Below are positions 1-64,000 of a stretch of 64,000 bases of DNA, piece after piece. Position numbers and translations under genes: made by a program. How positions within the stretch are numbered: position 1 is the stretch's first letter; the number at the start of each line of letters is the position of its first letter. The stretch is from contig CAKQRB010000036.1 of assembly GCA_934271195.1 (NCBI GenBank), forward strand, positions 8,171 to 72,170. Direction: 5' to 3'. This DNA comes from an uncultured Alphaproteobacteria bacterium (GTDB lineage Bacteria; Pseudomonadota; Alphaproteobacteria; RF32; CAG-239). The notes beneath the pieces were generated by a model. It was not told the DNA's origin. It was given only the letters and a program-made list of their open reading frames with translations, and searched no databases.

Positions 1-116
1 TAATACTCTTAAAGACTTGGCACAATATATCATTGACAGAGATAAATAAGACCAAACAATCAACGCAGATTGTAAGTCCGCTGCAATAATGCCCCTTATT
101 ATAACAAAAAATTCAG

Positions 117-145
117 CAAAAGGGAGAGTTTTCGCTCTCCCTTTC
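117..145. terminator. Probable intrinsic terminator hairpin
   Basis: The stem GGGAGAG/CTCTCCC (122-128 / 135-141) has a 6-nt loop and can be extended by A:T pairs. An A-run lies on one side and TTT on the other. On the minus strand the hairpin is followed by TTTTGCTGAATTTTTT. Confidence 0.4.
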
Positions 146-325
146 AATTCTGGAAAAGATAAAATTAAGCGCAAAAATAAGATGAGTTAAAATCTCTTAT
201 CATTACACTGCCGGAACGTCTTTCTGACTGTTTCGGCTCTCTTAGCCATATCACACCAGTCTTGTCCGGACCGGCTGCCTATGAGTATATGCTTTTTCCA
301 ATATGCCTATAATCTGTTAAAAAAA

Positions 326-487
326 TTACCAGGGTACGCCGTCAATACAACGGTCGGGATACTCCTGACAAAATCCGTCCTGACGCTCACCGCCGTTATA
401 TAATCTCTGCCGTTCTTCCGGGAAATCTCCGACATTCAGCGTACAGGCATTAAGCGCCAAAACCAGAACAAATATAAACTTTTTCAT
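326..487 (-). CDS. Small putative lipoprotein (53 aa)
   Basis: I place the start at the internal ATG (485-487), which is preceded by AGGTGA. The signal peptide MKKFIFVLVLALNAC has a lipobox-like LNAC. The mature part contains three further Cys. The start lies 8 nt after the stop of the upstream ORF. Confidence 0.5.
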   Translation of the reverse strand: MKKFIFVLVLALNACTLNVGDFPEERQRLYNGGERQDGFCQEYPDRCIDGVPW

Positions 488-495
488 CTTGTCAC

Positions 496-864
496 CTAAA
501 ATATGATTACCACTGCCCAAACAACCAAAACAACCGTCATCAAACGGGAAATTCCGCGCAACCAGCGGCTGCGTTCATAAGCGGCAGATGCTCTCCAAAT
601 ACCAATCACAACATTCAATAGATAAAAAATCCAGACCAATACCATGGTAATATAACATAAAGTCCATAATATAGCCATTGTATCAGGCGCCAGCAAACTG
701 AAATTCTGTGTATAATAAGCCAGCAAATCAGACGTCTTGGTCTGCCGAAGCAGCAGCTTTTCAAAGATTTTAACAACAAACGTCAACAACGCACCATACA
801 AAACCCCGAACTTCCATAATGTCTCGCTGAGAGAAAGTTCTCCGGCACGCATTTTTTTAAACAT
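496..864 (-). CDS. Hypothetical small integral membrane protein (122 aa)
   Basis: The ORF has at least three hydrophobic helices (FGVLYGALLTFVV, AILWTLCYITMVLVWIFYLLNVVIGI, LMTVVLVVWAVVIIF). I recognise no family. Confidence 0.5.
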   Translation of the reverse strand: MFKKMRAGELSLSETLWKFGVLYGALLTFVVKIFEKLLLRQTKTSDLLAYYTQNFSLLAPDTMAILWTLCYITMVLVWIFYLLNVVIGIWRASAAYERSRWLRGISRLMTVVLVVWAVVIIF

Positions 865-964
865 TTTTTTTGTCCTTCTTCAGTTTAAGATATATTTATT
901 GTTATCTAGCTGCTGATTATTAGCAAGCCTTTTATAAAACTTATGCGCAAATGACAAATTCCGG

Positions 965-989
965 ATAAAAAAATGGGAGACAACCTCCC
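965..989 (-). terminator. Intrinsic terminator downstream of sdaA
   Basis: The stem is GGGAG (975-979) / CTCCC (985-989) with a 5-nt loop. On the minus strand it is followed by a T-run (complement of the A-run at 965-974). It lies 7 nt past the sdaA stop. Confidence 0.55.
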
Positions 990-995
990 GTTCTT

Positions 996-2378
996 TTAAC
1001 AATTGGCATGATTAACGGCCAGCCCTCCCAAAGACGTTTCTTTATACTTATTGTTCATATCGCGTCCGGTATCAAGCATTGTCTTAATAACACTGTCCAA
1101 AGACACAATATGGTTTCCGTCACCTTTCATGGCGATCCGCGCTGAGTTAACGGCTTTCACCGCTCCCATAGCGTTACGCTCAATACACGGCACCTGCACC
1201 AATCCGCCGATCGGATCACAAGTCAGCCCCAGATTATGCTCCATGGCAATCTCCGCCGCATTTTCAATCTGTTTACTGGTACCGCCCATTGCCGCTGCCA
1301 AACCGGCCGCTGCCATAGAACAGGCCACACCGACCTCTCCCTGACATCCGACTTCCGCGCCGGAAATTGATGCATTGGTACGATACAGGCTGCAAATCGC
1401 CGACGCGGTTAACAAGAACTTTATTGTACCGTCTTCCACGCTGTTTTCCGATTTTTTGCTGGCGATTCGCTCAAAGTAGCGCATAACGGCCGGAATAATC
1501 CCTGCCGAACCCATCGTCGGCGCCGTCACGATTTGTCCGCCGGAAGCATTCTCTTCCGCCACGGCAAATCCCCACAAATTAATCCAGTCGACAATCATCA
1601 GCGGATCATAATCATTATTCAAAAATTTTTCTTCCAGCCGTCTGGCAATTTCCGGCGCTTTTCGCGGCAAATTAAGCCCGCCGGGCAAAACACCGTCTGT
1701 CCGCATTCCGCGTTCAAGAGAAATCTGCATAATCCGGTCAATTTTCTTTATCTGAGCCAAAACTTCGTCTTTGCCGTGCAGGGCGATTTCATTGGCCATC
1801 ACCAGTTCGGCAATACTCATGCCGTTTTTCTCGCATAATGCAATCAACTCCTCACAACTGCTGAAGTCATAAGGAACAACATACGGTTCACGCTCTATCC
1901 GGCGTTTTATCTCGTCTTTTCGGGCAACCGTTCCGCCGCCTACGGAAAAATACGTTTCTTCCAGCAGCAGATGCCCGTTCTTGTCATAAGCCTTAAAAGT
2001 CATTCCGTTGGAATGTTCCGGCAAAAACACTTTTTTTTCAAAAATAACGTCACGCTCTAAATCAAAAGCAATGGCTTTTTCTTGCGCCAAATGCAAAATC
2101 TTGTCACGCTGGACAGCCACTACATATGGTTTTTCCGGATCAATTGCCTCTGCTTCCAGCGCCATCAGCCCGTATACAATCGCTTTCACCGTACCGTGCC
2201 CTTCACCGGTCAGGGCTAACGAACCGTAAAGAGTGGTCTCCACCCGTTCGACTTTACCAAAAACCTCATTAGCCTTCAAATTCTCAATATATCTTTTGGC
2301 CGCACGCATCGGTCCGACCGTATGCGAACTCGACGGCCCGACGCCAATCGAGAAAATTTCAAAAAAACTGTAGTACAT
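996..2378 (-). CDS. sdaA: L-serine ammonia-lyase (L-serine dehydratase), iron-sulfur dependent, single-chain form
   Basis: The 460-aa ORF starts [22 protein letters not shown], the hallmark of this family. The C-terminal half carries the conserved Cys-containing region ([10 protein letters not shown] ... CIERNA). Confidence 0.95.
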
Positions 2379-2386
2379 TCAATCCT

Positions 2387-4102
2387 CTAAAAAAACATTT
2401 GTATATCTTTATACGGCTTCACGCCCAATTCGGCATGAACAGCGGCGATTTTTTGCGAAACATCGCTCCAGACGCTATAGCGATCAATAAACTCTTTTGC
2501 CTTTTGCGGAGACATTGAAAGCTGAATATCAACGGTATCTTCAAGCAGCTGATTCATAACCTGCGGAAAACGTTCAAAATCTATATGCAGTTTCATATCT
2601 TCGTCAAATGAAATCGCCTTATTTTCCAACAAATAATTCAATTCAATCAGCTCAGCCACCCGATGTGGCAGGGACAACTGCGGTTTTGCCTTCCCAAACA
2701 AGCGATAAACTACATGTGTCACATAAATCTTCTTCAAAGTTTCTTCATCAATAACGCCGGCTTTAACGTACTCCGGCATAAAAGCCATTGAAACAATATC
2801 AGCCTTATGCTCTTCAATAATATGCTTATATTGCCCCAATCCGGTCTGATACCTGCTGTCCGGCCCCAAAGAATGGCCGTTTTCATGTCCTATAACAAAC
2901 AAATGGTCAGTTTCGGGATCAAAATACCGGTGCAGCTCCGGAGCAACCAGCTTTTCCAAAAGTTTCCGATTCTTTTCTTTATCCACGCTCATCCTGACCT
3001 GACGATGATAAACATTGCGCCGGCCGCCGCCGGTTTTAATGGACAACTTGTCATTATTGGGAAGATTCTGCGCGGTTGTTATCCCGCCGCGGCATTGTGC
3101 ATAATCTCCGGTTAAAGCGGCCAAGTCTGCATCAACCATTGTCTGCTTAACTTCGTTGCTTTTGTTGATATTTTGCTCATAACGGTCGGCAAAAGGCATC
3201 TTTGCAGCCAGCTCTTTCATCAAATCCTTAAACTTGAGCAGCAGTTCCGTTCCCTGCTTATTGACGATTCCGACACGAATTCCAAGCATATCTTTAGAAT
3301 TAACTTCAATATTGTAACGGTTAAGAAGTGCCATCAAAGCACTGTTCTCAAACACACTCGGCGTAATCGTATCATCATAACATTCCCTGCTCAGCGTAAA
3401 CTCAAGTTCACTGTCCTGCAACACTGCCCAATGCTTGTCCGCCAGCATATCCATATCCTCATTATTCTGAATCAACGCCTGAGCCTGCCAGCCGAGATAA
3501 TCTTTAAACTTCTCATCGGTGGTATAATGTGCGGCCACTTCAAGTTCATTGGCAATCGCCGAAAACTCTTCGGCAAAATATTCAGTATAATCGATGGCTT
3601 TTAACACACCGCCGTCACGCCGTACCATTGTCCGCGCGCTCAAAATTCTTCTGACTTCATCAACTTTACCGTTTTCCAGCATTTTTTTAATAATCTTATG
3701 AAATTCTTCAACACTGAGGTCCTCCGGATAAAAATTCCGCCCCGGTCGGCCGGAAATTCCCTTAAAAATTTCCACAGGTTCGGCATCAAGGCCGTTCAGC
3801 CCCTCCACGCCGTTCAAAGACTGAAAAAGTTTAAGCGCCTTGGCCGCATGAGAACTGCTTTTTGCAGCCTTTTCCAAAGCTTTTCGCTGGACAATATTCA
3901 TATGATGATCCTGCTCCTGCGAAACCTCATTCATGATTTTTGCCGCCGCGACCAAATGCTTCAAAGCCTTCTTATCCCCTTCCTGCAGCTTCAGATACCC
4001 TTCAAATTGCTCATCAATCAAAACCACCGGCAGCATTTGTTCATTCAGCATCTTATCCAATTCTGCTTCGCTGTAGGCAATTTCATATCCGTTAATTTCC
4101 AT
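2387..4102 (-). CDS. HExxH zinc hydrolase, DPP III (M49)-like family
   Basis: The 571-aa ORF contains VIGHENGHSLGP (HExxH) followed about 20 residues later by EEHKAD. This resembles the HExxGH / EExxAD motif pair of M49-type enzymes. The assignment rests on motifs only. The start overlaps the upstream gene by 11 nt. Confidence 0.5.
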   Translation of the reverse strand: MEINGYEIAYSEAELDKMLNEQMLPVVLIDEQFEGYLKLQEGDKKALKHLVAAAKIMNEVSQEQDHHMNIVQRKALEKAAKSSSHAAKALKLFQSLNGVEGLNGLDAEPVEIFKGISGRPGRNFYPEDLSVEEFHKIIKKMLENGKVDEVRRILSARTMVRRDGGVLKAIDYTEYFAEEFSAIANELEVAAHYTTDEKFKDYLGWQAQALIQNNEDMDMLADKHWAVLQDSELEFTLSRECYDDTITPSVFENSALMALLNRYNIEVNSKDMLGIRVGIVNKQGTELLLKFKDLMKELAAKMPFADRYEQNINKSNEVKQTMVDADLAALTGDYAQCRGGITTAQNLPNNDKLSIKTGGGRRNVYHRQVRMSVDKEKNRKLLEKLVAPELHRYFDPETDHLFVIGHENGHSLGPDSRYQTGLGQYKHIIEEHKADIVSMAFMPEYVKAGVIDEETLKKIYVTHVVYRLFGKAKPQLSLPHRVAELIELNYLLENKAISFDEDMKLHIDFERFPQVMNQLLEDTVDIQLSMSPQKAKEFIDRYSVWSDVSQKIAAVHAELGVKPYKDIQMFF

Positions 4103-5657
4103 TTTTCTTAATCTCCACAGTTCTAAAACGATAAGCTTTTAATTTGTCAGACCAATAAGTCGGACTCATACCTGCTTTTAACTTAAGCTGGGTCAAAAAT
4201 TCTTTTTTGTCGGGAAACTCTTGCCACATGGCCGGCAAAAAAAGCCCCTGACGATTGCCGTCGCGCAGAACGATGCCGTCCGTTTCCGGCTGCAACTGGG
4301 CAAGCAACCCTTCCTCGCCGTCAAAATTTAACCGCTCATAATCCGTCAGAAAAGTAATTCTGATTTCCAAATCTGCAAGTTCTTCCGGCTTAACGCTGTC
4401 AAAACGCACATCGTCCGACGCCGCGGCTCTGGCATTTTCCGCCACATCAAGCACCACGGCCTGCTTAGCCCGCAGACTTCCGGCGTCTCCCCGCATTGTG
4501 CCCTTGTTAAACAAGGTCACGAATACGGCGCCTTTGTCAAACAGGTTTCCTTCATATTTTTTGCGGGAAGGCTTGTACTTTTTACCGTTCTGCAACCACT
4601 CTTCCAAACTTTCTTCCGCCACTTTTAACAAATCAGAACCATATTTCTCGGCAAAAAGCCTGATACTTTCCGCCTCCAGCTCGATCAGCGTCGGAAACAC
4701 GTCCTTTTCTTTTTCCGGCGTTACGTTCAACCAGCTTTCATATTTCCAGTTAGCCCTGATTTCTTCTTCCAGCCCGTCACTGCTGTATCCGTCAATCAAC
4801 AAAGACGACATCCGCAGCTCCTTGGCAAAATGCAACGCCGTCTGAATTCCGACATCTCCGCACGGATGCTTCTTAACCTTGCCCAAATCCGGCAACTTCT
4901 TTTTTTCATCATTCTTCTGAACCTGCTTCTGCTGTTCATAATAAGCAGACAAATCAGCAAAGAAGACAAAAAGTGTTTCATCATCATACAAATACGGTCT
5001 CAGCCCCTGCTCCAGTTTTTCTGCCGTCGTATTTCCGTAAATAACCGGTAACACTGAAAAGTTCTGATTAATTTTTTTCAAAAAAAACAGATGTTTTTTC
5101 CAATAATCCTGATTTTTCCAATCACCCCCGCCTTTTTTCCAGCCATAAGCCAGTACCGTCCGTACCATATCTTCATTCACCGGCACATCTCCGTCCGGCA
5201 TCGCCAATGCCTGAAAAGCCGGCAGATGAATGCCGAAAAATTTTTCTCCGCATTCCGGAATTAACATAATAACATTCTTAAACTTTCTGCCGGTCTGAGC
5301 CAGTCTCCAATAAGCCTTAGCCGTAACCGCAGCATAATATTTATAACCGTTTTGCGGCACAATCAAAATCTTCGGCAGTACGTTCTGACGCTTATAACCG
5401 GAGCCGAAATAATAACCGGTATCCTGATTGCCGTCCGGAACCTTTTTCAGATAAAACCAGCTGGCAACTGCCGGCAGCTCATATTTTTCCAGTTCATCAT
5501 ACTGCGGCACATAATTATTGATTTTTTCAGCATTGGACGACAAATGCGCATATAAATAATCATAATTCAGCCAAAGCAGCATTGCAGCTGCAAAGCTCCA
5601 AAAAACATAATAAAAAACCCCGTGTTTTTTTACATTTTCATCACTGTCAATATTCAT
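4092..5657 (-). CDS. Membrane-anchored fusion of a Memo-like domain (AmmeMemoRadiSam protein B-like) and an AMMECR1 domain
   Basis: The 521-aa ORF has an N-terminal TM helix (FYYVFWSFAAAMLLWLNY). The middle region is Memo-like (ILIVPQNGYKYYAAVTAKAY ... HPCGDVGIQTAL). The C-terminal region is AMMECR1-like (GAVFVTLFNKGTMRGDAGSL ... GNRQGLFLPAMW). Confidence 0.7.
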   Translation of the reverse strand: MNIDSDENVKKHGVFYYVFWSFAAAMLLWLNYDYLYAHLSSNAEKINNYVPQYDELEKYELPAVASWFYLKKVPDGNQDTGYYFGSGYKRQNVLPKILIVPQNGYKYYAAVTAKAYWRLAQTGRKFKNVIMLIPECGEKFFGIHLPAFQALAMPDGDVPVNEDMVRTVLAYGWKKGGGDWKNQDYWKKHLFFLKKINQNFSVLPVIYGNTTAEKLEQGLRPYLYDDETLFVFFADLSAYYEQQKQVQKNDEKKKLPDLGKVKKHPCGDVGIQTALHFAKELRMSSLLIDGYSSDGLEEEIRANWKYESWLNVTPEKEKDVFPTLIELEAESIRLFAEKYGSDLLKVAEESLEEWLQNGKKYKPSRKKYEGNLFDKGAVFVTLFNKGTMRGDAGSLRAKQAVVLDVAENARAAASDDVRFDSVKPEELADLEIRITFLTDYERLNFDGEEGLLAQLQPETDGIVLRDGNRQGLFLPAMWQEFPDKKEFLTQLKLKAGMSPTYWSDKLKAYRFRTVEIKKNGN

Positions 5658-5723
5658 CTGCCGGACTTTCTCGATCTGTTTTATTTCTGCTGGATATTAG
5701 AACATGACGACCTTAAAATTTTG

Positions 5724-6416
5724 CTAATTTTCATCATTCAAAGCAGCATAAAAGTGTACAAAATCATCAAAATACCGGATTTTTTCCGGCTGTTCCGTTT
5801 CCGTATGCCAAATATCTTCGCCAATCCGAATCGGCAGGGCATGCGCAGCCTTTGCGCAATCGCTGTCCGCAGGGCTGTCTCCGACCATCCAAACTTCCTC
5901 GGGAGAAATTTCGTCCGGCAGCAAATACCCGGTCAAAGCATAAAAAATATGTTCGGGATACGGCTTGTCATGTTCGGCTTCATGCCCGCATACAATTTTT
6001 TCAAACATATCGGGATCAAAAAGCAAGGGCAGTTCATAATCCAAAAGCCGGCGGTCTTTATTGCTCATAATCATCATCTTAATCCGGCGCGATGCTAAAA
6101 AGTCCAACACCTGTCTCACCCCATCAAAAGTTGAAATCAGATCTTTTACATGCCGCAAATAAATCTCGACATAACGGGCATAGATTTCCTCAGCCCTCTC
6201 GCCAAAAAAAATCGGAAAATTATCTTTAAAAGACAAATCGTGATTCCTGTTTTTGCACACATCTTCCCACTTTGGAAGTCCCTTTTCGGCAAGCACCTGC
6301 CGAATGGCAAACAGCAAAGCCGGACGACTATTGGCCAAAGTATTGTCCCAGTCAAAAATCACAAAACGGACTTTTCCGAGCGGCAAATGTTTGTTTCTCA
6401 TCTCAAAATGTTCCAT
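5724..6416 (-). CDS. HAD-superfamily hydrolase, phosphoglycolate-phosphatase-like
   Basis: The 230-aa ORF has HAD motif I (FVIFDWDNTLANS, DxDxT) and a late MVGDSPADSD motif. Confidence 0.8.
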   Translation of the reverse strand: MEHFEMRNKHLPLGKVRFVIFDWDNTLANSRPALLFAIRQVLAEKGLPKWEDVCKNRNHDLSFKDNFPIFFGERAEEIYARYVEIYLRHVKDLISTFDGVRQVLDFLASRRIKMMIMSNKDRRLLDYELPLLFDPDMFEKIVCGHEAEHDKPYPEHIFYALTGYLLPDEISPEEVWMVGDSPADSDCAKAAHALPIRIGEDIWHTETEQPEKIRYFDDFVHFYAALNDEN

Positions 6417-6519
6417 CTGTTAATTTCCGTTCAAAAGTAATTAAATTTTACCAGTTTTCAAGATAGCAATAATGCCCGTTCCCGGGCATTATAATACATA
6501 AAGGGCAATGTCGGCGGAG

Positions 6520-7809
6520 CTACGCGACTTTTCCTTTTCCGATAACAGCCTTGCCGCCCATATAAGGCTGCAGTTTGGCCGGAATATTCACCGTTCCGTC
6601 TGCATTCTGATGATTTTCCAGCAGCGGAACCAGAACACGCGGCGTTGCCACGCCGGTATTATTCAACGTATGAACAAACTTGACCTTGCCGTCGGCATTG
6701 TCACGATAACGCAGATTTGTGCGTCGAGCCTGCCATTCCGTAATATTGGAACAACTGTGCGTCTCACGATAACAATTCTGCGTCGGCACCCAGGCTTCCA
6801 AATCATATTGGCGATATTTCGGTGCGCCCATATCTCCGGTACAAACCTCCAAAACCTGATACGGAAGTTCCAAATCCCGCAAGACTTCTTCCGAAATCGC
6901 CAACAGTTTCTGATGCCATTTTTCACTTTCGTTAATGTCATTTTTGCAAATAACGAATTGCTCCGTCTTCATAAACTGGTGAACACGGGTCAGGCCGCGG
7001 GTGTCTTTCCCCGCAGCGCCTGCCTCACGACGGAAACAGGGAGAAAATCCGGCATACAAAATCGGTAGTTCGCTTTCATTTAAAATCTCGTCGGCCCGCA
7101 GCGAGTTCAAAATCAGCTCGGCCGTACCGGACAGATAAATGTCATCGGCCGGCATATAATAAATTTCATCGCGCGAGAACGGCAGATATCCCTGACCGTA
7201 CAATGGCCTTTCTTTAGAAATTGACGGTACGGTAATAATCGTAAAGCCATGAGCGGCCAGCTTGTCCAAAACCATCATATGAATAGCCAGCTCCAACTTT
7301 GCCAGCTCGTTTTTAATGGCATAGGTACGCGCGCCCGAAACCTTGGCGATTCGTTCCATTTCGCTCCAATCGTTAAGTTCCATCAATTCAACATGGTCAC
7401 GCGGCTTAAAGTCAAACTTGCGCGGCTCACCGACCTTGCGCCTGACCACATTGGCGGAATCATCGGGACCGACTGGACTTTGCGGGCTGGGCATATTCGG
7501 CATTCTGAGCATAATCTCGTCAAACTTAGCCTTAACGGCATCAAGCTCTTCCAGCTCTTTTTTCAGCTCTTCGCCAATTTCCTTACTCCTGGCAATAATT
7601 GCCGGACGCTCTTCGGCAGAGGCGGATTTAATAGCATTACTGAGCTTGTTTTTCTCTTCCGATTTTGCCTGTGATGAGGTCTTAAGCTTATTCATCTCAA
7701 AGTACAGACTTTCCAATTCATCCAGACTGATAACCTTGCCATAACCTTTTTTATCCAGACCTTCCTGAATAAGTGGCTTATTCTCAATAATGTATTTTAT
7801 ATCCAACAT
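6520..7809 (-). CDS. serS: Seryl-tRNA synthetase
   Basis: The 429-aa ORF has an N-terminal coiled-coil arm and a class II core (FRREAGAAGKDTRGLTRVHQF, TLNNTGVATPR). It ends with TAG. Confidence 0.97.
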   Translation of the reverse strand: MLDIKYIIENKPLIQEGLDKKGYGKVISLDELESLYFEMNKLKTSSQAKSEEKNKLSNAIKSASAEERPAIIARSKEIGEELKKELEELDAVKAKFDEIMLRMPNMPSPQSPVGPDDSANVVRRKVGEPRKFDFKPRDHVELMELNDWSEMERIAKVSGARTYAIKNELAKLELAIHMMVLDKLAAHGFTIITVPSISKERPLYGQGYLPFSRDEIYYMPADDIYLSGTAELILNSLRADEILNESELPILYAGFSPCFRREAGAAGKDTRGLTRVHQFMKTEQFVICKNDINESEKWHQKLLAISEEVLRDLELPYQVLEVCTGDMGAPKYRQYDLEAWVPTQNCYRETHSCSNITEWQARRTNLRYRDNADGKVKFVHTLNNTGVATPRVLVPLLENHQNADGTVNIPAKLQPYMGGKAVIGKGKVA

Positions 7810-8042
7810 CTTACAACTGTCCTAAAATTTTAATTAATTCTATTGGATTGTTAGAGTAGCAACTTTACAAATAAATACAACACAAAAATGCAGTCTGTAT
7901 ACGAAAATATGCAAGAAGAAAACGTTCCGCATTTCACGCCGCATTGCAATCCCGTCCTTACACAGGCCTTTTATCTTTCTGTTTTTCCTGAACCCCGTCA
8001 ATCATAGAAAAAGGAAGAAAATACATTTCCTCCCTTTTCCTT

Positions 8043-8864
8043 CTAATTTCCGATATTAAGATTAACTTTGTTCCAACCTTCGGTTTTCTTTTCTTCCTGC
8101 GGCTTTCCGTCCTCCCAGCCGCGAACAGGCTGTTTTCGTTTGTTAATCAGCGCTTTCTGTTCTTCCGTCTGTACCACGCCTACCGGCAACAGCTGGTTCA
8201 GCAAAGCCGGCGACACGAAATCCTGCCGTTTTTTCAGCATCGGATCAACAATACTGTCAACCTTGTCGGCAGACGGCTTCAAGTTAAACGTTTTTACGGA
8301 GCCGCCGTAAAAAACCGAAAGAGAATGACAAGGCGAAGACAATAAAATGTCAGTATTATCCACTCCGCGCACAAATCGCAGCATGATTCGAGGATTAATA
8401 ATGCAATTTTCTGTTTTTTCAAAATCCACATTCTCCGGTGTCTTCAAAAAGCTGGTAACCACGTCGTCCCGCTTCTCTTTGCTCAAAACGCCGCAAAAAC
8501 TCTTTAAGGCCATGCCGTCCATGTTATATCCGGAATAGGTATTGCTGCGGCTGGCCACCTCATAACAAAAAACCTGTTCGGCGTCTGTAATGTTTTCCAG
8601 CGCCGGACGGCCGATACTGTCAATAATCGGCTGCAACACTTCGTCTTTGGCTGTTTTCTGTACACGAGGTTCGGCAGTTTGCGCCTCTTTATCACCGTCC
8701 CTGCGCCAGCCGTCCTTATTTCCCTGAAAAGACCGTACGCCCTCGGCTTCTATTCCCAGCCCCGACAGTTCATCAGCCACGCCGCCGGAAAAATCATCAG
8801 CAGCCTGAGCTTCTGAAAGCACACAAAATATTCCGACAACTATCAGCACAAACAATCTGCTCAT
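8043..8864 (-). CDS. Secreted hypothetical protein (273 aa)
   Basis: I place the start at the ATG at 8862-8864, preceded by GAGGGAGAA. The signal peptide is MSRLFVLIVVGIFCVLSEAQA. The mature protein has four Cys and no recognisable family. This is the last gene of the 12.5-8.0 kb cluster. Confidence 0.6.
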   Translation of the reverse strand: MSRLFVLIVVGIFCVLSEAQAADDFSGGVADELSGLGIEAEGVRSFQGNKDGWRRDGDKEAQTAEPRVQKTAKDEVLQPIIDSIGRPALENITDAEQVFCYEVASRSNTYSGYNMDGMALKSFCGVLSKEKRDDVVTSFLKTPENVDFEKTENCIINPRIMLRFVRGVDNTDILLSSPCHSLSVFYGGSVKTFNLKPSADKVDSIVDPMLKKRQDFVSPALLNQLLPVGVVQTEEQKALINKRKQPVRGWEDGKPQEEKKTEGWNKVNLNIGN

Positions 8865-8999
8865 CTTTTCTCCCTCTCGTTGTCTTTTTTCTGATATAGC
8901 ATAATCATTATAAAACAAAATTCCATCAAAAATCTTAACATACCAAAAAATCCCCAAGAAAAAAACCTCCGCATGACTGCGAAGGCTTTTCTCTGATGA

Positions 9000-11849
9000 T
9001 TAGAACGGATCATTATATTTAAGCGTCGGATCATTCAGACGCTCAACATACCCGCTGTCCTTGCTGGTATAACCAACTCTTACTTTCGTTAACTGGTCAT
9101 AGCGGTCAACCAATGTATCATTCTGAAAATCATTTTTTTCTTTACGACGGTTAAAGTAGCAATAAACATTGGAAATACCGACAATCTGCCTGTTCCAAAC
9201 CTCAAACAGGTTCCAGATAACGTCATCGTCAGCCCAGTTTGATCCCAGACCAATCTGGTTGGCATAAGTCTGATAGTCCTTTGCCGGATACAGGAAACCG
9301 ATCGCTGCATTCCAGCCGTAGCTGGTACCGCCGCTGTCTTTGACCGACACAAAAGACGTATTCAGCCAGGTGCTTTTCTGGAAAGTCAAGGCTTTTTTAT
9401 AGCCCTCATAAGTATCCCACTTGCCAGATTCCGGCCACATTATCGTTCTCGGATCTCGGTTGGTATGCAACTCGATTTCATTGTTAGCCCCGCTGCTTTT
9501 TTCAACTGGGTGACCGGCTTGAGCCATGGCCCAGCTGATTGGGCTCAGAGTCGCCACTTTCAAATACCCCGGAGGACAAGTCGGCGCCGGCACAAAACCG
9601 AGCCACGGACTGGTCTCGCATTTAAAGACCGAAGAAGCACAGCTTCTTACATAACTTTTGGTCGAAATCGTTCCGGAACCGAACAGCGCCGACGTATCCA
9701 ACGGGAACGAATTACCGTCAGTAGGTGTCCCGTTTCCAGACATCAACCAGTTCAAAGAACCGCCGTTGGCAGCACAGTTTTTGTTCGCACAGTATGTGCC
9801 GTCCAAAACATAAATACCCTTATTGATAAAGTCCGGCAGAATATCGCTCAGTCGAGCGCCGCCGCGCGTTATCAGCTTAATGTCGTGCATAACCGAAGTA
9901 TATGCCGGATTAACCTGATATTCGTCATAAAGTGTCTTACCGGAACTGGAAGTATACCCCGATTGGTACGCATTATCCGGCACCTTAACATGGCTCACCA
10001 AACGATCCGCCAGAATATAGCCGTTCGGGTCACTCTTATCCGTAGTTGCATCATTGTTACGCGCAATTTCAACCACGCCTTTGCGCACATAAACGCTGGC
10101 ATCCGGCTTGGTACCATCGGTATAATTTGTATCGATGGCAAAAATCTTGTCGCCGGTCGAAGAAGAGGCAATAAAGTTGGCATCATTCATAACCTTAACT
10201 TCCTTGTCTGCCGGATTCACTTCAAAAATCGTCGTATCCAAATCATTCTGAACCGTCAGCTTGGCATTGTTAATCTCAACATTCGGTGTTGTTCCCGTAC
10301 TATCAACAACCAGAGTGCCGGTTCCGTCACCGACCGCAAAATGCGGCGTATCGGCAAAAACTTCATCCGCCTTCATTTTAATCAGGTCGTCCGCAACCGA
10401 AAATCCGCCCTGACCATCAGGATCACCGACCATAAAATTATTAACCAGAATATTCACGCTGTCCGGATCAGCCACAAGGTTAAAAGCTCCAACGCAGTTT
10501 CCCTGAGCATCACGCTGTTGGCAGCCTACCCGCAATTGGTTCTTAATATCAAGATCTTCCATATTAACCGGTTTATCAAAACGAACTTCATCACGAAAAC
10601 GTGCCGGCCCGTTCACATCCAGAATATAACGAGGATCATAATCATCAGGCATATCGCCGACAACCAGATGTTTTAAGTTAGACGTTCCGTCAACAGTCAA
10701 ATTTGCATTGATTGTCGTATTACCGGCATCATCAACCCTGAAGTTTCCGCCGCCTGCGGTCAGGCTTCCGACAATTTCGGCGCTGCCGGCTTTCAGCAGT
10801 TCTTTAATTGTTGCGGTCAAAGCCTCCAAATGACCTCCGATAGTCGCATCGCCGGTCACATCAAGCTTGCCTCCTACGGTAGCATCGCCACCCACGTCAA
10901 ATTTTCCGTCAACATTACCGTCTCCGCCCACGTCAATATTTCCGCCGATATTAGCATTACCGCCTGTTCCGTCTGCACCTTTCTCAATAGTCAGACCGCT
11001 GCCGTCTTTCAGCAAAATAGCCTGATCTTTCTCACCCAAACCATTACCGGTCACAATCATCTGTTTCACGTTTTCAATATTATGATGAGCTTTGTCATCA
11101 CCCATATAAAGCGTGGTTTCCATTGTATTCAGCCATGGTTCTTCTTCCATTCTCACTCGGTGCAAAACGTTCTCGCCGCTGTTGTTACCCTTGGAAATTG
11201 CCCGAAGAGACGTCGCCATAATGGTATTTTCTTTCAGATTCGCTGTATTCACCCCGAAATCGGCCGGATCAATCGTCCAAACGCCTTGCACACCCTGAAT
11301 AACCTTCTTGTTATTAATGGTTCGGCAAATACCGGCATTTGTACCAATCATTGAAGCAATGCGCGAGGCTCTGAGAATAGGCATTTCCTGTGTTTCCGCC
11401 GGCGTAGTTACCAGCAGAGCCGTCAAATCATGGCGCTCGTTATTGTCAAAATCGCGTTTTTTAACAATAACTTCCATGTTTTTAAAAGTTTTTGAACTGG
11501 CGTTAAAACCATAAGGCAGATATTCGCAAAAATGCTCAAGCGGCACGGTTTCAATCCCGCCGGAAAAATCATACTTTTTGCTTGTGGCACCGGCACAGTT
11601 TGAGGTCACGGTCTTGGAACCGTCTCCTAATCCGATAATCATGTTATAGTTGTCAGACAAATAAGTATCAATCCCATCCATCACTATACGGACTTGTCCG
11701 GCAGCGTTAATATCCTGCAGTTCGGTTGTTCTTTCCGCCGCTTTTTTATAAAGCATCGGAGTAACCATGGCAATCAGGCCCAACATGGCCATTGCCTCAA
11801 TCAACAGACTTCCTGCCTGCGATTTCTTTTCATCAAAAACCCGAACCAT
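9000..11849 (-). CDS. Giant (~949 aa) protein with a type IV prepilin-like leader and a Gly/Asp-rich repeat region
   Basis: I place the start at the second ATG, 6 nt after AGGAGA. The leader reads MVRVFDEKKSQAG|SLLIEAMAMLGLIAMV, which is a short basic leader, a Gly, then Glu at +5 inside a hydrophobic helix. The central region has GGNANIGGNIDVGGDGNVDGKFDVGGDATVGGKLDVTGDATIGG repeats. The C-terminal ~300 aa are Cys- and Trp-containing. Confidence 0.7.
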   Translation of the reverse strand: MVRVFDEKKSQAGSLLIEAMAMLGLIAMVTPMLYKKAAERTTELQDINAAGQVRIVMDGIDTYLSDNYNMIIGLGDGSKTVTSNCAGATSKKYDFSGGIETVPLEHFCEYLPYGFNASSKTFKNMEVIVKKRDFDNNERHDLTALLVTTPAETQEMPILRASRIASMIGTNAGICRTINNKKVIQGVQGVWTIDPADFGVNTANLKENTIMATSLRAISKGNNSGENVLHRVRMEEEPWLNTMETTLYMGDDKAHHNIENVKQMIVTGNGLGEKDQAILLKDGSGLTIEKGADGTGGNANIGGNIDVGGDGNVDGKFDVGGDATVGGKLDVTGDATIGGHLEALTATIKELLKAGSAEIVGSLTAGGGNFRVDDAGNTTINANLTVDGTSNLKHLVVGDMPDDYDPRYILDVNGPARFRDEVRFDKPVNMEDLDIKNQLRVGCQQRDAQGNCVGAFNLVADPDSVNILVNNFMVGDPDGQGGFSVADDLIKMKADEVFADTPHFAVGDGTGTLVVDSTGTTPNVEINNAKLTVQNDLDTTIFEVNPADKEVKVMNDANFIASSSTGDKIFAIDTNYTDGTKPDASVYVRKGVVEIARNNDATTDKSDPNGYILADRLVSHVKVPDNAYQSGYTSSSGKTLYDEYQVNPAYTSVMHDIKLITRGGARLSDILPDFINKGIYVLDGTYCANKNCAANGGSLNWLMSGNGTPTDGNSFPLDTSALFGSGTISTKSYVRSCASSVFKCETSPWLGFVPAPTCPPGYLKVATLSPISWAMAQAGHPVEKSSGANNEIELHTNRDPRTIMWPESGKWDTYEGYKKALTFQKSTWLNTSFVSVKDSGGTSYGWNAAIGFLYPAKDYQTYANQIGLGSNWADDDVIWNLFEVWNRQIVGISNVYCYFNRRKEKNDFQNDTLVDRYDQLTKVRVGYTSKDSGYVERLNDPTLKYNDPF

Positions 11850-11866
11850 TGTTTTTCTCCTCATCC

Positions 11867-12532
11867 TTACTCAAACGGCGTTACATAAACCAGACAGCGG
11901 TTACAGTTTGCACAGGCGCAGGCTGTGCTGAAATTTCCGTTGTCAACCACATAATTGGGAATATATACCATCGTATCCTCGCGTCCCTTAACCGCCATTT
12001 TATAATTTTTATCGCCGCTGTGTCCGCCTGAAGCCTTGTCAGACGGATCCAAATGAACGGCATAGCCGAAACTGGTATCCACTCCCAAAATATTTTGCGT
12101 GGCTTTCAGCAAATCGTTCGTCGGCGTATTCGAACTCAGGTTAAGCCACTTTGGCGGAATATACCCGTAAGTTATCAAATACTTCATGGCATCGGGAGAC
12201 GTACAGTCGGCAATCCCCTGATCCCAGTCGTCTTTTCTCAGGCAATAGAGCTCTGTGGTAAAACTTCCGTTACAATTATACCCGTAGGGCAGAAAATTTT
12301 TCAGGGTCGTATCGCAAGCCAGCTCTTCTTCCAGATAAGACATGCCGGTTTTGTTCAACGGCGATGCCAGCCACCGGATATATTCCTGCCCTGCGCGCTG
12401 TTGGATAACCAGTTGCGAAACCACAACCTCGGCCTGCGGCTCAATCTTAACTTCCCGCATATCGCCGCGGACAGAAAGATTATATGAATACAACAGCACC
12501 ATAAAGGTTGCCAAAATCATCCAGATATACAT
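11867..12532 (-). CDS. Hypothetical signal-anchored Cys-rich protein (221 aa)
   Basis: The N-terminal hydrophobic helix is MYIWMILATFMVLLYSY. The protein has nine Cys, including the C-terminal CACANCNRC. Its stop lies 15 nt upstream of the giant gene's start. An in-frame TAG directly upstream rules out a longer N-terminus. Confidence 0.55.
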   Translation of the reverse strand: MYIWMILATFMVLLYSYNLSVRGDMREVKIEPQAEVVVSQLVIQQRAGQEYIRWLASPLNKTGMSYLEEELACDTTLKNFLPYGYNCNGSFTTELYCLRKDDWDQGIADCTSPDAMKYLITYGYIPPKWLNLSSNTPTNDLLKATQNILGVDTSFGYAVHLDPSDKASGGHSGDKNYKMAVKGREDTMVYIPNYVVDNGNFSTACACANCNRCLVYVTPFE

Positions 12533-12805
12533 TGCCTAAAGTTCCTAAAAAAAACCGTTTTTTATTACTATAATAGCATCAAATGCCCAAAATTCATAAT
12601 AAAAAACAACCGGCTTGCTCAGAATTCACAAAACTGTAACAACAAATTATCACCAACTTTATCAGAAAAAACATAATTAAAGGTTAAAATCGCTGTTTTC
12701 CGCCGTTTTTTTTGAAGTTTAATTTGATAAGTGCGTTTTTTGCATTTATTTCTGAAAAAAATGTTCTAAAATAAGTCAAATTGCAAAAAACGACGGAGTA
12801 TTCTG

Positions 12806-13327
12806 ATGGACGGCTTAAATGATTTTGATGATGACCTTAAAGACAACCCCTATACCCAGAAAGACAACAAAAAAATTCTGTTATTTCTGGTGCCGGCACT
12901 GATTGTCATCGGCATAATCGTCGGGCTGTATTTTTTATTTATTCCTAAATCTGACAATGCCGAAAATCTTAGCTACAGCATTGTTGAAAAAGAAGAAAAC
13001 GACACCAAAACAATTACCGTTTTTTATGACTTGCCGGAAATTTCCGTTCAGCTCCAAAGTGCAGATTCGCAAAACGCCGTGGTTAAAATCAAAATTAATA
13101 TTGAACTTTCCAAAATGGAGGATATAAAAACAATAGAAAGCCTTATGCCGCAAATCACCGATGCCGCCGTCACTCATATCTCAGAACTCTCCCAAAATGA
13201 GATCAGCGGCGCCGAAGGTCTGTACTGGCTTAAAGAAGAGCTTCTGTACCGACTGTCGCTGATTGCCGCACCGGTAAAAATTTCAAACTTGAACTTCAAA
13301 CGGTTTGAAATCCAGAAAACTAACTAA
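12806..13327 (+). CDS. fliL: Flagellar basal-body-associated protein FliL
   Basis: The 173-aa ORF has a single TM helix (ILLFLVPALIVIGIIVGLYFLFI). The C-terminal domain shows the FliL pattern (FYDLPEISVQL ... VKIKINIEL ... LMPQITDAAVTHISEL ... LKEELLYRL). Confidence 0.85.
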   Translation: MDGLNDFDDDLKDNPYTQKDNKKILLFLVPALIVIGIIVGLYFLFIPKSDNAENLSYSIVEKEENDTKTITVFYDLPEISVQLQSADSQNAVVKIKINIELSKMEDIKTIESLMPQITDAAVTHISELSQNEISGAEGLYWLKEELLYRLSLIAAPVKISNLNFKRFEIQKTN

Positions 13328-13345
13328 AAGCTAAGGGGAAAGCTT

Positions 13346-14428
13346 GTGGCTGAAGAACAGGAAAACAAAAAAGAACAAAAACCCGACAACAAAAACTGGG
13401 CAGATATGATCGAGATCAACGAAAACATCTCGGCAAACCCTGATGACACGGCAGACAGTACAGATTCCCGCATACTCAATCAGGAAGAAATTGACAGCCT
13501 GCTGGGCTATTCTTCTGGCGAAGACGATGGTCGGCGCAATCTTAAAACCGGCGTGCAGGCCATTTTAAATTCGGCAATGGTTTCTTATGAACGCTTACCG
13601 ATGCTTGAAATCGTTTTTGACCGTCTGATTCGCTTGATGGCAACCTCTTTGAGAAACTTTACGCAGGACAACGTCGAAGTCTCACTTGAAAGCATTGAAT
13701 CCATGCGTTTCGGAGAATATCTCGATTCGCTCACCATTCCGACATTGCTCGGCGTATTCAAAGCCGAAGAATGGGACAATTATGCGCTGGTTTCGCTTGA
13801 CAGCGGCATTGTCTACTCAATCGTTGACGTTTTGCTCGGCGGACGTCGCGGCACTGCCGCCATGCGCATTGAAGGCCGCCCGTATACCACCATTGAACTA
13901 AATATCGTCAAAAACATGATACAAATCATCTTATCGGATTTGTCCACCGCTTTTGACCCGATAACCTCTGTCAACTTCACCTATGACCGCTTGGAAACCA
14001 ATCCGCGCTTTGCTACCATCTCGCGCTTGTCCAATGCCGTTATTGTCGCCCGCCTTCGCATTGACATGGAAGACCGCGGCGGCAAAGTCGACCTTATGAT
14101 TCCCTATGCCACACTTGAACCTGTTCGCGAACTCTTGCTGCAAATGTTCATGGGCGAACGCTTCGGACGCGACGCCATCTGGGAAAACCACCTCACGGAA
14201 CAGCTTTGGGACACGGAAGTCCAGATTAATGCCGTTTTGAAAGAGTGTATGATAAAGCTCGGAGACATTGCCACTTGGGAAAAAGGCTCTTTTCTGGAAC
14301 TGGATATGCTGCCGACCGATAACGTGGCGCTGGTTTGCGGTGACGTTCCGCTGTTGACCGGCTCAATGGGTCGCAAAAACGAACACGTCGTCATAAAAGT
14401 AAACGGAAAGGCTGAAAAAAATGGATAG
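13346..14428 (+). CDS. fliM: Flagellar motor switch protein FliM
   Basis: The 360-aa ORF has a GTG start after AAGGGGA. It carries the N-terminal CheY-P-binding-type motif LNQEEIDSLLG, a FliM middle domain and a C-terminal SpoA-like region. Confidence 0.9.
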   Translation: MAEEQENKKEQKPDNKNWADMIEINENISANPDDTADSTDSRILNQEEIDSLLGYSSGEDDGRRNLKTGVQAILNSAMVSYERLPMLEIVFDRLIRLMATSLRNFTQDNVEVSLESIESMRFGEYLDSLTIPTLLGVFKAEEWDNYALVSLDSGIVYSIVDVLLGGRRGTAAMRIEGRPYTTIELNIVKNMIQIILSDLSTAFDPITSVNFTYDRLETNPRFATISRLSNAVIVARLRIDMEDRGGKVDLMIPYATLEPVRELLLQMFMGERFGRDAIWENHLTEQLWDTEVQINAVLKECMIKLGDIATWEKGSFLELDMLPTDNVALVCGDVPLLTGSMGRKNEHVVIKVNGKAEKNG

Positions 14429-14918
14429 TTTTGAAATAATTATCAATGTCGCCATCATCGCCCTGCTGGTACCGACGATTATTTTTGCTTATCGTCTGAA
14501 CCGTAGCCTGACGGCTCTTAGAGAAAACCAAAACTCCCTGGCAAAGCTGATCGGCGCGCTGAATGACGCAACCAACAAGGCTGAAAACAGTATTCCCAAA
14601 CTCAAATCCGCCACCGAACATTCGTCCGAAGGCCTGAAAGAAGTCGTCGACAATGCCAAAACCATAAAAGACGATTTATTGTTTATCAACCAACGTGCCG
14701 ACAGTCTGGCCGACCGTCTGGAACAGGTTATCCATAACAGTCGCGGCAATGTAAAAGACGAGAAAAAAAACAAGACCTCAGCTCAGATACTGAATATTAA
14801 TAAAACAACAAATACAAATTCTGGGGAGCAGGATGAGCCGGATGATGTTTTTTCCGTTGAAGATTCCCGTTCCGAGGCCGAGTTAGAACTGCTAAAAGCC
14901 CTGAGATCAATAAAATAA
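14421..14918 (+). CDS. Single-pass membrane coiled-coil protein of the flagellar cluster (function unknown)
   Basis: The 165-aa ORF overlaps the fliM stop by 8 nt. It has a TM helix (IIINVAIIALLVPTIIFAY), then a helical region and an acidic tail. Confidence 0.55.
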   Translation: MDSFEIIINVAIIALLVPTIIFAYRLNRSLTALRENQNSLAKLIGALNDATNKAENSIPKLKSATEHSSEGLKEVVDNAKTIKDDLLFINQRADSLADRLEQVIHNSRGNVKDEKKNKTSAQILNINKTTNTNSGEQDEPDDVFSVEDSRSEAELELLKALRSIK

Positions 14919-14927
14919 GGTCAGACA

Positions 14928-15572
14928 ATGATAAACAAAATAGCCAGCCGTATCCGCATTTTACCGATTTTTATATTCTTCGCCGTCTTAACGCTTTCCG
15001 TTCGCGTCAATACGGTTTTTGATCTTTTAAAACAAAAAGAAACCAAAACTATCAGTATTTCCCAGCAAGCAGCACAGGCTCAAGAAGAAATGAAAAAAGA
15101 AAACAGCGACCTGAACAAAGCCCTGAGCAACAATACGTCGGCCACCGGTTCGACAGCCACCCCCAATAACAGCTTTTCGCAATCAGAAATTCTGATTCTG
15201 CAAGAACTTGCCGAACGGCGCGAAGCCTTGGACCTGCGCAGCAAAGAAATTGATAAAAAAGCCATCCAGCTCAAAGTTGCAGAAGAAGAAATTGATAAAA
15301 AACTTGCGCAATTGAAAGAATATGAAGCCAAGCTGCAAAAACTTGTCCGCGAATATAATGACAAGGAAAAAGAAAAAATATCATCATTGACCCGTTTATA
15401 TTCGACCATGAAACCCAAAGATGCCGCCCGTATTTTCAATACGTTGGAACTGCATATTCTGATTCCGTTGTTAAAAGAAATGAAACCTTCAGTTTCTTCC
15501 GCCATCATCTCACAAATGGACGCAGCCAAAGCCAAGGCCGTTACAACCGAACTGATAGGCAATAATTTCTAA
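14928..15572 (+). CDS. MotE / FlbB-like protein with an MgtE_N-like C-terminal domain
   Basis: The 214-aa ORF has an N-terminal signal or anchor (ILPIFIFFAVLTLSV) and a coiled coil. The C-terminus (MKPKDAARIFNTLELHILIPLLKEMKPSVSSAIISQMDAAKAKAV) resembles the MgtE N-domain repeats seen in alphaproteobacterial MotE. Confidence 0.6.
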   Translation: MINKIASRIRILPIFIFFAVLTLSVRVNTVFDLLKQKETKTISISQQAAQAQEEMKKENSDLNKALSNNTSATGSTATPNNSFSQSEILILQELAERREALDLRSKEIDKKAIQLKVAEEEIDKKLAQLKEYEAKLQKLVREYNDKEKEKISSLTRLYSTMKPKDAARIFNTLELHILIPLLKEMKPSVSSAIISQMDAAKAKAVTTELIGNNF

Positions 15573-15587
15573 CCAAAGGCAAAAGCA

Positions 15588-18500
15588 ATGAACGCAGCAA
15601 AGCGCAGTACTCCAAGCTTAAAGCAATATATCAGAACAATATTGCTTTTTGCGCTTCTGACTTTTTTTGCCCAAACTGCCTTTGCCCAAAATACACAAGA
15701 AGAAAAACTGATAAGCCTGCCGATTGGTGTAAATAATGACTACAAACTTGAAAATATGCCGCGCTCAATCAGCCTGACCTTTAATCTCCCTCTGCTTGAA
15801 ACGCCGGAAGACTTTAGCAAAATATTGCCGGATTTCATTGAAAAACAAGAATTATCCGCAGATAAAACCCGCATGTTTCTGACTTTGCGACACCCTCTTA
15901 TCACCCTGACATCATTAAAAGACGGCATTTTGAGAATCAGTCTCAAACAGCAGCAAAGCCCAACCAATTCGGAAAAATCAAATAACATTGCCATAAGCTA
16001 TGGCGAACACCGGAATTACTACCGCTTTGTCTTTAAATATGATCAGCCGCCGCTTTATTCCGTCAAATCTCAGGACATGCAAACCTCGGTTTATTTCCTG
16101 AACAATGTCAGTCTGCAGACCGAAAACCTTAAATCTTATCCTTTTTATCCGGCTGTCACGATATCGCCCAATAGTATGGGCGGACAAACGCTGACAATTC
16201 CGGCGGCCATGGTAAAATCAGCAGAATACGACAACAAAATCGTTATTGACGTGTCAAAAGTTTCTGAAGGAAAGGTTTTTGATGACAGCACAGCCGAAAT
16301 CAAAATCTCCGGCATAAACTTGCCTGAAACATCTCCTTCCGCTTTGGAAAACCTGACATCGGAACAGCCTTATACCGATAAAAGAATTATCAGTCTGGGC
16401 TTTTCGTGGAACTCTCCGACCAATATTGCCGTTTTCCGTCGGGAAAACTATTTGTGGATTATCTTTGACCAAAGAAAAAAAATAGATAAGGAACAACTGC
16501 TTACCGATGCAGCGCCGCTAGCTGAAGAGATTGTTCTTATTCCGCATACCAAAGCCACGGTCATCCGCCTCAAAACCAAACCAAATGTCAAAGCCAATCT
16601 CCGTAAAGAAGGCTTGCTCTGGATTATTGACCTTTCCGTTACCGGATTTGAGGAAAAAATAAAAGATATGAACATTTTTACGCGCTATGACAGCCTGAAT
16701 CACCCTTACTTTTTTATTGCGACAACAATGGCCGGTAACATTATCTCCGTCGTAGACCCCGAAATCGGCGATAATTTGATTGCAGCAACCGTTTCTGATG
16801 TTGAAAGCGGTATCAGCGCCCCTTATTCTTATCCGGATTTTGACTTTTTACGCTCACTTACCGGTGTGGCGGTCGTCCCCAAAAATACGGACTTAAATAT
16901 TGAACGCGGCAATACCGGCGTAATAATCAAAGCCATTCGCGGCCTGAATATCTCTGCCGATTTGGACTACAAAAAACGCCAGCAAAACTTATTAAACGCT
17001 AAAGAAGACGAGCTTGGCTTTGATTTAAGTCTCAGCGCAGGCCTTACCGGCATGAACTATGCCGAGGGCGTGTCCCAGCTACAAAAAGATATAGAACGCG
17101 CGCCCCAAAACAAAAAAAATGCCGCCCGCCTGATGTTGGTTCGTTACTACATTTCTTATGGTCTGGGTGCCGAAGCTTTGCAAGAACTCCGACGGCTGAC
17201 ACAAATGCCGGAGTATCATCAAACAGAAGAAACAGAAGCGTTGCTCGGAGTCGCAAACTTTTTGCTGCGCCGTTATGATGCCGCCATGGAGCACCTGTCT
17301 TTCGGCGCACTGCCGTCCGACAATCAGGCGGTTTTCTGGCGTACATTATCTTCCACGGCACAAGAATACAAAAAAGAAAATAATATCATTCTGACATCTT
17401 ACATTTCTTTGATTAAAGACTATCCGATAGCGCTGAAAGCACGGATAGCCCTTGTCGCGGCAGACAATGCCCTAAATGCCAGCGATGATTTGGCTGCACA
17501 AAATTTTATAGATGTCCTGAACAACATTGACAGTAAAAACCTCTATTATCAGGCGCGCATTGGCTATTTAACGGCCAAACGCCGCGTTTTGCAGGGATAC
17601 CCGCGTAATGGCATAAAATTATATAACAACATAGCCGCTTCCTTGTCGCAAAAATATTCCGCTCTGGCCAGATACGAAGCCGCCGTCTTGGAACAGAAGC
17701 TAGGCATGCAGCCTCTGGCAAAAATAATCCGCAAACTGGAACAATTACACTATGCCTGGCCGGACAAAAAATTCCGTTTACAAGTACTGCGGACTTTGGC
17801 GGATTATTACATCCGTAGCTCGGACTACCTCAATGCCTTAAGAAAACTAAATTTGAGCATGAGTCTGGAAACGGAAGATGAAAAACCGCGAACCCTGAAA
17901 AGAATGGTAAACATTTTAGAAGACATATACATCAACAACCGCGCGGATAATCTGCCGCCGCTGAAATCTCTGGCAATATATAAAGAATTTGAATGGCTGG
18001 CGCCCCAAAGCCGGAATTACAATGAAATCATCAGGCGGCTGGCTGACCGTCTGGTCGCGGTTGATTTGTTGCCCCGCGCCTATTCCCTTTTGCAAAACCA
18101 GCTTCGTTTCAGCCGTCTGAATGACAAAGAACGCGCTGCAGTCGGAACCAGGCTAGCCTTAATCAGCTTGTTTGAAGACAAAAATATTGATGCTCTCAAT
18201 TTTCTGGATCAGACCCAAAGCACCGATATTAACGCCACGCTGAAGGCTCAGCGCAAAATCATCCGTGCCAAAACGCTTTCCAACCTTGATCGGAACGAAG
18301 AAGCAATAGACCTGCTGAAAGATGACTACAGCAAAAACGCCCTGTTACTGAAAAGCGAGATTTATTGGAACGCCGGAATGTGGAACGAGGCCTCGGACAG
18401 CATCAGATATCTGGTAGAAGCCCCGCAGACTGGAAAACCATTGAGTCAGGAACAAATCGGCTATATTCTGGATTGGGCGACCACACTGCAAAAAGCAGGC

Positions 18501-18722
18501 AAGACAACAGTTTTAGTCAGACTGCGCAACAAGTTTTTGCCTTATTTTGAAAATACCAAATACTATAGCCCATTTAGCATATTAACCGGCAATCTGGAAA
18601 ATGATAAAATCGACCTGAAAGCCATCAGTCAAACAATCAATGACGTTCAGGCATTCAGTAATTTTACCAAATTGTATAACGATTCGCTCAAAAACGACCA
18701 TTTAGACACCCAAAATAAATGA
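15588..18722 (+). CDS. Large periplasmic protein (1044 aa) with a beta-rich N-terminal half and a TPR-like helical C-terminal half
   Basis: The signal peptide is [15 protein letters not shown]|QN. The C-terminal ~550 aa are helical-repeat-like (for example [45 protein letters not shown]). It is co-directional with and packed against fliL-fliM-motE-like. Confidence 0.6.
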
Positions 18723-20710
18723 AGCAGAACAAATTTAAAATTTCCAGTCCGTTTGAACCTTCCGGCGACCAGCCGCAGGCCATTGCCGAACTTTGTCAGG
18801 GGCTGAAAAACGGCTTGAGTGATCAAGTGCTGCTCGGCGTAACCGGCAGCGGTAAAACTTTTACCATGGCCAAAATCATTGAACAGTCCCAACGTCCGGC
18901 CCTGATAATGGCACCCAATAAAATTCTGGCTGCCCAGCTCTATACGGAAATGAAAGAATTTTTTCCGAACAACCACATTGAATACTTCGTATCCTATTAC
19001 GATTATTACCAGCCGGAAGCTTATGTCCCCAAAACAGATACCTATATAGAAAAAGATTCTGCCATTAACGAACAGATTGACCGTATGCGAAACTCGGCAA
19101 CCCGCAGCCTGCTGGAAAGCAACGACGTCATCATCATCGCCTCTGTTTCCTGCATATACGGCTTGGGGGATGTTGAATCTTATGCTGCCATGACCCTGCC
19201 GTTGCATATCGGACAGGAAATCGCCCCCAAAGAAATATTCAAGCGCCTGTCAGAGCTGCAATACGAACGTAACCAGATGAGCTTTGTCCGCAGTACTTTC
19301 CGCGTACAGGGAGATATTATTGATATTTTTCCATCCCATTATGAAGATAAAGCCTGGCGCATTTCCCTGTTTGGCGACGAGATTGAAAGCATCAGCGAAT
19401 TCGATTCGCTGACCGGCAAAAAAAATGCCGATCTGGAAGAAATCACCATTTATCCGGCCAATCACTACGTTACGCCGCGGCCGGCCATTTCCAAGGCAAT
19501 TATAGGCATAAAGCAGGAACTCGCCGAAAGGACGGAAGAATTCAAAAAAGAAAACAAACTGCTGGAAGCGCAACGTCTGGAACAAAGAACCCGCTTTGAC
19601 TTGGAAATGCTGGAAACCACCGGCCATTGCAAAGGAATAGAGAACTACTCGCGCTACCTGACCGGACGTCCGGCCGGCGCTCCGCCGCCGACATTGTTTG
19701 AATATCTGCGCAAAGATACCATTATTTTTATTGACGAGAGCCACATTTCTCTGCCGCAAATCGGCGGCATGTACCGCGGTGACCGCAACCGCAAAGCCAC
19801 TTTGTCAGATTACGGTTTTCGCTTGCCGTCATGCGTTGATAACCGGCCTCTGACTTTTGATGAATGGAATACCATGCGCGGCCAGACAATCTATGTATCC
19901 GCCACACCGGGGGATTGGGAACTGGAACAAAGCGGCGGCACGTTTACTGAACAAATCATCCGCCCGACCGGTCTGACAGATCCTGTTTGCATTGTCAAAC
20001 CTGTTGAAAATCAGATTGACGACTTAATGGAAGAATGCCGTAAAGTCATTGCCAAAAAAGAACGTGTTTTGGTAACGACACTAACAAAAAAAATGGCGGA
20101 AGACCTGACAGAATACCTCAATGAAAACGGCATTAAAGTCCGTTATATGCACTCGGACATCGATACGCTTGAACGCATTGACATTATTCGCGATCTCCGC
20201 CTCGGCGTCTTTGACGTGCTGGTCGGCATCAACCTGCTGAGAGAAGGTCTGGATATTCCCGAATGCTCAATGGTTGCCATTCTGGATGCTGACAAAGAAG
20301 GCTTCCTGCGTTCCACCCGCTCGCTTATCCAGACCATCGGACGGGCAGCCCGCAATGCTGACAGCCGCGTCATTCTTTATGCTGACAAAATGACCAACTC
20401 CATTCAGCAGGCCCTGGAAGAAACCAACCGCCGGCGCGAAAAGCAGCGCCAATACAACATCGCCCATGGCATTGTTCCTCAGACCATCAATAAAGCCATT
20501 TCCGGCGCCCTGCAAACCGCGAGTCGGGATTATCTTGATGAGAAAACCGCCGTATCAGTCGTATCTTCCGACGACTTGAAAAACTTTGACAAACGGATAA
20601 AAGAATATACCAAGAAAATGAAAGATGCCGCTGCCAACCTTGAATTTGAAGAAGCCGTAAAATATCGTGACAAAATTCGCGAATTGGAACAGCAATATCT
20701 AAAAAACTGA
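18719..20710 (+). CDS. uvrB: Excinuclease ABC subunit B
   Basis: The 663-aa ORF has a Walker A ([10 protein letters not shown]), helicase motifs and the C-terminal UVR domain ([17 protein letters not shown]). Its ATG overlaps the upstream TGA (ATGA). Confidence 0.97.
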
Positions 20711-20727
20711 TTTTTTCAAACAAAAAA

Positions 20728-20758
20728 AAGAGATTCAAATTGAACCTCTTTTCTTTTA
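20728..20758. terminator. Possible bidirectional terminator between uvrB and the dsbA-like gene
   Basis: The imperfect hairpin AAGAGATTCAA / TTGAACCTCTT has an A-run upstream and TTCTTTTATT downstream. Confidence 0.4.
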
Positions 20759-20772
20759 TTCGCCAAACCGAG

Positions 20773-21558
20773 TTATTTGTTCTTCATGGCATCAATTCTT
20801 CTTTGAATTTCGCCTTCATCAAGCGTTTGCAAAATCTGACCATCCAAAATCATGGTCGGAACACCGCGAATTTCAATAGAATTAGCCAAATCGGCAGTAT
20901 CCTGAATGGTTTTATTAACTTTGTCCGAATTCATGTCTACTTTCATTTTGGCAACATCAATGCCGACAGCAGCCGCGAGCTCGTCAATTTTAGCTTCGCT
21001 CAATGCGCCGTCATTTTCCATCATGGCAGACCAAAGTTCCTGATATTTACCCTGTTCTTTGGCAGCCAAAGCGGCTTTGGCAGCATAATCAGATACCGGC
21101 CCGAGGAAGGTCAGTTCTCTCAATACCAGACGAACATCGTTGTTTTTGGCAACAATATTCTTCAAAGCCGGATATAATCTGTGGCAGTAGCCGCAGGAGA
21201 AATCAAAGAACTCTACCAGAGTAACAGATCCGTTCGGATTACCGACAACAGCAGCACCTTCATACTCTGTAATTTCTTTAATATTCTGCTTAATCTTTAT
21301 GGCAGCGGCTTTTTGTCTTTCTTCTTCCTGCTTAACCTGATAAGCCTGCATTGCATTGAACACAATCTCCGGATTGTCGTTCAAAACAGTCTTGATTGCC
21401 TCAACATCCATAGAGACAACCGGAGCAGTCGAAGCCGCGGGAGCAGATGTCTCTGCAACAGGAGCGGCTTTGTTGCATTTGGTCATGCACATTACTGCAC
21501 AGGCAACCGAAATAATCAAAGCCAGCAGAGAAACGTAAATTGCATTAATTTTGTTCAT
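20773..21558 (-). CDS. DsbA-family thiol:disulfide oxidoreductase (Com1-like, membrane-anchored or secreted)
   Basis: I place the start at the ATG at 21556-21558, after AAGGA. It has an N-terminal hydrophobic segment and the thioredoxin-fold active site FFDFSCGYCHRL. Confidence 0.85.
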   Translation of the reverse strand: MNKINAIYVSLLALIISVACAVMCMTKCNKAAPVAETSAPAASTAPVVSMDVEAIKTVLNDNPEIVFNAMQAYQVKQEEERQKAAAIKIKQNIKEITEYEGAAVVGNPNGSVTLVEFFDFSCGYCHRLYPALKNIVAKNNDVRLVLRELTFLGPVSDYAAKAALAAKEQGKYQELWSAMMENDGALSEAKIDELAAAVGIDVAKMKVDMNSDKVNKTIQDTADLANSIEIRGVPTMILDGQILQTLDEGEIQRRIDAMKNK

Positions 21559-21719
21559 CTTACAAATCCTTAAGTTTATTAAATACAAATATAATTTAGC
21601 TAATCTATAATATATTTACAACAGGCATAATAATTCATAATTGTTAATATTCTCCAAATATCTAAATCTTTTTTTCATATTTAGGCAATATACTGAAACA
21701 AACTAAAAAAGGGGATAAT

Positions 21720-22379
21720 ATGTTTCACATCAAAGTATCAATGTTTTCGCAAACGCGCAGTCTGGAAAGCAAGATTGACCAGTTTCATGATAAATTACTT
21801 GAAGTTTCTATGAACTTCAAAAAAGCCGTCCGCACATTTCTGAGCGAACGCCGCAGCGATGATTACCGCAAAATCAGCAAACAAATAAAAAATACCGAAC
21901 ACGAAGCCGACCATCTGCGTCGGGAGATTGAAGCCGCATTATACAGCCAGAACCTGATTCCAGATCTGCGGGCCGACGTCTTGCACTTGGTAGAAAATAT
22001 TGACAAAGTCATTAACAAATTTGATGAGGTCACGCACAATTTTTATATTGAACGTCCTGAAATCCCCGAAAAATTTCATGCCCCGCTTCTGGCTCTCTGT
22101 GACTTGAGTTCCGACTGCGCCGAAAATCTGGCCATTGCCAGTCGGGCATTTTTTCGGGATTTAAGCTCCGTCAGGGACTATTCGCAAAAAGTCTACCTGA
22201 TTGAAAATGAATCCGACACCAGTTCGGCCCACTTGCGCAGTGCCGTTTTTGATACCGACTTGCCGCTGGCCAATAAACTGCAGCTCAATCTGCTGATTCG
22301 CGAAGTTGCGGATATTGCCGACATTGCCGAAGACTGCGTCGATGAGTTGCTGATATTTACGATTAAGAGAGATATATAA
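21720..22379 (+). CDS. DUF47-family (PhoU-like) phosphate transport accessory protein
   Basis: The 219-aa helical protein lies immediately upstream of a PiT transporter, which is the conserved pairing. AAGGGGA precedes the start. Confidence 0.75.
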   Translation: MFHIKVSMFSQTRSLESKIDQFHDKLLEVSMNFKKAVRTFLSERRSDDYRKISKQIKNTEHEADHLRREIEAALYSQNLIPDLRADVLHLVENIDKVINKFDEVTHNFYIERPEIPEKFHAPLLALCDLSSDCAENLAIASRAFFRDLSSVRDYSQKVYLIENESDTSSAHLRSAVFDTDLPLANKLQLNLLIREVADIADIAEDCVDELLIFTIKRDI

Positions 22380-22382
22380 GAC

Positions 22383-23438
22383 ATGGACGGACTGTTTCTT
22401 GTATTTTTAAGCAGCGGCCTTTTTCTGGGCTGGTCATTGGGCGCCAATGATGCCGCCAATATTTTCGGCACGGCCGTCGGAACAAAAATGGTCAAATTCC
22501 GCACAGCCGCTGTTATTTCTTCAATTTTCATCATCATAGGCGCAGTTTTTGCCGGTTCCGGCGCCAGCCGCACCTTAAACGAACTGGGCGAGATAAATAC
22601 GCTGGCCGGTGCTTTTATGGTTGCCTTATCAGCAGCCGTCAGTGTCTATTCCATGGTCAAAAGCGGCATTCCTGTTTCCACCTCTCAGGCCATTGTCGGC
22701 GCTATCGTAGGCTGGAACTTTTATGCCGGAAAATCTACGGATTACGGAATACTGTCACAAATCGTCAGCACTTGGATTATCTGCCCCGTCTTGTCCGGAA
22801 TCATCGCCATCGGCCTGTATTTCTGCATTCGCCGCCTGATTCGCAAATCGCGGTTGCACCTCTTGCGTCAAGACAGCTATACCCGTATCGGTCTGATTCT
22901 GGCCGGCGCATTCGGCGCTTACGCCCTCGGCGCCAACAACATCGCCAACGTTATGGGAGTATTTGTCGATTCCAGCCCGTTAAAACCGATTACTTTCAGT
23001 AATGGCTTCACTCTTAATGCCGCTCAGCTTTTGTTTTTAATCGGCGGCATCTCCATCAGTGTCGGCGTAGCCACTTATTCGCATAAAGTCATTAATACAG
23101 TCGGTATCAGCCTGATGTCCATGACGCCGATCATCGCTTGGATTGTCGTCATCTCTCAGTCAATTGTCCTGTTTTTGTTTGCCTCCCAAGGGCTGCAAAA
23201 CTTTTTACAAAGCAATGGCCTACCGTCCTTTCCTCTTGTTCCGGTCTCAAGCTCGCAGGCCGTTATCGGCGCCGTTATCGGCATCGGCATTGCCAAAGGC
23301 GGACGGGATGTCCACTGGACGCTGCTCGGACGAATTGCCCTCGGCTGGATAACCACTCCCGTCATCTCCGGCATTTTGTGCTTTATTTCTTTGTTCTTTT
23401 TAGAAAACGTCTTCAACCAGATGGTCTATACAAACTAA
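22383..23438 (+). CDS. pit: Inorganic phosphate transporter, PiT family
   Basis: The 351-aa polytopic ORF has the PiT signature GANDAANIFGTAVG near the N-terminus and a second copy of the repeat (GANNIANVMG). Confidence 0.9.
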   Translation: MDGLFLVFLSSGLFLGWSLGANDAANIFGTAVGTKMVKFRTAAVISSIFIIIGAVFAGSGASRTLNELGEINTLAGAFMVALSAAVSVYSMVKSGIPVSTSQAIVGAIVGWNFYAGKSTDYGILSQIVSTWIICPVLSGIIAIGLYFCIRRLIRKSRLHLLRQDSYTRIGLILAGAFGAYALGANNIANVMGVFVDSSPLKPITFSNGFTLNAAQLLFLIGGISISVGVATYSHKVINTVGISLMSMTPIIAWIVVISQSIVLFLFASQGLQNFLQSNGLPSFPLVPVSSSQAVIGAVIGIGIAKGGRDVHWTLLGRIALGWITTPVISGILCFISLFFLENVFNQMVYTN

Positions 23439-24430
23439 GCAAGCTTTGCCGCAATCTTAGCGGCAATCTCTTCATACGCCCTGGTATAAGGACTGTCAGG
23501 CTCCGCAAAAACAATCGGCGTTCCGTTATCGGCATTTTCCCGAATAGCCAAATGCAACGGAATTTCGCCCAGAAAATCCTCGCCCATGTCTTCGGCTGTT
23601 TTCTTAGCGCCGTGATATCCGAAAATATTGGCGCGGTGGCCGCATTTTTCACACAGATAATAGCTCATATTTTCAACAATCCCCAAAATCGGAACATCAA
23701 CTTTCTTAAACATATTCACCCCTTTAACGGCATCAATCAGGGCAATATCCTGCGGTGTTGAAACAATAACAATACCATCAAGTTTAATCCGCTGCGACAA
23801 TGTAATTTGAATATCTCCCGTTCCCGGCGGCATATCAATTACCATCACGTCAATCTCTCCCCAGTTTGTCTGGGTCAAAAGCTGTTCAATGGCGCCGCAC
23901 GCCTTGGCGCCGCGCCAAATAAGCGGCGTATCTCGTCCGACTAACGTGCCGATTGACATTGATTTAATTCCCATAAAATCAAACGGTTCAAAATTTTTAC
24001 CGTCAATACTATAAGCCGGCTGCCCATCATACCCCAGCATGGTCGGAATGGACGGGCCATAAATATCCGCATCAAACAAAGCCGTCTTCAGACCGCAAAC
24101 AGACAACGCCAAAGCCAGATTTGTCGCCGTCGTCGACTTTCCCACGCCGCCTTTGCCGGAAGCCACGCCGATAATCTTTTTAACGCCCGGCACAATCCAC
24201 TTTTCCATTTCCGGCTTGAGAGAAACATTTGCCTTTTCTTTAGTAAAAACAATTGTTGCGCGTTTTATCCCGCCAATCTGCTCAAGTTCAGCTTTCAGCA
24301 TGGCGCTTTTCTCCGCATCGTCAACATCGCTGGCAATGGTCACTATCACTTTGTCACTCAGAATTTTAATCTGTTCAATCTGCTCTTCCGCAAAATAGTT
24401 TCTAATGCTTTGTCTGATTTTTTCTTCCAT
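23435..24430 (-). CDS. apbC: Fe-S cluster carrier ATPase Mrp/ApbC
   Basis: The 331-aa ORF has a deviant Walker A (ASGKGGVGKSTTATNLA) and the CxxC pair (CEKCGH). Its stop overlaps the pit stop convergently. Confidence 0.92.
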   Translation of the reverse strand: MEEKIRQSIRNYFAEEQIEQIKILSDKVIVTIASDVDDAEKSAMLKAELEQIGGIKRATIVFTKEKANVSLKPEMEKWIVPGVKKIIGVASGKGGVGKSTTATNLALALSVCGLKTALFDADIYGPSIPTMLGYDGQPAYSIDGKNFEPFDFMGIKSMSIGTLVGRDTPLIWRGAKACGAIEQLLTQTNWGEIDVMVIDMPPGTGDIQITLSQRIKLDGIVIVSTPQDIALIDAVKGVNMFKKVDVPILGIVENMSYYLCEKCGHRANIFGYHGAKKTAEDMGEDFLGEIPLHLAIRENADNGTPIVFAEPDSPYTRAYEEIAAKIAAKLA

Positions 24431-24547
24431 ATTACCCCCTGTTGATATTGTTTGATCGGCAATTGTTTTTAGATGATATTTATATTATATAAGAAGATAA
24501 TGCAATAAATTAAATTTGGAAATTATAAATTACAGAGTGAGGTATAA

Positions 24548-25636
24548 ATGTCCAAACAGGAAGGTCCCTGGGGCGGAAATACAAACGACAGCCCTTGGGA
24601 AAACATAGAAAAATCCCCCCGCAAATCCAAAATCATAGACTTTGAACCCATCAGAAAAAATAACGTTCCGGGCTTCAAAATCAGCTGGCTTATTTTTGCC
24701 CTGCTGGCAGTCTGGCTGGCTTCGGGCTTTTACCAGATTCAGCCCAACGAAGAAGGGGTTGTCCTGCGCTTTGGCAAATATGCCGACACTACCGGTTCCG
24801 GCTTGCACTACCATCTGCCCTTTCCTATCGAAAAAGTAGAAAAGGTCAACATTACTCAGGAACGTAGTATTACAATCGGCGATTCCGCGGCCTACAATGC
24901 CTCCAACATCGCCTCTCTGAGCGGCGCCAGAAACGCAGCCGGAGCGCCGGCCTCCGCCCTGAGTTCTTTTACGGAAAGCCACATGCTGACCGGCGATGAA
25001 AATATTGTCGACGTCAACCTCACAATCGTCTGGAAAATCAAAAGCGCCAAAGACTATCTTTTCGGCATGCAAAGCCCTGACCGTACCGTACAGGTAGCAG
25101 CCCAGTCCGTATTGCGCGAAATTGTCGGCCAGTCCAATATGCAGGATATTATTACCGGCGACCGCGGAAAAGTTGAAGACGATACCAAAGCCGAGCTGCA
25201 AAAAGTTTTGGACGAATTCGGCTCCGGCATAGAAATCGTCCGCGCCAAACTCCAAAAGGCCGACCCGCCCAAACAGGTTGTCGATGCTTTCAACGAAGTC
25301 CAGCGCGCCAAGGCCGATATGGAACGCTTCAAAAACGAAGCCGAAGCTTACAGCAATGAGATTCTGCCCACAGCCAAAGGTCAGGCTTCGCAGATTTTAC
25401 AAAATGCGCAAGCCTATAAGGAATCTGTCGTCAAAAAGGCACAGGGTGAAACTGAACGTTTCAATTCCGTTTATCAAGCCTACCGCCACGGCCGCGACGT
25501 AACCATCAAACGCCTGTATCTTGAGGCCATGGAAGATGTTCTCGGCAAATCCAGCAAAATCATTATTGACCCGTCCAAAAACGGCGGCAATGTGTTGCCT
25601 TATCTGCCGCTAGACCGCCTGCAGAATAAAAATTAG
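24548..25636 (+). CDS. hflK: FtsH protease modulator HflK
   Basis: The 362-aa ORF has an N-terminal TM helix plus an SPFH/band-7 domain, and is followed by hflC. Confidence 0.92.
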   Translation: MSKQEGPWGGNTNDSPWENIEKSPRKSKIIDFEPIRKNNVPGFKISWLIFALLAVWLASGFYQIQPNEEGVVLRFGKYADTTGSGLHYHLPFPIEKVEKVNITQERSITIGDSAAYNASNIASLSGARNAAGAPASALSSFTESHMLTGDENIVDVNLTIVWKIKSAKDYLFGMQSPDRTVQVAAQSVLREIVGQSNMQDIITGDRGKVEDDTKAELQKVLDEFGSGIEIVRAKLQKADPPKQVVDAFNEVQRAKADMERFKNEAEAYSNEILPTAKGQASQILQNAQAYKESVVKKAQGETERFNSVYQAYRHGRDVTIKRLYLEAMEDVLGKSSKIIIDPSKNGGNVLPYLPLDRLQNKN

Positions 25637-25645
25637 GAGTTTCCC

Positions 25646-26515
25646 ATGTCAGAAAAAGTAAAATATTATCTGCTCGTCAGTTTGGCCGTTCTGGTTATTA
25701 TCGGCGCCGCATCTTTTTATGTTGTCCCGCAAACCCGTCAGGCCATTGTTCTTCAATTCGGAGAACCGGTCAGATTAATCAAAGAACCGGGACTGAAAAT
25801 CAAAATCCCGTTCATTCAAAACGTTGTTTTCTATGACAACCGCCTGCTCGATTTAGATCCGCCGGCGCAGGAAATTGTACTCAATGATAAAAAACGTCTG
25901 GACGTTGACAGTTTCACGCGTTTTCGTATTGTTGAACCGCTGAAGTTTTATCAAACGGTTCGAACGGAAGAACAAGCGCGCAGCAAACTGAAAGAAATCG
26001 TCAACTCATCCGTTCGTAAAATCCTCGGCCGGACGACCTTAGCGGAACTACTGTCACAACAGCGCACAAAAATCATGGCCGACATCAGCAACGCAGTCAA
26101 AACCGATGCCGCTCAGATCGGAGTCAGCGTTGCAGATGTCCGCATTCGCCGTGCCGACTTGCCGATTGAGGTTTTGCAGGCTATTAATACCCGCATGAAG
26201 GCCGAACGCGAACGCGATGCTAAAAAGTTCCGCGGCGAAGGCCAGCAACAGGCTCAGCAAATTCGGGCTCAAGCCGAAAAAGAAAGAACCATCATTCTGG
26301 CCGAAGCCGATAGAGAAGCCCAGATAACCAGAGGGGAAGGAGACCGTGAAGCCATTGAAATATGGAACAAGGCCGCCGGCGTAGATCCGCAGTTCTACGC
26401 ATTTTACCGTTCACTGGAAGCATACAAAAAATCTCTCGGACAAGGAGGAACGTCTATGGTATTGTCCCCCAACGCCGAATTTTTTGATTTTTTTGCAAAA
26501 TCGCTTAATAAATAA
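25646..26515 (+). CDS. hflC: FtsH protease modulator HflC
   Basis: The 289-aa ORF has a TM helix plus an SPFH domain and a coiled-coil region (ERERDAKKFRGEGQQQAQQIRAQAEKE). Confidence 0.92.
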   Translation: MSEKVKYYLLVSLAVLVIIGAASFYVVPQTRQAIVLQFGEPVRLIKEPGLKIKIPFIQNVVFYDNRLLDLDPPAQEIVLNDKKRLDVDSFTRFRIVEPLKFYQTVRTEEQARSKLKEIVNSSVRKILGRTTLAELLSQQRTKIMADISNAVKTDAAQIGVSVADVRIRRADLPIEVLQAINTRMKAERERDAKKFRGEGQQQAQQIRAQAEKERTIILAEADREAQITRGEGDREAIEIWNKAAGVDPQFYAFYRSLEAYKKSLGQGGTSMVLSPNAEFFDFFAKSLNK

Positions 26516-26530
26516 GAAAAGGAGTTTGAG

Positions 26531-28171
26531 ATGAAAAAAATATTATCCGGATTATTCGCTTTCTTCTTTGCCTTCGGCAGCCTTTCTTTTGCTGCCGCCC
26601 AGTCTGCGGTTCCGACACCATACCCGTCCTTCGCTGACTTGGTTGAAAAACTTTCTCCCTCAGTCGTCAACATCTCAACAACCCAAAAATTGGAAGATTT
26701 GGAAGGCGGTGATGTCGTCAACCTAAAAAACCTTCCCGAAAATAAGCAGATTACGCCGCTCGAACAAGAGCACTATGCTATGGGTTCAGGCTTTTTGCTT
26801 GATGAAGATGGCTACATCATCACCAACAGTCACGTCATTGACCACGCGGACAAAATCAATGTTATTTTATCGGACAATTCGCAGCATCAGGCCAAAGTCA
26901 TCGGCACTGACAACAAAACTGATCTTGCCCTGATAAAAATTGATACCGACAAAAAACTCATGCCCGTCACTTTGGGCGATTCGGATAAGATTCGCGTCGG
27001 AGATTGGATTCTTGCCATCGGCAATCCGTTCGGGCTGGGCGGCAGTGTAACGGCAGGCATCGTTTCTGCAAAATCCAGAGACATTGAATCCGGTCCCTAT
27101 GATAACTTTATCCAAACAGACGCATCCATCAATCAGGGCAGCTCCGGCGGGCCGATGTTTAACCTCGACGGCGAAGTTATCGGCATTAATGCCGCAATCT
27201 TTTCAACCACCGGCGGCAATATGGGAATCAGCTTTGCCATTCCGGTTAACAATGCCAAATTTGTCATTCGGGAATTAAAAAATTCCGGCAATGTCAGACG
27301 GGGCTGGATTGGTGTTCGGGTACAGCCGCAACTGACTGAAGCAAACCCTGTCGGCAATGTGCCGAACGGTATCCTGATTTCTTCCGTATCTGAAGGCTCT
27401 CCCGCGGCTAAAGCCGGAATTCTGGCCGGAGATATCATTCTGGCTCTCAATGAGCAGGACATGGACAGTGCTCAGATTTTCTCACGCTTAGTTTCTGAAA
27501 GTCCGGTAAACGACAAAATCACCTTAAAGCTTTGGCACAACGGGCAGATTAAAAACCGCCTTGTAAACGTACAAGCAATGCCGGAAGAAACCGGTACTCC
27601 GGAAATTGTAGTTAATCCTGAATCTCTGACTCTGGTTCCCGTAGCGCCAGCGGCAGAAAAAGAACAGCCTCAAGCAGTGCCTTCCGAGCAAAGCCTTGGA
27701 GAAATCCTCAATGAAGCCGTAAAAACGGAGCCGCAAACAGCGCCTCGGGCTGCCGACGAACCGCAGCGGCAGGTTCAGACAAACTCCGAAAGCGCGTTAC
27801 CGAAAAAAACCGATAGTATCGCTGACATTGCACCGGATATTGCCCCTGCCGACGTTAACGAAAAAGCGGCTTACACAATCCCTGGCAGCGGTATGATGGT
27901 CCGAAACATTACCATTCAGGATATTAATGACATGGAACTAAAAGCGGACACGATGGGCGTTATCGTCGTATCGACTATTCCCAACAGCGAAGCCGTCGTC
28001 AAAGGGATTCGTCCGGGTCTGATTATTACAAAAATCAACAAGCGTAACATCTATAATACAGACAGCGCCAAAAGTGCCATTTATGAAAAAGCCGAAAACA
28101 ACCAATATACCTTTATGATTCAGGATGGCGAACAGATTAATTCTGTCACGCTTAATATGAAAGTTCAATAA
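26531..28171 (+). CDS. degP: Periplasmic serine endoprotease DegP/HtrA family
   Basis: The 546-aa ORF has a signal peptide, catalytic-triad context (TNSHVI, DLALIKI, GSSGGPMF) and two PDZ-like regions separated by a long low-complexity linker. Confidence 0.9.
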   Translation: MKKILSGLFAFFFAFGSLSFAAAQSAVPTPYPSFADLVEKLSPSVVNISTTQKLEDLEGGDVVNLKNLPENKQITPLEQEHYAMGSGFLLDEDGYIITNSHVIDHADKINVILSDNSQHQAKVIGTDNKTDLALIKIDTDKKLMPVTLGDSDKIRVGDWILAIGNPFGLGGSVTAGIVSAKSRDIESGPYDNFIQTDASINQGSSGGPMFNLDGEVIGINAAIFSTTGGNMGISFAIPVNNAKFVIRELKNSGNVRRGWIGVRVQPQLTEANPVGNVPNGILISSVSEGSPAAKAGILAGDIILALNEQDMDSAQIFSRLVSESPVNDKITLKLWHNGQIKNRLVNVQAMPEETGTPEIVVNPESLTLVPVAPAAEKEQPQAVPSEQSLGEILNEAVKTEPQTAPRAADEPQRQVQTNSESALPKKTDSIADIAPDIAPADVNEKAAYTIPGSGMMVRNITIQDINDMELKADTMGVIVVSTIPNSEAVVKGIRPGLIITKINKRNIYNTDSAKSAIYEKAENNQYTFMIQDGEQINSVTLNMKVQ

Positions 28172-28620
28172 TGCAGGTTGATTTTTATCATCTCCAAACC
28201 CAAACGTTAGAAGATGTCTTGCCCAAACTGTTGGAAAAGGCCTATGCTTCCGGCAAAAAAACAGTTGTAAAAGTCGGAACGGCCGATCGTGTCGAATTTC
28301 TGAACGCACAGCTTTGGACTTATGATGATACGTCTTTCCTGCCTCACGGCAGCAAAAAAGACGGCAACGCCGAAATGCAACCGATCTGGTTGACCTCGGG
28401 AGAAGACATTCCTAATGGCGCCGCCTTTCTCTTTCTGGTAGACGGCGCCCAAACAGAAGTCAGCAGTCTGAACGGCATTGAAAGAATATTCAATGTCTTT
28501 GACGGCAATTCGCCAGACGCCGTTTCCCGTGCCCGCCTGTTTTGGAAAGAACTGAAAGAACAAGACCACGCTTTGTCTTATTGGCAGCAGGAAAACGGCC
28601 GCTGGATAAAAAAGGCATAA
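28171..28620 (+). CDS. holC: DNA polymerase III chi subunit
   Basis: The 149-aa ORF has an N-terminus (VDFYHLQTQTLEDVLPKLLEKAY) and a length typical of HolC. It overlaps the degP stop as TAATG. Confidence 0.85.
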   Translation: MQVDFYHLQTQTLEDVLPKLLEKAYASGKKTVVKVGTADRVEFLNAQLWTYDDTSFLPHGSKKDGNAEMQPIWLTSGEDIPNGAAFLFLVDGAQTEVSSLNGIERIFNVFDGNSPDAVSRARLFWKELKEQDHALSYWQQENGRWIKKA

Positions 28621-28655
28621 AAAAATCCCGAAGTAAAGCGCTTCGGGATTTTTTT
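28621..28655. terminator. Bidirectional intrinsic terminator between holC and galU
   Basis: The 8-bp stem TCCCGAAG / CTTCGGGA has a 7-nt loop, an A-run upstream and a 7-T run downstream. Confidence 0.7.
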
Positions 28656-28666
28656 CAATCATATCA

Positions 28667-29554
28667 TCAAACCAGAATATTATCCAAAACCTGCCGGCAA
28701 TAAGCACGCAAATCCGGATTTTTCATCAGGCTCAGTTTGAGATTGGATTTAGCCAATTCTTCATTACAGCCACAATCAAAACGCATGGCGTCACACAACA
28801 CGCCCGTCAGCTTCATGCCTCGAACAGCAGCCAACCCCATAGCGTCAGCCAAATTAATTTCATCATTATTGCCTTTTCTGACTTCCGGCAAAACATCCAT
28901 AATTTCATTCGGCAGAATATATGGCCCCATACTGGCATAATTAGAAGGAACGTCTTTCAAAGCCGGCTTTTCGATTTTTCCTTTGGCATGCACAATCCTC
29001 CCGTCGCGCACAGCACCGATAAGAGCCCCGTAACGAACCATTTGCTCACGAGGAAACTCCATAATATTTTCCACCATACCGCCAAACTCTTCATAAACAT
29101 CAAGCAGCTGCGACAAAATACCCTTACCATGCATACTGACATAAACATCGTCCGGCCACATCACAATAAAATCGCGCTTACCGACAATCTCTTTTGCCAT
29201 CAATACGGCATGACCGTTTCCTTTAGGCTCTGGCTGTTCGGCAAAAGAAAATTTCATCCCCTTCGGAATAATATCTTCAACAACTTTAAGCAAATCTAAC
29301 TTCCCCTTCTGGCGCAAATGGTTTTCCAGCCAGGGATAAGAAGAAAAATGGGTCTCAAATAAATGTTTGCTGGATTGATCACTATAAATAAAGACGACTT
29401 CTTTAATTCCGATCTCTGCACAGGCATCAACGGCATATTGAATAATCGGCTTACCGTTCAGAGTCAAAAAACCTTTATGCAAAGCTTTCGTCGCGGGCAG
29501 ATTACGAGTCGACAGGCCAGCCACGGGCAGAATACAAACTTCAGGTTTGCGCAT
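28667..29554 (-). CDS. galU: UTP-glucose-1-phosphate uridylyltransferase
   Basis: The 295-aa ORF has the N-terminal PVAGLSTRNLPATKALHKGFL motif of GalU-type nucleotidyltransferases. Confidence 0.9.
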   Translation of the reverse strand: MRKPEVCILPVAGLSTRNLPATKALHKGFLTLNGKPIIQYAVDACAEIGIKEVVFIYSDQSSKHLFETHFSSYPWLENHLRQKGKLDLLKVVEDIIPKGMKFSFAEQPEPKGNGHAVLMAKEIVGKRDFIVMWPDDVYVSMHGKGILSQLLDVYEEFGGMVENIMEFPREQMVRYGALIGAVRDGRIVHAKGKIEKPALKDVPSNYASMGPYILPNEIMDVLPEVRKGNNDEINLADAMGLAAVRGMKLTGVLCDAMRFDCGCNEELAKSNLKLSLMKNPDLRAYCRQVLDNILV

Positions 29555-29635
29555 AATTTTCTCCTCATAATAATGTTAAATTATATAGAAAATATATAAC
29601 ACAAAAAAACGTTTCAACAAGCCCTATTTGCAGGT

Positions 29636-32600
29636 TTATTTTTTACGGATGACACCGCTGGCTTTTGTAATTGCACCACTGGATTTTTTCAAAAAACCAC
29701 TTTCTTGTTTTTGAGGAATATCTTCAGTTTTGCGGTCTTCTCGCACCACTACATTTTGCATTTTTTTCTTAGCAGAAAAATCCAAAATTTTAATATGCTC
29801 TTTTTCTTTCAACGCCTCTGCTTTTTCAATATCCTCAATATCCCGAACGACTGTTCGCGTAAGCTTCTTGCCGTCTTCTTTAACAGAAATTTTGCCAATA
29901 TTCTCAGCAACTTTCCGCTTAATTTCAGCTTCGCGTTTTGCCTTGTTAAAGCTCTCCTCCGCCCCGCCGACTTCATTTTCGGTATACTTCATATAAGCAT
30001 TGATACTATGCATAAGCTTCGTCAAATCACTTTCCATTTGCGCAATGGTATTTGCCATATTCTGCAAATACTCGCTAAGCTTTGCCGGATCATCTGTCGC
30101 CTTCATCTTCAGATACTCCTGAGAAACCTGCTCATGACTTTCCACTACCATAACCAGCAGGTCATTCACCTCTTTTTGAAAAGCCGCAGCCTTTTCGTCT
30201 TTTTCCAGATTATATCCCGTAGTAATCCGGCTCAGCCTTTTGGTCAGTTCGGCATCTTTATCCCGAAAAAACTGCCCGTTATTTTGCGCCTGCTGCTGCA
30301 TCTCGGTCGCTTGGTCATAATACAGCCCGATCTGATACTTTAAATCCTCAACATGATACTGCAAGACACGCGTCCGAAAATCGTTCAGTTTGCCAATCAC
30401 GGCCTCAAGTTTTGTCTTGGACTGATTAATAACGCTTTCATCATACTTCGGTGTCAGCGCCAAAGTCGAAACCTCGGCCATTGCTTTTTTAATATCCTCG
30501 CTTACCGCCTTCATATTTTTATAATTTTCTATAACTTCCGGCTTTTTGGCCTGCTTGGAAAAATTATCATAATCCCGACTGATTTTATAATAATTGCCTT
30601 CAAACAATTTCAGTACATTCTGCTGTTGCTGCATTTTTTCTTTCAATGCTTCCATAACGGCTTGTTCTTTGGCGCGCCGCGCTGCGGCAATTTTGTTCTG
30701 TTCTGCATCATACAAATCTGTCAGCGGTTTCAAATTCAGTTCCAAAACCGGATCGCTCAACGAACCAACCCAGGAAAAACCAAAGACCGGCAAATCAGAC
30801 GGTTCGGCAATCTTAATAGCAAATTTTGAAACTCCTTCCCAATCTGACAAATTTCCAGAAGTATTAAGCCTGATAGAAAAATCAGTTCCGGCAAAATTAA
30901 TGTCTTTGCTCTCAAAATTACCGTTCTTAAAATAAAGCGTTCCGCTGACTTTCTTAAAAGGAGTCGTCCCGCTCTCCAAATTCTGCTTGACCAGGACGGC
31001 CAATCCTTCCGACAATTTCCGCAATTTCAAATCTTTGATAATCTGAGCAATCCGCCAACCGCGAAAATGCGTATTGACAATTTCAAAACTGGCATCGCCG
31101 TTCAAACCGGACAACATTGCAGCAGCCGATTCCGCCGGTGCGTCAACCACAAATTTTCCGCTGATAAGCCCGTCTTCAAAACCATATTTCTGCCCAACAC
31201 TGTCAACATTTTCCAAAGCCAGATCCCGCACGGTAAAATCTGCGGCAATGGTCGGCGACGTAGCCGTTGCAAGCTTAATTCCGCCTGAAATTCCGGCATT
31301 TCTATAAGTCGTTTGAATTTGTTCAAAATTCAAATTGCCCATATCAAAAACCACCTTGCCCTGCAGATTGTCAAAATTATTTTTGCGATAAATAAACTTG
31401 CCGATATCAAGCGCCATATTCAAATCAAAACGATTATAAAACTCATAATCTATTTTTGCCGTGCTCGGCTGAGGCCTTGCCCACAATACCGCCTTGAAAT
31501 TGCCGGTTTTCAAAAAGGCCTGCTGCTGCCCGCCTGCCGGCTTAACGTTACTGCCATAAAAATAGCGCTCAAATTCCAGCTGATTAATCTTCAGGCTGCC
31601 GCTGATTTTCGGCCGTCCCTGAGAATTGTCATAAGAAAGATTCCCCGTAAAAACATCTTGTCCGACTGCAGCCTTTCCGGCGCTGATGTTCAAATTGTTT
31701 TTTCCCGCCTCTATCTGGCTCTCCAGAGAAAAAACACCCAGAGAATATACGTTCGGTTTATAATTGACACCCCAGTCGTTAAGCATCTGCACAAAATCAG
31801 GATTCTTCAGATTAACCTGCCCGCTAAACAGCTTTTGTTCGTCATTTCTGTTAACCGTACCATTAACAGATCCTTCGGTCTTTTCCAATTTAAGACTGCT
31901 TTGCAGCGCAAACTGCTCCAGATTCCCGTCAAGAGTGCCTTTGACAGAAAAATTTTTCATAATCTCCGGATTAAGTCTGGAAACGGTCAATTCCAGTTTA
32001 TTCAGCGGAGAAGCCAGATTCTGAGTGGAAAAATCAAAATTAATCCCGTCAAAAACCAATGTCTGACCGCCAAAACCACTGAATTTCCCGTTCAAACTCA
32101 GCTTTGAATTCAGCATGCTGCCGATATCAAAGCTGCTCACATTTAAAACGCCGCCTATCAGATCGCCGTTAAACTGTACGGCCTCAAACGGCACACCGCC
32201 GTAAATCAGCAAACCGGCTTTGCTCATAAACCTGATTTCATAATCATTATAAGCCGCCAGTTTGTCCATAAAATACTTCAGTTTTTTATCCGGCGCGGCA
32301 GTAGCCTGCTCTGTCGGCAGTGGCGCCAGATAATTATCCAGACTGACGCTGTCAGCCTCCAGAATTACAAAAATCTGTTTTTGACCGCCTTTTAACGCGC
32401 CGCCTAAACTGCCTTTAATTACGCTGTTGTCAAAAGAAACTTCCAGCGGCGAAATTTTGACCTGTGAACCGTTGCCTGCAATATTGGCCTGAGCCGAGAA
32501 TTTCTTATACGTCGATGCCGCCTTGACCTCCGGCTTAAAACCGAGCCAGTCTAATGTCATATCCAGATTTTCCGTCGCCGTATTAACATCCAAACGATAA

Positions 32601-33868
32601 GTCAAAATCTTTTCCTTATCCGGAAAAATCTCTCCTTTTGTATACAGGGTTGTCTCCCCCGGTAAAATCATATTAAAACGGTTGATATGAACTTTTTCAG
32701 GAACAATATCAAAGCTCAAATCCAGATTTTTGATATTTTGCTGCCGATATTTCCCTTTAACGGCTTTAATATCGCCAATCACATCCCAGTCAAAGTCAGG
32801 CTCAAATTTCTCACCCTTAAAATACTTTCCGCCGTATTCCCGCGCAAAAGCTTCGGCCAAATCCAAATCAACATCCGTCATGTTGAAAGCCATTTCAATC
32901 TTCAGGCGTTCTTCTTTATCTTTCTGTGCCCAGTCAGTCACCTCCACTGGCCGCGGAATAATAATATTTCCTGCCGCCGCCGTCTGTCCGTATTTCATAA
33001 CCAGATCGCTCAACTCCAGTTTGGTCTTGTCAATTGTAATCGCCGTCGAAACCGACAGCGGCAAATCATATTTCTTATCCAGTTTAAAATCTTTGCTGTT
33101 GGCATTAAGATACTCCGCCAACTTTTGCGTATCAAAAATCAAACTGCCTTTCAGGCTCTCGTTTTTGAATAAGACAGACCCGTCAAAACGATAAATTGTT
33201 CCGAGTTGCGGATTATTAAACACAAAATTCAGCGTTGTGTTAAAATCGTCAGACAAACGCCCCATTTCAAGAGAAAACCCCTCCGGCATATTATTCTTGA
33301 CAAAGCTGCCGTCAATTTTATAGGGTCCGAACAATGTCTGGGCAATCACCTCGGCATTCAGGTCCGTAAACTTCCAGTCAATATCCCTGAGTTTATCAAC
33401 ATAATCAATCTCGGCGTTTTCCAGTGTCACGCTTTCCAAAGTCACCGGCATATCCTGCAAATCCTGCTTTTGCTGCGACGTAAGGTCGGATTTCCAGTTT
33501 TTTGTGCCGTCTTCAAAAACCTCAATCCGTAAAACCGGATTCGTAACTGACATTCGCGTTACCTTAAACTCTCCTTTAATAAACGGAAATAAATCAAGGC
33601 GTGCCGACATCTTGGCCGCGCTCGCCAACGGCTTCGTAATTTTTTTGTCCTGACTGAAAACCTTAATATCCTCAACCAGCAGCTTTGGAGACGGAAAAAT
33701 AGACAGCGACAACGGCCCGTTAATCACCACATTTTTTCCGGTTTTCTGAGATATTTCGGCCGCAATACGATTTTTGTGCTCGTTCCAGTCAATTGAGGTA
33801 ATATAAAAAAAACCTCCGGCAATCACCAGCAGCAAAACACCTGCACCGATCAGCCACCATTTTCTCAC
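29636..33868 (-). CDS. AsmA-family envelope protein with a long C-terminal coiled-coil extension (1410 aa)
   Basis: The N-terminal anchor and AsmA-like start read WWLIGAGVLLLVIAGGFFY ... INGPLSLSIFPSPKLLVEDIKV. A beta-rich body runs to about residue 1010. The last ~400 aa are Lys/Glu/Gln-rich and helical. Confidence 0.8.
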   Translation of the reverse strand: MRKWWLIGAGVLLLVIAGGFFYITSIDWNEHKNRIAAEISQKTGKNVVINGPLSLSIFPSPKLLVEDIKVFSQDKKITKPLASAAKMSARLDLFPFIKGEFKVTRMSVTNPVLRIEVFEDGTKNWKSDLTSQQKQDLQDMPVTLESVTLENAEIDYVDKLRDIDWKFTDLNAEVIAQTLFGPYKIDGSFVKNNMPEGFSLEMGRLSDDFNTTLNFVFNNPQLGTIYRFDGSVLFKNESLKGSLIFDTQKLAEYLNANSKDFKLDKKYDLPLSVSTAITIDKTKLELSDLVMKYGQTAAAGNIIIPRPVEVTDWAQKDKEERLKIEMAFNMTDVDLDLAEAFAREYGGKYFKGEKFEPDFDWDVIGDIKAVKGKYRQQNIKNLDLSFDIVPEKVHINRFNMILPGETTLYTKGEIFPDKEKILTYRLDVNTATENLDMTLDWLGFKPEVKAASTYKKFSAQANIAGNGSQVKISPLEVSFDNSVIKGSLGGALKGGQKQIFVILEADSVSLDNYLAPLPTEQATAAPDKKLKYFMDKLAAYNDYEIRFMSKAGLLIYGGVPFEAVQFNGDLIGGVLNVSSFDIGSMLNSKLSLNGKFSGFGGQTLVFDGINFDFSTQNLASPLNKLELTVSRLNPEIMKNFSVKGTLDGNLEQFALQSSLKLEKTEGSVNGTVNRNDEQKLFSGQVNLKNPDFVQMLNDWGVNYKPNVYSLGVFSLESQIEAGKNNLNISAGKAAVGQDVFTGNLSYDNSQGRPKISGSLKINQLEFERYFYGSNVKPAGGQQQAFLKTGNFKAVLWARPQPSTAKIDYEFYNRFDLNMALDIGKFIYRKNNFDNLQGKVVFDMGNLNFEQIQTTYRNAGISGGIKLATATSPTIAADFTVRDLALENVDSVGQKYGFEDGLISGKFVVDAPAESAAAMLSGLNGDASFEIVNTHFRGWRIAQIIKDLKLRKLSEGLAVLVKQNLESGTTPFKKVSGTLYFKNGNFESKDINFAGTDFSIRLNTSGNLSDWEGVSKFAIKIAEPSDLPVFGFSWVGSLSDPVLELNLKPLTDLYDAEQNKIAAARRAKEQAVMEALKEKMQQQQNVLKLFEGNYYKISRDYDNFSKQAKKPEVIENYKNMKAVSEDIKKAMAEVSTLALTPKYDESVINQSKTKLEAVIGKLNDFRTRVLQYHVEDLKYQIGLYYDQATEMQQQAQNNGQFFRDKDAELTKRLSRITTGYNLEKDEKAAAFQKEVNDLLVMVVESHEQVSQEYLKMKATDDPAKLSEYLQNMANTIAQMESDLTKLMHSINAYMKYTENEVGGAEESFNKAKREAEIKRKVAENIGKISVKEDGKKLTRTVVRDIEDIEKAEALKEKEHIKILDFSAKKKMQNVVVREDRKTEDIPQKQESGFLKKSSGAITKASGVIRKK

Positions 33869-33971
33869 GTCCGTTTTCTCCTTTTAAAGCGTAAAAATCT
33901 TTCTGATAAGACAATTTTAATTATCTTATTCTAACATGCAAGTATTAATAAAACTTTTAAGGCCGAGTAAG

Positions 33972-34373
33972 ATGACACAAACAGAAAAACTCTTTGCCGC
34001 GGCATGCAATATCCGACGGCGCGCTTATGCCCCCTATTCAAACTTTGACGTCGGCGCCGCCGTCCTCGGCAGGAATGGCAAAATTTATGCCGGCGCCAAT
34101 GTTGAAAACATCTCCTATCCCTGCGGCACCTGCGCCGAACAGGCCGCCATTGCCCAAATGATTGGGGACGGTTGCCGCGAGATTGCCGAAATTCTGATTA
34201 TTGCCGACACCGCCGAACCGATAACGCCCTGCGGTGCCTGCCTGCAACGCATAAAAGAATTTGCCAGACCGCAAACCGTTGTTCACCTGGCTAACCTGAA
34301 CGGCATTGTCAGCAGCTTGAATTTTAATGATTTTTTGCCTCTGGCCTTTAACAATAAGGAAGTAAAAAAATGA
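33972..34373 (+). CDS. cdd: Cytidine deaminase
   Basis: I place the start at MTQTEK. The zinc ligand motifs CAEQAAI and PCGACLQ are present. The size fits a homotetrameric-type enzyme. Confidence 0.9.
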   Translation: MTQTEKLFAAACNIRRRAYAPYSNFDVGAAVLGRNGKIYAGANVENISYPCGTCAEQAAIAQMIGDGCREIAEILIIADTAEPITPCGACLQRIKEFARPQTVVHLANLNGIVSSLNFNDFLPLAFNNKEVKK

Positions 34374-35179
34374 TAAAAAACATTGCCGGCCAAATCCGCC
34401 AAAAAATTTTAGGTCACAACCCGCAAACAGCCATTATTCTCGGCAGCGGGCTGGGCAGTCTCGGTGACGCCGTCTGCAATCCGGTTTACGTTGAATACAA
34501 AGACATTGTCGGCTTTCCGCAAAGTACCGTCAGCGGCCATCAGGGACGTCTGATTGCCGGCACCTTGGAAGGTACGGAAGTTTTATGCCTGCAGGGACGT
34601 TTTCACTTATATGAGGGACATCGGCCGCAGGTCATCAATACCGTTATCAAAACATTGCAAGAAATCGGTATCAGACGCCTGATTGTCACCAATGCTGCCG
34701 GTTCGCTGACACCTGATTTTCAACCCGGAACAATTATGCTGATAAAAGACCACATCAATCTGAGCGGAACCAATCCGCTGATCGGACCGAACGATGACAC
34801 TTACGGTCCGCGTTTTCCCGACATGAGCAATGCCTATACCGCCGCGCTGCGCACTAAAATGAAGCAAATCGCCCAAGAACAAAAAATCCCGTTAGCCGAA
34901 GGCGTATATATGATGGTAACCGGCCCCAATTTTGAAACCGCCGCCGAAATCCGCGCCTTTCGTATTCTCGGTGCCGATGCGATTGGCATGTCGACTGTAC
35001 CGGAAGTTATCTGTGCTGTCCACTCCGGCATGGAAATTCTGGGCTTGTCCGTCTTAACCAATATGGGTACCGGATTGCGGATCGGCAGCCAGAGTCATAC
35101 CGAAACGCTGGCTCAGGGAGAAAAGGCTTCCGCTGACCTGCAAAAACTGGTCAAAGCTTTTTTAAGACAGGAGAAATAA
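34370..35179 (+). CDS. punA: Purine nucleoside phosphorylase (trimeric PNP family)
   Basis: The 269-aa ORF contains GSGLG, HQGRLIAG, GRFHLYEG and MSTVPEV motifs. It overlaps cdd as ATGA. Confidence 0.9.
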   Translation: MIKNIAGQIRQKILGHNPQTAIILGSGLGSLGDAVCNPVYVEYKDIVGFPQSTVSGHQGRLIAGTLEGTEVLCLQGRFHLYEGHRPQVINTVIKTLQEIGIRRLIVTNAAGSLTPDFQPGTIMLIKDHINLSGTNPLIGPNDDTYGPRFPDMSNAYTAALRTKMKQIAQEQKIPLAEGVYMMVTGPNFETAAEIRAFRILGADAIGMSTVPEVICAVHSGMEILGLSVLTNMGTGLRIGSQSHTETLAQGEKASADLQKLVKAFLRQEK

Positions 35180-35180
35180 T

Positions 35181-35918
35181 ATGGATGACATAACCGCCGC
35201 CGAAACGTTAATCCAATGTCTGGATCTGACCTCGCTCAACAACACGGATACCTCAGAAAACATTATTGACCTTTGCCGCAAAGCCCAAACGCCTTACGGC
35301 AACGTCGCCGCTGTCTGTGTTTATCCGCAGTTTGTCGGCACCGCCAAAGAACACCTGCGCCACACCAATATCAGAGTTGCAACCGTCATCAATTTTCCCG
35401 ACGGCAGCCTTGAGCTGGAAAGAACCAGAAGTGCCATAACCACCGCCGTTGTCAAAGGCGCCGATGAGATTGACCTCGTCTTTCCGTATAAACAATTCTT
35501 GGAAGGCCAAAAAAATGAATGCGGCCTTTTTATTAAACATGTCAAAGAACATCTCGGCAAAAAAATCCTTCTCAAAGTGATTCTTGAAACCGGCGAACTG
35601 ATACACGCCGCCACCATCGCAGAAGCCACAAAATTGTGCATTCAAAACGGGGCGGATTTCATCAAAACCTCTACCGGCAAGACTAAAGTTTCTGCCACGC
35701 CGGAAGCCGCCAACATCATCTTGGAAACCATTGCTTCCGGCCGCAAAAATGCCGGTTTCAAAGCCAGCGGCGGCATAAAAACCATTGACGATGCAAAAAA
35801 ATATCTGGTTCTGGCTGTTGCTGTTATGGGCGGGAAATGGGTCACGCCCAAAAATTTTCGTATCGGCGCCAGTTCTCTGCTGGATAATCTGATAGAAGTC
35901 ATTAATCGGGGATATTAA
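35181..35918 (+). CDS. deoC: Deoxyribose-phosphate aldolase
   Basis: The 245-aa ORF has the Schiff-base lysine context FIKTSTGK and the KVILETGEL motif. Confidence 0.9.
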   Translation: MDDITAAETLIQCLDLTSLNNTDTSENIIDLCRKAQTPYGNVAAVCVYPQFVGTAKEHLRHTNIRVATVINFPDGSLELERTRSAITTAVVKGADEIDLVFPYKQFLEGQKNECGLFIKHVKEHLGKKILLKVILETGELIHAATIAEATKLCIQNGADFIKTSTGKTKVSATPEAANIILETIASGRKNAGFKASGGIKTIDDAKKYLVLAVAVMGGKWVTPKNFRIGASSLLDNLIEVINRGY

Positions 35919-35919
35919 A

Positions 35920-37227
35920 ATGCTGCCACAAGAAATCATTCGCAAAAAACGCAACCGCCAAACTTTAACACCGGAAGAAATCAGTTTTTTCATCAAAGGC
36001 GTCACATCTGGAGAAATTGCCGATTGCCAAACTGCGGCATTAACCATGGCCATATTTCTCAATGGTCTTTCTAAAGAAGAAATCACGTTATTAACGTTAA
36101 ATATGCGCGATTCCGGCAATGTCTTAAGCTGGGATTTAAACGGTCCGGTCGTGGACAAACATTCTTCCGGCGGTGTCGGAGATAAAGTCAGCCTGATGCT
36201 GGCGCCGCTGATTGCGGCTTGCGGCGGTTATGTTCCGATGATCTCCGGCCGCGGCCTCGGCCATACCGGCGGCACACTCGACAAATTCGATTCCATTCCG
36301 GGATATAAGACCATTCCCGACAATGATCTGTTCAAAAAAACTGTCAGAAGAGTCGGCTGTGCCATAATCGGACAGACCGGTAATCTGGCACCGGCTGATA
36401 AAAAAATATACGCTATTCGCGACGTCTGCGGCACGGTTGAATCCATTCCTCTGATTACCGCCTCGATTCTTTCCAAAAAACTTGCCGCCGGACTGGAATA
36501 TCTGGTCATGGATTTAAAATGCGGCAACGGGGCTTTCATGCCCTCGCTTGAAGACGGCAGAAATCTAGCGCGTTCTATTGTTGATGTCGCCAACCATGCC
36601 GGCACCAAAACTTCTGCCCTGCTGACGGATATGAACCAAGTTCTCGGCCACACCGTCGGCAATGCTTTGGAAATGGCCGAAGCCATAGAATACCTGCAAG
36701 GCAAAAACATTGATTCGCGGCTGCACCAAATAACCATGGACCTATGCGCCGAACTTCTGACAAATGCCGGACTGACTGTCAGTACGGAAGAAGCCCGCGC
36801 CAAACTGGAAAAAGCCATCTCTTCAGGCAAAGCCTTGGAAATATTCGCCCGCATGGTCACGGCATTGGGCGGACCGGCAGATTTTGTAGAAAAGTATCAA
36901 ACCTATCTGCCGCAAGCGGCAATTATAAGGCCGGTATTTTCTCCGGTATCAGGATATATCCGCAGCATGAACACCCGCAATATCGGCTTGAGCATTATTG
37001 AATTAAAAGGCGGACGCGCTCATCCTGATCAAAAACTGGATTATGCCACCGGTTTCAGCGCCTTTTGCCAAATCGGAGATTATATCGATGCTCAAAAGCC
37101 GCTAGCCTTCATCCATGCTCAAACTGAAGATCAGTTCAACCATGCACGGCAAGAATTGCTGAACAATATCCAAATCGGAGAAAATGCACCGGCAATAACC
37201 GATCCGGTCATTGAAAAAATATCTTAA
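35920..37227 (+). CDS. deoA: Thymidine phosphorylase
   Basis: The 435-aa ORF contains DKHSSGGVGDK and SGRGLGHTGGTLDK motifs. Confidence 0.93.
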   Translation: MLPQEIIRKKRNRQTLTPEEISFFIKGVTSGEIADCQTAALTMAIFLNGLSKEEITLLTLNMRDSGNVLSWDLNGPVVDKHSSGGVGDKVSLMLAPLIAACGGYVPMISGRGLGHTGGTLDKFDSIPGYKTIPDNDLFKKTVRRVGCAIIGQTGNLAPADKKIYAIRDVCGTVESIPLITASILSKKLAAGLEYLVMDLKCGNGAFMPSLEDGRNLARSIVDVANHAGTKTSALLTDMNQVLGHTVGNALEMAEAIEYLQGKNIDSRLHQITMDLCAELLTNAGLTVSTEEARAKLEKAISSGKALEIFARMVTALGGPADFVEKYQTYLPQAAIIRPVFSPVSGYIRSMNTRNIGLSIIELKGGRAHPDQKLDYATGFSAFCQIGDYIDAQKPLAFIHAQTEDQFNHARQELLNNIQIGENAPAITDPVIEKIS

Positions 37228-37231
37228 CCAT

Positions 37232-37267
37232 AAAAAAAAACCGGAGATTAAAACTCCGGTTTTTTTA
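37232..37267. terminator. Bidirectional intrinsic terminator between deoA and the 1110-aa gene
   Basis: A 9-A run is followed by the stem CCGGAG / CTCCGG (37241-46 / 37254-59) and then an 8-T run. Confidence 0.75.
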
Positions 37268-37277
37268 TGCCACTGTC

Positions 37278-40200
37278 TTAAGCACTATACCCGCCCCCTC
37301 GCGGATCAATATCTCTATTAGGCAATGGTGGTGTCTTAAGAGTATTCTGTGCCATGTTCGGTTCATTAGACACTGATTTTGCCGCCGTGGCTTCTTCCAC
37401 GCTTTTACCCTGTCTGAGCGCTTCCAACTTTTCAGCCCTTGAAAGTTCCTGCGGCTGCTGTTCCGCGGCCTTGTCCCCATGAACCATCGTTTGCAGCTCT
37501 TCATTCAGCTTCTCAACATCGGGTTTGCCGGCAGCCGGCTGAGTTTCTGCCACAGATTGCTCGGCTGTATGCGCATCTTGCGGATTTCCGAAAGTTTTTT
37601 CAGCCTCCTGAGCAAACAGCTGAGCATCTTGCTCTCCCCTTATCTGCGCATCGGCCAACATCACATCACTGTATTGTTCACTCGATAAATTCTTCTCAAG
37701 AAAAGCTAGTTCCCTGTCGCTGAAATGACCGGCTTCCTGACCAATCCGCACGGCAATGGCTTCATGAAGCTGCTCGCTTCCCAGCAGTCCGATTTCCTCG
37801 GCATTATGGGTCTGGATTTCCCCATTGTCACCCAGAGAAAACTCTACCGTCTTTCCGCTGACCGGATCCTGCACGCCGTATATTTTGTTTGCCTCTGCCT
37901 GAGCCTGCATTTGCTCGTTAACGCCGGCAATATCCGGTTGCTCGGTTTCGAGGCCGGCAATTGCACCGGCTTCCAGCGGCGTAGCAGTCAAATCCGGACG
38001 TTCAGTTTCCTGCTGAACAACAGACTCTTGCGACGGAGTTTCCTGCGCCTGAGGCTCCTGTACCGGAGCTTCCTGCTCAACCGCCGGTTTTTCAGGCTCA
38101 TTCGCCCAGCCCTCTCCGCCGTCACGGTCTATATAATCGGAAATGCCGTCATTATTCTTGTCCAACATCGGCGGCGTCTGCTGCTCGGTCGGCCGTTCAA
38201 TATAATCAGAAATACCGTTGTTATTTTCATCAACCATTGCCGGCGCTTCCGAAACCGTACTGTCAACCGTTGTCGTAGCTTCATGTGAAGTCTGTCCGGC
38301 AATCACGGCCCAAGCCGTACCGGCACCGGCAATACCGGCCGCCCCCATCGCTTTCCACACACTGCCTCCGGCTTTTCGTACTTCTCTGAAAGCTTTGATG
38401 GTTGAACCGACACCCAATGCAATCCCTGACGTTGCTTTAGCATTTGTCAAAGATTTTACAACCTCCGGCGCCAAATCAACTGCTGCCATACCGGCCGTGG
38501 CTGCACCGAGAGCTGTCATTGCCGCGCCGGCCAGAGCCATTTTATTGTTTTTTAAGAAAGACCAGAGCTTGAGCTTTTTGCCCTTTTTGGCCATTTCTTC
38601 TTTTTGTTTCTTATATTCCTTGCGCAGCTTCAAAGCCTGATTCGCCAAAGATGCCGTTGCCACAACCGCTACACCGGCCGGACCGAATGCGGCGCCGGCA
38701 GCATAATACGCTCCTGACCATGCCGCAGTCTTGGCCAAAGATTTAAGCATTGCATACTGCTTAGGCGCTGCATTTTTAGCTGTCTTGTCATCTAGATTCT
38801 TACCTTGTTCCCGTAATTTTGCAACACCAGCATTGCCTTTTCCGACCTTGCTCTCCAGACGGGCGGCAAAACCCTCGCGCGCTTCGCTCTGTGCCGCCAA
38901 ATACCCTAACAATGCCCCTTTTCCAACCTGAATCTTGTGACCTTTGGCATAATCATCAATAGCTTTGCTGCCGCCGGCAACCACGCTCTCGACACCTGCC
39001 AGTCTGCTGACTTCCGCCACAATATTCGCGGCAAATTCTTTATTAAATTCTGCCGGTTCAATCGGCCCCGGTTTGGTACCGGCCATGCTTTCCATCGTCT
39101 GCAGACGGATACTCTCCAGCAGCTGAGCCTTTAATTCGTCATTATCCTTGCTCTTAGCCTTGCCGGTCATCTTAACGCCGTCCGTAATCTCCAGATTGTC
39201 AAACAGCGCCATGGCATCAGCCATTTCCGGATGCTTCGGCTTCGGATTCGTCTGAGCCTCTTTCCGATTCTTGTCTAAAATACCCTTGGCTTTCTCATAC
39301 TTCTTGGCCGGAAACATTGACTCCGACAGGTGCGAAGCCTTCTCCAGCAGAAAATCCATGCTGCTCAGTTCATCGGCGGGGACTTCCTTGCCGACCTTTG
39401 TCAGCTTAGCGGCAATCGCCTTTTCCAACGCCTCAGCATCTGGCCCCATTGTGCCAAAAGCATTGGAAGCCGACAAAGACGCCAGCGTTTTCATATCAAA
39501 ATCTTTACCCTGTCGCAACTCGGCCATTGCTTTCTCAGCTTCGTCTTTCGACATCGGTTTGACCGGTTCTTCTTTATATTCCGCCTTGTCAAGAGCATCT
39601 TTGCCCATTTCGCTCATGGCGGCAATATTCTCCGAAACCCGCTCTGCGTCTTCCGAAGTCATCATCGCCAATCCATGCTCTTTATCATAAGTCTCGGTAA
39701 ACTCTTTCAGCTTTCCCTCACAGGCTTCGGCCAGTTCGGTAATTCGCGGCTCATCAAAAGTCCCGTTGACAACCTTGCGGGAGTCATACAGTTTACCCTC
39801 TACTTTGGTAAAAATTTCAAAAGCCTTGCCTGCACTTTCCCTACGGTTTGACATCGGAATGGCGTCAAGCAAAACCTGCGCTGCAGCCAAATCCTCTTTT
39901 TTGATAAAATCATTCTTGCCCATGGCGGCAATATCATTCAGCCTGCGCCCGACAGCCTCGTCAACGCGCTGCTTGTCAAAACCTTCCGGATTCTTGTCCA
40001 TTTCGACTTTTAGCGCTGCCAAATCATGCAGGCTCAGTTCGCTCAAATCTTTGTCTTTATCTTTAGAAATATTCTGCGCCGTCACCGTATGCATGCCGGT
40101 AATCGGTTCTTCCTGATAAGGCTCTTTTTCCGGCAGACGCTCTTTGGCAGCCCGCAACATGGCCTGCATACCGCCGGCCCATTCTATCGGCGTTTCAATC

Positions 40201-40610
40201 TCGCCGTTGGCATAGGCCTGCATTTTTTCTTCCATGGCCAGCCGGACTTTGCCATAGCCGAGTACAGCATCTTCATTGCCTTCAGCTGCCGCTGTCCGCA
40301 ACACATTGTTCATTTCGGCTAAATCATTCGGATTCAAATTGTACAATTCTTTGCCGTCAGCCGCCTTAATCGCATCTTCAAGCTTCATCGGCTCTTTTTG
40401 CTCAACAACGGCCGCTTCCTGCTCCGGCTCTTTGAACTTGTCGGCATGAGCCTGAGCTTCCGTAGTTTGGGGAGCATAAACATCGCTGAGAACAGCTTTT
40501 TGTTCTCCGTCAAGGGAATCCCAGGTTGCACCTTCCGGCAAAGGCTTGCCGGTTTCATTCTCATAATAGTCCCGCTGTTCCTGAGTCAATACATTAGATT
40601 CATCAGCCAT
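37278..40610 (-). CDS. Giant hypothetical protein P1 (1110 aa), paralog of the next gene
   Basis: This is one long uninterrupted ORF with a GGAG RBS and no Sec signal. It has a helical N-terminal ~620 aa and central Gly/Ala-rich hydrophobic hairpins (AAWSGAYYAAGAAFGPAGVAVVATASLA, MALAGAAMTALGAATAGMAAV, AMGAAGIAGAGTAWAVIAG). These are followed by two DxNxDGISDYI motifs and an acidic Pro/Gln-rich tail. Confidence 0.7.
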   Translation of the reverse strand: MADESNVLTQEQRDYYENETGKPLPEGATWDSLDGEQKAVLSDVYAPQTTEAQAHADKFKEPEQEAAVVEQKEPMKLEDAIKAADGKELYNLNPNDLAEMNNVLRTAAAEGNEDAVLGYGKVRLAMEEKMQAYANGEIETPIEWAGGMQAMLRAAKERLPEKEPYQEEPITGMHTVTAQNISKDKDKDLSELSLHDLAALKVEMDKNPEGFDKQRVDEAVGRRLNDIAAMGKNDFIKKEDLAAAQVLLDAIPMSNRRESAGKAFEIFTKVEGKLYDSRKVVNGTFDEPRITELAEACEGKLKEFTETYDKEHGLAMMTSEDAERVSENIAAMSEMGKDALDKAEYKEEPVKPMSKDEAEKAMAELRQGKDFDMKTLASLSASNAFGTMGPDAEALEKAIAAKLTKVGKEVPADELSSMDFLLEKASHLSESMFPAKKYEKAKGILDKNRKEAQTNPKPKHPEMADAMALFDNLEITDGVKMTGKAKSKDNDELKAQLLESIRLQTMESMAGTKPGPIEPAEFNKEFAANIVAEVSRLAGVESVVAGGSKAIDDYAKGHKIQVGKGALLGYLAAQSEAREGFAARLESKVGKGNAGVAKLREQGKNLDDKTAKNAAPKQYAMLKSLAKTAAWSGAYYAAGAAFGPAGVAVVATASLANQALKLRKEYKKQKEEMAKKGKKLKLWSFLKNNKMALAGAAMTALGAATAGMAAVDLAPEVVKSLTNAKATSGIALGVGSTIKAFREVRKAGGSVWKAMGAAGIAGAGTAWAVIAGQTSHEATTTVDSTVSEAPAMVDENNNGISDYIERPTEQQTPPMLDKNNDGISDYIDRDGGEGWANEPEKPAVEQEAPVQEPQAQETPSQESVVQQETERPDLTATPLEAGAIAGLETEQPDIAGVNEQMQAQAEANKIYGVQDPVSGKTVEFSLGDNGEIQTHNAEEIGLLGSEQLHEAIAVRIGQEAGHFSDRELAFLEKNLSSEQYSDVMLADAQIRGEQDAQLFAQEAEKTFGNPQDAHTAEQSVAETQPAAGKPDVEKLNEELQTMVHGDKAAEQQPQELSRAEKLEALRQGKSVEEATAAKSVSNEPNMAQNTLKTPPLPNRDIDPRGGGYSA

Positions 40611-40646
40611 GGTTCTTACTCCAAAATATTTAACTTAATATAATTT

Positions 40647-40675
40647 ATTGTACCAAAATCATTTCTTTTGTACAA
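40647..40675 (-). promoter_or_regulatory. Candidate sigma-70 promoter for P1
   Basis: On the minus strand the sequence reads TTGTAC-N17-TACAAT, about 35 nt upstream of the GGAG RBS and ATG of P1. Confidence 0.4.
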
Positions 40676-40771
40676 TATTTTTTGTCAACAAAAAGACGCT
40701 ATTAACAGTAATGTAACATTTATCTCAAGCATAACGGTAAAATTTAAATTATTCATTAAAAACCTGACATC

Positions 40772-40803
40772 AAAAAAAGAGCCGCAAATTTCTCCGCAGC
40801 TCT
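40772..40803 (-). terminator. Intrinsic terminator downstream of P2
   Basis: The stem AGAGCCGC / GCAGCTCT has one mismatch. On the minus strand it is followed by a 7-T run. It lies about 30 nt past the P2 stop. Confidence 0.55.
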
Positions 40804-40833
40804 TTCTCTTTTTGTTAGGAATTTTTAAGATGA

Positions 40834-43710
40834 TTAATAATCCCAACTGTTACTTTTAGCCTTCATTTTAGCCATTTTTGCAGCTTCTTTCTCAGCCTTT
40901 GCCGCCTCTTTGGCAGCTTCTTTTTCGGCTTTTGCGGCTTCTTTGGCAGCCTGCTTCTCAGCTTTTTCCGTTTCTTTTTCAAGCTGACGCATTTCTTTGT
41001 CTGTCATCAGGCCGTCCGGATCTTTGCGATAAGCTTCCAGTAACAGTTCACGGTCAACATTCTGGTTAATGGCAATATAACCTTTGTCATCAATAAACAG
41101 ACCGCGTTTGGCCAGATGCTTGTCCATCCAATCCATCCATTCCTCAGCGCCTTTAATAGTTTCGCCTTCGGACAGACGATTATGCAGGTCATAATAAACC
41201 TCGCTGTAAGCCGCATAACGGCGGGACATTGTTTCCGGCTTGTCGGTAAAGCCTTCCAAATGGGCAGCCACTTCATCGGCATATTTGTCTTCCGGCATTT
41301 CATACTGAATTTGTGCCGCACCGTTATAGAAGCTATACTCAACCTTACCGCCGTTAGCCATTGCAATTTTTCCGGCGACGGCATCTGCCTCAATTATCGG
41401 ATTAGGCTCGCCTTTGTTGCCGTCAACGTCATAATCATAACCCTGAGCGGCTTCTTTCTCAGGAATAGGCGCATCATAAAAGTCATAATCATAACCTTTG
41501 ATTTTATCCTGAGAAACATTGTCAAGCGTAACATGTTCCACAATCTTGCCCTTATAAATCTTGGCCGGATCTGTTTCTTGTGCAGGCTCTACAGGTTGAA
41601 CAGGCTCTACAGGCTCAGGTTCAACAGGTTCTGCCGGCTCTGGATTAACAGGCGCATTATCAACCGGCTCCGGCTGTGTCGGTTCCGGATTGCAGCGGGC
41701 AAAATCGTCAGCCAATCTGACACCGCCGGTATTTTGCGTATTTTCCCAGCACAGCGGATTACCGTGATTGTCATAAGAATTCATACCGCGGGCAATATCA
41801 ATATAATCATTTTGTGTCAACTGGCCGCCGCAGGCTTTCTCAATCATGTCGACCAAAACTCTCTGTTCGGGAATATTATTGGCCTTCATAATGGCATATT
41901 TATAAACAAATTCTTCTTTGTTATCAATACCTTCAAAGTCACCCAGATTCAAAACCGGCTTATCACCTTCAAACAAGCCGTACAAAGCATTGGTTAAATC
42001 ATCGCCGAGGAAGTGACGGTTACGATTGTCCCAAAACTCTGTATGCAGGGTATGATCTCTGGCCTGAGCCTCAATCTTGCCGTTGCAGTCGCCGTCGTCG
42101 ATATTCTGTTCTGCACTCTGCTGCTGATTGCCACGCAAAGCATTTTCAATCTCCTCACACGGATCCTGTTCCGTACCGGCTGTTGTCGTTGTATCCGCAC
42201 CGTCGGAAACTTGTGTGGAACCTTCTGCCGCGCTGCTTTGAGCGGCTGGATCGACTTTGGCCTCGTTCAAATCTCTGCCATCCGGCAAAGTCAGGCCGCT
42301 TTTCTCGGAAACATCAGAATCCGACCGAACGGCTCCGGACATCACATGATAGTTCACGACAAATGCCAGCGCCGTCAAACCGGCTTTTAGCCATGCCTGT
42401 TTTTGGCCTTCGCCTTTATTATAGGCATCTTTGATATCCACGGCATTCTTCAGAGCAACCGTACCATAAGCAAGCGTTGCACGCGTTTTGCTGGCATATC
42501 CGATCAGCGAATTGACCGTTGTCGAATTCAACTGTCCGCCGGCAGCCTGCAAAGCGGCATTTCCGGCATTATAACCGGCCACGCCCAAAGCCAGAACACC
42601 GGAAACCGCGGTCAAAGCATTCAGCTTGTTGTCTTTCAGAAAAGCGCCGAATGTCTTATACTCTTTCCGGCTGTTTTTCCAAGACTGAACCATCGGTTTC
42701 ATACCGTTATAAGAAGCATACACACCATATGCAGCCAGACCGGCCGGCCCGAGGGCACCGGCAGCCAGCAGCATTCCGGTACTTGCGCCGATATTGGATA
42801 CAACCTTAATCGCCGTTTTGGCAGCGTTATAACGCTTACCGTATTTTTTGGACCATTTGTCATCCAGCTGCGAAATTTTCTTGTTCAGTTTGGCCAATAC
42901 AGGAATATTGCCCAGTTTGGTTTTAATGCGATCTTTAATGCTTTCAGTTCTGTCCAGCGTTGTCGCCAGATAACCCATAACAGCATCGCCGTTAACTTTA
43001 AGCGTGCTGTTTTCTTTATCCGTAACGGCAATAGCCTGATCCAAAGTTGCCTTAATTGACATGTCCAAAGACTTGTTGGCTTCTGCGCCGGCTTTTGAAA
43101 TGGCAGTACCGGTCAGCATACTGTAAACGGCCAGCTCAATATTGCTCTTCAAATTCTCGACATATTTGGCCTCGTCAAGTTTTCCGTCAACCAAACTGTC
43201 CGTATAAGCATTCAGTCTGACGGCCTCCAAAACATCTGTCTTTGTATCTTGGTCAAGATCCATTCTGTCAAGAAGCTTCCGCCCGTTTGACTCAAATTTG
43301 CTGTCTGCAATATCATGCTTTTGCTCAAATTCTTCAAGCTTGGCGGCATTGGTTTTAATCGTCTCGGCATCAACGTTAACGTCATTAAGCTTTTTATAAA
43401 CATCAAAAGCTTCCTGCGCGGTCTTGCCGCTGGTCATGCCTTTAATAGCCTCACCGTCCGCATCTTTGCCGTAAATTTTAATCAGCTCCTCAAAAACATC
43501 CATATCTTTGGGATTGAGTTGATAAATACCTTCGGCAAACTGCGCCATCATATTTGTTCCGACAAAATCCTTCAATTTGGCAAAAGCTTCGACACCTTCT
43601 TTTCCTGCTGCCGGCAAAGTTTTAGCCAAATTAACCAAATCATCGTTGGAAAAGGCTTCAAACTCCCCGTCGTTAATCATCTGAATTGCATTTTGAGCAT
43701 CTATAGCCAT
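40834..43710 (-). CDS. Giant hypothetical protein P2 (~958 aa), paralog of P1
   Basis: I place the start at the ATG after TAGGAG (MAIDAQNAIQ). It shares sequence blocks with P1 (see findings). The central hydrophobic hairpins include IGASTGMLLAAGALGPAGLAAYGVYASY. It also has a Cys-containing middle domain, a PEPV-type proline repeat and an AKEAAKAEKE tail repeat. Confidence 0.7.
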   Translation of the reverse strand: MAIDAQNAIQMINDGEFEAFSNDDLVNLAKTLPAAGKEGVEAFAKLKDFVGTNMMAQFAEGIYQLNPKDMDVFEELIKIYGKDADGEAIKGMTSGKTAQEAFDVYKKLNDVNVDAETIKTNAAKLEEFEQKHDIADSKFESNGRKLLDRMDLDQDTKTDVLEAVRLNAYTDSLVDGKLDEAKYVENLKSNIELAVYSMLTGTAISKAGAEANKSLDMSIKATLDQAIAVTDKENSTLKVNGDAVMGYLATTLDRTESIKDRIKTKLGNIPVLAKLNKKISQLDDKWSKKYGKRYNAAKTAIKVVSNIGASTGMLLAAGALGPAGLAAYGVYASYNGMKPMVQSWKNSRKEYKTFGAFLKDNKLNALTAVSGVLALGVAGYNAGNAALQAAGGQLNSTTVNSLIGYASKTRATLAYGTVALKNAVDIKDAYNKGEGQKQAWLKAGLTALAFVVNYHVMSGAVRSDSDVSEKSGLTLPDGRDLNEAKVDPAAQSSAAEGSTQVSDGADTTTTAGTEQDPCEEIENALRGNQQQSAEQNIDDGDCNGKIEAQARDHTLHTEFWDNRNRHFLGDDLTNALYGLFEGDKPVLNLGDFEGIDNKEEFVYKYAIMKANNIPEQRVLVDMIEKACGGQLTQNDYIDIARGMNSYDNHGNPLCWENTQNTGGVRLADDFARCNPEPTQPEPVDNAPVNPEPAEPVEPEPVEPVQPVEPAQETDPAKIYKGKIVEHVTLDNVSQDKIKGYDYDFYDAPIPEKEAAQGYDYDVDGNKGEPNPIIEADAVAGKIAMANGGKVEYSFYNGAAQIQYEMPEDKYADEVAAHLEGFTDKPETMSRRYAAYSEVYYDLHNRLSEGETIKGAEEWMDWMDKHLAKRGLFIDDKGYIAINQNVDRELLLEAYRKDPDGLMTDKEMRQLEKETEKAEKQAAKEAAKAEKEAAKEAAKAEKEAAKMAKMKAKSNSWDY
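40881..40975 (-). repeat. Roughly 2.8 copies of a 33-bp in-frame tandem repeat at the 3' end of P2
   Basis: Plus-strand units are GCAGCTTCTTTCTCAGCCTTTGCCGCCTCTTTG, GCAGCTTCTTTTTCGGCTTTTGCGGCTTCTTTG and GCAGCCTGCTTCTCAGC... These encode (AKEAAKAEKEA)n. Confidence 0.7.
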
Positions 43711-43758
43711 TTTAAAAACTCCTAACAAAATTCTACTTGACGCGATAATAACGCATTT

Positions 43759-43787
43759 TTTAGAATATTTCAACAACTTTTTGTCAA
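43759..43787 (-). promoter_or_regulatory. Candidate sigma-70 promoter for P2
   Basis: On the minus strand the sequence reads TTGACA-N17-TCTAAA, about 50 nt upstream of the P2 start. Confidence 0.35.
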
Positions 43788-43918
43788 ATCAATCTAAAAA
43801 AATACGTTTTCGGTCAAAAATTTCTCTAATTAATTAAAATTATAACCGAATTTAATTAAAATATCTTTTATCTATATGGTTTTCTGCGGTTTTCAGGAAT
43901 CGAATCGGCATTTTTTCA

Positions 43919-43954
43919 CAAAAAAATCCCTGAACACCATGCTCAGGGATTTTT
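43919..43954. terminator. Intrinsic terminator downstream of the S66 peptidase gene (bidirectional geometry)
   Basis: The stem ATCCCTGA / TCAGGGAT has a 9-nt loop, an A-run on one side and TTTT on the other. It starts 4 nt past the stop at 43958. Confidence 0.7.
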
Positions 43955-43957
43955 ACT

Positions 43958-44953
43958 TCAGGCTTTTACCATTAACTGCATCAACTCCGCATCCATACGG
44001 CATTCTCCGCCAATCGGCAACGTTAAAAGCGGCGTAGTATGGCCAAAATCAACATTGGCAATAACCGGCAGCCGATTCAGTGCTTTTTTGCTTTTTATAA
44101 TATACTCAAGCTTTTCTTTTGTCACATTGGAGGCCTTTTGAAAACGTCCGATAACAATCCCGCTCACGTTTTCAAAATCCGGCTGATAAATCAGCGCCTG
44201 CAGATGCCGCTCAAAATCGCCGGCATCCGTCGCCTCGCTGGTAAAACATTCTTCAACAAACAAAACGGTATTTTTCTCAAATGCCGGCCGATAAGAAGAC
44301 CCGAGCAGCAAATCAAACGTCCCCAGATTGCCGCCGACAATCGTTCCTTCGGCTTTTCCGGCATTAATCACATGCCAGCCGTCGTTCTTAATAAAATGGC
44401 GCTCTTCCTGATTGATAAACCACAGATCATCACTCCAGAAGTCTGATGGCTTAACCTCGTTTTCCTGACTGCCAAAAATCATTTTTTTCAAATTTTCCAG
44501 CATATATTCGGCTCCTTTTTTCATCCCCAGCGAGCTGAAATGCGGACCTGAAAAAGTCACCAACCCCGTCTTGGCATAAATGCCGTTTAACAACGCCGTA
44601 ATATCGGAAAAGCCGCAAAAGATTTTCGGATTTTGCCGGATAAGCTCATAATCCAAATACGGCAGAAGCTGATTCGAATTGCTTCCGCCAATCACCGTAA
44701 ATACGGCCTTCACGTTTTTATCTCCGAAAGCCTCGTTCAAATCATCGGCCCGCTTTTCCACATCTGCGGAACCAAACATATCCCAGTTTTCATCTGTGGT
44801 ATTTTTGCCAAAAGTTACCTTCAGCCCCATTTCTTCAAACCGAGCCTTAGCAAGCTCGCGGCTGTCCTGTCCAATCAGTCTCAGCCCTCTGGCCGGCGCC
44901 ACAATCCGGACCTCATCACCTGCTTTCAACACCTGCGGTACAATCTTTTTCAT
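43958..44953 (-). CDS. S66-family LD-carboxypeptidase (LdcA/MccF-like)
   Basis: The 331-aa ORF has the nucleophile context GFSDITAL and the His context DFGHTTP, with an N-terminal VRIVAPA strand. Confidence 0.85.
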   Translation of the reverse strand: MKKIVPQVLKAGDEVRIVAPARGLRLIGQDSRELAKARFEEMGLKVTFGKNTTDENWDMFGSADVEKRADDLNEAFGDKNVKAVFTVIGGSNSNQLLPYLDYELIRQNPKIFCGFSDITALLNGIYAKTGLVTFSGPHFSSLGMKKGAEYMLENLKKMIFGSQENEVKPSDFWSDDLWFINQEERHFIKNDGWHVINAGKAEGTIVGGNLGTFDLLLGSSYRPAFEKNTVLFVEECFTSEATDAGDFERHLQALIYQPDFENVSGIVIGRFQKASNVTKEKLEYIIKSKKALNRLPVIANVDFGHTTPLLTLPIGGECRMDAELMQLMVKA

Positions 44954-45013
44954 TTTTCCTCCTTACTGAAAATCTTTTGACCTGATTTTATTACAGCTTA
45001 ATCAAAATTTCTA

Positions 45014-45042
45014 TTGCATTTAAGTTTATTCGTAATTATTAT
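45014..45042 (+). promoter_or_regulatory. Candidate sigma-70 promoter of umuDC
   Basis: TTGCAT (45014-19) -N17- TATTAT (45037-42). The SOS box begins 3 nt downstream of the -10 element. Confidence 0.45.
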
Positions 45043-45044
45043 AA

Positions 45045-45059
45045 GAACAAAACAAGAAC
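45045..45059 (+). promoter_or_regulatory. Alphaproteobacterial-type LexA operator (SOS box)
   Basis: GAAC AAAACAA GAAC is an exact GAAC-N7-GAAC direct repeat, the complement of GTTC-N7-GTTC. It lies 17 nt upstream of the umuD ATG. Confidence 0.65.
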
Positions 45060-45076
45060 ATAACAATGAGAATACC

Positions 45077-45445
45077 ATGCCTGCTTTTCATTCCTCTCAT
45101 GATGGCACTTTTGACTTTTCGGAAAACGTCTACACCTCCCCGTTGGATATAAACCGCCATTTAATCTCTCATCCGGCCGCCACCTATTTTTTGCGTATGG
45201 AAAGCGATTCTCTCAGACAGGACGGTATTCTCCGCAACGATACGCTGGTCGTTGACCGTACACTGCCGCCGACCTCCGGCAGCCTGATTGTGGCAGAGCT
45301 CAACGGCGAACTTCTTGCTCGTCGTTTGCAAATATTCTCCGGTCGGACAACCCTGTTGTGTTCCGACGGCGCCGCCCGCACGATTTCCGCTTCTGACACT
45401 TTTTCGGTCTGGGGCGTTATAACCGCAAGTTTCAGAAAGTACTGA
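45077..45445 (+). CDS. umuD: UmuD-like S24 peptidase-family protein (Pol V accessory subunit homolog)
   Basis: The protein is 122 aa from the ATG at 45077. It aligns by eye to E. coli UmuD (HPAATYFLRMESDSL / HPSATYFVKASGDSM; VVDRTL / IVDSAI; GELLARRLQI / GEFTVKKLQL). Confidence 0.8.
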   Translation: MPAFHSSHDGTFDFSENVYTSPLDINRHLISHPAATYFLRMESDSLRQDGILRNDTLVVDRTLPPTSGSLIVAELNGELLARRLQIFSGRTTLLCSDGAARTISASDTFSVWGVITASFRKY

Positions 45446-45446
45446 C

Positions 45447-46697
45447 ATGTTTTTCCTGTTTGACTGCGACAACTTTTTTGTTTCCTGCGAAAGAATATTC
45501 CGTCCGGATTTGAAAAAACGTCCGGTTATCGTTCTGTCCAGTAATGACGGCTGCGTGGTTTCCCGCTCTTATGAAGCCAAAGCCCTGCCGATAGCCATGG
45601 GAACACCTTACTTCAAAATTGAAAAAATGTTCCGTGCCGCCGGCGGCGTTGCGCTGTCTTCAAATTTTGAGCTCTATTCGGACATCTCGCGCCGCGTTAT
45701 GAATCTGATACGTCAGAGCTGCGACACCATACAAGTCTATTCTATCGACGAAGCCTTTGCCCGCCTTCCCGATACCGGCATAAACAATTTTCAACAGGCC
45801 GCAAACATCAGACACCGGATTCTAAAAGAAATCGGCATCCCTGTTTCAATCGGCATTGCTCCGACCAAAACCCTTTGCAAAATCGCGTCTTCTTTAGCCA
45901 AAAGCAAAGCCTTTAACAAAGTGGAAATTTTAACAGATCCGCAAAGGATCCGCCAGACGCTGAATAATTTTGAAGTCAAAAATATCTGGGGCATCGGCAG
46001 CCGCCTGACACCGAAACTCAATTTTCTGGGCATATTTACCGCGCTTGAGCTCCAAAATTCACCGCTGAAAATGATTCGCAGGAACTTTGGCATTCCGCTG
46101 GAAAAAACCGTTATGGAACTGAACGGCCACCCTTGTCTGGATATCAAGCGGGAAGAAACGGCGCAAAGTATAACCGTCTCCCGCAGCTTTGAACACGAAA
46201 TCTCAAACTTCGAACAGCTCGAAGCTATCATTACCGGCTTTACCGACACAGCCTGCCGCCGGCTGCGTGCCCAAAATGCCGCCGCCAAAGAAATTGCCGT
46301 TTTTTTGAAAACAAATCGCTTCAAAAATCAAAGAGAAAGCGGTGGCTCTTATCTTGTTTCGCTCGGCGGCCCCTGTATCCATACCGGACGTTTTATTGCC
46401 GCCATGAAATACGGGCTAGAGCAAATATTCTCGCCGCAGGAAGCCTACAAATCAGCAGGCATAACCCTACTGGCAATAGAAAATGCCGACACTCTCCAAA
46501 CCTCTTTGTTTGAAAAATCCGCTTTGCCGCCGAAAGAACAAAAACTCATGCAGGCATTCGACAGCCTAAACGCCAAACTCGGTACCCATAGTGTTTTCTT
46601 TGCCGCTCAGGCATTGGCTCCGCAAAAATTTGTCCGCAGCAATTTCCATTCTCCGGCTTACACAACCTCATGGCAGTCACTGGCCAGCGTACACTGA
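45447..46697 (+). CDS. umuC: Y-family DNA polymerase V catalytic subunit
   Basis: The 416-aa ORF starts FFLFDCDNFFVSCERIFRPDL ... PVIVLSSNDGCVVSRS, typical of UmuC. It starts 2 nt after the umuD stop. Confidence 0.9.
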   Translation: MFFLFDCDNFFVSCERIFRPDLKKRPVIVLSSNDGCVVSRSYEAKALPIAMGTPYFKIEKMFRAAGGVALSSNFELYSDISRRVMNLIRQSCDTIQVYSIDEAFARLPDTGINNFQQAANIRHRILKEIGIPVSIGIAPTKTLCKIASSLAKSKAFNKVEILTDPQRIRQTLNNFEVKNIWGIGSRLTPKLNFLGIFTALELQNSPLKMIRRNFGIPLEKTVMELNGHPCLDIKREETAQSITVSRSFEHEISNFEQLEAIITGFTDTACRRLRAQNAAAKEIAVFLKTNRFKNQRESGGSYLVSLGGPCIHTGRFIAAMKYGLEQIFSPQEAYKSAGITLLAIENADTLQTSLFEKSALPPKEQKLMQAFDSLNAKLGTHSVFFAAQALAPQKFVRSNFHSPAYTTSWQSLASVH

Positions 46698-46859
46698 AAT
46701 CAGCGGCAATTTGGCATATTCTGTATTTTCCACTACATTTCCCTCTGAAAAGTTGTCCTGCTCCGACTTATATAAAGCACGTAAACCGCTTTTCAAGTTT
46801 TACCAAATATAAAGGATTAAATGCTACATTTCAGACAATCTGATTTAAGGAGAAAAAAC

Positions 46860-48176
46860 ATGAATTTGGACATTTTGCTGGCGATTGCCGGACTGTTGTT
46901 GATGCTTTGCGTTTTTGCCAACAAAATTTCCGACAAATACGGCATCCCTGCCCTTTTGATTTTTCTGGGGCTCGGCATGCTTGCCGGCTCGGAAGGTGTC
47001 GGCCGTATCGAATTTCACAATGCCCGCCTGACCAATGTCATCGGCACCATCGCCCTGGCCTTTATTCTGTTTTCCGGCGGCTTGGACACCAACTGGCAAA
47101 ACGTCAAAAGCATTACCAAACGCGGCAGCGTTCTGTCCACTGCCGGCGTCTTACTGACCGCCGTTTTTCTCTTTTTGTTCAGCCACGACATTTTGGGACT
47201 GTCCGTTGAAATCTCCATGCTTCTCAGCGTCATTGTATCATCAACCGATGCTCCGGCTGTATTCTCCATTCTGCGGTCACATAATTTAAACGTCCAGCCT
47301 CGCCTGAAAGCCTTGCTGGAATTTGAATCCGGCAGTAACGATCCGATGGCCGTGTTCCTGTCAATGAGTGCCATCGCTTTCATTTCACAAGCCGATTTTG
47401 ACCTCCTCAGTCTGCTTCGGAGTTTCTTCCTGCAAATGTCGCTCGGCATTATTTTGGGACTGACTTTCGGCTTCGGCGCCTGCCGTCTTCTGTCGCAGTT
47501 CAGCCTGCCGTATAAAGGCTTGTACCCTGTTTACGGCGTCGGCGTGGTGTTGCTGAGTTACAGTTTAACCCAGCTTGCCGGCGGCAACGGATTCTTGGCC
47601 GTCTATCTGTCAGGCATTGTCATGGGCAACACCAGCTACCTATACCGCCGCCATATCATCCGCTTTCAGGATTCTCTGGCTTGGATTATGCAAATCAGCA
47701 TGTTCCTGATTCTGGGCTTGTTAGTCAATCCCAATGAGCTTTTTCAGGTCATGCCCGTCAGCTTTGCCTGCACAATCTTTTTGATTTTCATTGCCCGCCC
47801 GCTGGCTGTATGGCTTTGCTTGCTGCGCAGTGACTTCAGCCTTAAAGAACAGATATTTATCGGCTGGGCCGGCTTTAAAGGCGCTGTCCCGATTATTCTG
47901 GCGACCTATCCGCTCATTCGTGGTTTCCCAAATTCTCAATTTCTGTTCAACCTGATTTTCTTTATGGTCATCATCTCCGTGTTGTTTCAGGGCAAAACCC
48001 TTGCGCCGCTGGCTCGCTTGCTCCGTTTAAGTACAGAAAAACCCTTAAATCCTGATTATATTAGTGAAAATGAAGAAGAAGACGATGATGATGAAGAGAG
48101 AGAAGAAAACTTCTCCCGCTTATCATTCCGCAAACTGTTCAGAAAACTGCTGCATAAAGAACCCAAAGAAGAATGA
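46860..48176 (+). CDS. CPA1-family K+/H+ antiporter, NhaP2/CvrA-like, with no recognisable C-terminal regulatory domain
   Basis: The ATG at 46860 follows AAGGAG. The N-terminus reads MNLDILLAIAGLLLMLCVFANKISDKYGIPALLIFLGLGMLAGSEG. About 12 TM segments are followed by only a short acidic tail (ENEEEDDDDEEREE). Confidence 0.8.
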   Translation: MNLDILLAIAGLLLMLCVFANKISDKYGIPALLIFLGLGMLAGSEGVGRIEFHNARLTNVIGTIALAFILFSGGLDTNWQNVKSITKRGSVLSTAGVLLTAVFLFLFSHDILGLSVEISMLLSVIVSSTDAPAVFSILRSHNLNVQPRLKALLEFESGSNDPMAVFLSMSAIAFISQADFDLLSLLRSFFLQMSLGIILGLTFGFGACRLLSQFSLPYKGLYPVYGVGVVLLSYSLTQLAGGNGFLAVYLSGIVMGNTSYLYRRHIIRFQDSLAWIMQISMFLILGLLVNPNELFQVMPVSFACTIFLIFIARPLAVWLCLLRSDFSLKEQIFIGWAGFKGAVPIILATYPLIRGFPNSQFLFNLIFFMVIISVLFQGKTLAPLARLLRLSTEKPLNPDYISENEEEDDDDEEREENFSRLSFRKLFRKLLHKEPKEE

Positions 48177-48491
48177 AAAAAAATACGCTGCCTCAAATTT
48201 TCTCAAAATACTGATGCAAAATTTCAATTTCTGCATTTTCATCAGCCTGTTTTTATTATCGGTCTTTCCGTTGCATGAATATTATCACAACCCGACAAAT
48301 CAGACATTCTCCGCTTTGCAACAGTCTTTTTTACACTTCAACCGCAAATCTGTCTTTTCCAAACGTTCAGCTTTCTCTCCGCTGTCTCTTGTCGCAGAGC
48401 CTGCCAAATTTTTCTAAAATACAGCCGCTTCGACAGGCATAACATTTAATAAATCTCTCTGACCGACACCCAACGCCCCGCAAACAATAAG

Positions 48492-48689
48492 TTAATCCCA
48501 AATCTTAATATTGCCGGCCGCAATTCTGCCCTTGTCCTCATACAAATAAGAACTAACCTTCTGACCTTCTTTCAAATACTTAAATCAAGTTTTTTCCAAT
48601 TGTGAAATATGCAGAAAAAATTCCTGCTTGGTACCATTATCAATAATAAAACCATATCATTTTGCTACATTAAGGGATGAGTATAAATC
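48492..48689 (-). pseudogene. Cold-shock protein (CspA family) pseudogene
   Basis: The minus-strand frame reads DLYSSLNVAK*YGFIIDNGTKQEFFLHISQLEKT*FKYLKEGQKVSSYLYEDKGRIAAGNIKIWD*. This is clearly a cold-shock domain (KGFGFI, VFVHxS, EGQKV and AAGNI equivalents). It has two in-frame TGAs (48657-59 and 48585-87), no start codon and a degraded KWFN motif. AAAGGAG sits upstream. Confidence 0.7.
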
Positions 48690-48723
48690 TTATTATTCTT
48701 TTCTCCTTTAATGTGAGTTTAAC

Positions 48724-48777
48724 AAAAAAAAATTCCCCTTTGAAAATTTTTTTCAAAGGGGTTTTTCTTTTTTTCTC
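48724..48777. terminator. Strong bidirectional intrinsic terminator
   Basis: The 11-bp stem CCCCTTTGAAA / TTTCAAAGGGG (48735-45 / 48751-61) has a 10-A run upstream and TTTTTCTTTTTTT downstream. Confidence 0.8.
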
Positions 48778-48780
48778 CAC

Positions 48781-49075
48781 TTTCTGAGGGACAGTTCATA
48801 AACTGGGAATCCTATTGCTGGTGCAAACCTTTGTTTTAACTACGCTTGATGGCGTGGAACGGTGTCTAATGACACCTTTGCATTCAACCCTCATTAAAAT
48901 GGGGGGAGTCCGTAAGGCACCAAAACATTTTCAGAAATAAACTTCCACCAGTTATTGCAAGTGGTATTAACTGTTCCGAACTATGTTCGCCCAGCCCAAA
49001 GCTACGCAAGCCTAACGGATGGGCTGAAATGTCGTCATCTATCTGCTCACGCAGGCAGTGTTACGTTTGAACCAT
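48781..49075 (-). ncRNA. Candidate structured non-coding RNA, or long leader of the decayed csp gene (identity unknown)
   Basis: This ~300-nt segment has stops in all six frames. It is bracketed by two strong terminators and contains several perfect local hairpins (GGTGTC-TAAT-GACACC, CAGCCC...GGGCTG, CCAC...GTGG). I favour the minus strand because the 48.73-48.77 kb hairpin plus T-run would terminate it. Confidence 0.25.
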
Positions 49076-49111
49076 AAAAAAACAAACAAGGCGATTCGCA
49101 TCGCCTTTTTT
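49076..49111. terminator. Intrinsic terminator downstream of rplQ (bidirectional geometry)
   Basis: The stem GGCGAT / ATCGCC (49090-95 / 49100-105) has a 4-nt loop, TTTTTT on the plus side and an A-rich run on the other side. Confidence 0.7.
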
Positions 49112-49131
49112 GATTTTACTCAAAAGAAAAA

Positions 49132-49572
49132 CTAATTAGCTTCTTTGGCAGCTGCTTCAGCAGCAGCTTTTTCTTCGGCAACACGAGCCAGATCTTTTGC
49201 GCCTTTGGCGTTAACATCTCTGTCAACAAGCTCAATAACAGCCATCGGAGCACAGTCTCCATAACGGAAACCAGCCTTCAAAACTCTGGTATAACCGCCG
49301 TTGCGGTCTTTATAACGCTCGGCCAAAGTGGAGAAAAGCTTGGAAACAACTTCGTTGTCACGAAGAAAAGCCAAAGCCTGTCTGCGGTTGCTCAAATCAC
49401 CTTTTTTACCCAAGGTGATCATGTTATCAACAAAAATTCTCAATTCTTTAGCTCTCGGGAGAGTAACGCTAATCTGCTCATGTGTCAAAACAGCATTAGT
49501 CAGATTGGCAAACAAAGCTCTTCTTTGGCTTCTTGTCATATTAAGTTTTCTGTGTTTCATTCCATGTCTCAT
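49132..49572 (-). CDS. rplQ: 50S ribosomal protein L17
   Basis: I place the start at [11 protein letters not shown] (ATG at 49570-72 after AAGGAAA). The sequence is typical of L17. Confidence 0.95.
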
Positions 49573-49813
49573 GACATATTTCCTTTCTTTTTCTCTATGT
49601 CCTGCAGGGCAGAACGGATAAAACATTCATCTCCACCACGGTTTTGCTTTCACATTCATGCATGGAGAACTTCATACTTCCCGATCAGGGAAAATGACTC
49701 GAAAAATGTGACATATAATAAGATTATAGGACGGAGAAAGTGAAGTATATAAGATAATACAAAGCACTTCTCCGACCCGCTAAATCTGTATTAGATGACC
49801 TTTATACAAGTCA

Positions 49814-50842
49814 TTAAAAGTGTTCGTCAACACGACGAATCAGTTCCTCAATGTTTTCAGGCGGCCACCCCGGTGTATCCATACCAAGATGAATACCCAT
49901 TTTTGCCAAAACTTCTTTGATTTCATTCAAAGATTTTCTACCAAAGTTCGGCGTTCTGAGCATTTCGGCTTCAGTCTTCTGAACCAAATCACCAATATAG
50001 ACAATATTGTCATTTTTGAGGCAGTTGGCAGAACGAACCGACAATTCAAGTTCTTCAACCTTTTTAAGCAGGTTTTTATTGAACGGCAGCTCTTCTTTTT
50101 CAACTTCAACTTCACTTTCCGGTTCATCAAAGTTAATAAACGGTTTCAGCTGATCTTGCAAAATTCTTGCTGCCAAAGCAACCGCATCTTCCGGAGAAAC
50201 AACACTGTTGGTTTCAACAACCAGAGTCAGCTTGTCATAGTCAGTAATCTGACCGACACGGGTATTCTCAACTTTGTAAGAAACTTTCTTAACCGGAGAA
50301 TAAATTGCATCTACGGCAATCACGCCGATCGGAGCATCTGCGGCTTTGTTCTGAAACGCCGGTACATAGCCTTTACCGGTATTAACCGTCAATTCCATGT
50401 TAATTTTAGCACCGACATCCAAATTACAGATAACATGGTCAGGATTCTTAATCTCAACGTCATGACCTGTATCAATCATCTGTGCGGTAACCTCACAAGG
50501 ACCTTCAGCCTTCAAAGTCATCGTCTTCGGGCCCTCGCCGTGAACAGCCACAGCCAAACCCTTAATGTTCAGGACGATATCTGTAACATCTTCTCTGACC
50601 CCCGGAATAACGGAAAACTCATGAAGCACACCGTTAATCTTAATAGCGGTTACGGCACCGCCTTGCAGAGAAGACAGCAAAACGCGTCTCAACGCGTTAC
50701 CCAAAGTTAATCCGAAACCCCGCTCCAGAGGTTCAACCACGATTTTAGCCTTGCTGCCGCCATCACTGGGTACAACTTCTAAGTTCGTAGGTTTAATAAG
50801 TTCTTGCCAATTCTTTTGAATCACTGGTATGTCCTCTTTCAA
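49814..50842 (-). CDS. rpoA: DNA-directed RNA polymerase alpha subunit
   Basis: The 342-aa ORF has an N-terminal domain ([21 protein letters not shown]) and a C-terminal domain ([22 protein letters not shown]). Confidence 0.97.
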
Positions 50843-50928
50843 TTAGTGCATATGCATATTTTACAAAACTTAAGAGAAAGCGAGGCACTAAAGCAGCCTC
50901 GATCTCTTTACATAACAAAGATAAAAGA

Positions 50929-51321
50929 CTAAACGCGGCGTCTTTTTCTCAAGCGGCAGCCATTGTGAGGAATAGGAGTAACATCACGAATAGAAGTGAT
51001 GGTAAAACCTATAACCTGCAATGCTCTGATCGCAGATTCTCTACCAGAACCGGGACCTTTAACTTCAACTTCCAGAGTTTTCATGCCGTGTTCCTGAGCT
51101 TTTTTACCTGCATCTTCTGCGGCCACCTGAGCGGCATAAGGAGTAGATTTTCTGGAACCTTTAAAACCCTGAGCACCCGATGTTGACCAGGCAACGGTAT
51201 TGCCCTGAGCATCGGTAATTGTAATTCTTGTGTTATTGAAAGTAGAATTTACATGAGCAACACCCGCTGTAATATTCTTCTTTTCTTTTTTCTTCACACG
51301 TTGTGATACTGCTTTTGCCAT
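50929..51321 (-). CDS. rpsK: 30S ribosomal protein S11
   Basis: The 130-aa ORF contains [18 protein letters not shown] and matches conserved gene order. Confidence 0.96.
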
Positions 51322-51340
51322 TTAACAACTACCCTTCAAA

Positions 51341-51709
51341 CTATTTTTTCTTGTTAGCGACAGTTTTACGTTTGCCTTTGCGGGTTCTGGCATTTTGTTT
51401 AGTGCTCTGTCCGCGGACCGGCAAACCTTTACGATGTCTCAGGCCTCTGTAACAGCCCAAGTCCATCAGCCTTTTAATATTAACACCGACTTCACGGCGC
51501 AATTCGCCTTCAACGAGGCAGTTTGAATCAATTTCTTCACGGATTTTGGCAATCTCGTCTTCGCTCAGATCCTGAACGCGACGATCGCCGGAAACTCCGG
51601 TTTTTGCACAAATGTCTTGAGCAGTTTTTCTTCCAATACCGAAAATATAAGTCAGCGCGACTTCAATCTTCTTGGCAGTTGGGATATTTACACCAGCTAT
51701 ACGAGCCAA
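51341..51709 (-). CDS. rpsM: 30S ribosomal protein S13
   Basis: The 122-aa ORF starts [10 protein letters not shown] from a TTG codon after GGAGAG. Confidence 0.96.
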
Positions 51710-51780
51710 ATTAACTCTCCATTTTTAAAAAAATTTACCACATTCAAAAAGTTGATCACCACTCTTCAAAATTAAGGCGG

Positions 51781-51808
51781 ATTATATGCCAAAAATTTTT
51801 AGTGTCAA
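51781..51808 (-). promoter_or_regulatory. Consensus sigma-70 promoter for rpsM-rpsK-rpoA-rplQ
   Basis: On the minus strand the sequence reads TTGACA-N16-TATAAT (both hexamers perfect). It sits in the adk-rpsM spacer, about 70 nt upstream of the rpsM start. Confidence 0.6.
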
Positions 51809-51860
51809 CCACCCTTTTTACAAAATTCTTGAAAAAAACGCATTTTTTTCAAAAAATTCA

Positions 51861-52532
51861 TTATGCGACGGCCAAAAGGCTGTCAACCTTCTTCGCCGTG
51901 GCCTCAATCGTACCTGTCCCGTCCACACATCTGAGTAAACCTTTCTGCTCAAAGTAAGGAATTGTCGGATACGTATAAACCCGATAATTAACGAGTCGAT
52001 TCTGCACAGTCGTCCGGTTATCATCAAGACGGCGATAAAAATCCGTACCGCCGCACTTATCACAAACGCCGTAAACCTTAGGTTTGTGAAATTTATCATG
52101 ATAACCTTCCCCGCAAGTCATACAGGCATAACGACCGAGAATACGCTCTATAATGATCTCATCAGGAACCTGAATTTCAATAACCGCATCAAGTTTGATT
52201 CCTTTTTTGGCGAGTAGATCTTCCAAAGCTTCGGCCTGCGGCAAAGTCCGCGGGAAACCGTCCAGAATAAAACCGTTTTTGCAGTCATCTTCATCAATGC
52301 GCTGCGAAACCATCTTAATAATCATTTCATCAGTCACAAAAGAACCGGCATCCAAAAGCTTTTTGATTTCGAGTCCCAACGGAGTCGCTTTTGCCGCTTC
52401 CGCGCGCAGCATTTCTCCCGTCGACAAATGACAAATATTCACTTTTTCTTTCAGGAGTCGCGCCTGTGTTCCCTTACCGCAGCCCGGAGCGCCGGTAAAA
52501 ACCAGATGCAAGCCTAAACCGTTCCGATTCAT
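51861..52532 (-). CDS. adk: Adenylate kinase (zinc-lid type)
   Basis: The 223-aa ORF has a P-loop (GAPGCGKGTQ) and lid cysteines (CMTCG ... CDKCGG). It overlaps the secY stop as TAATG. Confidence 0.95.
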   Translation of the reverse strand: MNRNGLGLHLVFTGAPGCGKGTQARLLKEKVNICHLSTGEMLRAEAAKATPLGLEIKKLLDAGSFVTDEMIIKMVSQRIDEDDCKNGFILDGFPRTLPQAEALEDLLAKKGIKLDAVIEIQVPDEIIIERILGRYACMTCGEGYHDKFHKPKVYGVCDKCGGTDFYRRLDDNRTTVQNRLVNYRVYTYPTIPYFEQKGLLRCVDGTGTIEATAKKVDSLLAVA

Positions 52533-53884
52533 TATCTTCTCTTTCCTTTTCTGGCCAAAGAAGCTTTCTTAATCAAGGATTCGTATTGATAAGCAATCAG
52601 ATGAGACTGAACCTGTCCGACAAAATCCATGGTAACCTGAACCACGATCAAAAGCGTTGTGCCGCCCAAAACAAATGGAACGGAAAGACGGCTGATTAAA
52701 ATTTCAGGCAAGATACACAAAGCCACCAGATAAACCGCGCCCAAAACCGTCAGACGGGTAACAACATAGTCAAGATACTCGGCTGTGTTTTTCCCCGGGC
52801 GAATACCGGCAATAAAGCCGCCGTGTTTTTTCAAATTATCGGCCGTTTCTTCCGGATTGAACACAATCGCGGTATAAAAGAAAGCAAAAAACAAAATCAA
52901 ACCGGCATACAATGTCAGATACAATGGTTGGCCGTGACCAAGCAGCTGGCTCAAAGTCTGAACCCAGGCCGGCCCGCTTTCGGCGCTGAAATTAGCAATC
53001 GTAATCGGCAATAGCAACAAAGAGCTGGCAAAAATCGGCGGGATAACGCCGGTCGGATTAATTTTTAACGGCAGATGAGAACTTTCAGCCGTACTGCCGC
53101 CCAACATAGCCGGACGCTACGGATATTGAATTGTAATTTTTCTCTGGGCTCTCTCAACCAAAACAATGGTATAAATCAAAACAACGACCATAATCATCAG
53201 CAGGGCAATCACGCCTAAAGACATAGAGCCGACCCGCCCCAGCTCAAAGGTCTTGGCCAGAGCCGACGGAATATTGGCAATAATACCGACCGTAATAATC
53301 AGGGAAGAACCATTGCCAACACCGCGAGCCGTAATCTGTTCGCCCAGCCAGACGATAAACATTGTACCGCCGACCAGAGAAACCACTGTTGTAAACTTAA
53401 AGGTAAAACCTGGATCAACCACGGCAGAAACACCGGCCGCACCGGTCATTCCTTCCAAACCGACGGCAATACCATATCCCTGGATAATAGTAATCAAAAC
53501 CGTCAAAATGCGGGTATACTGCGTAATTTTTCGATGTCCGGCTTCGCCTTCTTTCTTCAGCGCTCCCAGAGACGGAATAACCGACTGCCCGAGCTGAACA
53601 ATAATAGAAGCCGAAATGTACGGCATAATATTAAGAGCAAAAATGGTCATACGCTCTAACGCGCCACCGGCAAACATATTAAACATTCCGAGGATGCCGC
53701 CTGAATTTCTGTTAAAAATATCAGCCAGAATATGCGGATCAATCCCCGGCAGCGGGATAAATGTTCCCAACCGGAAAACGATTAAGGCCAAAATTGTAAA
53801 CCACAATCTTTTCTTTAGTTCTTCAGCTTTGCTAAAAGCAGACATATCAAGATTCGCTGCCATTTTTTCTGCAAGAGAAACCAT
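52532..53884 (-). pseudogene. secY: Preprotein translocase SecY, interrupted by one in-frame TAG (53117-53119)
   Basis: Two same-frame ORFs of 255 and 191 aa together make a full-length SecY: ...RKITIQYP[TAG]RPAMLGGSTAESSHLPLKINPTGVIPPIFASS... I saw no other lesion. It could be a true pseudogene, a sequencing error or a read-through site, and I cannot tell which. Confidence 0.6.
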
Positions 53885-53948
53885 TTTTACTTCCTTATTT
53901 TATTTTTAAACAACCAAGCAAGGGATATTTCCCTTTTAAACTAAGCTA

Positions 53949-53976
53949 GTTATACACGAAAAAAATTTTAATTCAA
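53949..53976 (-). promoter_or_regulatory. Candidate promoter dedicated to secY-adk
   Basis: On the minus strand the sequence reads TTGAAT-N16-TATAAC, about 65 nt upstream of the secY ATG. It is followed by the 6-bp hairpin AAGGGA/TCCCTT (53920-35) in the leader. Confidence 0.35.
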
Positions 53977-54353
53977 CAAAATTATCCATTTACACCATGA
54001 GAATAAAACAATTCTCTAAATATTCAACAAAACATTTGTAAAAGAACACCTGTCTTTTATCCTAAATAGGAATGTGATTTCTGATTTGAAGGAAGAAACA
54101 CGGAAGAAAAAGTTTTCAGCAAACTCCCCGGTGGCGACACCAATGGAGAGAAACGATGGAGCAAACGCTTATACGCGGTGGGTTCGAAACCGGACAGTCC
54201 TGCGCAACGAATAAAATAGCTGAACATAGACACACTGGCAGATTCTGATTTTTACCCCAAAGCAATCATTCCTTACTTAAAAAAGCTAAAAGACATTAAC
54301 AAAACCATTATTCTCAGTGATATAAACTGACAGCATTCTTCTCCTATTAAAAC

Positions 54354-54384
54354 AAAAAAGCGGCTTCTCACAAAACCGCTTTTT
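54354..54384. terminator. Intrinsic terminator downstream of the 67-aa ORF
   Basis: The stem AGCGG / CCGCT has an A-run on one side and a T-run on the other. It starts about 7 nt past the ORF stop. Confidence 0.5.
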
Positions 54385-54390
54385 ATTAAA

Positions 54391-54594
54391 TTAGTAACCG
54401 CGACGATAACGGCGCAACTTTTGTAAACCTATACAGAGTAGCGCTGCCCAGCATGAAACACCTGATGTAATGAGTGCTACTAGGGCTACATCCATGTAAT
54501 GCTTAAATCCGGCTACCCAGAACAACACAACGCCAGCCATCGCAATAACCAATGCAATAATAATAATTTTTTCTAATTTTTCCATTCTTTCCAT
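54391..54594 (-). CDS. Small two-helix membrane protein (67 aa), inserted between rplO and secY
   Basis: MERMEKLEKIIIIALVIAMAGVVLFWVAGF ... VALVALITSGVSCWAALLCIGL ... RRYRRGY gives two clear TM helices and a basic tail. It has its own terminators upstream and downstream. Confidence 0.5.
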   Translation of the reverse strand: MERMEKLEKIIIIALVIAMAGVVLFWVAGFKHYMDVALVALITSGVSCWAALLCIGLQKLRRYRRGY

Positions 54595-54714
54595 ATTTTT
54601 TTAATTTTTATGGGGTTCTCCCCGATTAGTAATTCTCAAAATAATTTAACATTGGAATGTACCATATCACACTTTTATGTCCATATCAAGCTTTTTTTGA
54701 CAAAAAATATTTTT

Positions 54715-54749
54715 TAAAAGAAAAAGGCGGAACAATTATCCCGCCTTTT
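54715..54749. terminator. Intrinsic terminator directly downstream of rplO
   Basis: The stem GGCGG / CCGCC (54725-29 / 54740-44) has A-rich and T-rich flanks. It lies about 30 nt past the rplO stop. Confidence 0.6.
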
Positions 54750-54777
54750 TCATCAAATTGCTGTTCTGCTTTCAAGC

Positions 54778-55230
54778 TTAGATAAAGTTAACTTTACCAC
54801 CGGCTTTTTCAACAGCTTCAACAGCTGCTTTGGAAGCAGAATTAACGCTGATAACAACTTTTGCAGTCAAAGCACCGCGAGCCAACAAGCGAACACCGTC
54901 CAATTTCTTGGAAATAACGCCCGCGCTCATCAATGTATCAACATCAATAGCTTCGGCCTTCAACTTACCTGCATCAACAGCCTTTTGAATAGTATCAAGA
55001 TTTACAACGGCAAACTCTTTAGAGAACGGGTTATTAAAACCACGCTTCGGAAGTCTGCGGTAAATAGGCATTTGACCGCCTTCAAAACCGTTAACGGCAA
55101 CACCTGAACGGGACTTCTGGCCTTTCTGACCACGACCGCCGGTCTTACCTGAGCCGCTGCCAATACCGCGGGCAACGCGCTTACGGGACTTTCTGGCGCC
55201 TTCGTTATCTTTAATTTCATTCAATTTCAT
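54778..55230 (-). CDS. rplO: 50S ribosomal protein L15
   Basis: The 150-aa ORF starts [34 protein letters not shown]. Confidence 0.96.
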
Positions 55231-55296
55231 ATCTATTCACCTTAAATAATCGGAGTAAGGAGCCGGCAGAAGATTTGACCGCTGCCAACTGCCACA

Positions 55297-55485
55297 TTAC
55301 TTTTCAACTTTAACCAAGTGAGCCACTTTTTTAATCATCCCGCGTACCGAAGGAGTATCCTCCAAAACCGATACTTTGTGCATTTTGTTCAGGCCCAGCC
55401 CTTTAAGGGTAGCTTCCTGATCAGCCGGACGATTATTCGCGCTTCTGATTTGAGTAACTTTAATAGTTTTTTTATTTGCTGACAT
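55297..55485 (-). CDS. rpmD: 50S ribosomal protein L30
   Basis: The 62-aa ORF contains [25 protein letters not shown]. Confidence 0.93.
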
Positions 55486-55488
55486 CGA

Positions 55489-56052
55489 TTAAGCCTCCTC
55501 AACTGAAAGTTTTGCATTTGAAGAGTTTTCACGACGGCTAACAATATCACCGACTTTTTTGCCGCGTTTGGCAGCAACCATTCTCGGAGAATTGATAGAT
55601 TGCAAAGCGTCAAAAGTTGCCTTAATCATATTATAAGGGTTGTTGGAACCCAAAGACTTAGCAACAACGTCTTGCACACCCAAAACTTCAAAAATAGCAC
55701 GCATCGGGCCGCCGGCAATAACACCGGTACCGGCAGGAGCTGTTCTCAGAACAACTTTACCCGCACCAAAACGTCCGTGAACATCATGATGAAGAGTTCT
55801 GCCCTCACGCAGAGGAATGCGAACCATATTTTTCTTAGCTTCATTGGTAGCTTTGACAATAGCATCGGGAACCTCGGTTGCCTTACCGGAACCATAGCCG
55901 ACACGGCCTTTCTGGTCACCGACAACAACAACAGCGGCAAAGGACATATTGCGTCCGCCCTTAACAGTCTTAGCTACGCGGTTAATATGAACCAGTTTCT
56001 CAACCAATTCATCTTTCTTTTCTGCCTTACGACGATCTACAGCTTGTGCCAT
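55489..56052 (-). CDS. rpsE: 30S ribosomal protein S5
   Basis: The 187-aa ORF contains [24 protein letters not shown]. Confidence 0.96.
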
Positions 56053-56063
56053 AACATAATCTC

Positions 56064-56429
56064 CTAGAATTTCAGACCAGCTTCACGAGCTGCATCAGCT
56101 AAAGCTTTAACACGACCATGGTAGATGTAACCGCCTCTGTCAAAGACAACTTCACTTACACCGGATTTCAATGCTCTTTCGGCAACAGTCTTACCAATAA
56201 CGCTTGCAGCCTCAATGGTAGAAGACTTTTTAATCTGGTCTCTGATCTCTTTGTCCAAGGTAGAAGCAGAAGCTACGGTAGCACCTTTGGCATCGTCAAT
56301 AACCTGCACGTAAATATGCTTTCCGCTGCGAAATACAGACAGTCTCATCTTTCCATTCGCAGCTTTTTTCAAAGCTGTTCTTACGCGGCTTTTTCTTTTT
56401 TCAAATAACTCTTTTGGCGTATTCATCAA
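56064..56429 (-). CDS. rplR: 50S ribosomal protein L18
   Basis: The 121-aa ORF contains [18 protein letters not shown] and ends [19 protein letters not shown]. Confidence 0.96.
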
Positions 56430-56437
56430 ATTAATCC

Positions 56438-56977
56438 TTATTTCTTCTTGCCTTCTTTACGACGTACGTATTCGCCTTCGTATCTGATACCTTTTCCTTT
56501 GTAAGGCTCAGGTTTTCTGAACTCGCGAATTTCTGCCGCAGTCTGGCCGACTAATTGCTTATCCGCACCGGAGATACAAATCTGTGTCGGGCTTGCGCAA
56601 GAAACTTTCAAACCTTCGGGAACCTCAAAAATAACGTCATGAGAATATCCCAGAGAAAGTACAAGCTTGCGGGAACCTTCAACGCGGGCTTTATAACCAA
56701 CGCCCAACAGTTCCATATTTTTAGAAAAACCTTCGTTAACGCCTTTAACCATAGTGTTAATTCTGGCTCTTGTCGTACCCCACAAAGTTCTAGCCTGTTT
56801 CGTATCTGACAACGGAGAAACAGTGACAGCATTGTTTTCGACTTTTGCAGCGATATGGCTATCATCAAAAGCATAGCTCAGCTCGCCCAATTTTCCTTTA
56901 GCGGTAACAACGTTATTGTTAATATCAACCGTAACGCCGTTCGGGATAATAACCGGATATTTTCCAACTCTAGACAT
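56438..56977 (-). CDS. rplF: 50S ribosomal protein L6
   Basis: The 179-aa ORF starts [17 protein letters not shown] and contains [11 protein letters not shown]. Confidence 0.96.
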
Positions 56978-56989
56978 CCATTTTCTCCC

Positions 56990-57388
56990 TTAAAATACCT
57001 GACACAAAATTTCACCGCCAACGTTGGCTTTGCGGGCTTCATGGTCACTCATAACACCTTGCGGCGTAGAAATGATGGAAATACCCAAACCATTGTACAC
57101 TCTCGGCAGATCTTTAACGCTGGAGTATACGCGTCTGCCCGGAGTGGACACGCGGTAAATTTCTGTAATTACACCAGTACCTTCATGGTACTTCAATTGA
57201 ATACGAAGCTCATCAACGCCGGCACGAACATTAACTCTTTCATAACCGGAAATATAACCTTCTTTCTTCAAAACTTCCAAAACATTTTCACGCAGGCGGG
57301 AAGCAGGTGATACAACATCACTTTTCTTAGCCCTTTGTGCGTTTCTGATGCGTGTGAGCATATCGCCCAAAGTATCTGACATAGACAT
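56990..57388 (-). CDS. rpsH: 30S ribosomal protein S8
   Basis: The 132-aa ORF contains [16 protein letters not shown]. Confidence 0.96.
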
Positions 57389-57400
57389 TATCTCACTCTC

Positions 57401-57706
57401 CTACCAACTAGATTTTACCAACCCAGGAATTTCACCGAAGCCGGCCATGTCTCTAAGCTCGGAACGGCCCAGACCGAATTTCCTGTAATAACCGCGGGAA
57501 CGGCCTGTAAGTTTGCAACGATTTCTAAAACGAATGCGTGCAGAGTTACGCGGCAGTTCTGCCAATTTAAGAGTCGCTTGGAATCTTTCTTCTGGAGAAA
57601 TAGTCTTGTCCATAACGATATCTTTAAGCTTCTGACGACGGTTAGCAAATTTTGCCGCCATCTTAGCTCTTTTCAGATTTTTAAAAACTGAACTTGTTTT
57701 TGCCAT
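57401..57706 (-). CDS. rpsN: 30S ribosomal protein S14 (long, non-zinc form)
   Basis: The 101-aa ORF ends RNRCKLTGRSRGYYRKFGLGRSELRDMAGFGEIPGLVKSSW. Confidence 0.95.
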   Translation of the reverse strand: MAKTSSVFKNLKRAKMAAKFANRRQKLKDIVMDKTISPEERFQATLKLAELPRNSARIRFRNRCKLTGRSRGYYRKFGLGRSELRDMAGFGEIPGLVKSSW

Positions 57707-57720
57707 AGTAAAATCTCCGT

Positions 57721-58260
57721 CTATTTCTTGCAGGGCAAGTTAAAACCGGTAAGAAGAGCTTTAGCTTCTTCGTCAGTCTTTGCAGTTGTACAAATGACCA
57801 CATCCAAACCGCGAACATTTTCTACTTTGTCGTAGTTAATTTCGGGGAAAATGATCTGTTCTTTAATACCGAAAGCAAAGTTGCCTTTACCATCGAAGTT
57901 TTTACCGGAGATTCCGTGAAAGTCTCTCACACGCGGCAAAGCCATATTAATCAATCTCTCGAGGAACTCATACATTCTATCAGAACGCAGCGTTACCTTA
58001 CAACCAATCGGCATACCTTCTCTCAGCTTAAAAGTCGCAATAGATTTGCGGGCTTTTGTAATAACCGGTTTCTGACCGGCAATCAAGGCCAGCTCATCAG
58101 CTGCATTATTCAGCTTTTTCTTGTCTGTAACGGCATCACCGACGCCCATATTCAAGACAATTTTAGTCAGTTTAGGTATCTCATGTTTGTTCTGGTAACC
58201 GAACTTCTCAACAAGAGATTTTTTTATGACCTCATTATATAACTTTTCAAAATTTGTCAT
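57721..58260 (-). CDS. rplE: 50S ribosomal protein L5
   Basis: The 179-aa ORF contains [15 protein letters not shown] and matches conserved order. Confidence 0.96.
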
Positions 58261-58271
58261 AAATTTTTCTC

Positions 58272-58589
58272 CTATTTATCGATTACTTCACCGGATTTAC
58301 GGGCAACACGAACTTTCTTCCCGTTAACTTCTTTATAACCGACTTTGGTAGCCTTTCCAGATTTCGGATCCACCAAAGCCACGTTAGAAACGTTAATCGG
58401 GGCTTCTTTGGTAACAATACCGCCAGGAGTAGTTTGGCTGGGTTTGGTATGTCTTTTAACCAGATTGACACCTTGAACAACCACTTTACCCTCTTTAGGC
58501 ATAGCTTTTACAACTTCACCGTTCTTACCTTTGTCATCGCCTGACAAAATAACAACTTGGTCGCCTTTTTTAATTTTCATTTTAGGCAT
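58272..58589 (-). CDS. rplX: 50S ribosomal protein L24
   Basis: The 105-aa ORF contains [21 protein letters not shown] (KOW motif). Confidence 0.95.
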
Positions 58590-58957
58590 TATAATACCTC
58601 CGGTGCTAACGAAATAATTTTCATAAATTTCTTTGCGCGCAGCTCTCTGGTAACCGGACCGAAAATACGGGTGCCGATCGGCTCGCCGTCTTTGTTAATG
58701 AGAACTGCCGCGTTCTTGTCAAAACGGATAACGGATCCGTCTTTACGTCTGATGTCGCTGGCTGTACGAACGATAACAGCTTTTTGAACATCACCTTTTT
58801 TTACACGACCCTTGGGGATAGCGTCTTTAACCGACACGACAATTACGTCGCCAACCGTCGCATGCATTCTCTTGGACCCGCCAAGAACTTTAATGCACTG
58901 CACCTGACGTGCGCCGGAATTATCAGCAACATCAAGGGTGGTTTGCATCTGTATCAT
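58589..58957 (-). CDS. rplN: 50S ribosomal protein L14
   Basis: The 122-aa ORF starts [28 protein letters not shown]. Confidence 0.97.
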
Positions 58958-58975
58958 TTTTTAATTCCTTTTCTC

Positions 58976-59212
58976 TTAGGCGTTATCAACTAATACAGTC
59001 CAAGTTTTTGTCTTAGAAAGCGGTCTGGATTCAATAATCCGGACGGTATCACCGACTTTGAACTGGTTATTTTCGTCATGAGCTGCATATTTTTTGCTTT
59101 TCTTAACGAATTTCTTATAAACGGGATGCATAACCTGACGCTCTACACTGACCACGACAGTTTTATCCTGCTTATCACTGACAACAACACCTTGAAGAAT
59201 TCTTTTAGGCAT
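58976..59212 (-). CDS. rpsQ: 30S ribosomal protein S17
   Basis: The 78-aa ORF contains [20 protein letters not shown]. Confidence 0.95.
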
Positions 59213-59223
59213 ATCTTTTTCTC

Positions 59224-59424
59224 CTAACTATTCTTCTTGCGCTCAGCAAGGAGCGTGTTGATTTTTGCTATTTCACGACGGACACTTTTTATTACAGCAG
59301 TATTTTGTAATTGTCCAGTAGATTGTTGAACTCTTAAGTTAAATTGTTCTTTTTTTGCCTCAAGCAATTTATTTTCGAGCTCATTATCACTCATAGCACG
59401 AAGATCTTTTATTTTAGTAACCAT
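59224..59424 (-). CDS. rpmC: 50S ribosomal protein L29
   Basis: The 66-aa ORF contains [26 protein letters not shown]. Confidence 0.93.
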
Positions 59425-59427
59425 TAA

Positions 59428-59853
59428 TTATTCTCCTTGCTCTGAAGCTAACTTTTTAACAAACTTTGTTTTAATCGGCAGTTTGGCGGCAGCCAAAGCA
59501 AAACCTTCGCGAGCTGTTGCTTCATCAACGCCTTCTGCTTCAAACAAAATCCGTCCCGGTTTAACACGGGCAACCCAGAACTCAACAGAGCCCTTACCTT
59601 TACCCATACGAACCTCGGCAGGCTTATCTGACACGGGGACATCCGGGAAAATTCGGATCCATATTCTTCCGGCTCTCTTCATCGCACGTGTCAGAGCTCT
59701 ACGAGCAGCCTCGATCTGGCGAGCTGTGATACGTTCCGGAGTAAGAGCTTTCAATCCGTATGAACCGAAACTCAATTCTGATCCGCCTTTGGCCAAACCG
59801 TGAATACGGCCTTTGTGCTGTTTGCGGAACTTAATACGTTTTGGACTTAACAT
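59428..59853 (-). CDS. rplP: 50S ribosomal protein L16
   Basis: The 141-aa ORF starts [19 protein letters not shown]. Confidence 0.96.
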
Positions 59854-60008
59854 TTATTCTTTACCTTATTTCTATACATTATGCAGAGGTTTTAGGGTGA
59901 CAGATAGAGTAGAAAAGAACTGAGAAAAAATTTTAGTGTACAAAAAGGTACATGAATTTTTTTGATAGTGAATTTTCTGCTCTAGATGCGCCATAAAACC
60001 CTTCATAA

Positions 60009-60677
60009 TTATTTTTGTTCAGCCAACTTCTTATCCTGCGCCATAGGATCATGAGCCATAATCTCACCTTTATAGATCCATACTTTAACGCCGCAAGCAC
60101 CATAAGTTGTGTGAGCCGTAGAGGTAGCATAATCAATGTCAGCACGCAATGTGTGCAAAGGAACACGACCTTCACGATAATACTCGGTTCTGGCAATTTC
60201 GGCACCGCCGAGACGGCCGGAACAGCTGACTTTAATACCTTCAGCACCCAAACGCAAGGCAGACTGCATAACGCGTTTCATAGCGCGGCGGAAAGCAACG
60301 CGGCGTTCCAACTGCTGAGCAACGCTGTCTGCTACGAGTTGAGCATCAAGCTCCGGTTTTCTGACTTCCAGAATGTTCAACTGAACTTCGGCATCAGTCA
60401 TTTTCTGAATTTGAGATCTCAGAATTTCAATATCCTGACCCTTTTTGCCAATTACAACACCCGGTCTTGCAGAGTGAATTGTAACTCTGGCCTTTTTGGC
60501 AGGACGTTCAATAACAATCTTGCTTACACCGGCCTGAGCCAATTTCTCTTTCAAGAATTCTTTAATTTTCAAATCTTCGTGCAAATAATCAGCATACTTT
60601 TCATCAGCATACCAGCGAGAGTCCCAAGTACGGTTAACTCCCAAACGAAGACTTGTAGGATTAACTTTTTGTCCCAT
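60009..60677 (-). CDS. rpsC: 30S ribosomal protein S3
   Basis: I place the start at [13 protein letters not shown], an internal ATG 4 nt after the rplV stop. The ORF-track extension uses an upstream TTG that lies inside rplV. Confidence 0.95.
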
Positions 60678-60681
60678 TAAC

Positions 60682-61056
60682 TTACTCCCCACGCTCGGAA
60701 ACGACAATGGTCAGATTAGAGAAGGGTTTCAAAACTCTGGCTCCTCTGCCGCGACCTCTGGCGTGCATACGTTTCATTACTAAACCTTTGCCAACATAAG
60801 CTTCTTTAACAAAAAGCTTATCAATGTTCAATTGGTGATTATTTTCAGCATTGGCGATTGCAGATTGCAGAACAGCCAAAGCGGTTTTAGCGATTCTCTT
60901 CTTGGAAAAGCTCAGCTCGGCAACAGCCTTGGAAGCATTCAAACCACGAATTGATTGGGCAACGAGGTTCAGTTTCTGGGCACTGGAGCGAATAGAGCTG
61001 CAATAAGCCATAGCTTCATTAGCGGCTACTCTTCTGGCGTCTTTAGTTTTTCCCAT
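60682..61056 (-). CDS. rplV: 50S ribosomal protein L22
   Basis: The 124-aa ORF contains [14 protein letters not shown] and [17 protein letters not shown]. Confidence 0.95.
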
Positions 61057-61058
61057 AA

Positions 61059-61337
61059 TTAACCTCTCTTAGCTTTCTTATCTGCTGCGTGGCCGTAGAA
61101 TGTACGGGTCGGAGCAAATTCACCAAATTTATGACCAACCATATCCTCAGTAACCAAAACCGGAATAAATTTGTGGCCGTTATAAACCCCGAAGGTCAGA
61201 CCGACAAACTGCGGCAGCATCGTTGATCTGCGCGACCAGATTTTAATCACTTCATTACGAGTAGTTGCTCTAGCTTTTTCAGCTTTTTTGAGAAGATAGC
61301 CATCAACAAACGGCCCTTTCCATACGGAACGTGTCAT
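61059..61337 (-). CDS. rpsS: 30S ribosomal protein S19
   Basis: The 92-aa ORF starts [18 protein letters not shown] and contains [12 protein letters not shown]. Confidence 0.96.
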
Positions 61338-61349
61338 TAGCGTTTCTCC

Positions 61350-62186
61350 CTATTTCTTTTTGTTTTCATGACGAGTTCTCATAATGAACTTATCAGTCTT
61401 TTTGTTAGTACGAGTCTTAGCACCCTTAGTCGGCTTACCCCAAGGAGTAACAGGATGGCGACCGCCGGAAGTACGACCTTCACCACCACCGTGCGGGTGA
61501 TCAACCGGGTTCATAGCCACACCACGGGAAACCGGACGTTTGCCGATCCAGCGTGTACGGCCTGCTTTACCGAGAGACTTGTTCTGGTTATCGGGGTTAG
61601 AAACAGCACCGACGGTAGCCAGACATTCTTCACGGACAATCCTCAGCTCACCGGATCCCAGTTTCAACTGGGCGTAGCCGGCATCTTTACCAACCAGCTG
61701 GGCATAGCAACCGGCAGAACGAACCAACTGTCCGCCCTTGCCTGCTTTGAGCTCAATATTGTGAATAATTGTACCAACCGGCATATTCTTCAAAGGCATA
61801 GCGTTACCGGGTTTGATATCAGCCTTATCAGAAGATACGACTTTATCACCGGCTTTTAATCTCTGCGGAGCGAGAATATAAGATTTTGTACCGTCCGTAT
61901 AGCTGATCAAAGCAATAAAAGCAGAACGGTTCGGATCATATTCAATTCTCTCGACAGTTGCCTCACAATCAAATTTATTACGTTTGAAGTCGATAATACG
62001 AAGTTTGCGTTTATGACCGCCACCGATTCTGCGACTTGTTACGTGTCCGAAATTGTCACGCCCGCCTGACTTAGTCAAACCAACAGTCAGGTTTTTTTCC
62101 GGAGCGCCCTTGTAGAGCTCGCTTCTGTCAACAATAACAAGCTGACGAAGTCCCGGAGATGTAGGCTTATATTTTTTCAATGCCAT
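61350..62186 (-). CDS. rplB: 50S ribosomal protein L2
   Basis: The 278-aa ORF contains [28 protein letters not shown]. Confidence 0.97.
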
Positions 62187-62189
62187 GTT

Positions 62190-62510
62190 TTAAATTCCTG
62201 TTGTAACATCAATATTTTGGCCTTCAGCCAGAGTAACGGCGGCCTTTTTATAGTCAGAACGCTGACCGATATAACCCTTAAAACGTTTCTCCTTGCCGAA
62301 CTGGCGAATAGTATTGACTTTGTTTACTTTCACATTAAAGATTGCTTCAACGGCAGCCTTAACTTCGTCTTTGGTTGCGCTCAGCGGAACCAAAAAAGTT
62401 ACTTTACCGGCTTCCGATGCAATCATCGATTTTTCTGTGATTACCGGACGGATCAATGTATCATACATTTTTGCAGTTACGGTATTGTTTGTTTTCTTAG
62501 ATTTTATCAT
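62190..62510 (-). CDS. rplW: 50S ribosomal protein L23
   Basis: The 106-aa ORF contains [13 protein letters not shown]. The true start may be the internal MYDTL. The longer form overlaps rplD by ATGA. Confidence 0.93.
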
Positions 62511-63139
62511 TTCAATCTATCCTCCAAGCAAGCAACTGCATCTTTGGTCAAGACCAGTTTGTCTTTTCTCAAGATGTCGTATACATTAGCGCCGACCGTC
62601 GGCAAAACATCGACTCCAATAATATTTCTGGATGCCAATGCAAAATTAGTATCAACCTCTTTGCCGTCGATAAACAAGCAGTTCTTCAACCCGCAGCTAT
62701 TAAGTTTGCCAAGCAAATCTTTAGTTTTCGGGGCTGACAATTTTGCTTCATCAACAACAACCAGATTGCCCTCTTTGGCTTTAGCCGAAAGAGCGGTTTT
62801 CAAACCAAGTTTTCTAAACTTCTTGGTCAGTTCATGCGAATGGTCACGAACAACCGGACCAAAAACAACGCCACCTTTTCTAAACTGAGTTCCTTTGTAA
62901 GAACCTTGACGGGCACGTCCGCCGCCTTTCTGTTTGAAAGGTTTGGAACCGGTCAAAGCAACTTCGGAACGGCCTTTAGTTTTGTGGTTGCCGCACTGCA
63001 GTCTGGCCAGCTGCCAAACAACAACGCGATGCAAAATATCGGCGCGAACTTCCAAGCCGAAAATCGACTCGTTCAGCTCAATCTGGCCGACACTTTTATT
63101 AGTATCTAAACTTAAGATGTCCTGTTTCATATTTTTCAA
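62507..63139 (-). CDS. rplD: 50S ribosomal protein L4
   Basis: The 210-aa ORF contains [30 protein letters not shown]. Confidence 0.95.
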
Positions 63140-63149
63140 TCCTTATCGC

Positions 63150-63872
63150 TTATGCATTTTCAGCCGGAGTTTCAGCCTGAGCTGCAACAGGTTCATCAAC
63201 TTTTTTCAATCCTGCAGGCATCGGCAGTTCAACCTTGCTCGGGATTTTAATGGCATCGGTAACATATACCCAGGCATTTTCACCGCCGGGCACGCCGCCC
63301 TTAACCATCAGCAATCCTCTGGCAGCATCAGTGGCAACAACCTTCAGATTTTGAACGGTTACACGCTCATCACCGAGATGTCCGGCCATTTTTTTGCCTT
63401 TGAATACCTTACCAGGATCCTGTCTTTGTCCTGTAGAACCATGAGAACGGTGAGAAATAGAGACACCGTGGGTAGCTTCCAAACCGGCAAAGTTGTGGCG
63501 TTTCATAACGCCGGCAAAACCCTTACCTTTGGAGGTGCTGCATACATCAACATATTGACCGGCAACAAAATGTTCTACAGATAATTCATCGCCTACAGAA
63601 AGCAGACAATCTTCAGAAACTCTGAACTCTGCCAGTTTTTTCTTAGGCTCAACGTTAGCTTTGGCAAAATGCCCTTTCAGAGGTTTGGATACATTTTTAG
63701 CCTTGATGGCGCCTGTACCGAGTTGTACAGCTGTATATCCATCTCTATCGAGAGTTTTAACGTCAACGACTTTCAAATCTTCAACGCTGAGAACGGTAAC
63801 GGGAACATGAGTTCCGTCACTCTCGAATATACGAGACATTCCAAGCTTTTTTGCGATTAGACCCGTACGCAT
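63150..63872 (-). CDS. rplC: 50S ribosomal protein L3
   Basis: The 240-aa ORF starts [16 protein letters not shown] and contains [16 protein letters not shown]. Confidence 0.96.
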
Positions 63873-63939
63873 TATTATATTTTTCCTTTTCTTAATAGGT
63901 TGACCTCTTAAAATCTAAAAAGCCAACATTAATTTATAA

Positions 63940-64000
63940 CTATAATTTGATCTCAACATTAACACCGGCAGCCAGATCCAGCTTCATCAAAGCATCTACG
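63940..64000 (-). CDS. rpsJ: 30S ribosomal protein S10, 3' end only (runs off the window)
   Basis: The minus-strand frame reads ...VDALMKLDLAAGVNVEIKL then TAG (63940-42), matching the conserved S10 C-terminus. Position upstream of rplC fits. Confidence 0.85.
   Translation of the reverse strand, partial: VDALMKLDLAAGVNVEIKL

What the first reader, a model, noticed from the sequence alone, without database searches (positions are those of the whole stretch)
8043..12532. Three-gene cluster around a ~950-aa protein with a prepilin-type leader, with no pilus machinery nearby
The minus-strand cluster runs in this order: a 221-aa signal-anchored Cys-rich protein, then 15 nt later a ~949-aa protein, then after a 135-nt gap a 273-aa secreted protein.

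The giant protein begins with a class III (type IV prepilin or pseudopilin-like) signal. It then continues for more than 900 residues, roughly five-fold larger than ordinary pilins. It contains a Gly/Asp repeat region and a Cys/Trp-rich C-terminal domain. None of the three proteins matches a family I recognise.

No prepilin peptidase, assembly ATPase, platform or secretin gene is in the window. The cluster is divergent from the fliL-fliM flagellar operon. It could be a tip adhesin displayed on a pilus or pseudopilus encoded elsewhere, or an uncharacterised surface-fibre system.
Basis: partly seen in the sequence, partly recalled or inferred. Interest (0 to 1): 0.7.

Follow-up and report, generated by a model that had tools for sequence, protein, structure and literature searches.

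The report
Giant PilV-type pilus tip protein module
An uncultured gut alphaproteobacterium carries, beside its flagellar genes, a 949-residue oversized relative of PilV (the tip adhesin of type IVb "thin" pili) with a small pilin-shaped partner and usually a secreted third protein; hundreds of related gut species share the module, but no pilus-building machine lies nearby.

Summary
Three minus-strand genes (A 221 aa, B 949 aa, C 273 aa) lie divergent from fliL-fliM. B has an invariant prepilin site (Gly-1, Ser+1, Glu+5). No pilus machinery is in the window.

Behind this head come a variable beta-rich stalk and a strongly conserved 360-residue Cys/Trp domain with no known relatives.

A is a leaderless protein with a pilin-like topology and weak profile similarity to B's head and to PilM, the usual neighbour of pilV. 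C is a Sec-secreted orphan protein and is only loosely linked.

A directly precedes B in 72 of 73 species loci with enough upstream sequence. The family occurs in at least 264 species, all uncultured gut Alphaproteobacteria.

Best reading: a dispersed type IVb tip module of the modular-pilin kind, served by a peptidase and machine encoded elsewhere. Unverified notes report an R64-like pil cluster elsewhere in this genome.

This is a new variant of a known kind, of moderate interest.

The parts
11867..12532 (-). Gene A: 221-aa bitopic protein. It has a leaderless N-terminal membrane helix (MYIW...) and a periplasmic Cys-containing domain. It is a pilin-like, possibly PilM-like, partner of B.
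   Evidence: ORF. The N-terminus always starts M-Y-[ILV]-W, with no leader, in 67 homologues. C97 and C110 are invariant, and C205 and C213 are present in at least 90%. AlphaFold2 gives pLDDT 83.8 and pTM 0.78, with helices 3-16 and 23-56 followed by a six-strand sheet. hhalign to the B head gives Prob 67%, E 5e-5, with a shared YLPYGF motif. hhalign to a PilM profile gives Prob 44%, E 2e-4. There are no Pfam hits in any of 67 members. A lies directly upstream of B in 72 of 73 informative species loci.
11652..11849 (-). B residues 1-66: a 13-residue leader, the prepilin cleavage site (G13|S14, Glu at +5) and the long alpha-1 helix.
   Evidence: Sequence. Gly-1 is present in 77/77, Glu+5 in 78/78, and alpha-1 has mean column conservation 0.84. 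The model shows a helix over residues 2-66. The IncI2 PilV site KG|VSLLEV aligns with B's AG|SLLIEA.
11040..11651 (-). B residues 67-270: globular PilV-type pilin head.
   Evidence: hhalign of the family profile against IncI2 PilV: Prob 97.9%, E 6e-13, B 10-259 aligned to PilV 2-217. tblastn of B 1-290 hits 690 plasmid records; the records listed carry annotated pilV at the match (one has no annotation there). The best listed E is 1e-6. Relative P0041 hits PF04917 at E 1e-11, above the gathering score. AlphaFold2 pLDDT is 74-87 here.
10080..11039 (-). B residues 271-590: variable beta-rich stalk, including the Gly/Asp hexad repeats.
   Evidence: This is the least conserved part (0.32), and its length ranges from 303 to 462 aa among homologues. 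In the model, short strands recur every 6 residues over 297-354, with pLDDT 64-77. Relatives give faint Bactofilin and LbH Pfam hits. It resembles phage tail-fibre-like proteins only generically (E 1e-5 but TM below 0.1).
9000..10079 (-). B residues 591-949 plus the stop codon: conserved Cys/Trp-rich C-terminal domain of unknown fold, the presumed functional (binding) module.
   Evidence: 92 of 359 columns are at least 90% conserved, and there are four conserved Cys. Invariant blocks include NPAYTSVMHDIKL..RGGARLSDILPDFINKGIY. No Pfam, NCBIfam or PDB sequence hit was found. Model confidence is low, pLDDT 40-68.
8043..8864 (-). Gene C: 273-aa Sec-secreted protein with four invariant Cys. In most lineages the mature N-terminus carries a conserved peptide (GVQSFQQxxDAWRR), followed by a variable linker.
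   Evidence: ORF, alignments. C101, C125, C155 and C180 are invariant. The N-terminal motif is present in all but one of the 40 aligned C sequences whose gene flanks A-B. It is replaced by W[QK]PNP, or absent, where C lies about 6 kb away beside pheA. No Pfam or PDB hit was found. Only 87 representative clusters among 1.84 billion proteins reach E<=1e-3.
12625..12641 (-). Conserved element about 105 nt upstream of A (TGTTACAG-N4-TGTGAA; in relatives TGTTACAGATATGTTAAAT). It is a direct TGT[TG]A repeat with an 11-bp period and a candidate regulator site for A-B.
   Evidence: The TGTTACA core is present in 36 of 59 distinct A|fliL spacers, and in 34 of them it lies 98-112 nt from the A start. 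It is the only match in the 64-kb window, against 0.01 expected.
12673..12687 (-). Conserved TTAAC-N6-TTAT box (CtrA-box-like, one mismatch to TTAA-N7-TTAA) in the middle of the divergent A|fliL spacer.
   Evidence: A TTAAC/TTTAAC core was found in 47 of 59 spacers. In about 35 of them it lies 140-190 nt from the A start, mostly as TTTTAAC[CT]xxTAATTAT. The window has 2 matches against 0.87 expected, so the motif alone is not significant. Assignment to CtrA is inference.
12717..12732 (-). Conserved ACTTAT[TC]AAA..AAAC box about 75 nt from the fliL start, probably part of the fliL promoter.
   Evidence: Its k-mers are present in 30-37 of 59 spacers. The function is inferred.

Best explanation
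A-B, with C as a frequent third gene, is the tip module of a type IVb (R64/PAPI-1 'thin pilus' class) pilus. In this lineage of uncultured gut Alphaproteobacteria it is encoded apart from the assembly machine.

Shown:
- B is a modular minor pilin. It has a PilV-type prepilin leader and head, a variable beta-rich stalk, and a strongly conserved C-terminal domain.
- A is an obligatory, probably translationally coupled partner with a leaderless membrane helix.

Inferred:
- An A24 prepilin peptidase cleaves B after Gly13.
- B's alpha-1 helix docks it at the start of filament assembly, so B ends up at the pilus tip, possibly as an oligomer like TcpB and CofB.
- The stalk holds the conserved C-terminal domain away from the filament, where it binds a conserved ligand (host, mucus or partner cell).
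- A, like PilM next to pilV in other systems, helps prime or load B at the inner membrane.
- C may be a periplasmic or secreted partner that docks on B through its conserved N-terminal peptide, as TcpF and CofJ do on TcpB and CofB.
- The neighbouring DsbA would supply the disulfides.
- The machine is probably the R64-like pil cluster that first-stage notes report elsewhere in this genome. This is unverified.
For: PilV homology of the B head:
- hhalign Prob 97.9%, E 6e-13 over 214 columns, including the leader and cleavage site.
- tblastn of B 1-290 hits 690 plasmid records; the records listed carry annotated pilV at the match (one has no annotation there). The first 300 aa of relative P0041 hit 2528 records, with E to 1e-16.
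- PF04917 scores above its gathering cut-off in relatives.

Selection on processing and assembly features:
- Gly-1 and Glu+5 are invariant and alpha-1 conservation is 0.84, while the leader is variable.

Structure:
- In the model of B, residues 2-66 form a helix followed by a sheet, with pLDDT 74-87.

Partner A:
- A directly precedes B in 72 of 73 informative loci.
- It has a pilin-like topology at pLDDT 83.8 and weak profile links to the B head and to PilM.
- pilV-pilM adjacency is seen in pKLC102 and a Xanthomonas plasmid and in PAPI-1 and Burkholderia Tfp7. The last two also lack their own peptidase gene (PMC3984277).

Precedents:
- Modular pilins are a known and widespread design (PMC8179133).
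- Secreted partners hooking their N-terminus onto type IVb minor pilins are known (PMC9565799; PMC6048534).

C:
- It has a Sec signal, then a conserved N-terminal peptide, then a variable linker.

Lead only:
- Notes e1-4795159, e1-4795160, e1-4795161 and e1-4795164 describe pilL-N-O-P-Q-R plus three pilS-like genes. The notes list nothing after pilS before a possible island boundary, and as shown they name no pilV, pilM or pilU.
Against: - No pilus machine, peptidase or major pilin is in the window or within 7-10 kb of A-B in about 80 related genomes (1.45 Mb searched).
- The whole genome could not be searched, so the machine's existence rests on unverified notes.
- A-B is a core, lineage-wide module, whereas R64-like clusters next to a T4SS are usually mobile and sporadic.
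- The window's own B misses Pfam's PF04917 threshold.
- Fold searches gave no significant pilin match for B or A. The best pilin hits were TcpB at E 0.34 and CofB at E 0.82.
- The A-PilM similarity is weak, and PF07419 hits none of the 67 A proteins.
- PilV C-termini are normally hypervariable, whereas B's is highly conserved.
- C is not always linked to A-B and has no detectable relation to TcpF or CofJ. No sequence comparison with them was made.
- A-B is almost always next to flagellar genes.
Confidence: 0.55

Rival explanations
1. A-B is a former pilin pair that now works without any type IV filament machine. It would form an inner-membrane-anchored periplasmic or polar envelope structure functionally tied to the flagellum, for example a motor- or pole-associated scaffold. 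The prepilin-like N-terminus would then act as a membrane anchor or as a target of a lone peptidase.
For: - fliL-fliM lies next to A-B in 64 of 80 species loci and in three gene orders: divergent from fliL, upstream of fliL on the same strand, and between fliL and fliP.
- The A|fliL spacer carries conserved boxes.
- No pilus gene lies near A-B in any relative.
- Earlier agents on other genomes reported finding no machine. These are leads only.
Against: - The same syntenic block also always includes uvrB, a gene with no flagellar role, so adjacency is explained by conserved synteny. The change from the first gene order to the second is a simple in-place inversion of A-B.
- None of A, B or C resembles a flagellar protein.
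- Invariant Gly-1 and Glu+5 and a near-invariant alpha-1 helix are the signature of peptidase cleavage and filament packing, not of a plain anchor.
- At least 4 loci with full flanks lack fliL/fliM but keep A-B.
Confidence: 0.13
2. B is specifically the recipient-recognition adhesin of a conjugative thin pilus belonging to the T4SS/ICE reported elsewhere in the genome. Its role would be to stabilise mating pairs for DNA transfer, as with R64 and TP114 PilV, and not general adhesion.
For: - The closest known relatives are conjugative-plasmid and ICE PilV proteins.
- In IncI2 the T4SS and the type IVb pil genes are contiguous, the same pairing that notes describe for this genome.
- TP114 PilV adhesins set conjugation specificity in the gut (PMC9045228).
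Against: - There is no shufflon. No rci-type recombinase and no set of inverted repeats lies around B.
- The C-terminal domain is highly conserved, the opposite of recipient-specific variable PilV tips.
- A-B is chromosomal, syntenic and present in at least 264 species. This is not expected of a part of a mobile element.
Confidence: 0.15
3. C is merely a neighbouring gene with an unrelated periplasmic function, and the functional unit is the A-B pair only.
For: - C is directly downstream in only 37 of 80 loci. It lies beside pheA, 5-7 kb away, in 13 loci and is absent from flanks of at least 5 kb in 12.
- The core domain of C has weak relatives in unrelated-looking lipoproteins.
- There is a 135-nt gap between B and C and no sign of translational coupling.
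Against: - C stays within 7 kb of A-B in 62 of 80 loci, in at least three gene orders.
- Its conserved N-terminal peptide is present in all but one of the 40 aligned C sequences whose gene flanks A-B, and is lost or replaced where it does not. This probably reflects a single clade event.
- Full-length C relatives are few: only 33 representative clusters reach E<=1e-30.
Confidence: 0.4

Closest known systems
PilV, the minor pilin and tip adhesin of R64/IncI1, IncI2 (TP114) and PAPI-1/pKLC102 type IVb thin pili (Pfam PF04917 Shufflon_N)
   Same: - Prepilin leader with the same site layout (KG|VSLLEV against AG|SLLIEA).
- Homologous alpha-1 helix and globular head over about 215 columns.
- A small leaderless membrane protein encoded next to it, like pilM.
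   Different: - B is about twice the size (949 against about 440-460 aa).
- It has no shufflon or rci.
- Its C-terminal part is a beta-rich stalk plus a conserved Cys/Trp domain, where PilV has short variable segments.
- It is encoded away from any pil operon, in a conserved chromosomal position beside flagellar genes.
- The window's protein itself scores below the Pfam threshold.
Type IVb minor pilins TcpB (Vibrio cholerae TCP) and CofB (ETEC CFA/III) with their secreted partners TcpF and CofJ
   Same: - A large modular minor pilin (pilin head plus extra beta domains) that initiates assembly and sits at the tip.
- A Sec-exported partner that binds through a flexible N-terminal peptide (PMC9565799, PMC6048534).
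- C has the same layout of signal peptide, conserved N-terminal peptide, linker and globular domain.
   Different: - There is no significant sequence or fold match (TcpB Foldseek E 0.34).
- TcpB-TcpF and CofB-CofJ are encoded inside their pilus operons.
- A B-C interaction is purely inferred.
Modular type IV pilins (e.g. Streptococcus sanguinis PilB; survey in PMC8179133)
   Same: A pilin module with a functional module grafted behind it, expected to be displayed at the tip.
   Different: - The grafted modules here match no known domain.
- At 949 aa (up to about 1100 in relatives) B exceeds the 860-aa extreme case named in that InterPro-based survey.
PilM of R64-type systems (Pfam PF07419), compared with protein A
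   Same: - Leaderless N-terminal membrane helix, followed by a helix and an LP.[GW]F motif.
- The gene is adjacent to pilV.
- hhalign of the A profile against the PilM profile covers A 6-92 and PilM 10-84.
   Different: - The hhalign result is only Prob 44%.
- There is no PF07419 hit in 67 A proteins.
- A is 221 aa with two conserved Cys pairs, whereas PilM is about 145 aa.
- The gene order is A-B, whereas it is pilV-pilM in PAPI-1-type clusters.

Membership tests
Type IV pilin / class III signal peptide proteins | Short charged leader ending in Gly, Glu at +5, then about 20 hydrophobic residues | tested here: met
   B reads MVRVFDEKKSQAG|SLLIEAMAMLGLIAMVTP. Gly-1 is present in 77/77 and Glu+5 in 78/78 homologues.
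Type IV pilin / class III signal peptide proteins | Pilin fold: long N-terminal helix packed on an antiparallel sheet | tested here: inconclusive
   The AlphaFold2 topology fits (helix 2-66 then strands, pLDDT 74-87). Foldseek against the PDB gave no significant pilin match; the best was TcpB at E 0.34.
Type IV pilin / class III signal peptide proteins | Cleavage by an A24 prepilin peptidase and assembly by an ATPase/platform/secretin machine encoded in the genome | not testable with these tools
None is present in the window. Unverified notes report an R64-like pil cluster on another contig.
PilV / Shufflon_N (PF04917) | Sequence homology to the PilV constant N-terminal region | tested here: met
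   hhalign Prob 97.9%, E 6e-13. tblastn hits pilV in 690 plasmids. Relative P0041 scores 45.2 bits against a cut-off of 27.5. The window protein alone has no Pfam hit.
PilV / Shufflon_N (PF04917) | Shufflon: alternative C-terminal segments flanked by inverted repeats, plus an Rci recombinase | tested here: not met
   No multi-copy inverted repeats occur in or after B. There is no recombinase among the neighbours. The C-terminus is conserved, not variable.
PilV / Shufflon_N (PF04917) | Encoded within a type IVb pil operon (pilL-pilV) | tested here: not met
   Only PilV-type matches were found in the window plus 90 related loci (1.45 Mb) when searched with 19 type IVb proteins.
PilM of R64-type pili (PF07419), for protein A | Match to the PilM family profile | tested here: not met
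   hmmscan of 67 A proteins gives no PF07419 hit at E<=1.
PilM of R64-type pili (PF07419), for protein A | Remote (profile-profile) homology and shared architecture: leaderless N-terminal helix, gene adjacent to pilV | tested here: inconclusive
   hhalign of A4 against a profile of 8 PilM sequences gives Prob 44%, E 2e-4, co-linear from the N-terminus. Against a single PilM it gives Prob 0.4%. The architecture and adjacency are shared.
Type IVb secreted partner proteins (TcpF/CofJ type), for protein C | Sec-exported protein encoded with the minor pilin, docking through a conserved flexible N-terminal peptide | not tested
   The layout fits (signal peptide, GVQSFQQxxDAWRR, variable linker), but no interaction model or sequence comparison with TcpF or CofJ was made. 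The link is analogy only (PMC9565799).
Flagellar structural or motor proteins | Homology to a known flagellar family | tested here: not met
   A, B and C have no flagellar Pfam or NCBIfam hit. Only gene adjacency links them to flagella.

The most novel reading that the evidence does not exclude
This whole lineage of gut Alphaproteobacteria may keep a PilV-derived giant prepilin and a leaderless pilin-like partner as core genes embedded among flagellar operons, without a dedicated type IV pilus machine. The pair would then have been co-opted into a new envelope or polar structure, for example a flagellum-associated periplasmic or surface fibre, perhaps processed by a lone peptidase.
Probability: 0.1. 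Interest if true: 0.8.

Novelty: new variant of a known kind. Interest (0 to 1): 0.45.

Why it matters
These Alphaproteobacteria are common but uncultured members of human, ruminant, rodent and bird gut communities, and almost nothing is known about how they attach or interact.

A lineage-wide, strongly conserved surface module of about 105 kDa is a good candidate for their main adhesin. Its invariant C-terminal domain, which has no known relatives, is a defined target for structural and ligand-binding work.

The module also shows an extreme case of the modular-pilin design, and a type IVb tip module encoded far from any machine. This bears on how dispersed type IV filament systems are recognised in genome annotation: none of the three genes carries any functional name in the public records seen here.

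Tried and rejected
1. Pfam and NCBIfam on the three window proteins gave nothing significant. Homology appeared only through relatives, tblastn and profile comparison.

2. PDB sequence-profile searches gave no hits for B and only noise for A and C.

3. Foldseek against the PDB for B and A gave no significant hits. Foldseek against viral structures for B gave tail-fibre-like hits with E to 1e-5 but TM below 0.1 and very large rmsd. I take these as a generic fibrous beta architecture, not homology.

4. I looked for pilus machinery in more distant gene contexts (L059, L068-L070, L073, L078). None was found. L070 has two radical-SAM/SPASM genes between B and C.

5. A search for a nearby major pilin or a second prepilin N-terminus in the window found only B.

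6. The small ORFs upstream of A in L059 and L073 are not pilins.

7. A search for normal-sized PilV relatives of B's head returned only B genes fragmented by frameshifts or contig ends.

8. A search for PilM homologues with the word-indexed tool returned only close Pseudomonas copies. I built the PilM profile from plasmid records instead.

9. sigma-54, sigma-28 and full CtrA consensus motifs in the A|fliL spacer are absent or rare. The generic promoter/terminator scan was no better than shuffles.

10. Shufflon repeats were not found.

A genome-wide search for the machine and expression evidence could therefore not be obtained.
Full report
**Observation**

The region holds three minus-strand genes exactly as described.
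- A is at 11867-12532 (221 aa, 9 Cys).
- B is at 9000-11849 (949 aa). It starts at the ATG preceded by AGGAGA, 15 nt after the A stop.
- C is at 8043-8864 (273 aa) and has a Sec-type signal peptide. It lies 135 nt after B.

fliL and fliM start divergently 273 nt upstream of A.

B begins MVRVFDEKKSQAG|SLLIEAMAMLGLIAMVTP. In an alignment of 79 homologues the leader is variable. However, Gly-1 is present in 77 of 77 ungapped sequences, Ser+1 in 73 of 79 and Glu+5 in 78 of 78, and the following alpha-1 helix is nearly invariant.

No other prepilin-like N-terminus exists in the 64 kb. No pilus peptidase, ATPase, platform or secretin is present. Pfam was run on 30 of the larger ORFs outside the trio, and tblastn was run with 19 type IVb pilus proteins.

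**What B is**

Pfam and NCBIfam find nothing in the window's own protein, but the family is large. More than 1142 clusters at 90% identity match it, and some relatives carry PF04917 (Shufflon_N, the constant N-terminal region of PilV). P0041 scores E 1e-11, above the gathering score, over residues 48-280.

Direct tests confirm the homology.
- tblastn of B residues 1-290 against 72,556 plasmids hits 690 records. The listed matches lie on annotated pilV (one has no annotation), at about 25-28% identity over about 90% of the query.
- The first 300 aa of relative P0041 hit 2528 records, with E down to 1e-16.
- hhalign of the family profile against an IncI2 PilV gives Prob 97.9%, E 6e-13 over 214 columns. 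It aligns B 10-259 with PilV 2-217, including the cleavage site (KG|VSLLEV against AG|SLLIEA) and the LYR...P.LN.M.T motif.

The AlphaFold2 model (mean pLDDT 62.5) is confident only for this head. Residues 2-66 form a helix followed by a sheet, with pLDDT 74-87.

Behind the head are two further parts.
- A stalk (residues ~271-590) is the least conserved part (0.32) and varies in length from 303 to 462 aa. In the model its strands recur every six residues, and relatives give faint bactofilin and LbH hits.
- A C-terminal domain of about 360 residues is strikingly conserved. 92 of 359 columns are at least 90% conserved, and there are four conserved Cys. It has no Pfam, NCBIfam or PDB relative and only a low-confidence model.

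Foldseek gave no significant PDB match; TcpB ranked second at E 0.34. Against viral structures it gave only generic, very low-TM resemblance to phage tail-fibre-like proteins.

B is therefore a modular type IVb minor pilin of the PilV lineage, about twice the size of PilV. It has no shufflon.

**What A and C are**

A always starts M-Y-[ILV]-W with no leader and no Glu5. Its model is confident (pLDDT 83.8, pTM 0.78). It shows a broken N-terminal helix (3-16 and 23-56) followed by a six-strand sheet, which is a pilin-like topology. Foldseek found nothing significant.

Profile comparisons give weak but co-linear links.
- A 37-88 aligns with B 49-118 at Prob 67%, E 5e-5, with a shared YLPYGF motif that also aligns with YLKSGF of PilV.
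- A 6-92 aligns with PilM 10-84 at Prob 44%, E 2e-4, using a profile of eight plasmid PilM proteins.

PF07419 itself hits none of the 67 A proteins. PilM is the small leaderless membrane protein encoded next to pilV in pKLC102, in a Xanthomonas plasmid and in PAPI-1 and Burkholderia Tfp7. The last two lack their own peptidase gene (PMC3984277). I therefore treat A as a pilin-like, possibly PilM-like partner. Membership in the PilM family is not established.

C is an orphan. It has no Pfam or PDB hit in any of 55 members. An exhaustive search of 1.84 billion representative proteins found only 87 clusters at E<=1e-3, and 33 at E<=1e-30. The weak tail consists of small uncharacterised proteins that share a C-x-F-x-P...S-x-x-C core.

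The mature C protein starts with a conserved peptide (GVQSFQQxxDAWRR), followed by a variable linker and a conserved globular part with four invariant Cys.

**Distribution and context**

A scan of one genome per species found 264 genomes encoding a B relative. All 80 loci examined come from uncultured gut Alphaproteobacteria MAGs from human, deer, rumen, mouse and chicken, including 'Candidatus Scatocola' and 'uncultured Azospirillum'.

Among those 80 species loci:
- A lies directly upstream of B in 72 of 73 with enough flank.
- C is directly downstream in 37, divergent upstream of A in 9, further away within 7 kb in 14, and in other positions in 2. It is absent from flanks of at least 5 kb in 12, and 6 more loci have too little downstream flank to tell.
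- fliL-fliM is adjacent in 64.

At least three gene orders exist.
- fliM-fliL | A-B-C.
- C | A-B-fliL-fliM, which is an in-place inversion of A-B.
- fliM-fliL | A-B | fliP, with C 6 kb away beside pheA. In this clade C lacks the GVQSFQQ peptide.

The syntenic block also always contains uvrB. Adjacency to flagellar genes is therefore not in itself evidence of a flagellar function.

A DsbA-like gene lies within about 10 kb in the contexts I annotated, in varying positions.

The A|fliL spacer carries three conserved boxes. One of them, about 105 nt upstream of A, is a direct TGT[TG]A repeat with an 11-bp period. It occurs only once in the window, against 0.01 expected. It is a candidate regulator site; the regulator is unknown.

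tblastn with 19 R64/PAPI-1-type pilus proteins against the window plus 90 related loci (1.45 Mb) found only PilV-type matches. The more divergent contexts hold no machine either. One of them (L070) has two radical-SAM/SPASM genes between B and C.

**Mechanism**

The invariant Gly-1 and Glu+5 and the near-invariant alpha-1 helix, set against a variable leader, are the signature of selection for prepilin-peptidase cleavage and packing into a filament core. Together with PilV homology, this makes a tip-located minor pilin of a type IVb pilus the best reading.

By analogy with TcpB, CofB and PilV, B would prime assembly and remain at the tip. The stalk would project the conserved C-terminal domain as the binding module. 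A would act at the inner membrane with B, as PilM does with PilV.

C may dock through its N-terminal peptide, as TcpF and CofJ do on TcpB and CofB (PMC9565799; PMC6048534).

Modular pilins are an established and widespread design. The most extreme case named in the published survey has 860 residues (PMC8179133), so B is at or beyond the known size range.

All steps after homology are inferred.

**The machine**

First-stage notes on another contig of the same genome describe an R64-like cluster, pilL-N-O-P-Q-R followed by three pilS-like genes, one of which has a G|RSMVE site. The cluster sits back-to-back with a VirB-type T4SS. The notes list nothing after pilS before a possible island boundary, and as shown to me they name no pilV, pilM or pilU. 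If correct, that cluster and A-B would be complementary. This is a lead, not evidence.

Earlier agents working on homologous modules in other genomes reached the same PilV-type reading and also left the machine open.

**Rivals**

- A machine-independent, flagellum-associated role is supported only by adjacency. The pilin-specific conservation speaks against it.
- A purely conjugative role fits the closest relatives. It does not fit the conserved C-terminus, the missing shufflon, or the core, syntenic distribution of the module.
- C may simply be a neighbour.

**Verdict**

The feature is real and is not annotated with any function in the public records seen here. It is a new, very large variant of a known kind (PilV-type modular minor pilin with a partner), widespread in an uncultured gut lineage. 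Interest is moderate, and would rise if genomes prove to lack any type IV machine.

Noticed in passing
window 53117-53119 (minus strand), within secY 52532-53884: secY is interrupted by a single in-frame TAG (...ITIQYP*RPAMLGG...), so it appears as two ORFs of 255 and 191 aa that match SecY profile positions 1-158 and 165-306. It could be an assembly or sequencing error, a strain variant or read-through. No other gene examined in the window shows in-frame stops.
   Followed up: partly
window 37278-40610 and 40834-43776 (minus strand): Two tandem large proteins (1110 and 980 aa) have no Pfam hit. Both have a helical N-terminal part, a central Gly/Ala-rich hydrophobic segment and acidic Pro/Glu-rich tails.
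   Followed up: no
window 15588-18722 (plus strand): A 1044-aa secreted protein with no Pfam hit closes the fliL-fliM-DUF6468-MgtE_N-like operon. It is conserved in that position in most relatives at 36-51% identity (90-92% in the closest), just before uvrB. It may be an uncharacterised periplasmic flagellar component.
   Followed up: no
L070 9904-14054 (Alphaproteobacteria bacterium UBA5343): In this divergent relative, two radical-SAM/SPASM enzymes and two unknown proteins (224 and 315 aa) are inserted between B and the C homologue, all on the same strand. They may be a maturation system for the Cys-rich proteins, or an unrelated insertion.
   Followed up: partly
window 20773-21588 (minus strand); L001 108-860; L007 15878-16600; L009 9084-9827; L052 11583-12341: A DsbA-family oxidoreductase gene lies within about 10 kb of A-B in every context annotated, but at different positions and on either side. 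This fits the disulfide-rich A, B and C proteins, but it may be synteny only.
   Followed up: partly
L100 (1.78-Mb contig, ERZ1948697 contig_452): This is a long, possibly near genome-sized single contig of a relative that carries the A-B module. Many of its genes, uvrB, fliM and B among them, are split into fragments, which looks like uncorrected frameshift errors. It would be useful for a whole-genome machinery search once frameshifts are tolerated.
   Followed up: no
window 8873-8899 and 12657-12683: A 27-nt inverted repeat, 78% complementary and containing TTTTTTCTGATA, links the spacer upstream of C to the box-2 region upstream of A. It is probably chance in AT-rich spacers.
   Followed up: no

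Follow-up and report, generated by a model that had tools for sequence, protein, structure and literature searches.

The locus raises a simple question: what are the two large proteins encoded side by side on the minus strand of this window (the whole stretch of 64,000 nucleotides that was analysed), how are they related, and where in the cell would they work? The original prediction described a tandem pair of about 1000 amino acids each, and the reading frames bear this out. What we recognise in the two genes, here P1 and P2, is as follows.

37278-40610, minus strand: P1 gene, 1110 aa, stop codon included (ORF list)
40152-40385, minus strand: P1 residues 76-153, family N-domain with the motif ..EA..LI..G....LS.EEL.. 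(hhalign with the N-domain profile)
39276-40130, minus strand: P1 internal repeat, copies 161-245 and 341-445, with the intervening stretch (local jackhmmer)
38250-39158, minus strand: P1 family core, residues 485-787 (core HMM; alignment with P2 by BLASTP and hhalign; hydropathy and charge)
38091-38240, minus strand: P1 residues 791-840, two DxDxDG-type calcium-loop motifs, DENNNGISDYIE and DKNNDGISDYID, then RDGGEGWAN (sequence)
37911-38102, minus strand: P1 residues 837-900, acidic Pro/Glu/Gln-rich linker (composition, pLDDT <50, dN/dS 0.22)
37656-37910, minus strand: P1 residues 901-985, C-terminal beta-hairpin and helix domain (pLDDT 65-84, jackhmmer)
37281-37475, minus strand: P1 residues 1046-1110, conserved tail ending ..DPRGGGYSA (alignment A1)
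40834-43710, minus strand: P2 gene, 958 aa, stop codon included (ORF list, Shine-Dalgarno sequence, orthologs)
43372-43710, minus strand: P2 residues 1-113, family N-domain (jackhmmer; pLDDT about 60-80)
42295-43269, minus strand: P2 family core, residues 148-472 (BLASTP, core HMM, hhalign, hydropathy and charge)
41686-42105, minus strand: P2 residues 536-675, the 'FW' domain, ..FWDNRNRHFLG..EEFVYKYA..NSYDNHGNPLCW.. (alignment A2, dN/dS 0.02)
41566-41685, minus strand: P2 residues 676-715, Pro/Glu-rich (EP/VEP) linker (sequence, composition)
41011-41400, minus strand: P2 residues 771-900, C-terminal alpha/beta domain (pLDDT 78-89, dN/dS 0.03-0.07)

The open frame of P2 spans 40834-43776; we set its start at ATG 43710, given AGGAG 8 nt upstream and the MAIDA with which every ortholog begins. 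The start of P1, ATG 40610, is preceded by GGAG.

It had been claimed that the proteins belong to no recognisable family, and indeed they do not. Pfam-A returned zero families at E<=1 for either protein, the best NCBIfam model was AuxB (E 0.52, 9 bits against a 300-bit cut-off), and there was no match in PHROGs or PADLOC. Phmmer and profile comparison with PDB sequences, run for the full proteins as well as for the N-domain, the core, the FW domain and the C-domain, stayed at E>=0.1 throughout, so that the FW domain has no PDB relative at this level. Foldseek reached at best E 0.09-0.6 against PDB, with models of partial confidence (mean pLDDT 54 and 63), and found nothing significant in BFVD. 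Searching Pfam with 52 distant relatives pointed to no consistent family. Separately, one distant member matches Excalibur in Pfam at E 0.006. The N-termini of P1 and P2 are acidic and have no hydrophobic h-region; therefore neither protein carries a Sec signal, as had also been noted.

P1 and P2 are members of an undescribed protein family, a well-delimited orphan. A full HMM search yields 65 representative clusters at E<=1e-3, about 700-1700 residues long, which have the core in common, keep the same module order and lie in comparable contexts. All family loci that we fetched come from gut or rumen Alphaproteobacteria MAGs, and by every provenance clue the family appears to be restricted to uncultured bacteria of this kind.

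How close are the two proteins to each other? Paralogy with the same domain order had been proposed, and the first half of this proposal holds for one region. BLASTP gives a lone significant HSP (P1 492-793 against P2 155-474, 25% identity, E 2e-12), and hhalign aligns the profiles over P1 558-761 and P2 235-446 (probability 95.8%, E 7.5e-9). Judged by these alignments, significant paralogy is limited to a central core of about 300 amino acids, within which the previously listed blocks GALLGYLAAQ, AAGAAFGPAG and RKEYKK..FLKNNK all fall. The N-terminal block does not stand in the register first given (E 0.91 alone), but profile comparison suggests that an N-terminal domain is probably common to both proteins in another one: the N-domain profile A9 against the P1 family pairs P1 76-153 with P2 2-76 (hhalign probability 82%, E 1e-5), so that ELYNLNPNDLAEMNNVL of P1 would pair with EFEAFSNDDLVNLAKTL of P2 and not with IYQLNPKDMDVFEELI. 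The same domain is tied by a jackhmmer profile from P2 4-113 to 11 other representatives. Homology of the C-terminal block is weakly supported (P1 against the P2-type C-domain, probability 45%, E 2e-4).

The same domain order, on the contrary, is not found. P1 lacks the FW domain, which 33 other representatives possess, and P2 in turn lacks the DxDxDG loops and the internal repeat of P1. The repeat unit is of about 100 amino acids; a single jackhmmer profile catches both copies (4.7e-32 and 1.6e-49), and they are visible in alignment A1 as well. P1 and P2 are members of different old subfamilies, and tandem pairs of differing subfamilies recur at other loci. Hence the pair is not a recent duplication, and the label 'tandem paralogs' is, in our opinion, misleading.

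The remaining modules are as follows. The loops DENNNGISDYIE and DKNNDGISDYID agree with D-x-[DN]-x-[DN]-G-x-x-D-x-x-[DE] at pattern level only, and the Pfam TSP_3 and EF-hand models do not match P1; the module recurs in 15 other representatives, e.g. DRDNDGIPDTIDRDGGAGWAN. The FW domain is the most constrained part of P2 and nearly invariant in alignment A2. P1 has a single Cys. P2 has five, conserved and all located after the core at 518-673, four inside the FW domain and C518 just upstream of it; C542, at the start of the domain, and C654, in PLCW, are jointly present or jointly absent across the family. The acidic Pro-rich low complexity of the original prediction corresponds to linkers seen by composition in both proteins: P2 676-715 reads PEPTQPEPVDNAPVNPEPAEPVEPEPVEPVQPVEP, P1 837-875 is alike, and proline reaches 11-12 per 100 residues. 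The C-terminal domain of P1 occurs in 13 other representatives and that of P2 in 26, with one or two copies per protein. In 86% of 57 representatives the last 20 residues are net positive (mean tail charge +1.5) amid otherwise acidic C-terminal regions, and among the last 8 Gly is enriched 2.5-fold and Arg 4-fold. We also observe, in the sequences of some paralogs, C-terminal coiled-coil-like stretches that seem too long for the periplasm.

The neighbourhood of the pair looks like a housekeeping one. As previously described, it is flanked by PNP-deoC-deoA on one side and by an S66 peptidase gene and umuDC on the other, and the order AsmA / PNP-deoC-deoA / P1 / P2 / S66 / umuDC / Na/H exchanger is identical in six MAG species; a more distant relative has a single P2-type gene at the same locus. 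P1 has orthologs in 14 clusters (53-100% identity, full length throughout) and P2 in 19. With dN/dS of 0.08-0.13 for P1 and 0.12-0.14 for P2, against 0.03-0.12 for the neighbours, both genes are under purifying selection similar to that on the genes around them, and the FW and C-domains lie at 0.00-0.07. Elsewhere the family loci are always in housekeeping contexts, sometimes with other tandem pairs.

An own promoter and terminator for each gene had been predicted, and sequences resembling both are seen, conserved in the six species. The elements are:

37234-37266, minus strand: terminator-like hairpin after P1, shared with the convergent deoA (13-bp stem and T run)
40647-40688, minus strand: P1 promoter-like region, TTGACAAAAA, then TTGTAC-17-TGgTACAAT (scan, sequence)
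40771-40810, minus strand: terminator-like hairpin and T run immediately 3' of the P2 stop codon (sequence)
43745-43787, minus strand: P2 promoter-like region, TTGACAAAAA, then TTGAAA-17-TATTAT (scan, sequence)
43919-43950, minus strand: terminator-like hairpin and T run 3' of the S66 peptidase gene, dividing S66 from P2 (sequence)

Both upstream regions are sigma-70-like and conserved; the promoter-like region of P1 and about 170 nt upstream of P2 are near-invariant across the six species. The stem after P2 is preserved via compensatory changes in loci L001-L003, L005 and L006, and the stem between S66 and P2 shows such changes in L004-L006. By these signatures P1 and P2 look like separate transcription units.

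What the core does is the central point. The Gly/Ala-rich hydrophobic segments that had been noticed are real and lie within the homologous block common to both proteins. The whole family conserves three uncharged runs, each 21-33 residues long, inside a basic island of otherwise strongly acidic proteins: 633-657, 691-714 and 754-772 in P1, with an invariant Lys-rich loop at 658-690, and 303-332 (with a central GP), 362-383 and 443-461 in P2. The first segment has a central AG..GP.G kink. In nearly all members the flanks are charged positive, positive, zero-to-positive and negative in turn, that is, basic before segment 1 and between the segments, and acidic after segment 3. The hydropathy is marginal (Kyte-Doolittle 19-residue mean 1.3-1.5, crude Hessa sum +2.6 to +5.3): true transporter helices of the same window mostly have 1.7-2.4 and -0.3 to +3, and some of its soluble proteins reach a Kyte-Doolittle value of 1.45-1.8. 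On the Kyte-Doolittle scale the segments lie between the true transporter helices and the soluble proteins of the window, and membrane insertion of the core is plausible yet unproven.

Our preferred reading, held tentatively and with somewhat less than even confidence, is that P1 and P2 are resident, membrane-anchored modular scaffold proteins. The basic core of about 300 residues would hold them at the cytoplasmic membrane by its three segments; basic flanks around the segments throughout the family are what one expects of proteins that a cell inserts, from the cytoplasmic side, into its own membrane. Large acidic arms would project from there. The upstream arm consists of the helical N-domain, with repeats in P1, and the downstream arm of a variable subset of modules in fixed order: first DxDxDG motifs, then the FW domain, which is all-alpha, then Pro/Glu-rich spacers, a small alpha/beta C-domain in one or two copies, and finally a short Gly/Arg tail. 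Since helices of small residues favour tight packing, homo- or hetero-oligomers of P1 with P2 would be possible. Several features may favour a topology with the N-terminus in and the C-terminal arm out: the charge flanks, the TonB-like spacer, the calcium loops and the two Cys that occur together. A simple three-pass arrangement of this kind would break the positive-inside rule at the Lys-rich loop joining segments 1 and 2, and monotopic hairpins with both arms cytoplasmic would fit equally, because the loops are uniformly basic. Further points against the preferred reading are the marginal hydropathy, the AlphaFold confidence of less than 50 in the hydrophobic part of the core, and the long coiled-coil-like stretches of some paralogs.

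Known anchors offer a possible model of how such scaffolds might work. TonB and TolA, like RodZ- or ZipA-like bitopic scaffolds, combine an anchor, a Pro/Glu-rich spacer (compare P2 676-715 and P1 837-900) and a small C-terminal globular domain; a Pro-rich spacer of the TonB/TolA type is found at P2 676-715 and P1 837-875, and P2 has a TolA-like Lys/Ala/Glu helical tail at 905-950. However, the anchor of TonB and TolA is a single N-terminal helix, whereas here a three-segment central core follows an N-terminal arm of 150-630 residues; Pfam finds no TonB_C, TolA or RodZ domain in P1 or P2, no TonB_C/TolA fold matches, and no ExbBD or TolQR genes occur at the inspected family loci. HubP and FimV, too, are large (about 1000 residues), strongly acidic and modular, rich in repeats and linkers and tethered by a short hydrophobic region, with paralogs that differ by module shuffling, but P1 and P2 lack a LysM domain and the FimV C-terminal motif (Pfam) and show no homology to them. 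In glycine-zipper hairpins such as Mic10 and ATP synthase subunit c, a short basic loop connects helices rich in Gly and Ala, and these hairpins pack tightly and oligomerise. The likeness is one of composition only, to small proteins of no sequence relation; by analogy it suggests how the core might self-associate.

The uniformly basic loops can also be taken at face value. With all loops basic, no part must cross a membrane; the segments would be buried bundle helices, and P1 and P2 soluble cytoplasmic helical scaffolds whose basic core binds something anionic, be it nucleic acid, another polyanion or the acidic arms of the protein itself. The overlap in hydropathy with soluble proteins of the window and the all-helical AlphaFold models agree with this, and some paralogs have long arms, acidic and of low complexity or coiled-coil, that resemble cytoplasmic scaffolds. 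Yet it would be unusual for a soluble protein to keep uncharged runs of such length in about 65 divergent representatives, AlphaFold packs the hydrophobic part of the core without confidence (pLDDT <50), and the DxDxDG loops and clade-correlated Cys pairs suit a location outside the cytoplasm better. We regard this explanation as unlikely.

The suggestion of secreted effectors of the Inc or translocator type is unsupported in the light of the housekeeping synteny in six species, dN/dS of 0.08-0.14, the basic flanks and the lack of adjoining secretion genes at the inspected loci. In its best form, to which we give a rather low probability, the Gly/Ala helices would remain in solution inside the producing cell and enter a target membrane after export; the basic Gly/Arg tail would be the export signal, and the route would be a type I, type IV or type VI system or flagellar type III. 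Numerous exported pore-formers and translocators likewise have marginally hydrophobic segments, both proteins are highly acidic, P1 combines its single Cys with calcium-loop motifs, the tails are basic with the Gly/Arg enrichment given above, and flagellar genes are present (fliM at 13346-14428 in the window, flgE in locus L007). But the mean charge of the tails is slight, every hydrophobic segment is flanked by basic residues as in self-inserted membrane proteins, strict synteny goes with selection equal to that on housekeeping neighbours, and at the 11 family loci of distinct context no gene for a secretion system, chaperone or immunity protein adjoins the family gene. Chlamydial Inc proteins do share the lack of a Sec signal, closely spaced hydrophobic segments within a large hydrophilic protein, and fast, lineage-restricted divergence without Pfam domains. 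Inc proteins have a bilobed hydrophobic domain of two transmembrane segments with a short loop between them. The family seems to differ in having three segments of marginal hydropathy with loops of about 30-40 residues, although the first could be a hairpin at its central GP; they are set centrally (after 300-630 residues) in a basic island. There is no relation in sequence or fold (Pfam, PDB, Foldseek), and the family genes lie in a housekeeping context under purifying selection, in bacteria with flagellar genes, no non-flagellar type III system being seen in the inspected regions. Type I substrates of the RTX type resemble P1 in being acidic and Cys-poor, with Ala/Gly-rich hydrophobic helices, calcium motifs downstream and a distinct C-terminal tail. 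However, they have tandem GGxGxD nonapeptides where P1 has just two DxDxDG loops and no match to the HemolysinCabind model, P2 has its five conserved Cys, and no ABC transporter, membrane-fusion protein or acyltransferase genes surround the pair in the window or the family genes at 10 other loci of distinct context. No Inc, translocator or toxin family matches.

A further possibility is that P1 and P2 are domesticated proteins of a mobile element, for instance of the phage tape-measure type. The length, helical content and central Gly/Ala-rich hydrophobic stretches recall such proteins, and tape-measure and minor tail proteins appear among the weak top BFVD matches (E about 0.1, probability <=0.16). 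This reading is very improbable and close to refuted, since PHROGs, 2.9 million viral contigs, phage records and plasmids contain no relative, no phage gene or tail module is seen at any of the 11 loci of distinct context, and the pair keeps its syntenic place in the core genome.

The scaffold reading can be carried further, to a point that we consider quite doubtful. The core would be a membrane module of a new kind, a kinked Gly/Ala-zipper hairpin plus two small-residue helices in a basic frame, oligomerising and furnished with exchangeable acidic arms; the Gly/Arg tail would be an export or partner signal. Pairs from different subfamilies, like P1 and P2, would form hetero-oligomers, and the many paralogs together would build an apparatus of the envelope or surface that only gut Alphaproteobacteria possess.

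In our opinion, what is described here is an orphan family with a testable architecture, rather than a demonstrated new mechanism. It nevertheless marks a sizeable blind spot: about 65 representative clusters, under purifying selection where measured, none of which has a detectable relative. Its hosts are uncultured Alphaproteobacteria of human, mouse and ruminant guts, whose cell biology is almost uncharted. Should the core prove to anchor the proteins in the membrane or to mediate their oligomerisation, the bacterial envelope would gain a new building block; should the proteins turn out to be exported, they would form a new class of factors aimed at a host or at competitors.

P1 and P2, the two neighbouring giant proteins encoded on the minus strand, belong to no described family. 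The original prediction said as much, and indeed scans of Pfam, NCBIfam, PHROGs and PADLOC returned nothing for P1, P2 or their distant relatives, while sequence and profile searches of the PDB, with the whole proteins and with each module, gave no match. The AlphaFold2 models have a mean pLDDT of 63 (P1) and 54 (P2). The N-terminal helical regions and the small C-terminal alpha/beta domains (C-domains) are confident (about 75-89); the low-confidence parts are the linkers, the FW region of P2 (residues 536-675) and the hydrophobic part of the core, a central region of about 300 aa common to P1, P2 and their wider family. Foldseek searches, of the PDB with both models and of BFVD with the P2 model, gave nothing at E<=1e-3. 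We did not accept an MgtE_N/FliG-like N-terminal domain, given only E 1.3 against PDB MgtE and two borderline Pfam matches. A search of the literature on this clade yielded community surveys only.

Features of the P1-P2 locus
37278-40610, minus strand: P1 gene, ORF of 1110 aa
37281-37316, minus strand: P1 residues 1099-1110, Gly/Arg-rich family tail
40834-43776, minus strand: second long ORF, which holds P2
37234-37266: hairpin between the convergent deoA and P1, with an A run and a T run on opposite sides
40647-40740, minus strand: P1 upstream region
43745-43900, minus strand: P2 upstream region

The P2 start is the ATG at 43710, which gives 958 aa; AGGAG lies 8 nt upstream and MAIDA opens all orthologs. 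Neither protein has a signal peptide, in agreement with the earlier statement that a Sec signal is missing: both N-termini are acidic and contain no hydrophobic stretch.

Word-indexed searches recovered orthologs only, in 14 clusters for P1 and 19 for P2. When 1.84 billion representatives were scanned in full by HMMER with a P2-family profile, 65 proteins reached E<=1e-3 and 34 of them E<=1e-10. They are from 62 to 1689 aa long, mostly about 700-1700, and an HMM of the core alone matches all 65. No consistent Pfam domain was found in the 52 of them that were scanned, and the sole source name among family proteins is 'hypothetical protein [Alphaproteobacteria bacterium]'. Six genome loci come from gut MAGs (deer, human, mouse and other samples), four of the six labelled Alphaproteobacteria and two proteobacterium. 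According to local iterative searches, the order of modules is fixed across the family:

Module 1: helical N-terminal domain (N-domain)
Module 2: core
Module 3: one to three DxDxDG loops, often followed by GGxGWAN
Module 4: FW domain
Module 5: Pro/Glu-rich or coiled-coil-like spacers
Module 6: C-domain, one or two
Module 7: short tail

The tails are Gly/Arg-rich and mildly basic (..GGR, ..KGR, ..RGKDY, ..GYSR, ..RGGGYSA). In 86% of 57 representatives the final 20 residues carry a net positive charge, though the C-terminal regions are otherwise acidic; the tail may signal export, bind a partner or be where the protein is processed.

The two proteins had been described as clear paralogs with the same domain order. 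The paralogy is real, but it lies mainly in the central segment, and the accessory modules differ. BLASTP finds a single significant segment (P1 492-793 / P2 155-474, 25% identity, E 2e-12), inside which all the central blocks named originally fall, and hhalign of the two ortholog alignments finds P1 558-761 / P2 235-446 (probability 95.8%, E 7.5e-9) and no other match. The proposed N-terminal block (LYNLNPNDL../IYQLNPKDM..) reaches only E 0.91 alone and is in the wrong register, although the family N-domain profile does align P1 76-153 to P2 2-76 (probability 82%, E 1e-5). Weak support exists for the C-terminal block, from the alignment to P1 905-983 of a C-domain profile that left out P1-type sequences (probability 45%, E 2e-4). 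The FW domain, the most conserved domain of P2, has no counterpart in P1, and the calcium-loop motifs, internal repeat and tail of P1 are missing from P2. Hence, region by region, the two proteins have a similar layout (N-domain, core, acidic Pro-rich linker, C-domain), while the accessory modules are different. In a neighbour-joining tree of the core, P1 groups with the family members P0078, P0088, P0090 and P0091, and P2 with P0037 and P0038. P1 and P2 therefore represent different old subfamilies, and a recent tandem duplication was rejected.

The surroundings are chromosomal housekeeping genes: an AsmA-family giant and then PNP-deoC-deoA, convergent on P1, on one side; an S66 LD-carboxypeptidase, umuDC, a Na/H exchanger and L17/rpoA on the side of P2. 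Flagellar switch genes lie farther away in the window. The gene of the AsmA-family protein (29636-33868, minus strand, 1410 aa) adjoins the deo operon and is found in synteny at every related locus. The window also holds large ORFs without a Pfam match, at 2387-4102 (minus), 9000-11864 (minus) and 15588-18722 (plus), of 571, 954 and 1044 aa; the last comes after a fliM/fliN-like cluster and abuts uvrB. The core and modules of P1/P2 are absent from these three.

From AsmA through PNP-deoC-deoA, P1, P2, S66 and umuDC to the Na/H exchanger, gene order is identical in all six MAG species with this locus. In the three most distant, identity is 66-81% for P1, 62-63% for P2 and 69-87% for the neighbours. 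Against three close species, dN/dS is 0.08-0.13 for P1, 0.12-0.14 for P2 and 0.03-0.12 for the neighbours; the FW domain (0.02) and the C-domain (0.00-0.07) are the most constrained and the linkers are relaxed (0.2-0.45). A more distant relative, L010 (1-21557, compared with 29636-48176 of the window), keeps the locus with one P2-type gene, flanked by the Na/H exchanger and deoA; it lacks the S66 peptidase and umuDC and has cdd within the deo operon. Hence S66-umuDC and P1 are either later additions or were lost in the L010 lineage. Other family members lie downstream of tyrS-AnmK-ileS, upstream of alr-TatD-ThiF-HydF, beside accB and elsewhere, and two loci, L009 and L015, hold further tandem pairs of different subfamilies. 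At L008, L009 and L014 several members adjoin the conserved alr-TatD-ThiF-HydF block; HydF and a radical-SAM/BATS gene in L009 suggest that an [FeFe]-hydrogenase undergoes maturation, from which an anaerobic lifestyle would follow. The neighbours of family members repeatedly include genes related to peptidoglycan (S66, AnmK, alr), though this may be chance.

The expectation that each gene is its own transcription unit gains support, short of proof, from promoter-like regions and terminator-like hairpins. Across the six species about 100 nt before P1 and about 170 nt before P2 are nearly invariant, though the proteins are only 62-90% identical. They contain sigma-70-like hexamers (P1 TTGTAC-17-TGgTACAAT; P2 TTGAAA-17-TATTAT), with TTGACAAAAA just upstream in both cases; the window holds three copies of this element, where 0.6 would be expected. 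The P1 region further carries a GTTAC-N6-GTTAA direct repeat and an ATTGTAC/GTACAAT inverted repeat. The conserved upstream sequence looks like a shared operator or activator site. A CtrA box was rejected as the cause of the conservation, since TTAA-N7-TTAA is absent there. Hairpins with T runs stand 3' of S66, P2 and P1, and compensatory substitutions across species keep the stems after S66 and P2. The strong hairpin at 37234-37266 could terminate both deoA and P1, because an A run and a T run flank it between convergent genes. P1 and P2 thus appear to be two separate, possibly co-regulated units.

Both proteins are strongly acidic (net charge about -57 for P1 and -47 for P2) and the hydrophobic segments sit in one basic island. 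Family-wide, the core runs from a basic stretch (..KKYGK.Y..AK..) through segment 1 (AG..GP.G at its centre), a basic loop ending F..Y.K.NK, segment 2, a Gly/Ala/Ser/Thr-rich stretch with an amphipathic piece, and segment 3 to an acidic region; the net flank charges are positive, positive (+2 to +12), zero to positive, and negative. The segments are uncharged over 21-33 residues and moderately hydrophobic, with Kyte-Doolittle 19-residue means of 1.3-1.5. For comparison, most helices of transporters encoded in this window score 1.7-2.4, and its soluble proteins reach 1.45-1.8 where they are most hydrophobic. After this calibration we do not accept hydropathy as proof of transmembrane helices, and because the segments are marginal against it, membrane insertion of the core is plausible rather than established.

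In our opinion, P1 and P2 are best read, tentatively, as resident membrane-anchored modular scaffolds, because of their housekeeping-like conservation, the missing export context, the basic flanks and a core of conserved small-residue helices, which would suit tight packing. An external position of the C-terminal arm is favoured by several sequence features: segment 3 is followed by an acidic flank, DxDxDG loops and TonB-like EP spacers are present, the Cys of P2 are restricted to the post-core part, and a Cys pair is jointly present or absent across FW-domain clades. Monotopic hairpins with both arms inside would fit the uniformly basic loops and also some paralogs, whose C-terminal regions are long and coiled-coil-like.

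That the proteins are exported and insert into membranes elsewhere would agree with the marginally hydrophobic segments and the Gly/Arg-rich, mildly basic tail, but no secretion, chaperone, immunity or phage gene lies beside any family locus inspected. We consider this reading, and with it the earlier idea of secreted effectors, unlikely, also in view of the housekeeping-like conservation. The marginal hydropathy leaves some room for soluble scaffolds, which we hold to be improbable. A phage origin is hardly credible: besides PHROGs, phage genome records (tblastn, P1) and viral contigs (core profile) contain no relative, nor do plasmid records (tblastn, P2).

The architecture proposed for the resident scaffolds, an anchor, a spacer and a terminal domain, is of a familiar kind. 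MAGs often encode giant orphan proteins; this family stands out from the ordinary ones by its size, by how strictly it is conserved and by a clear modular grammar.
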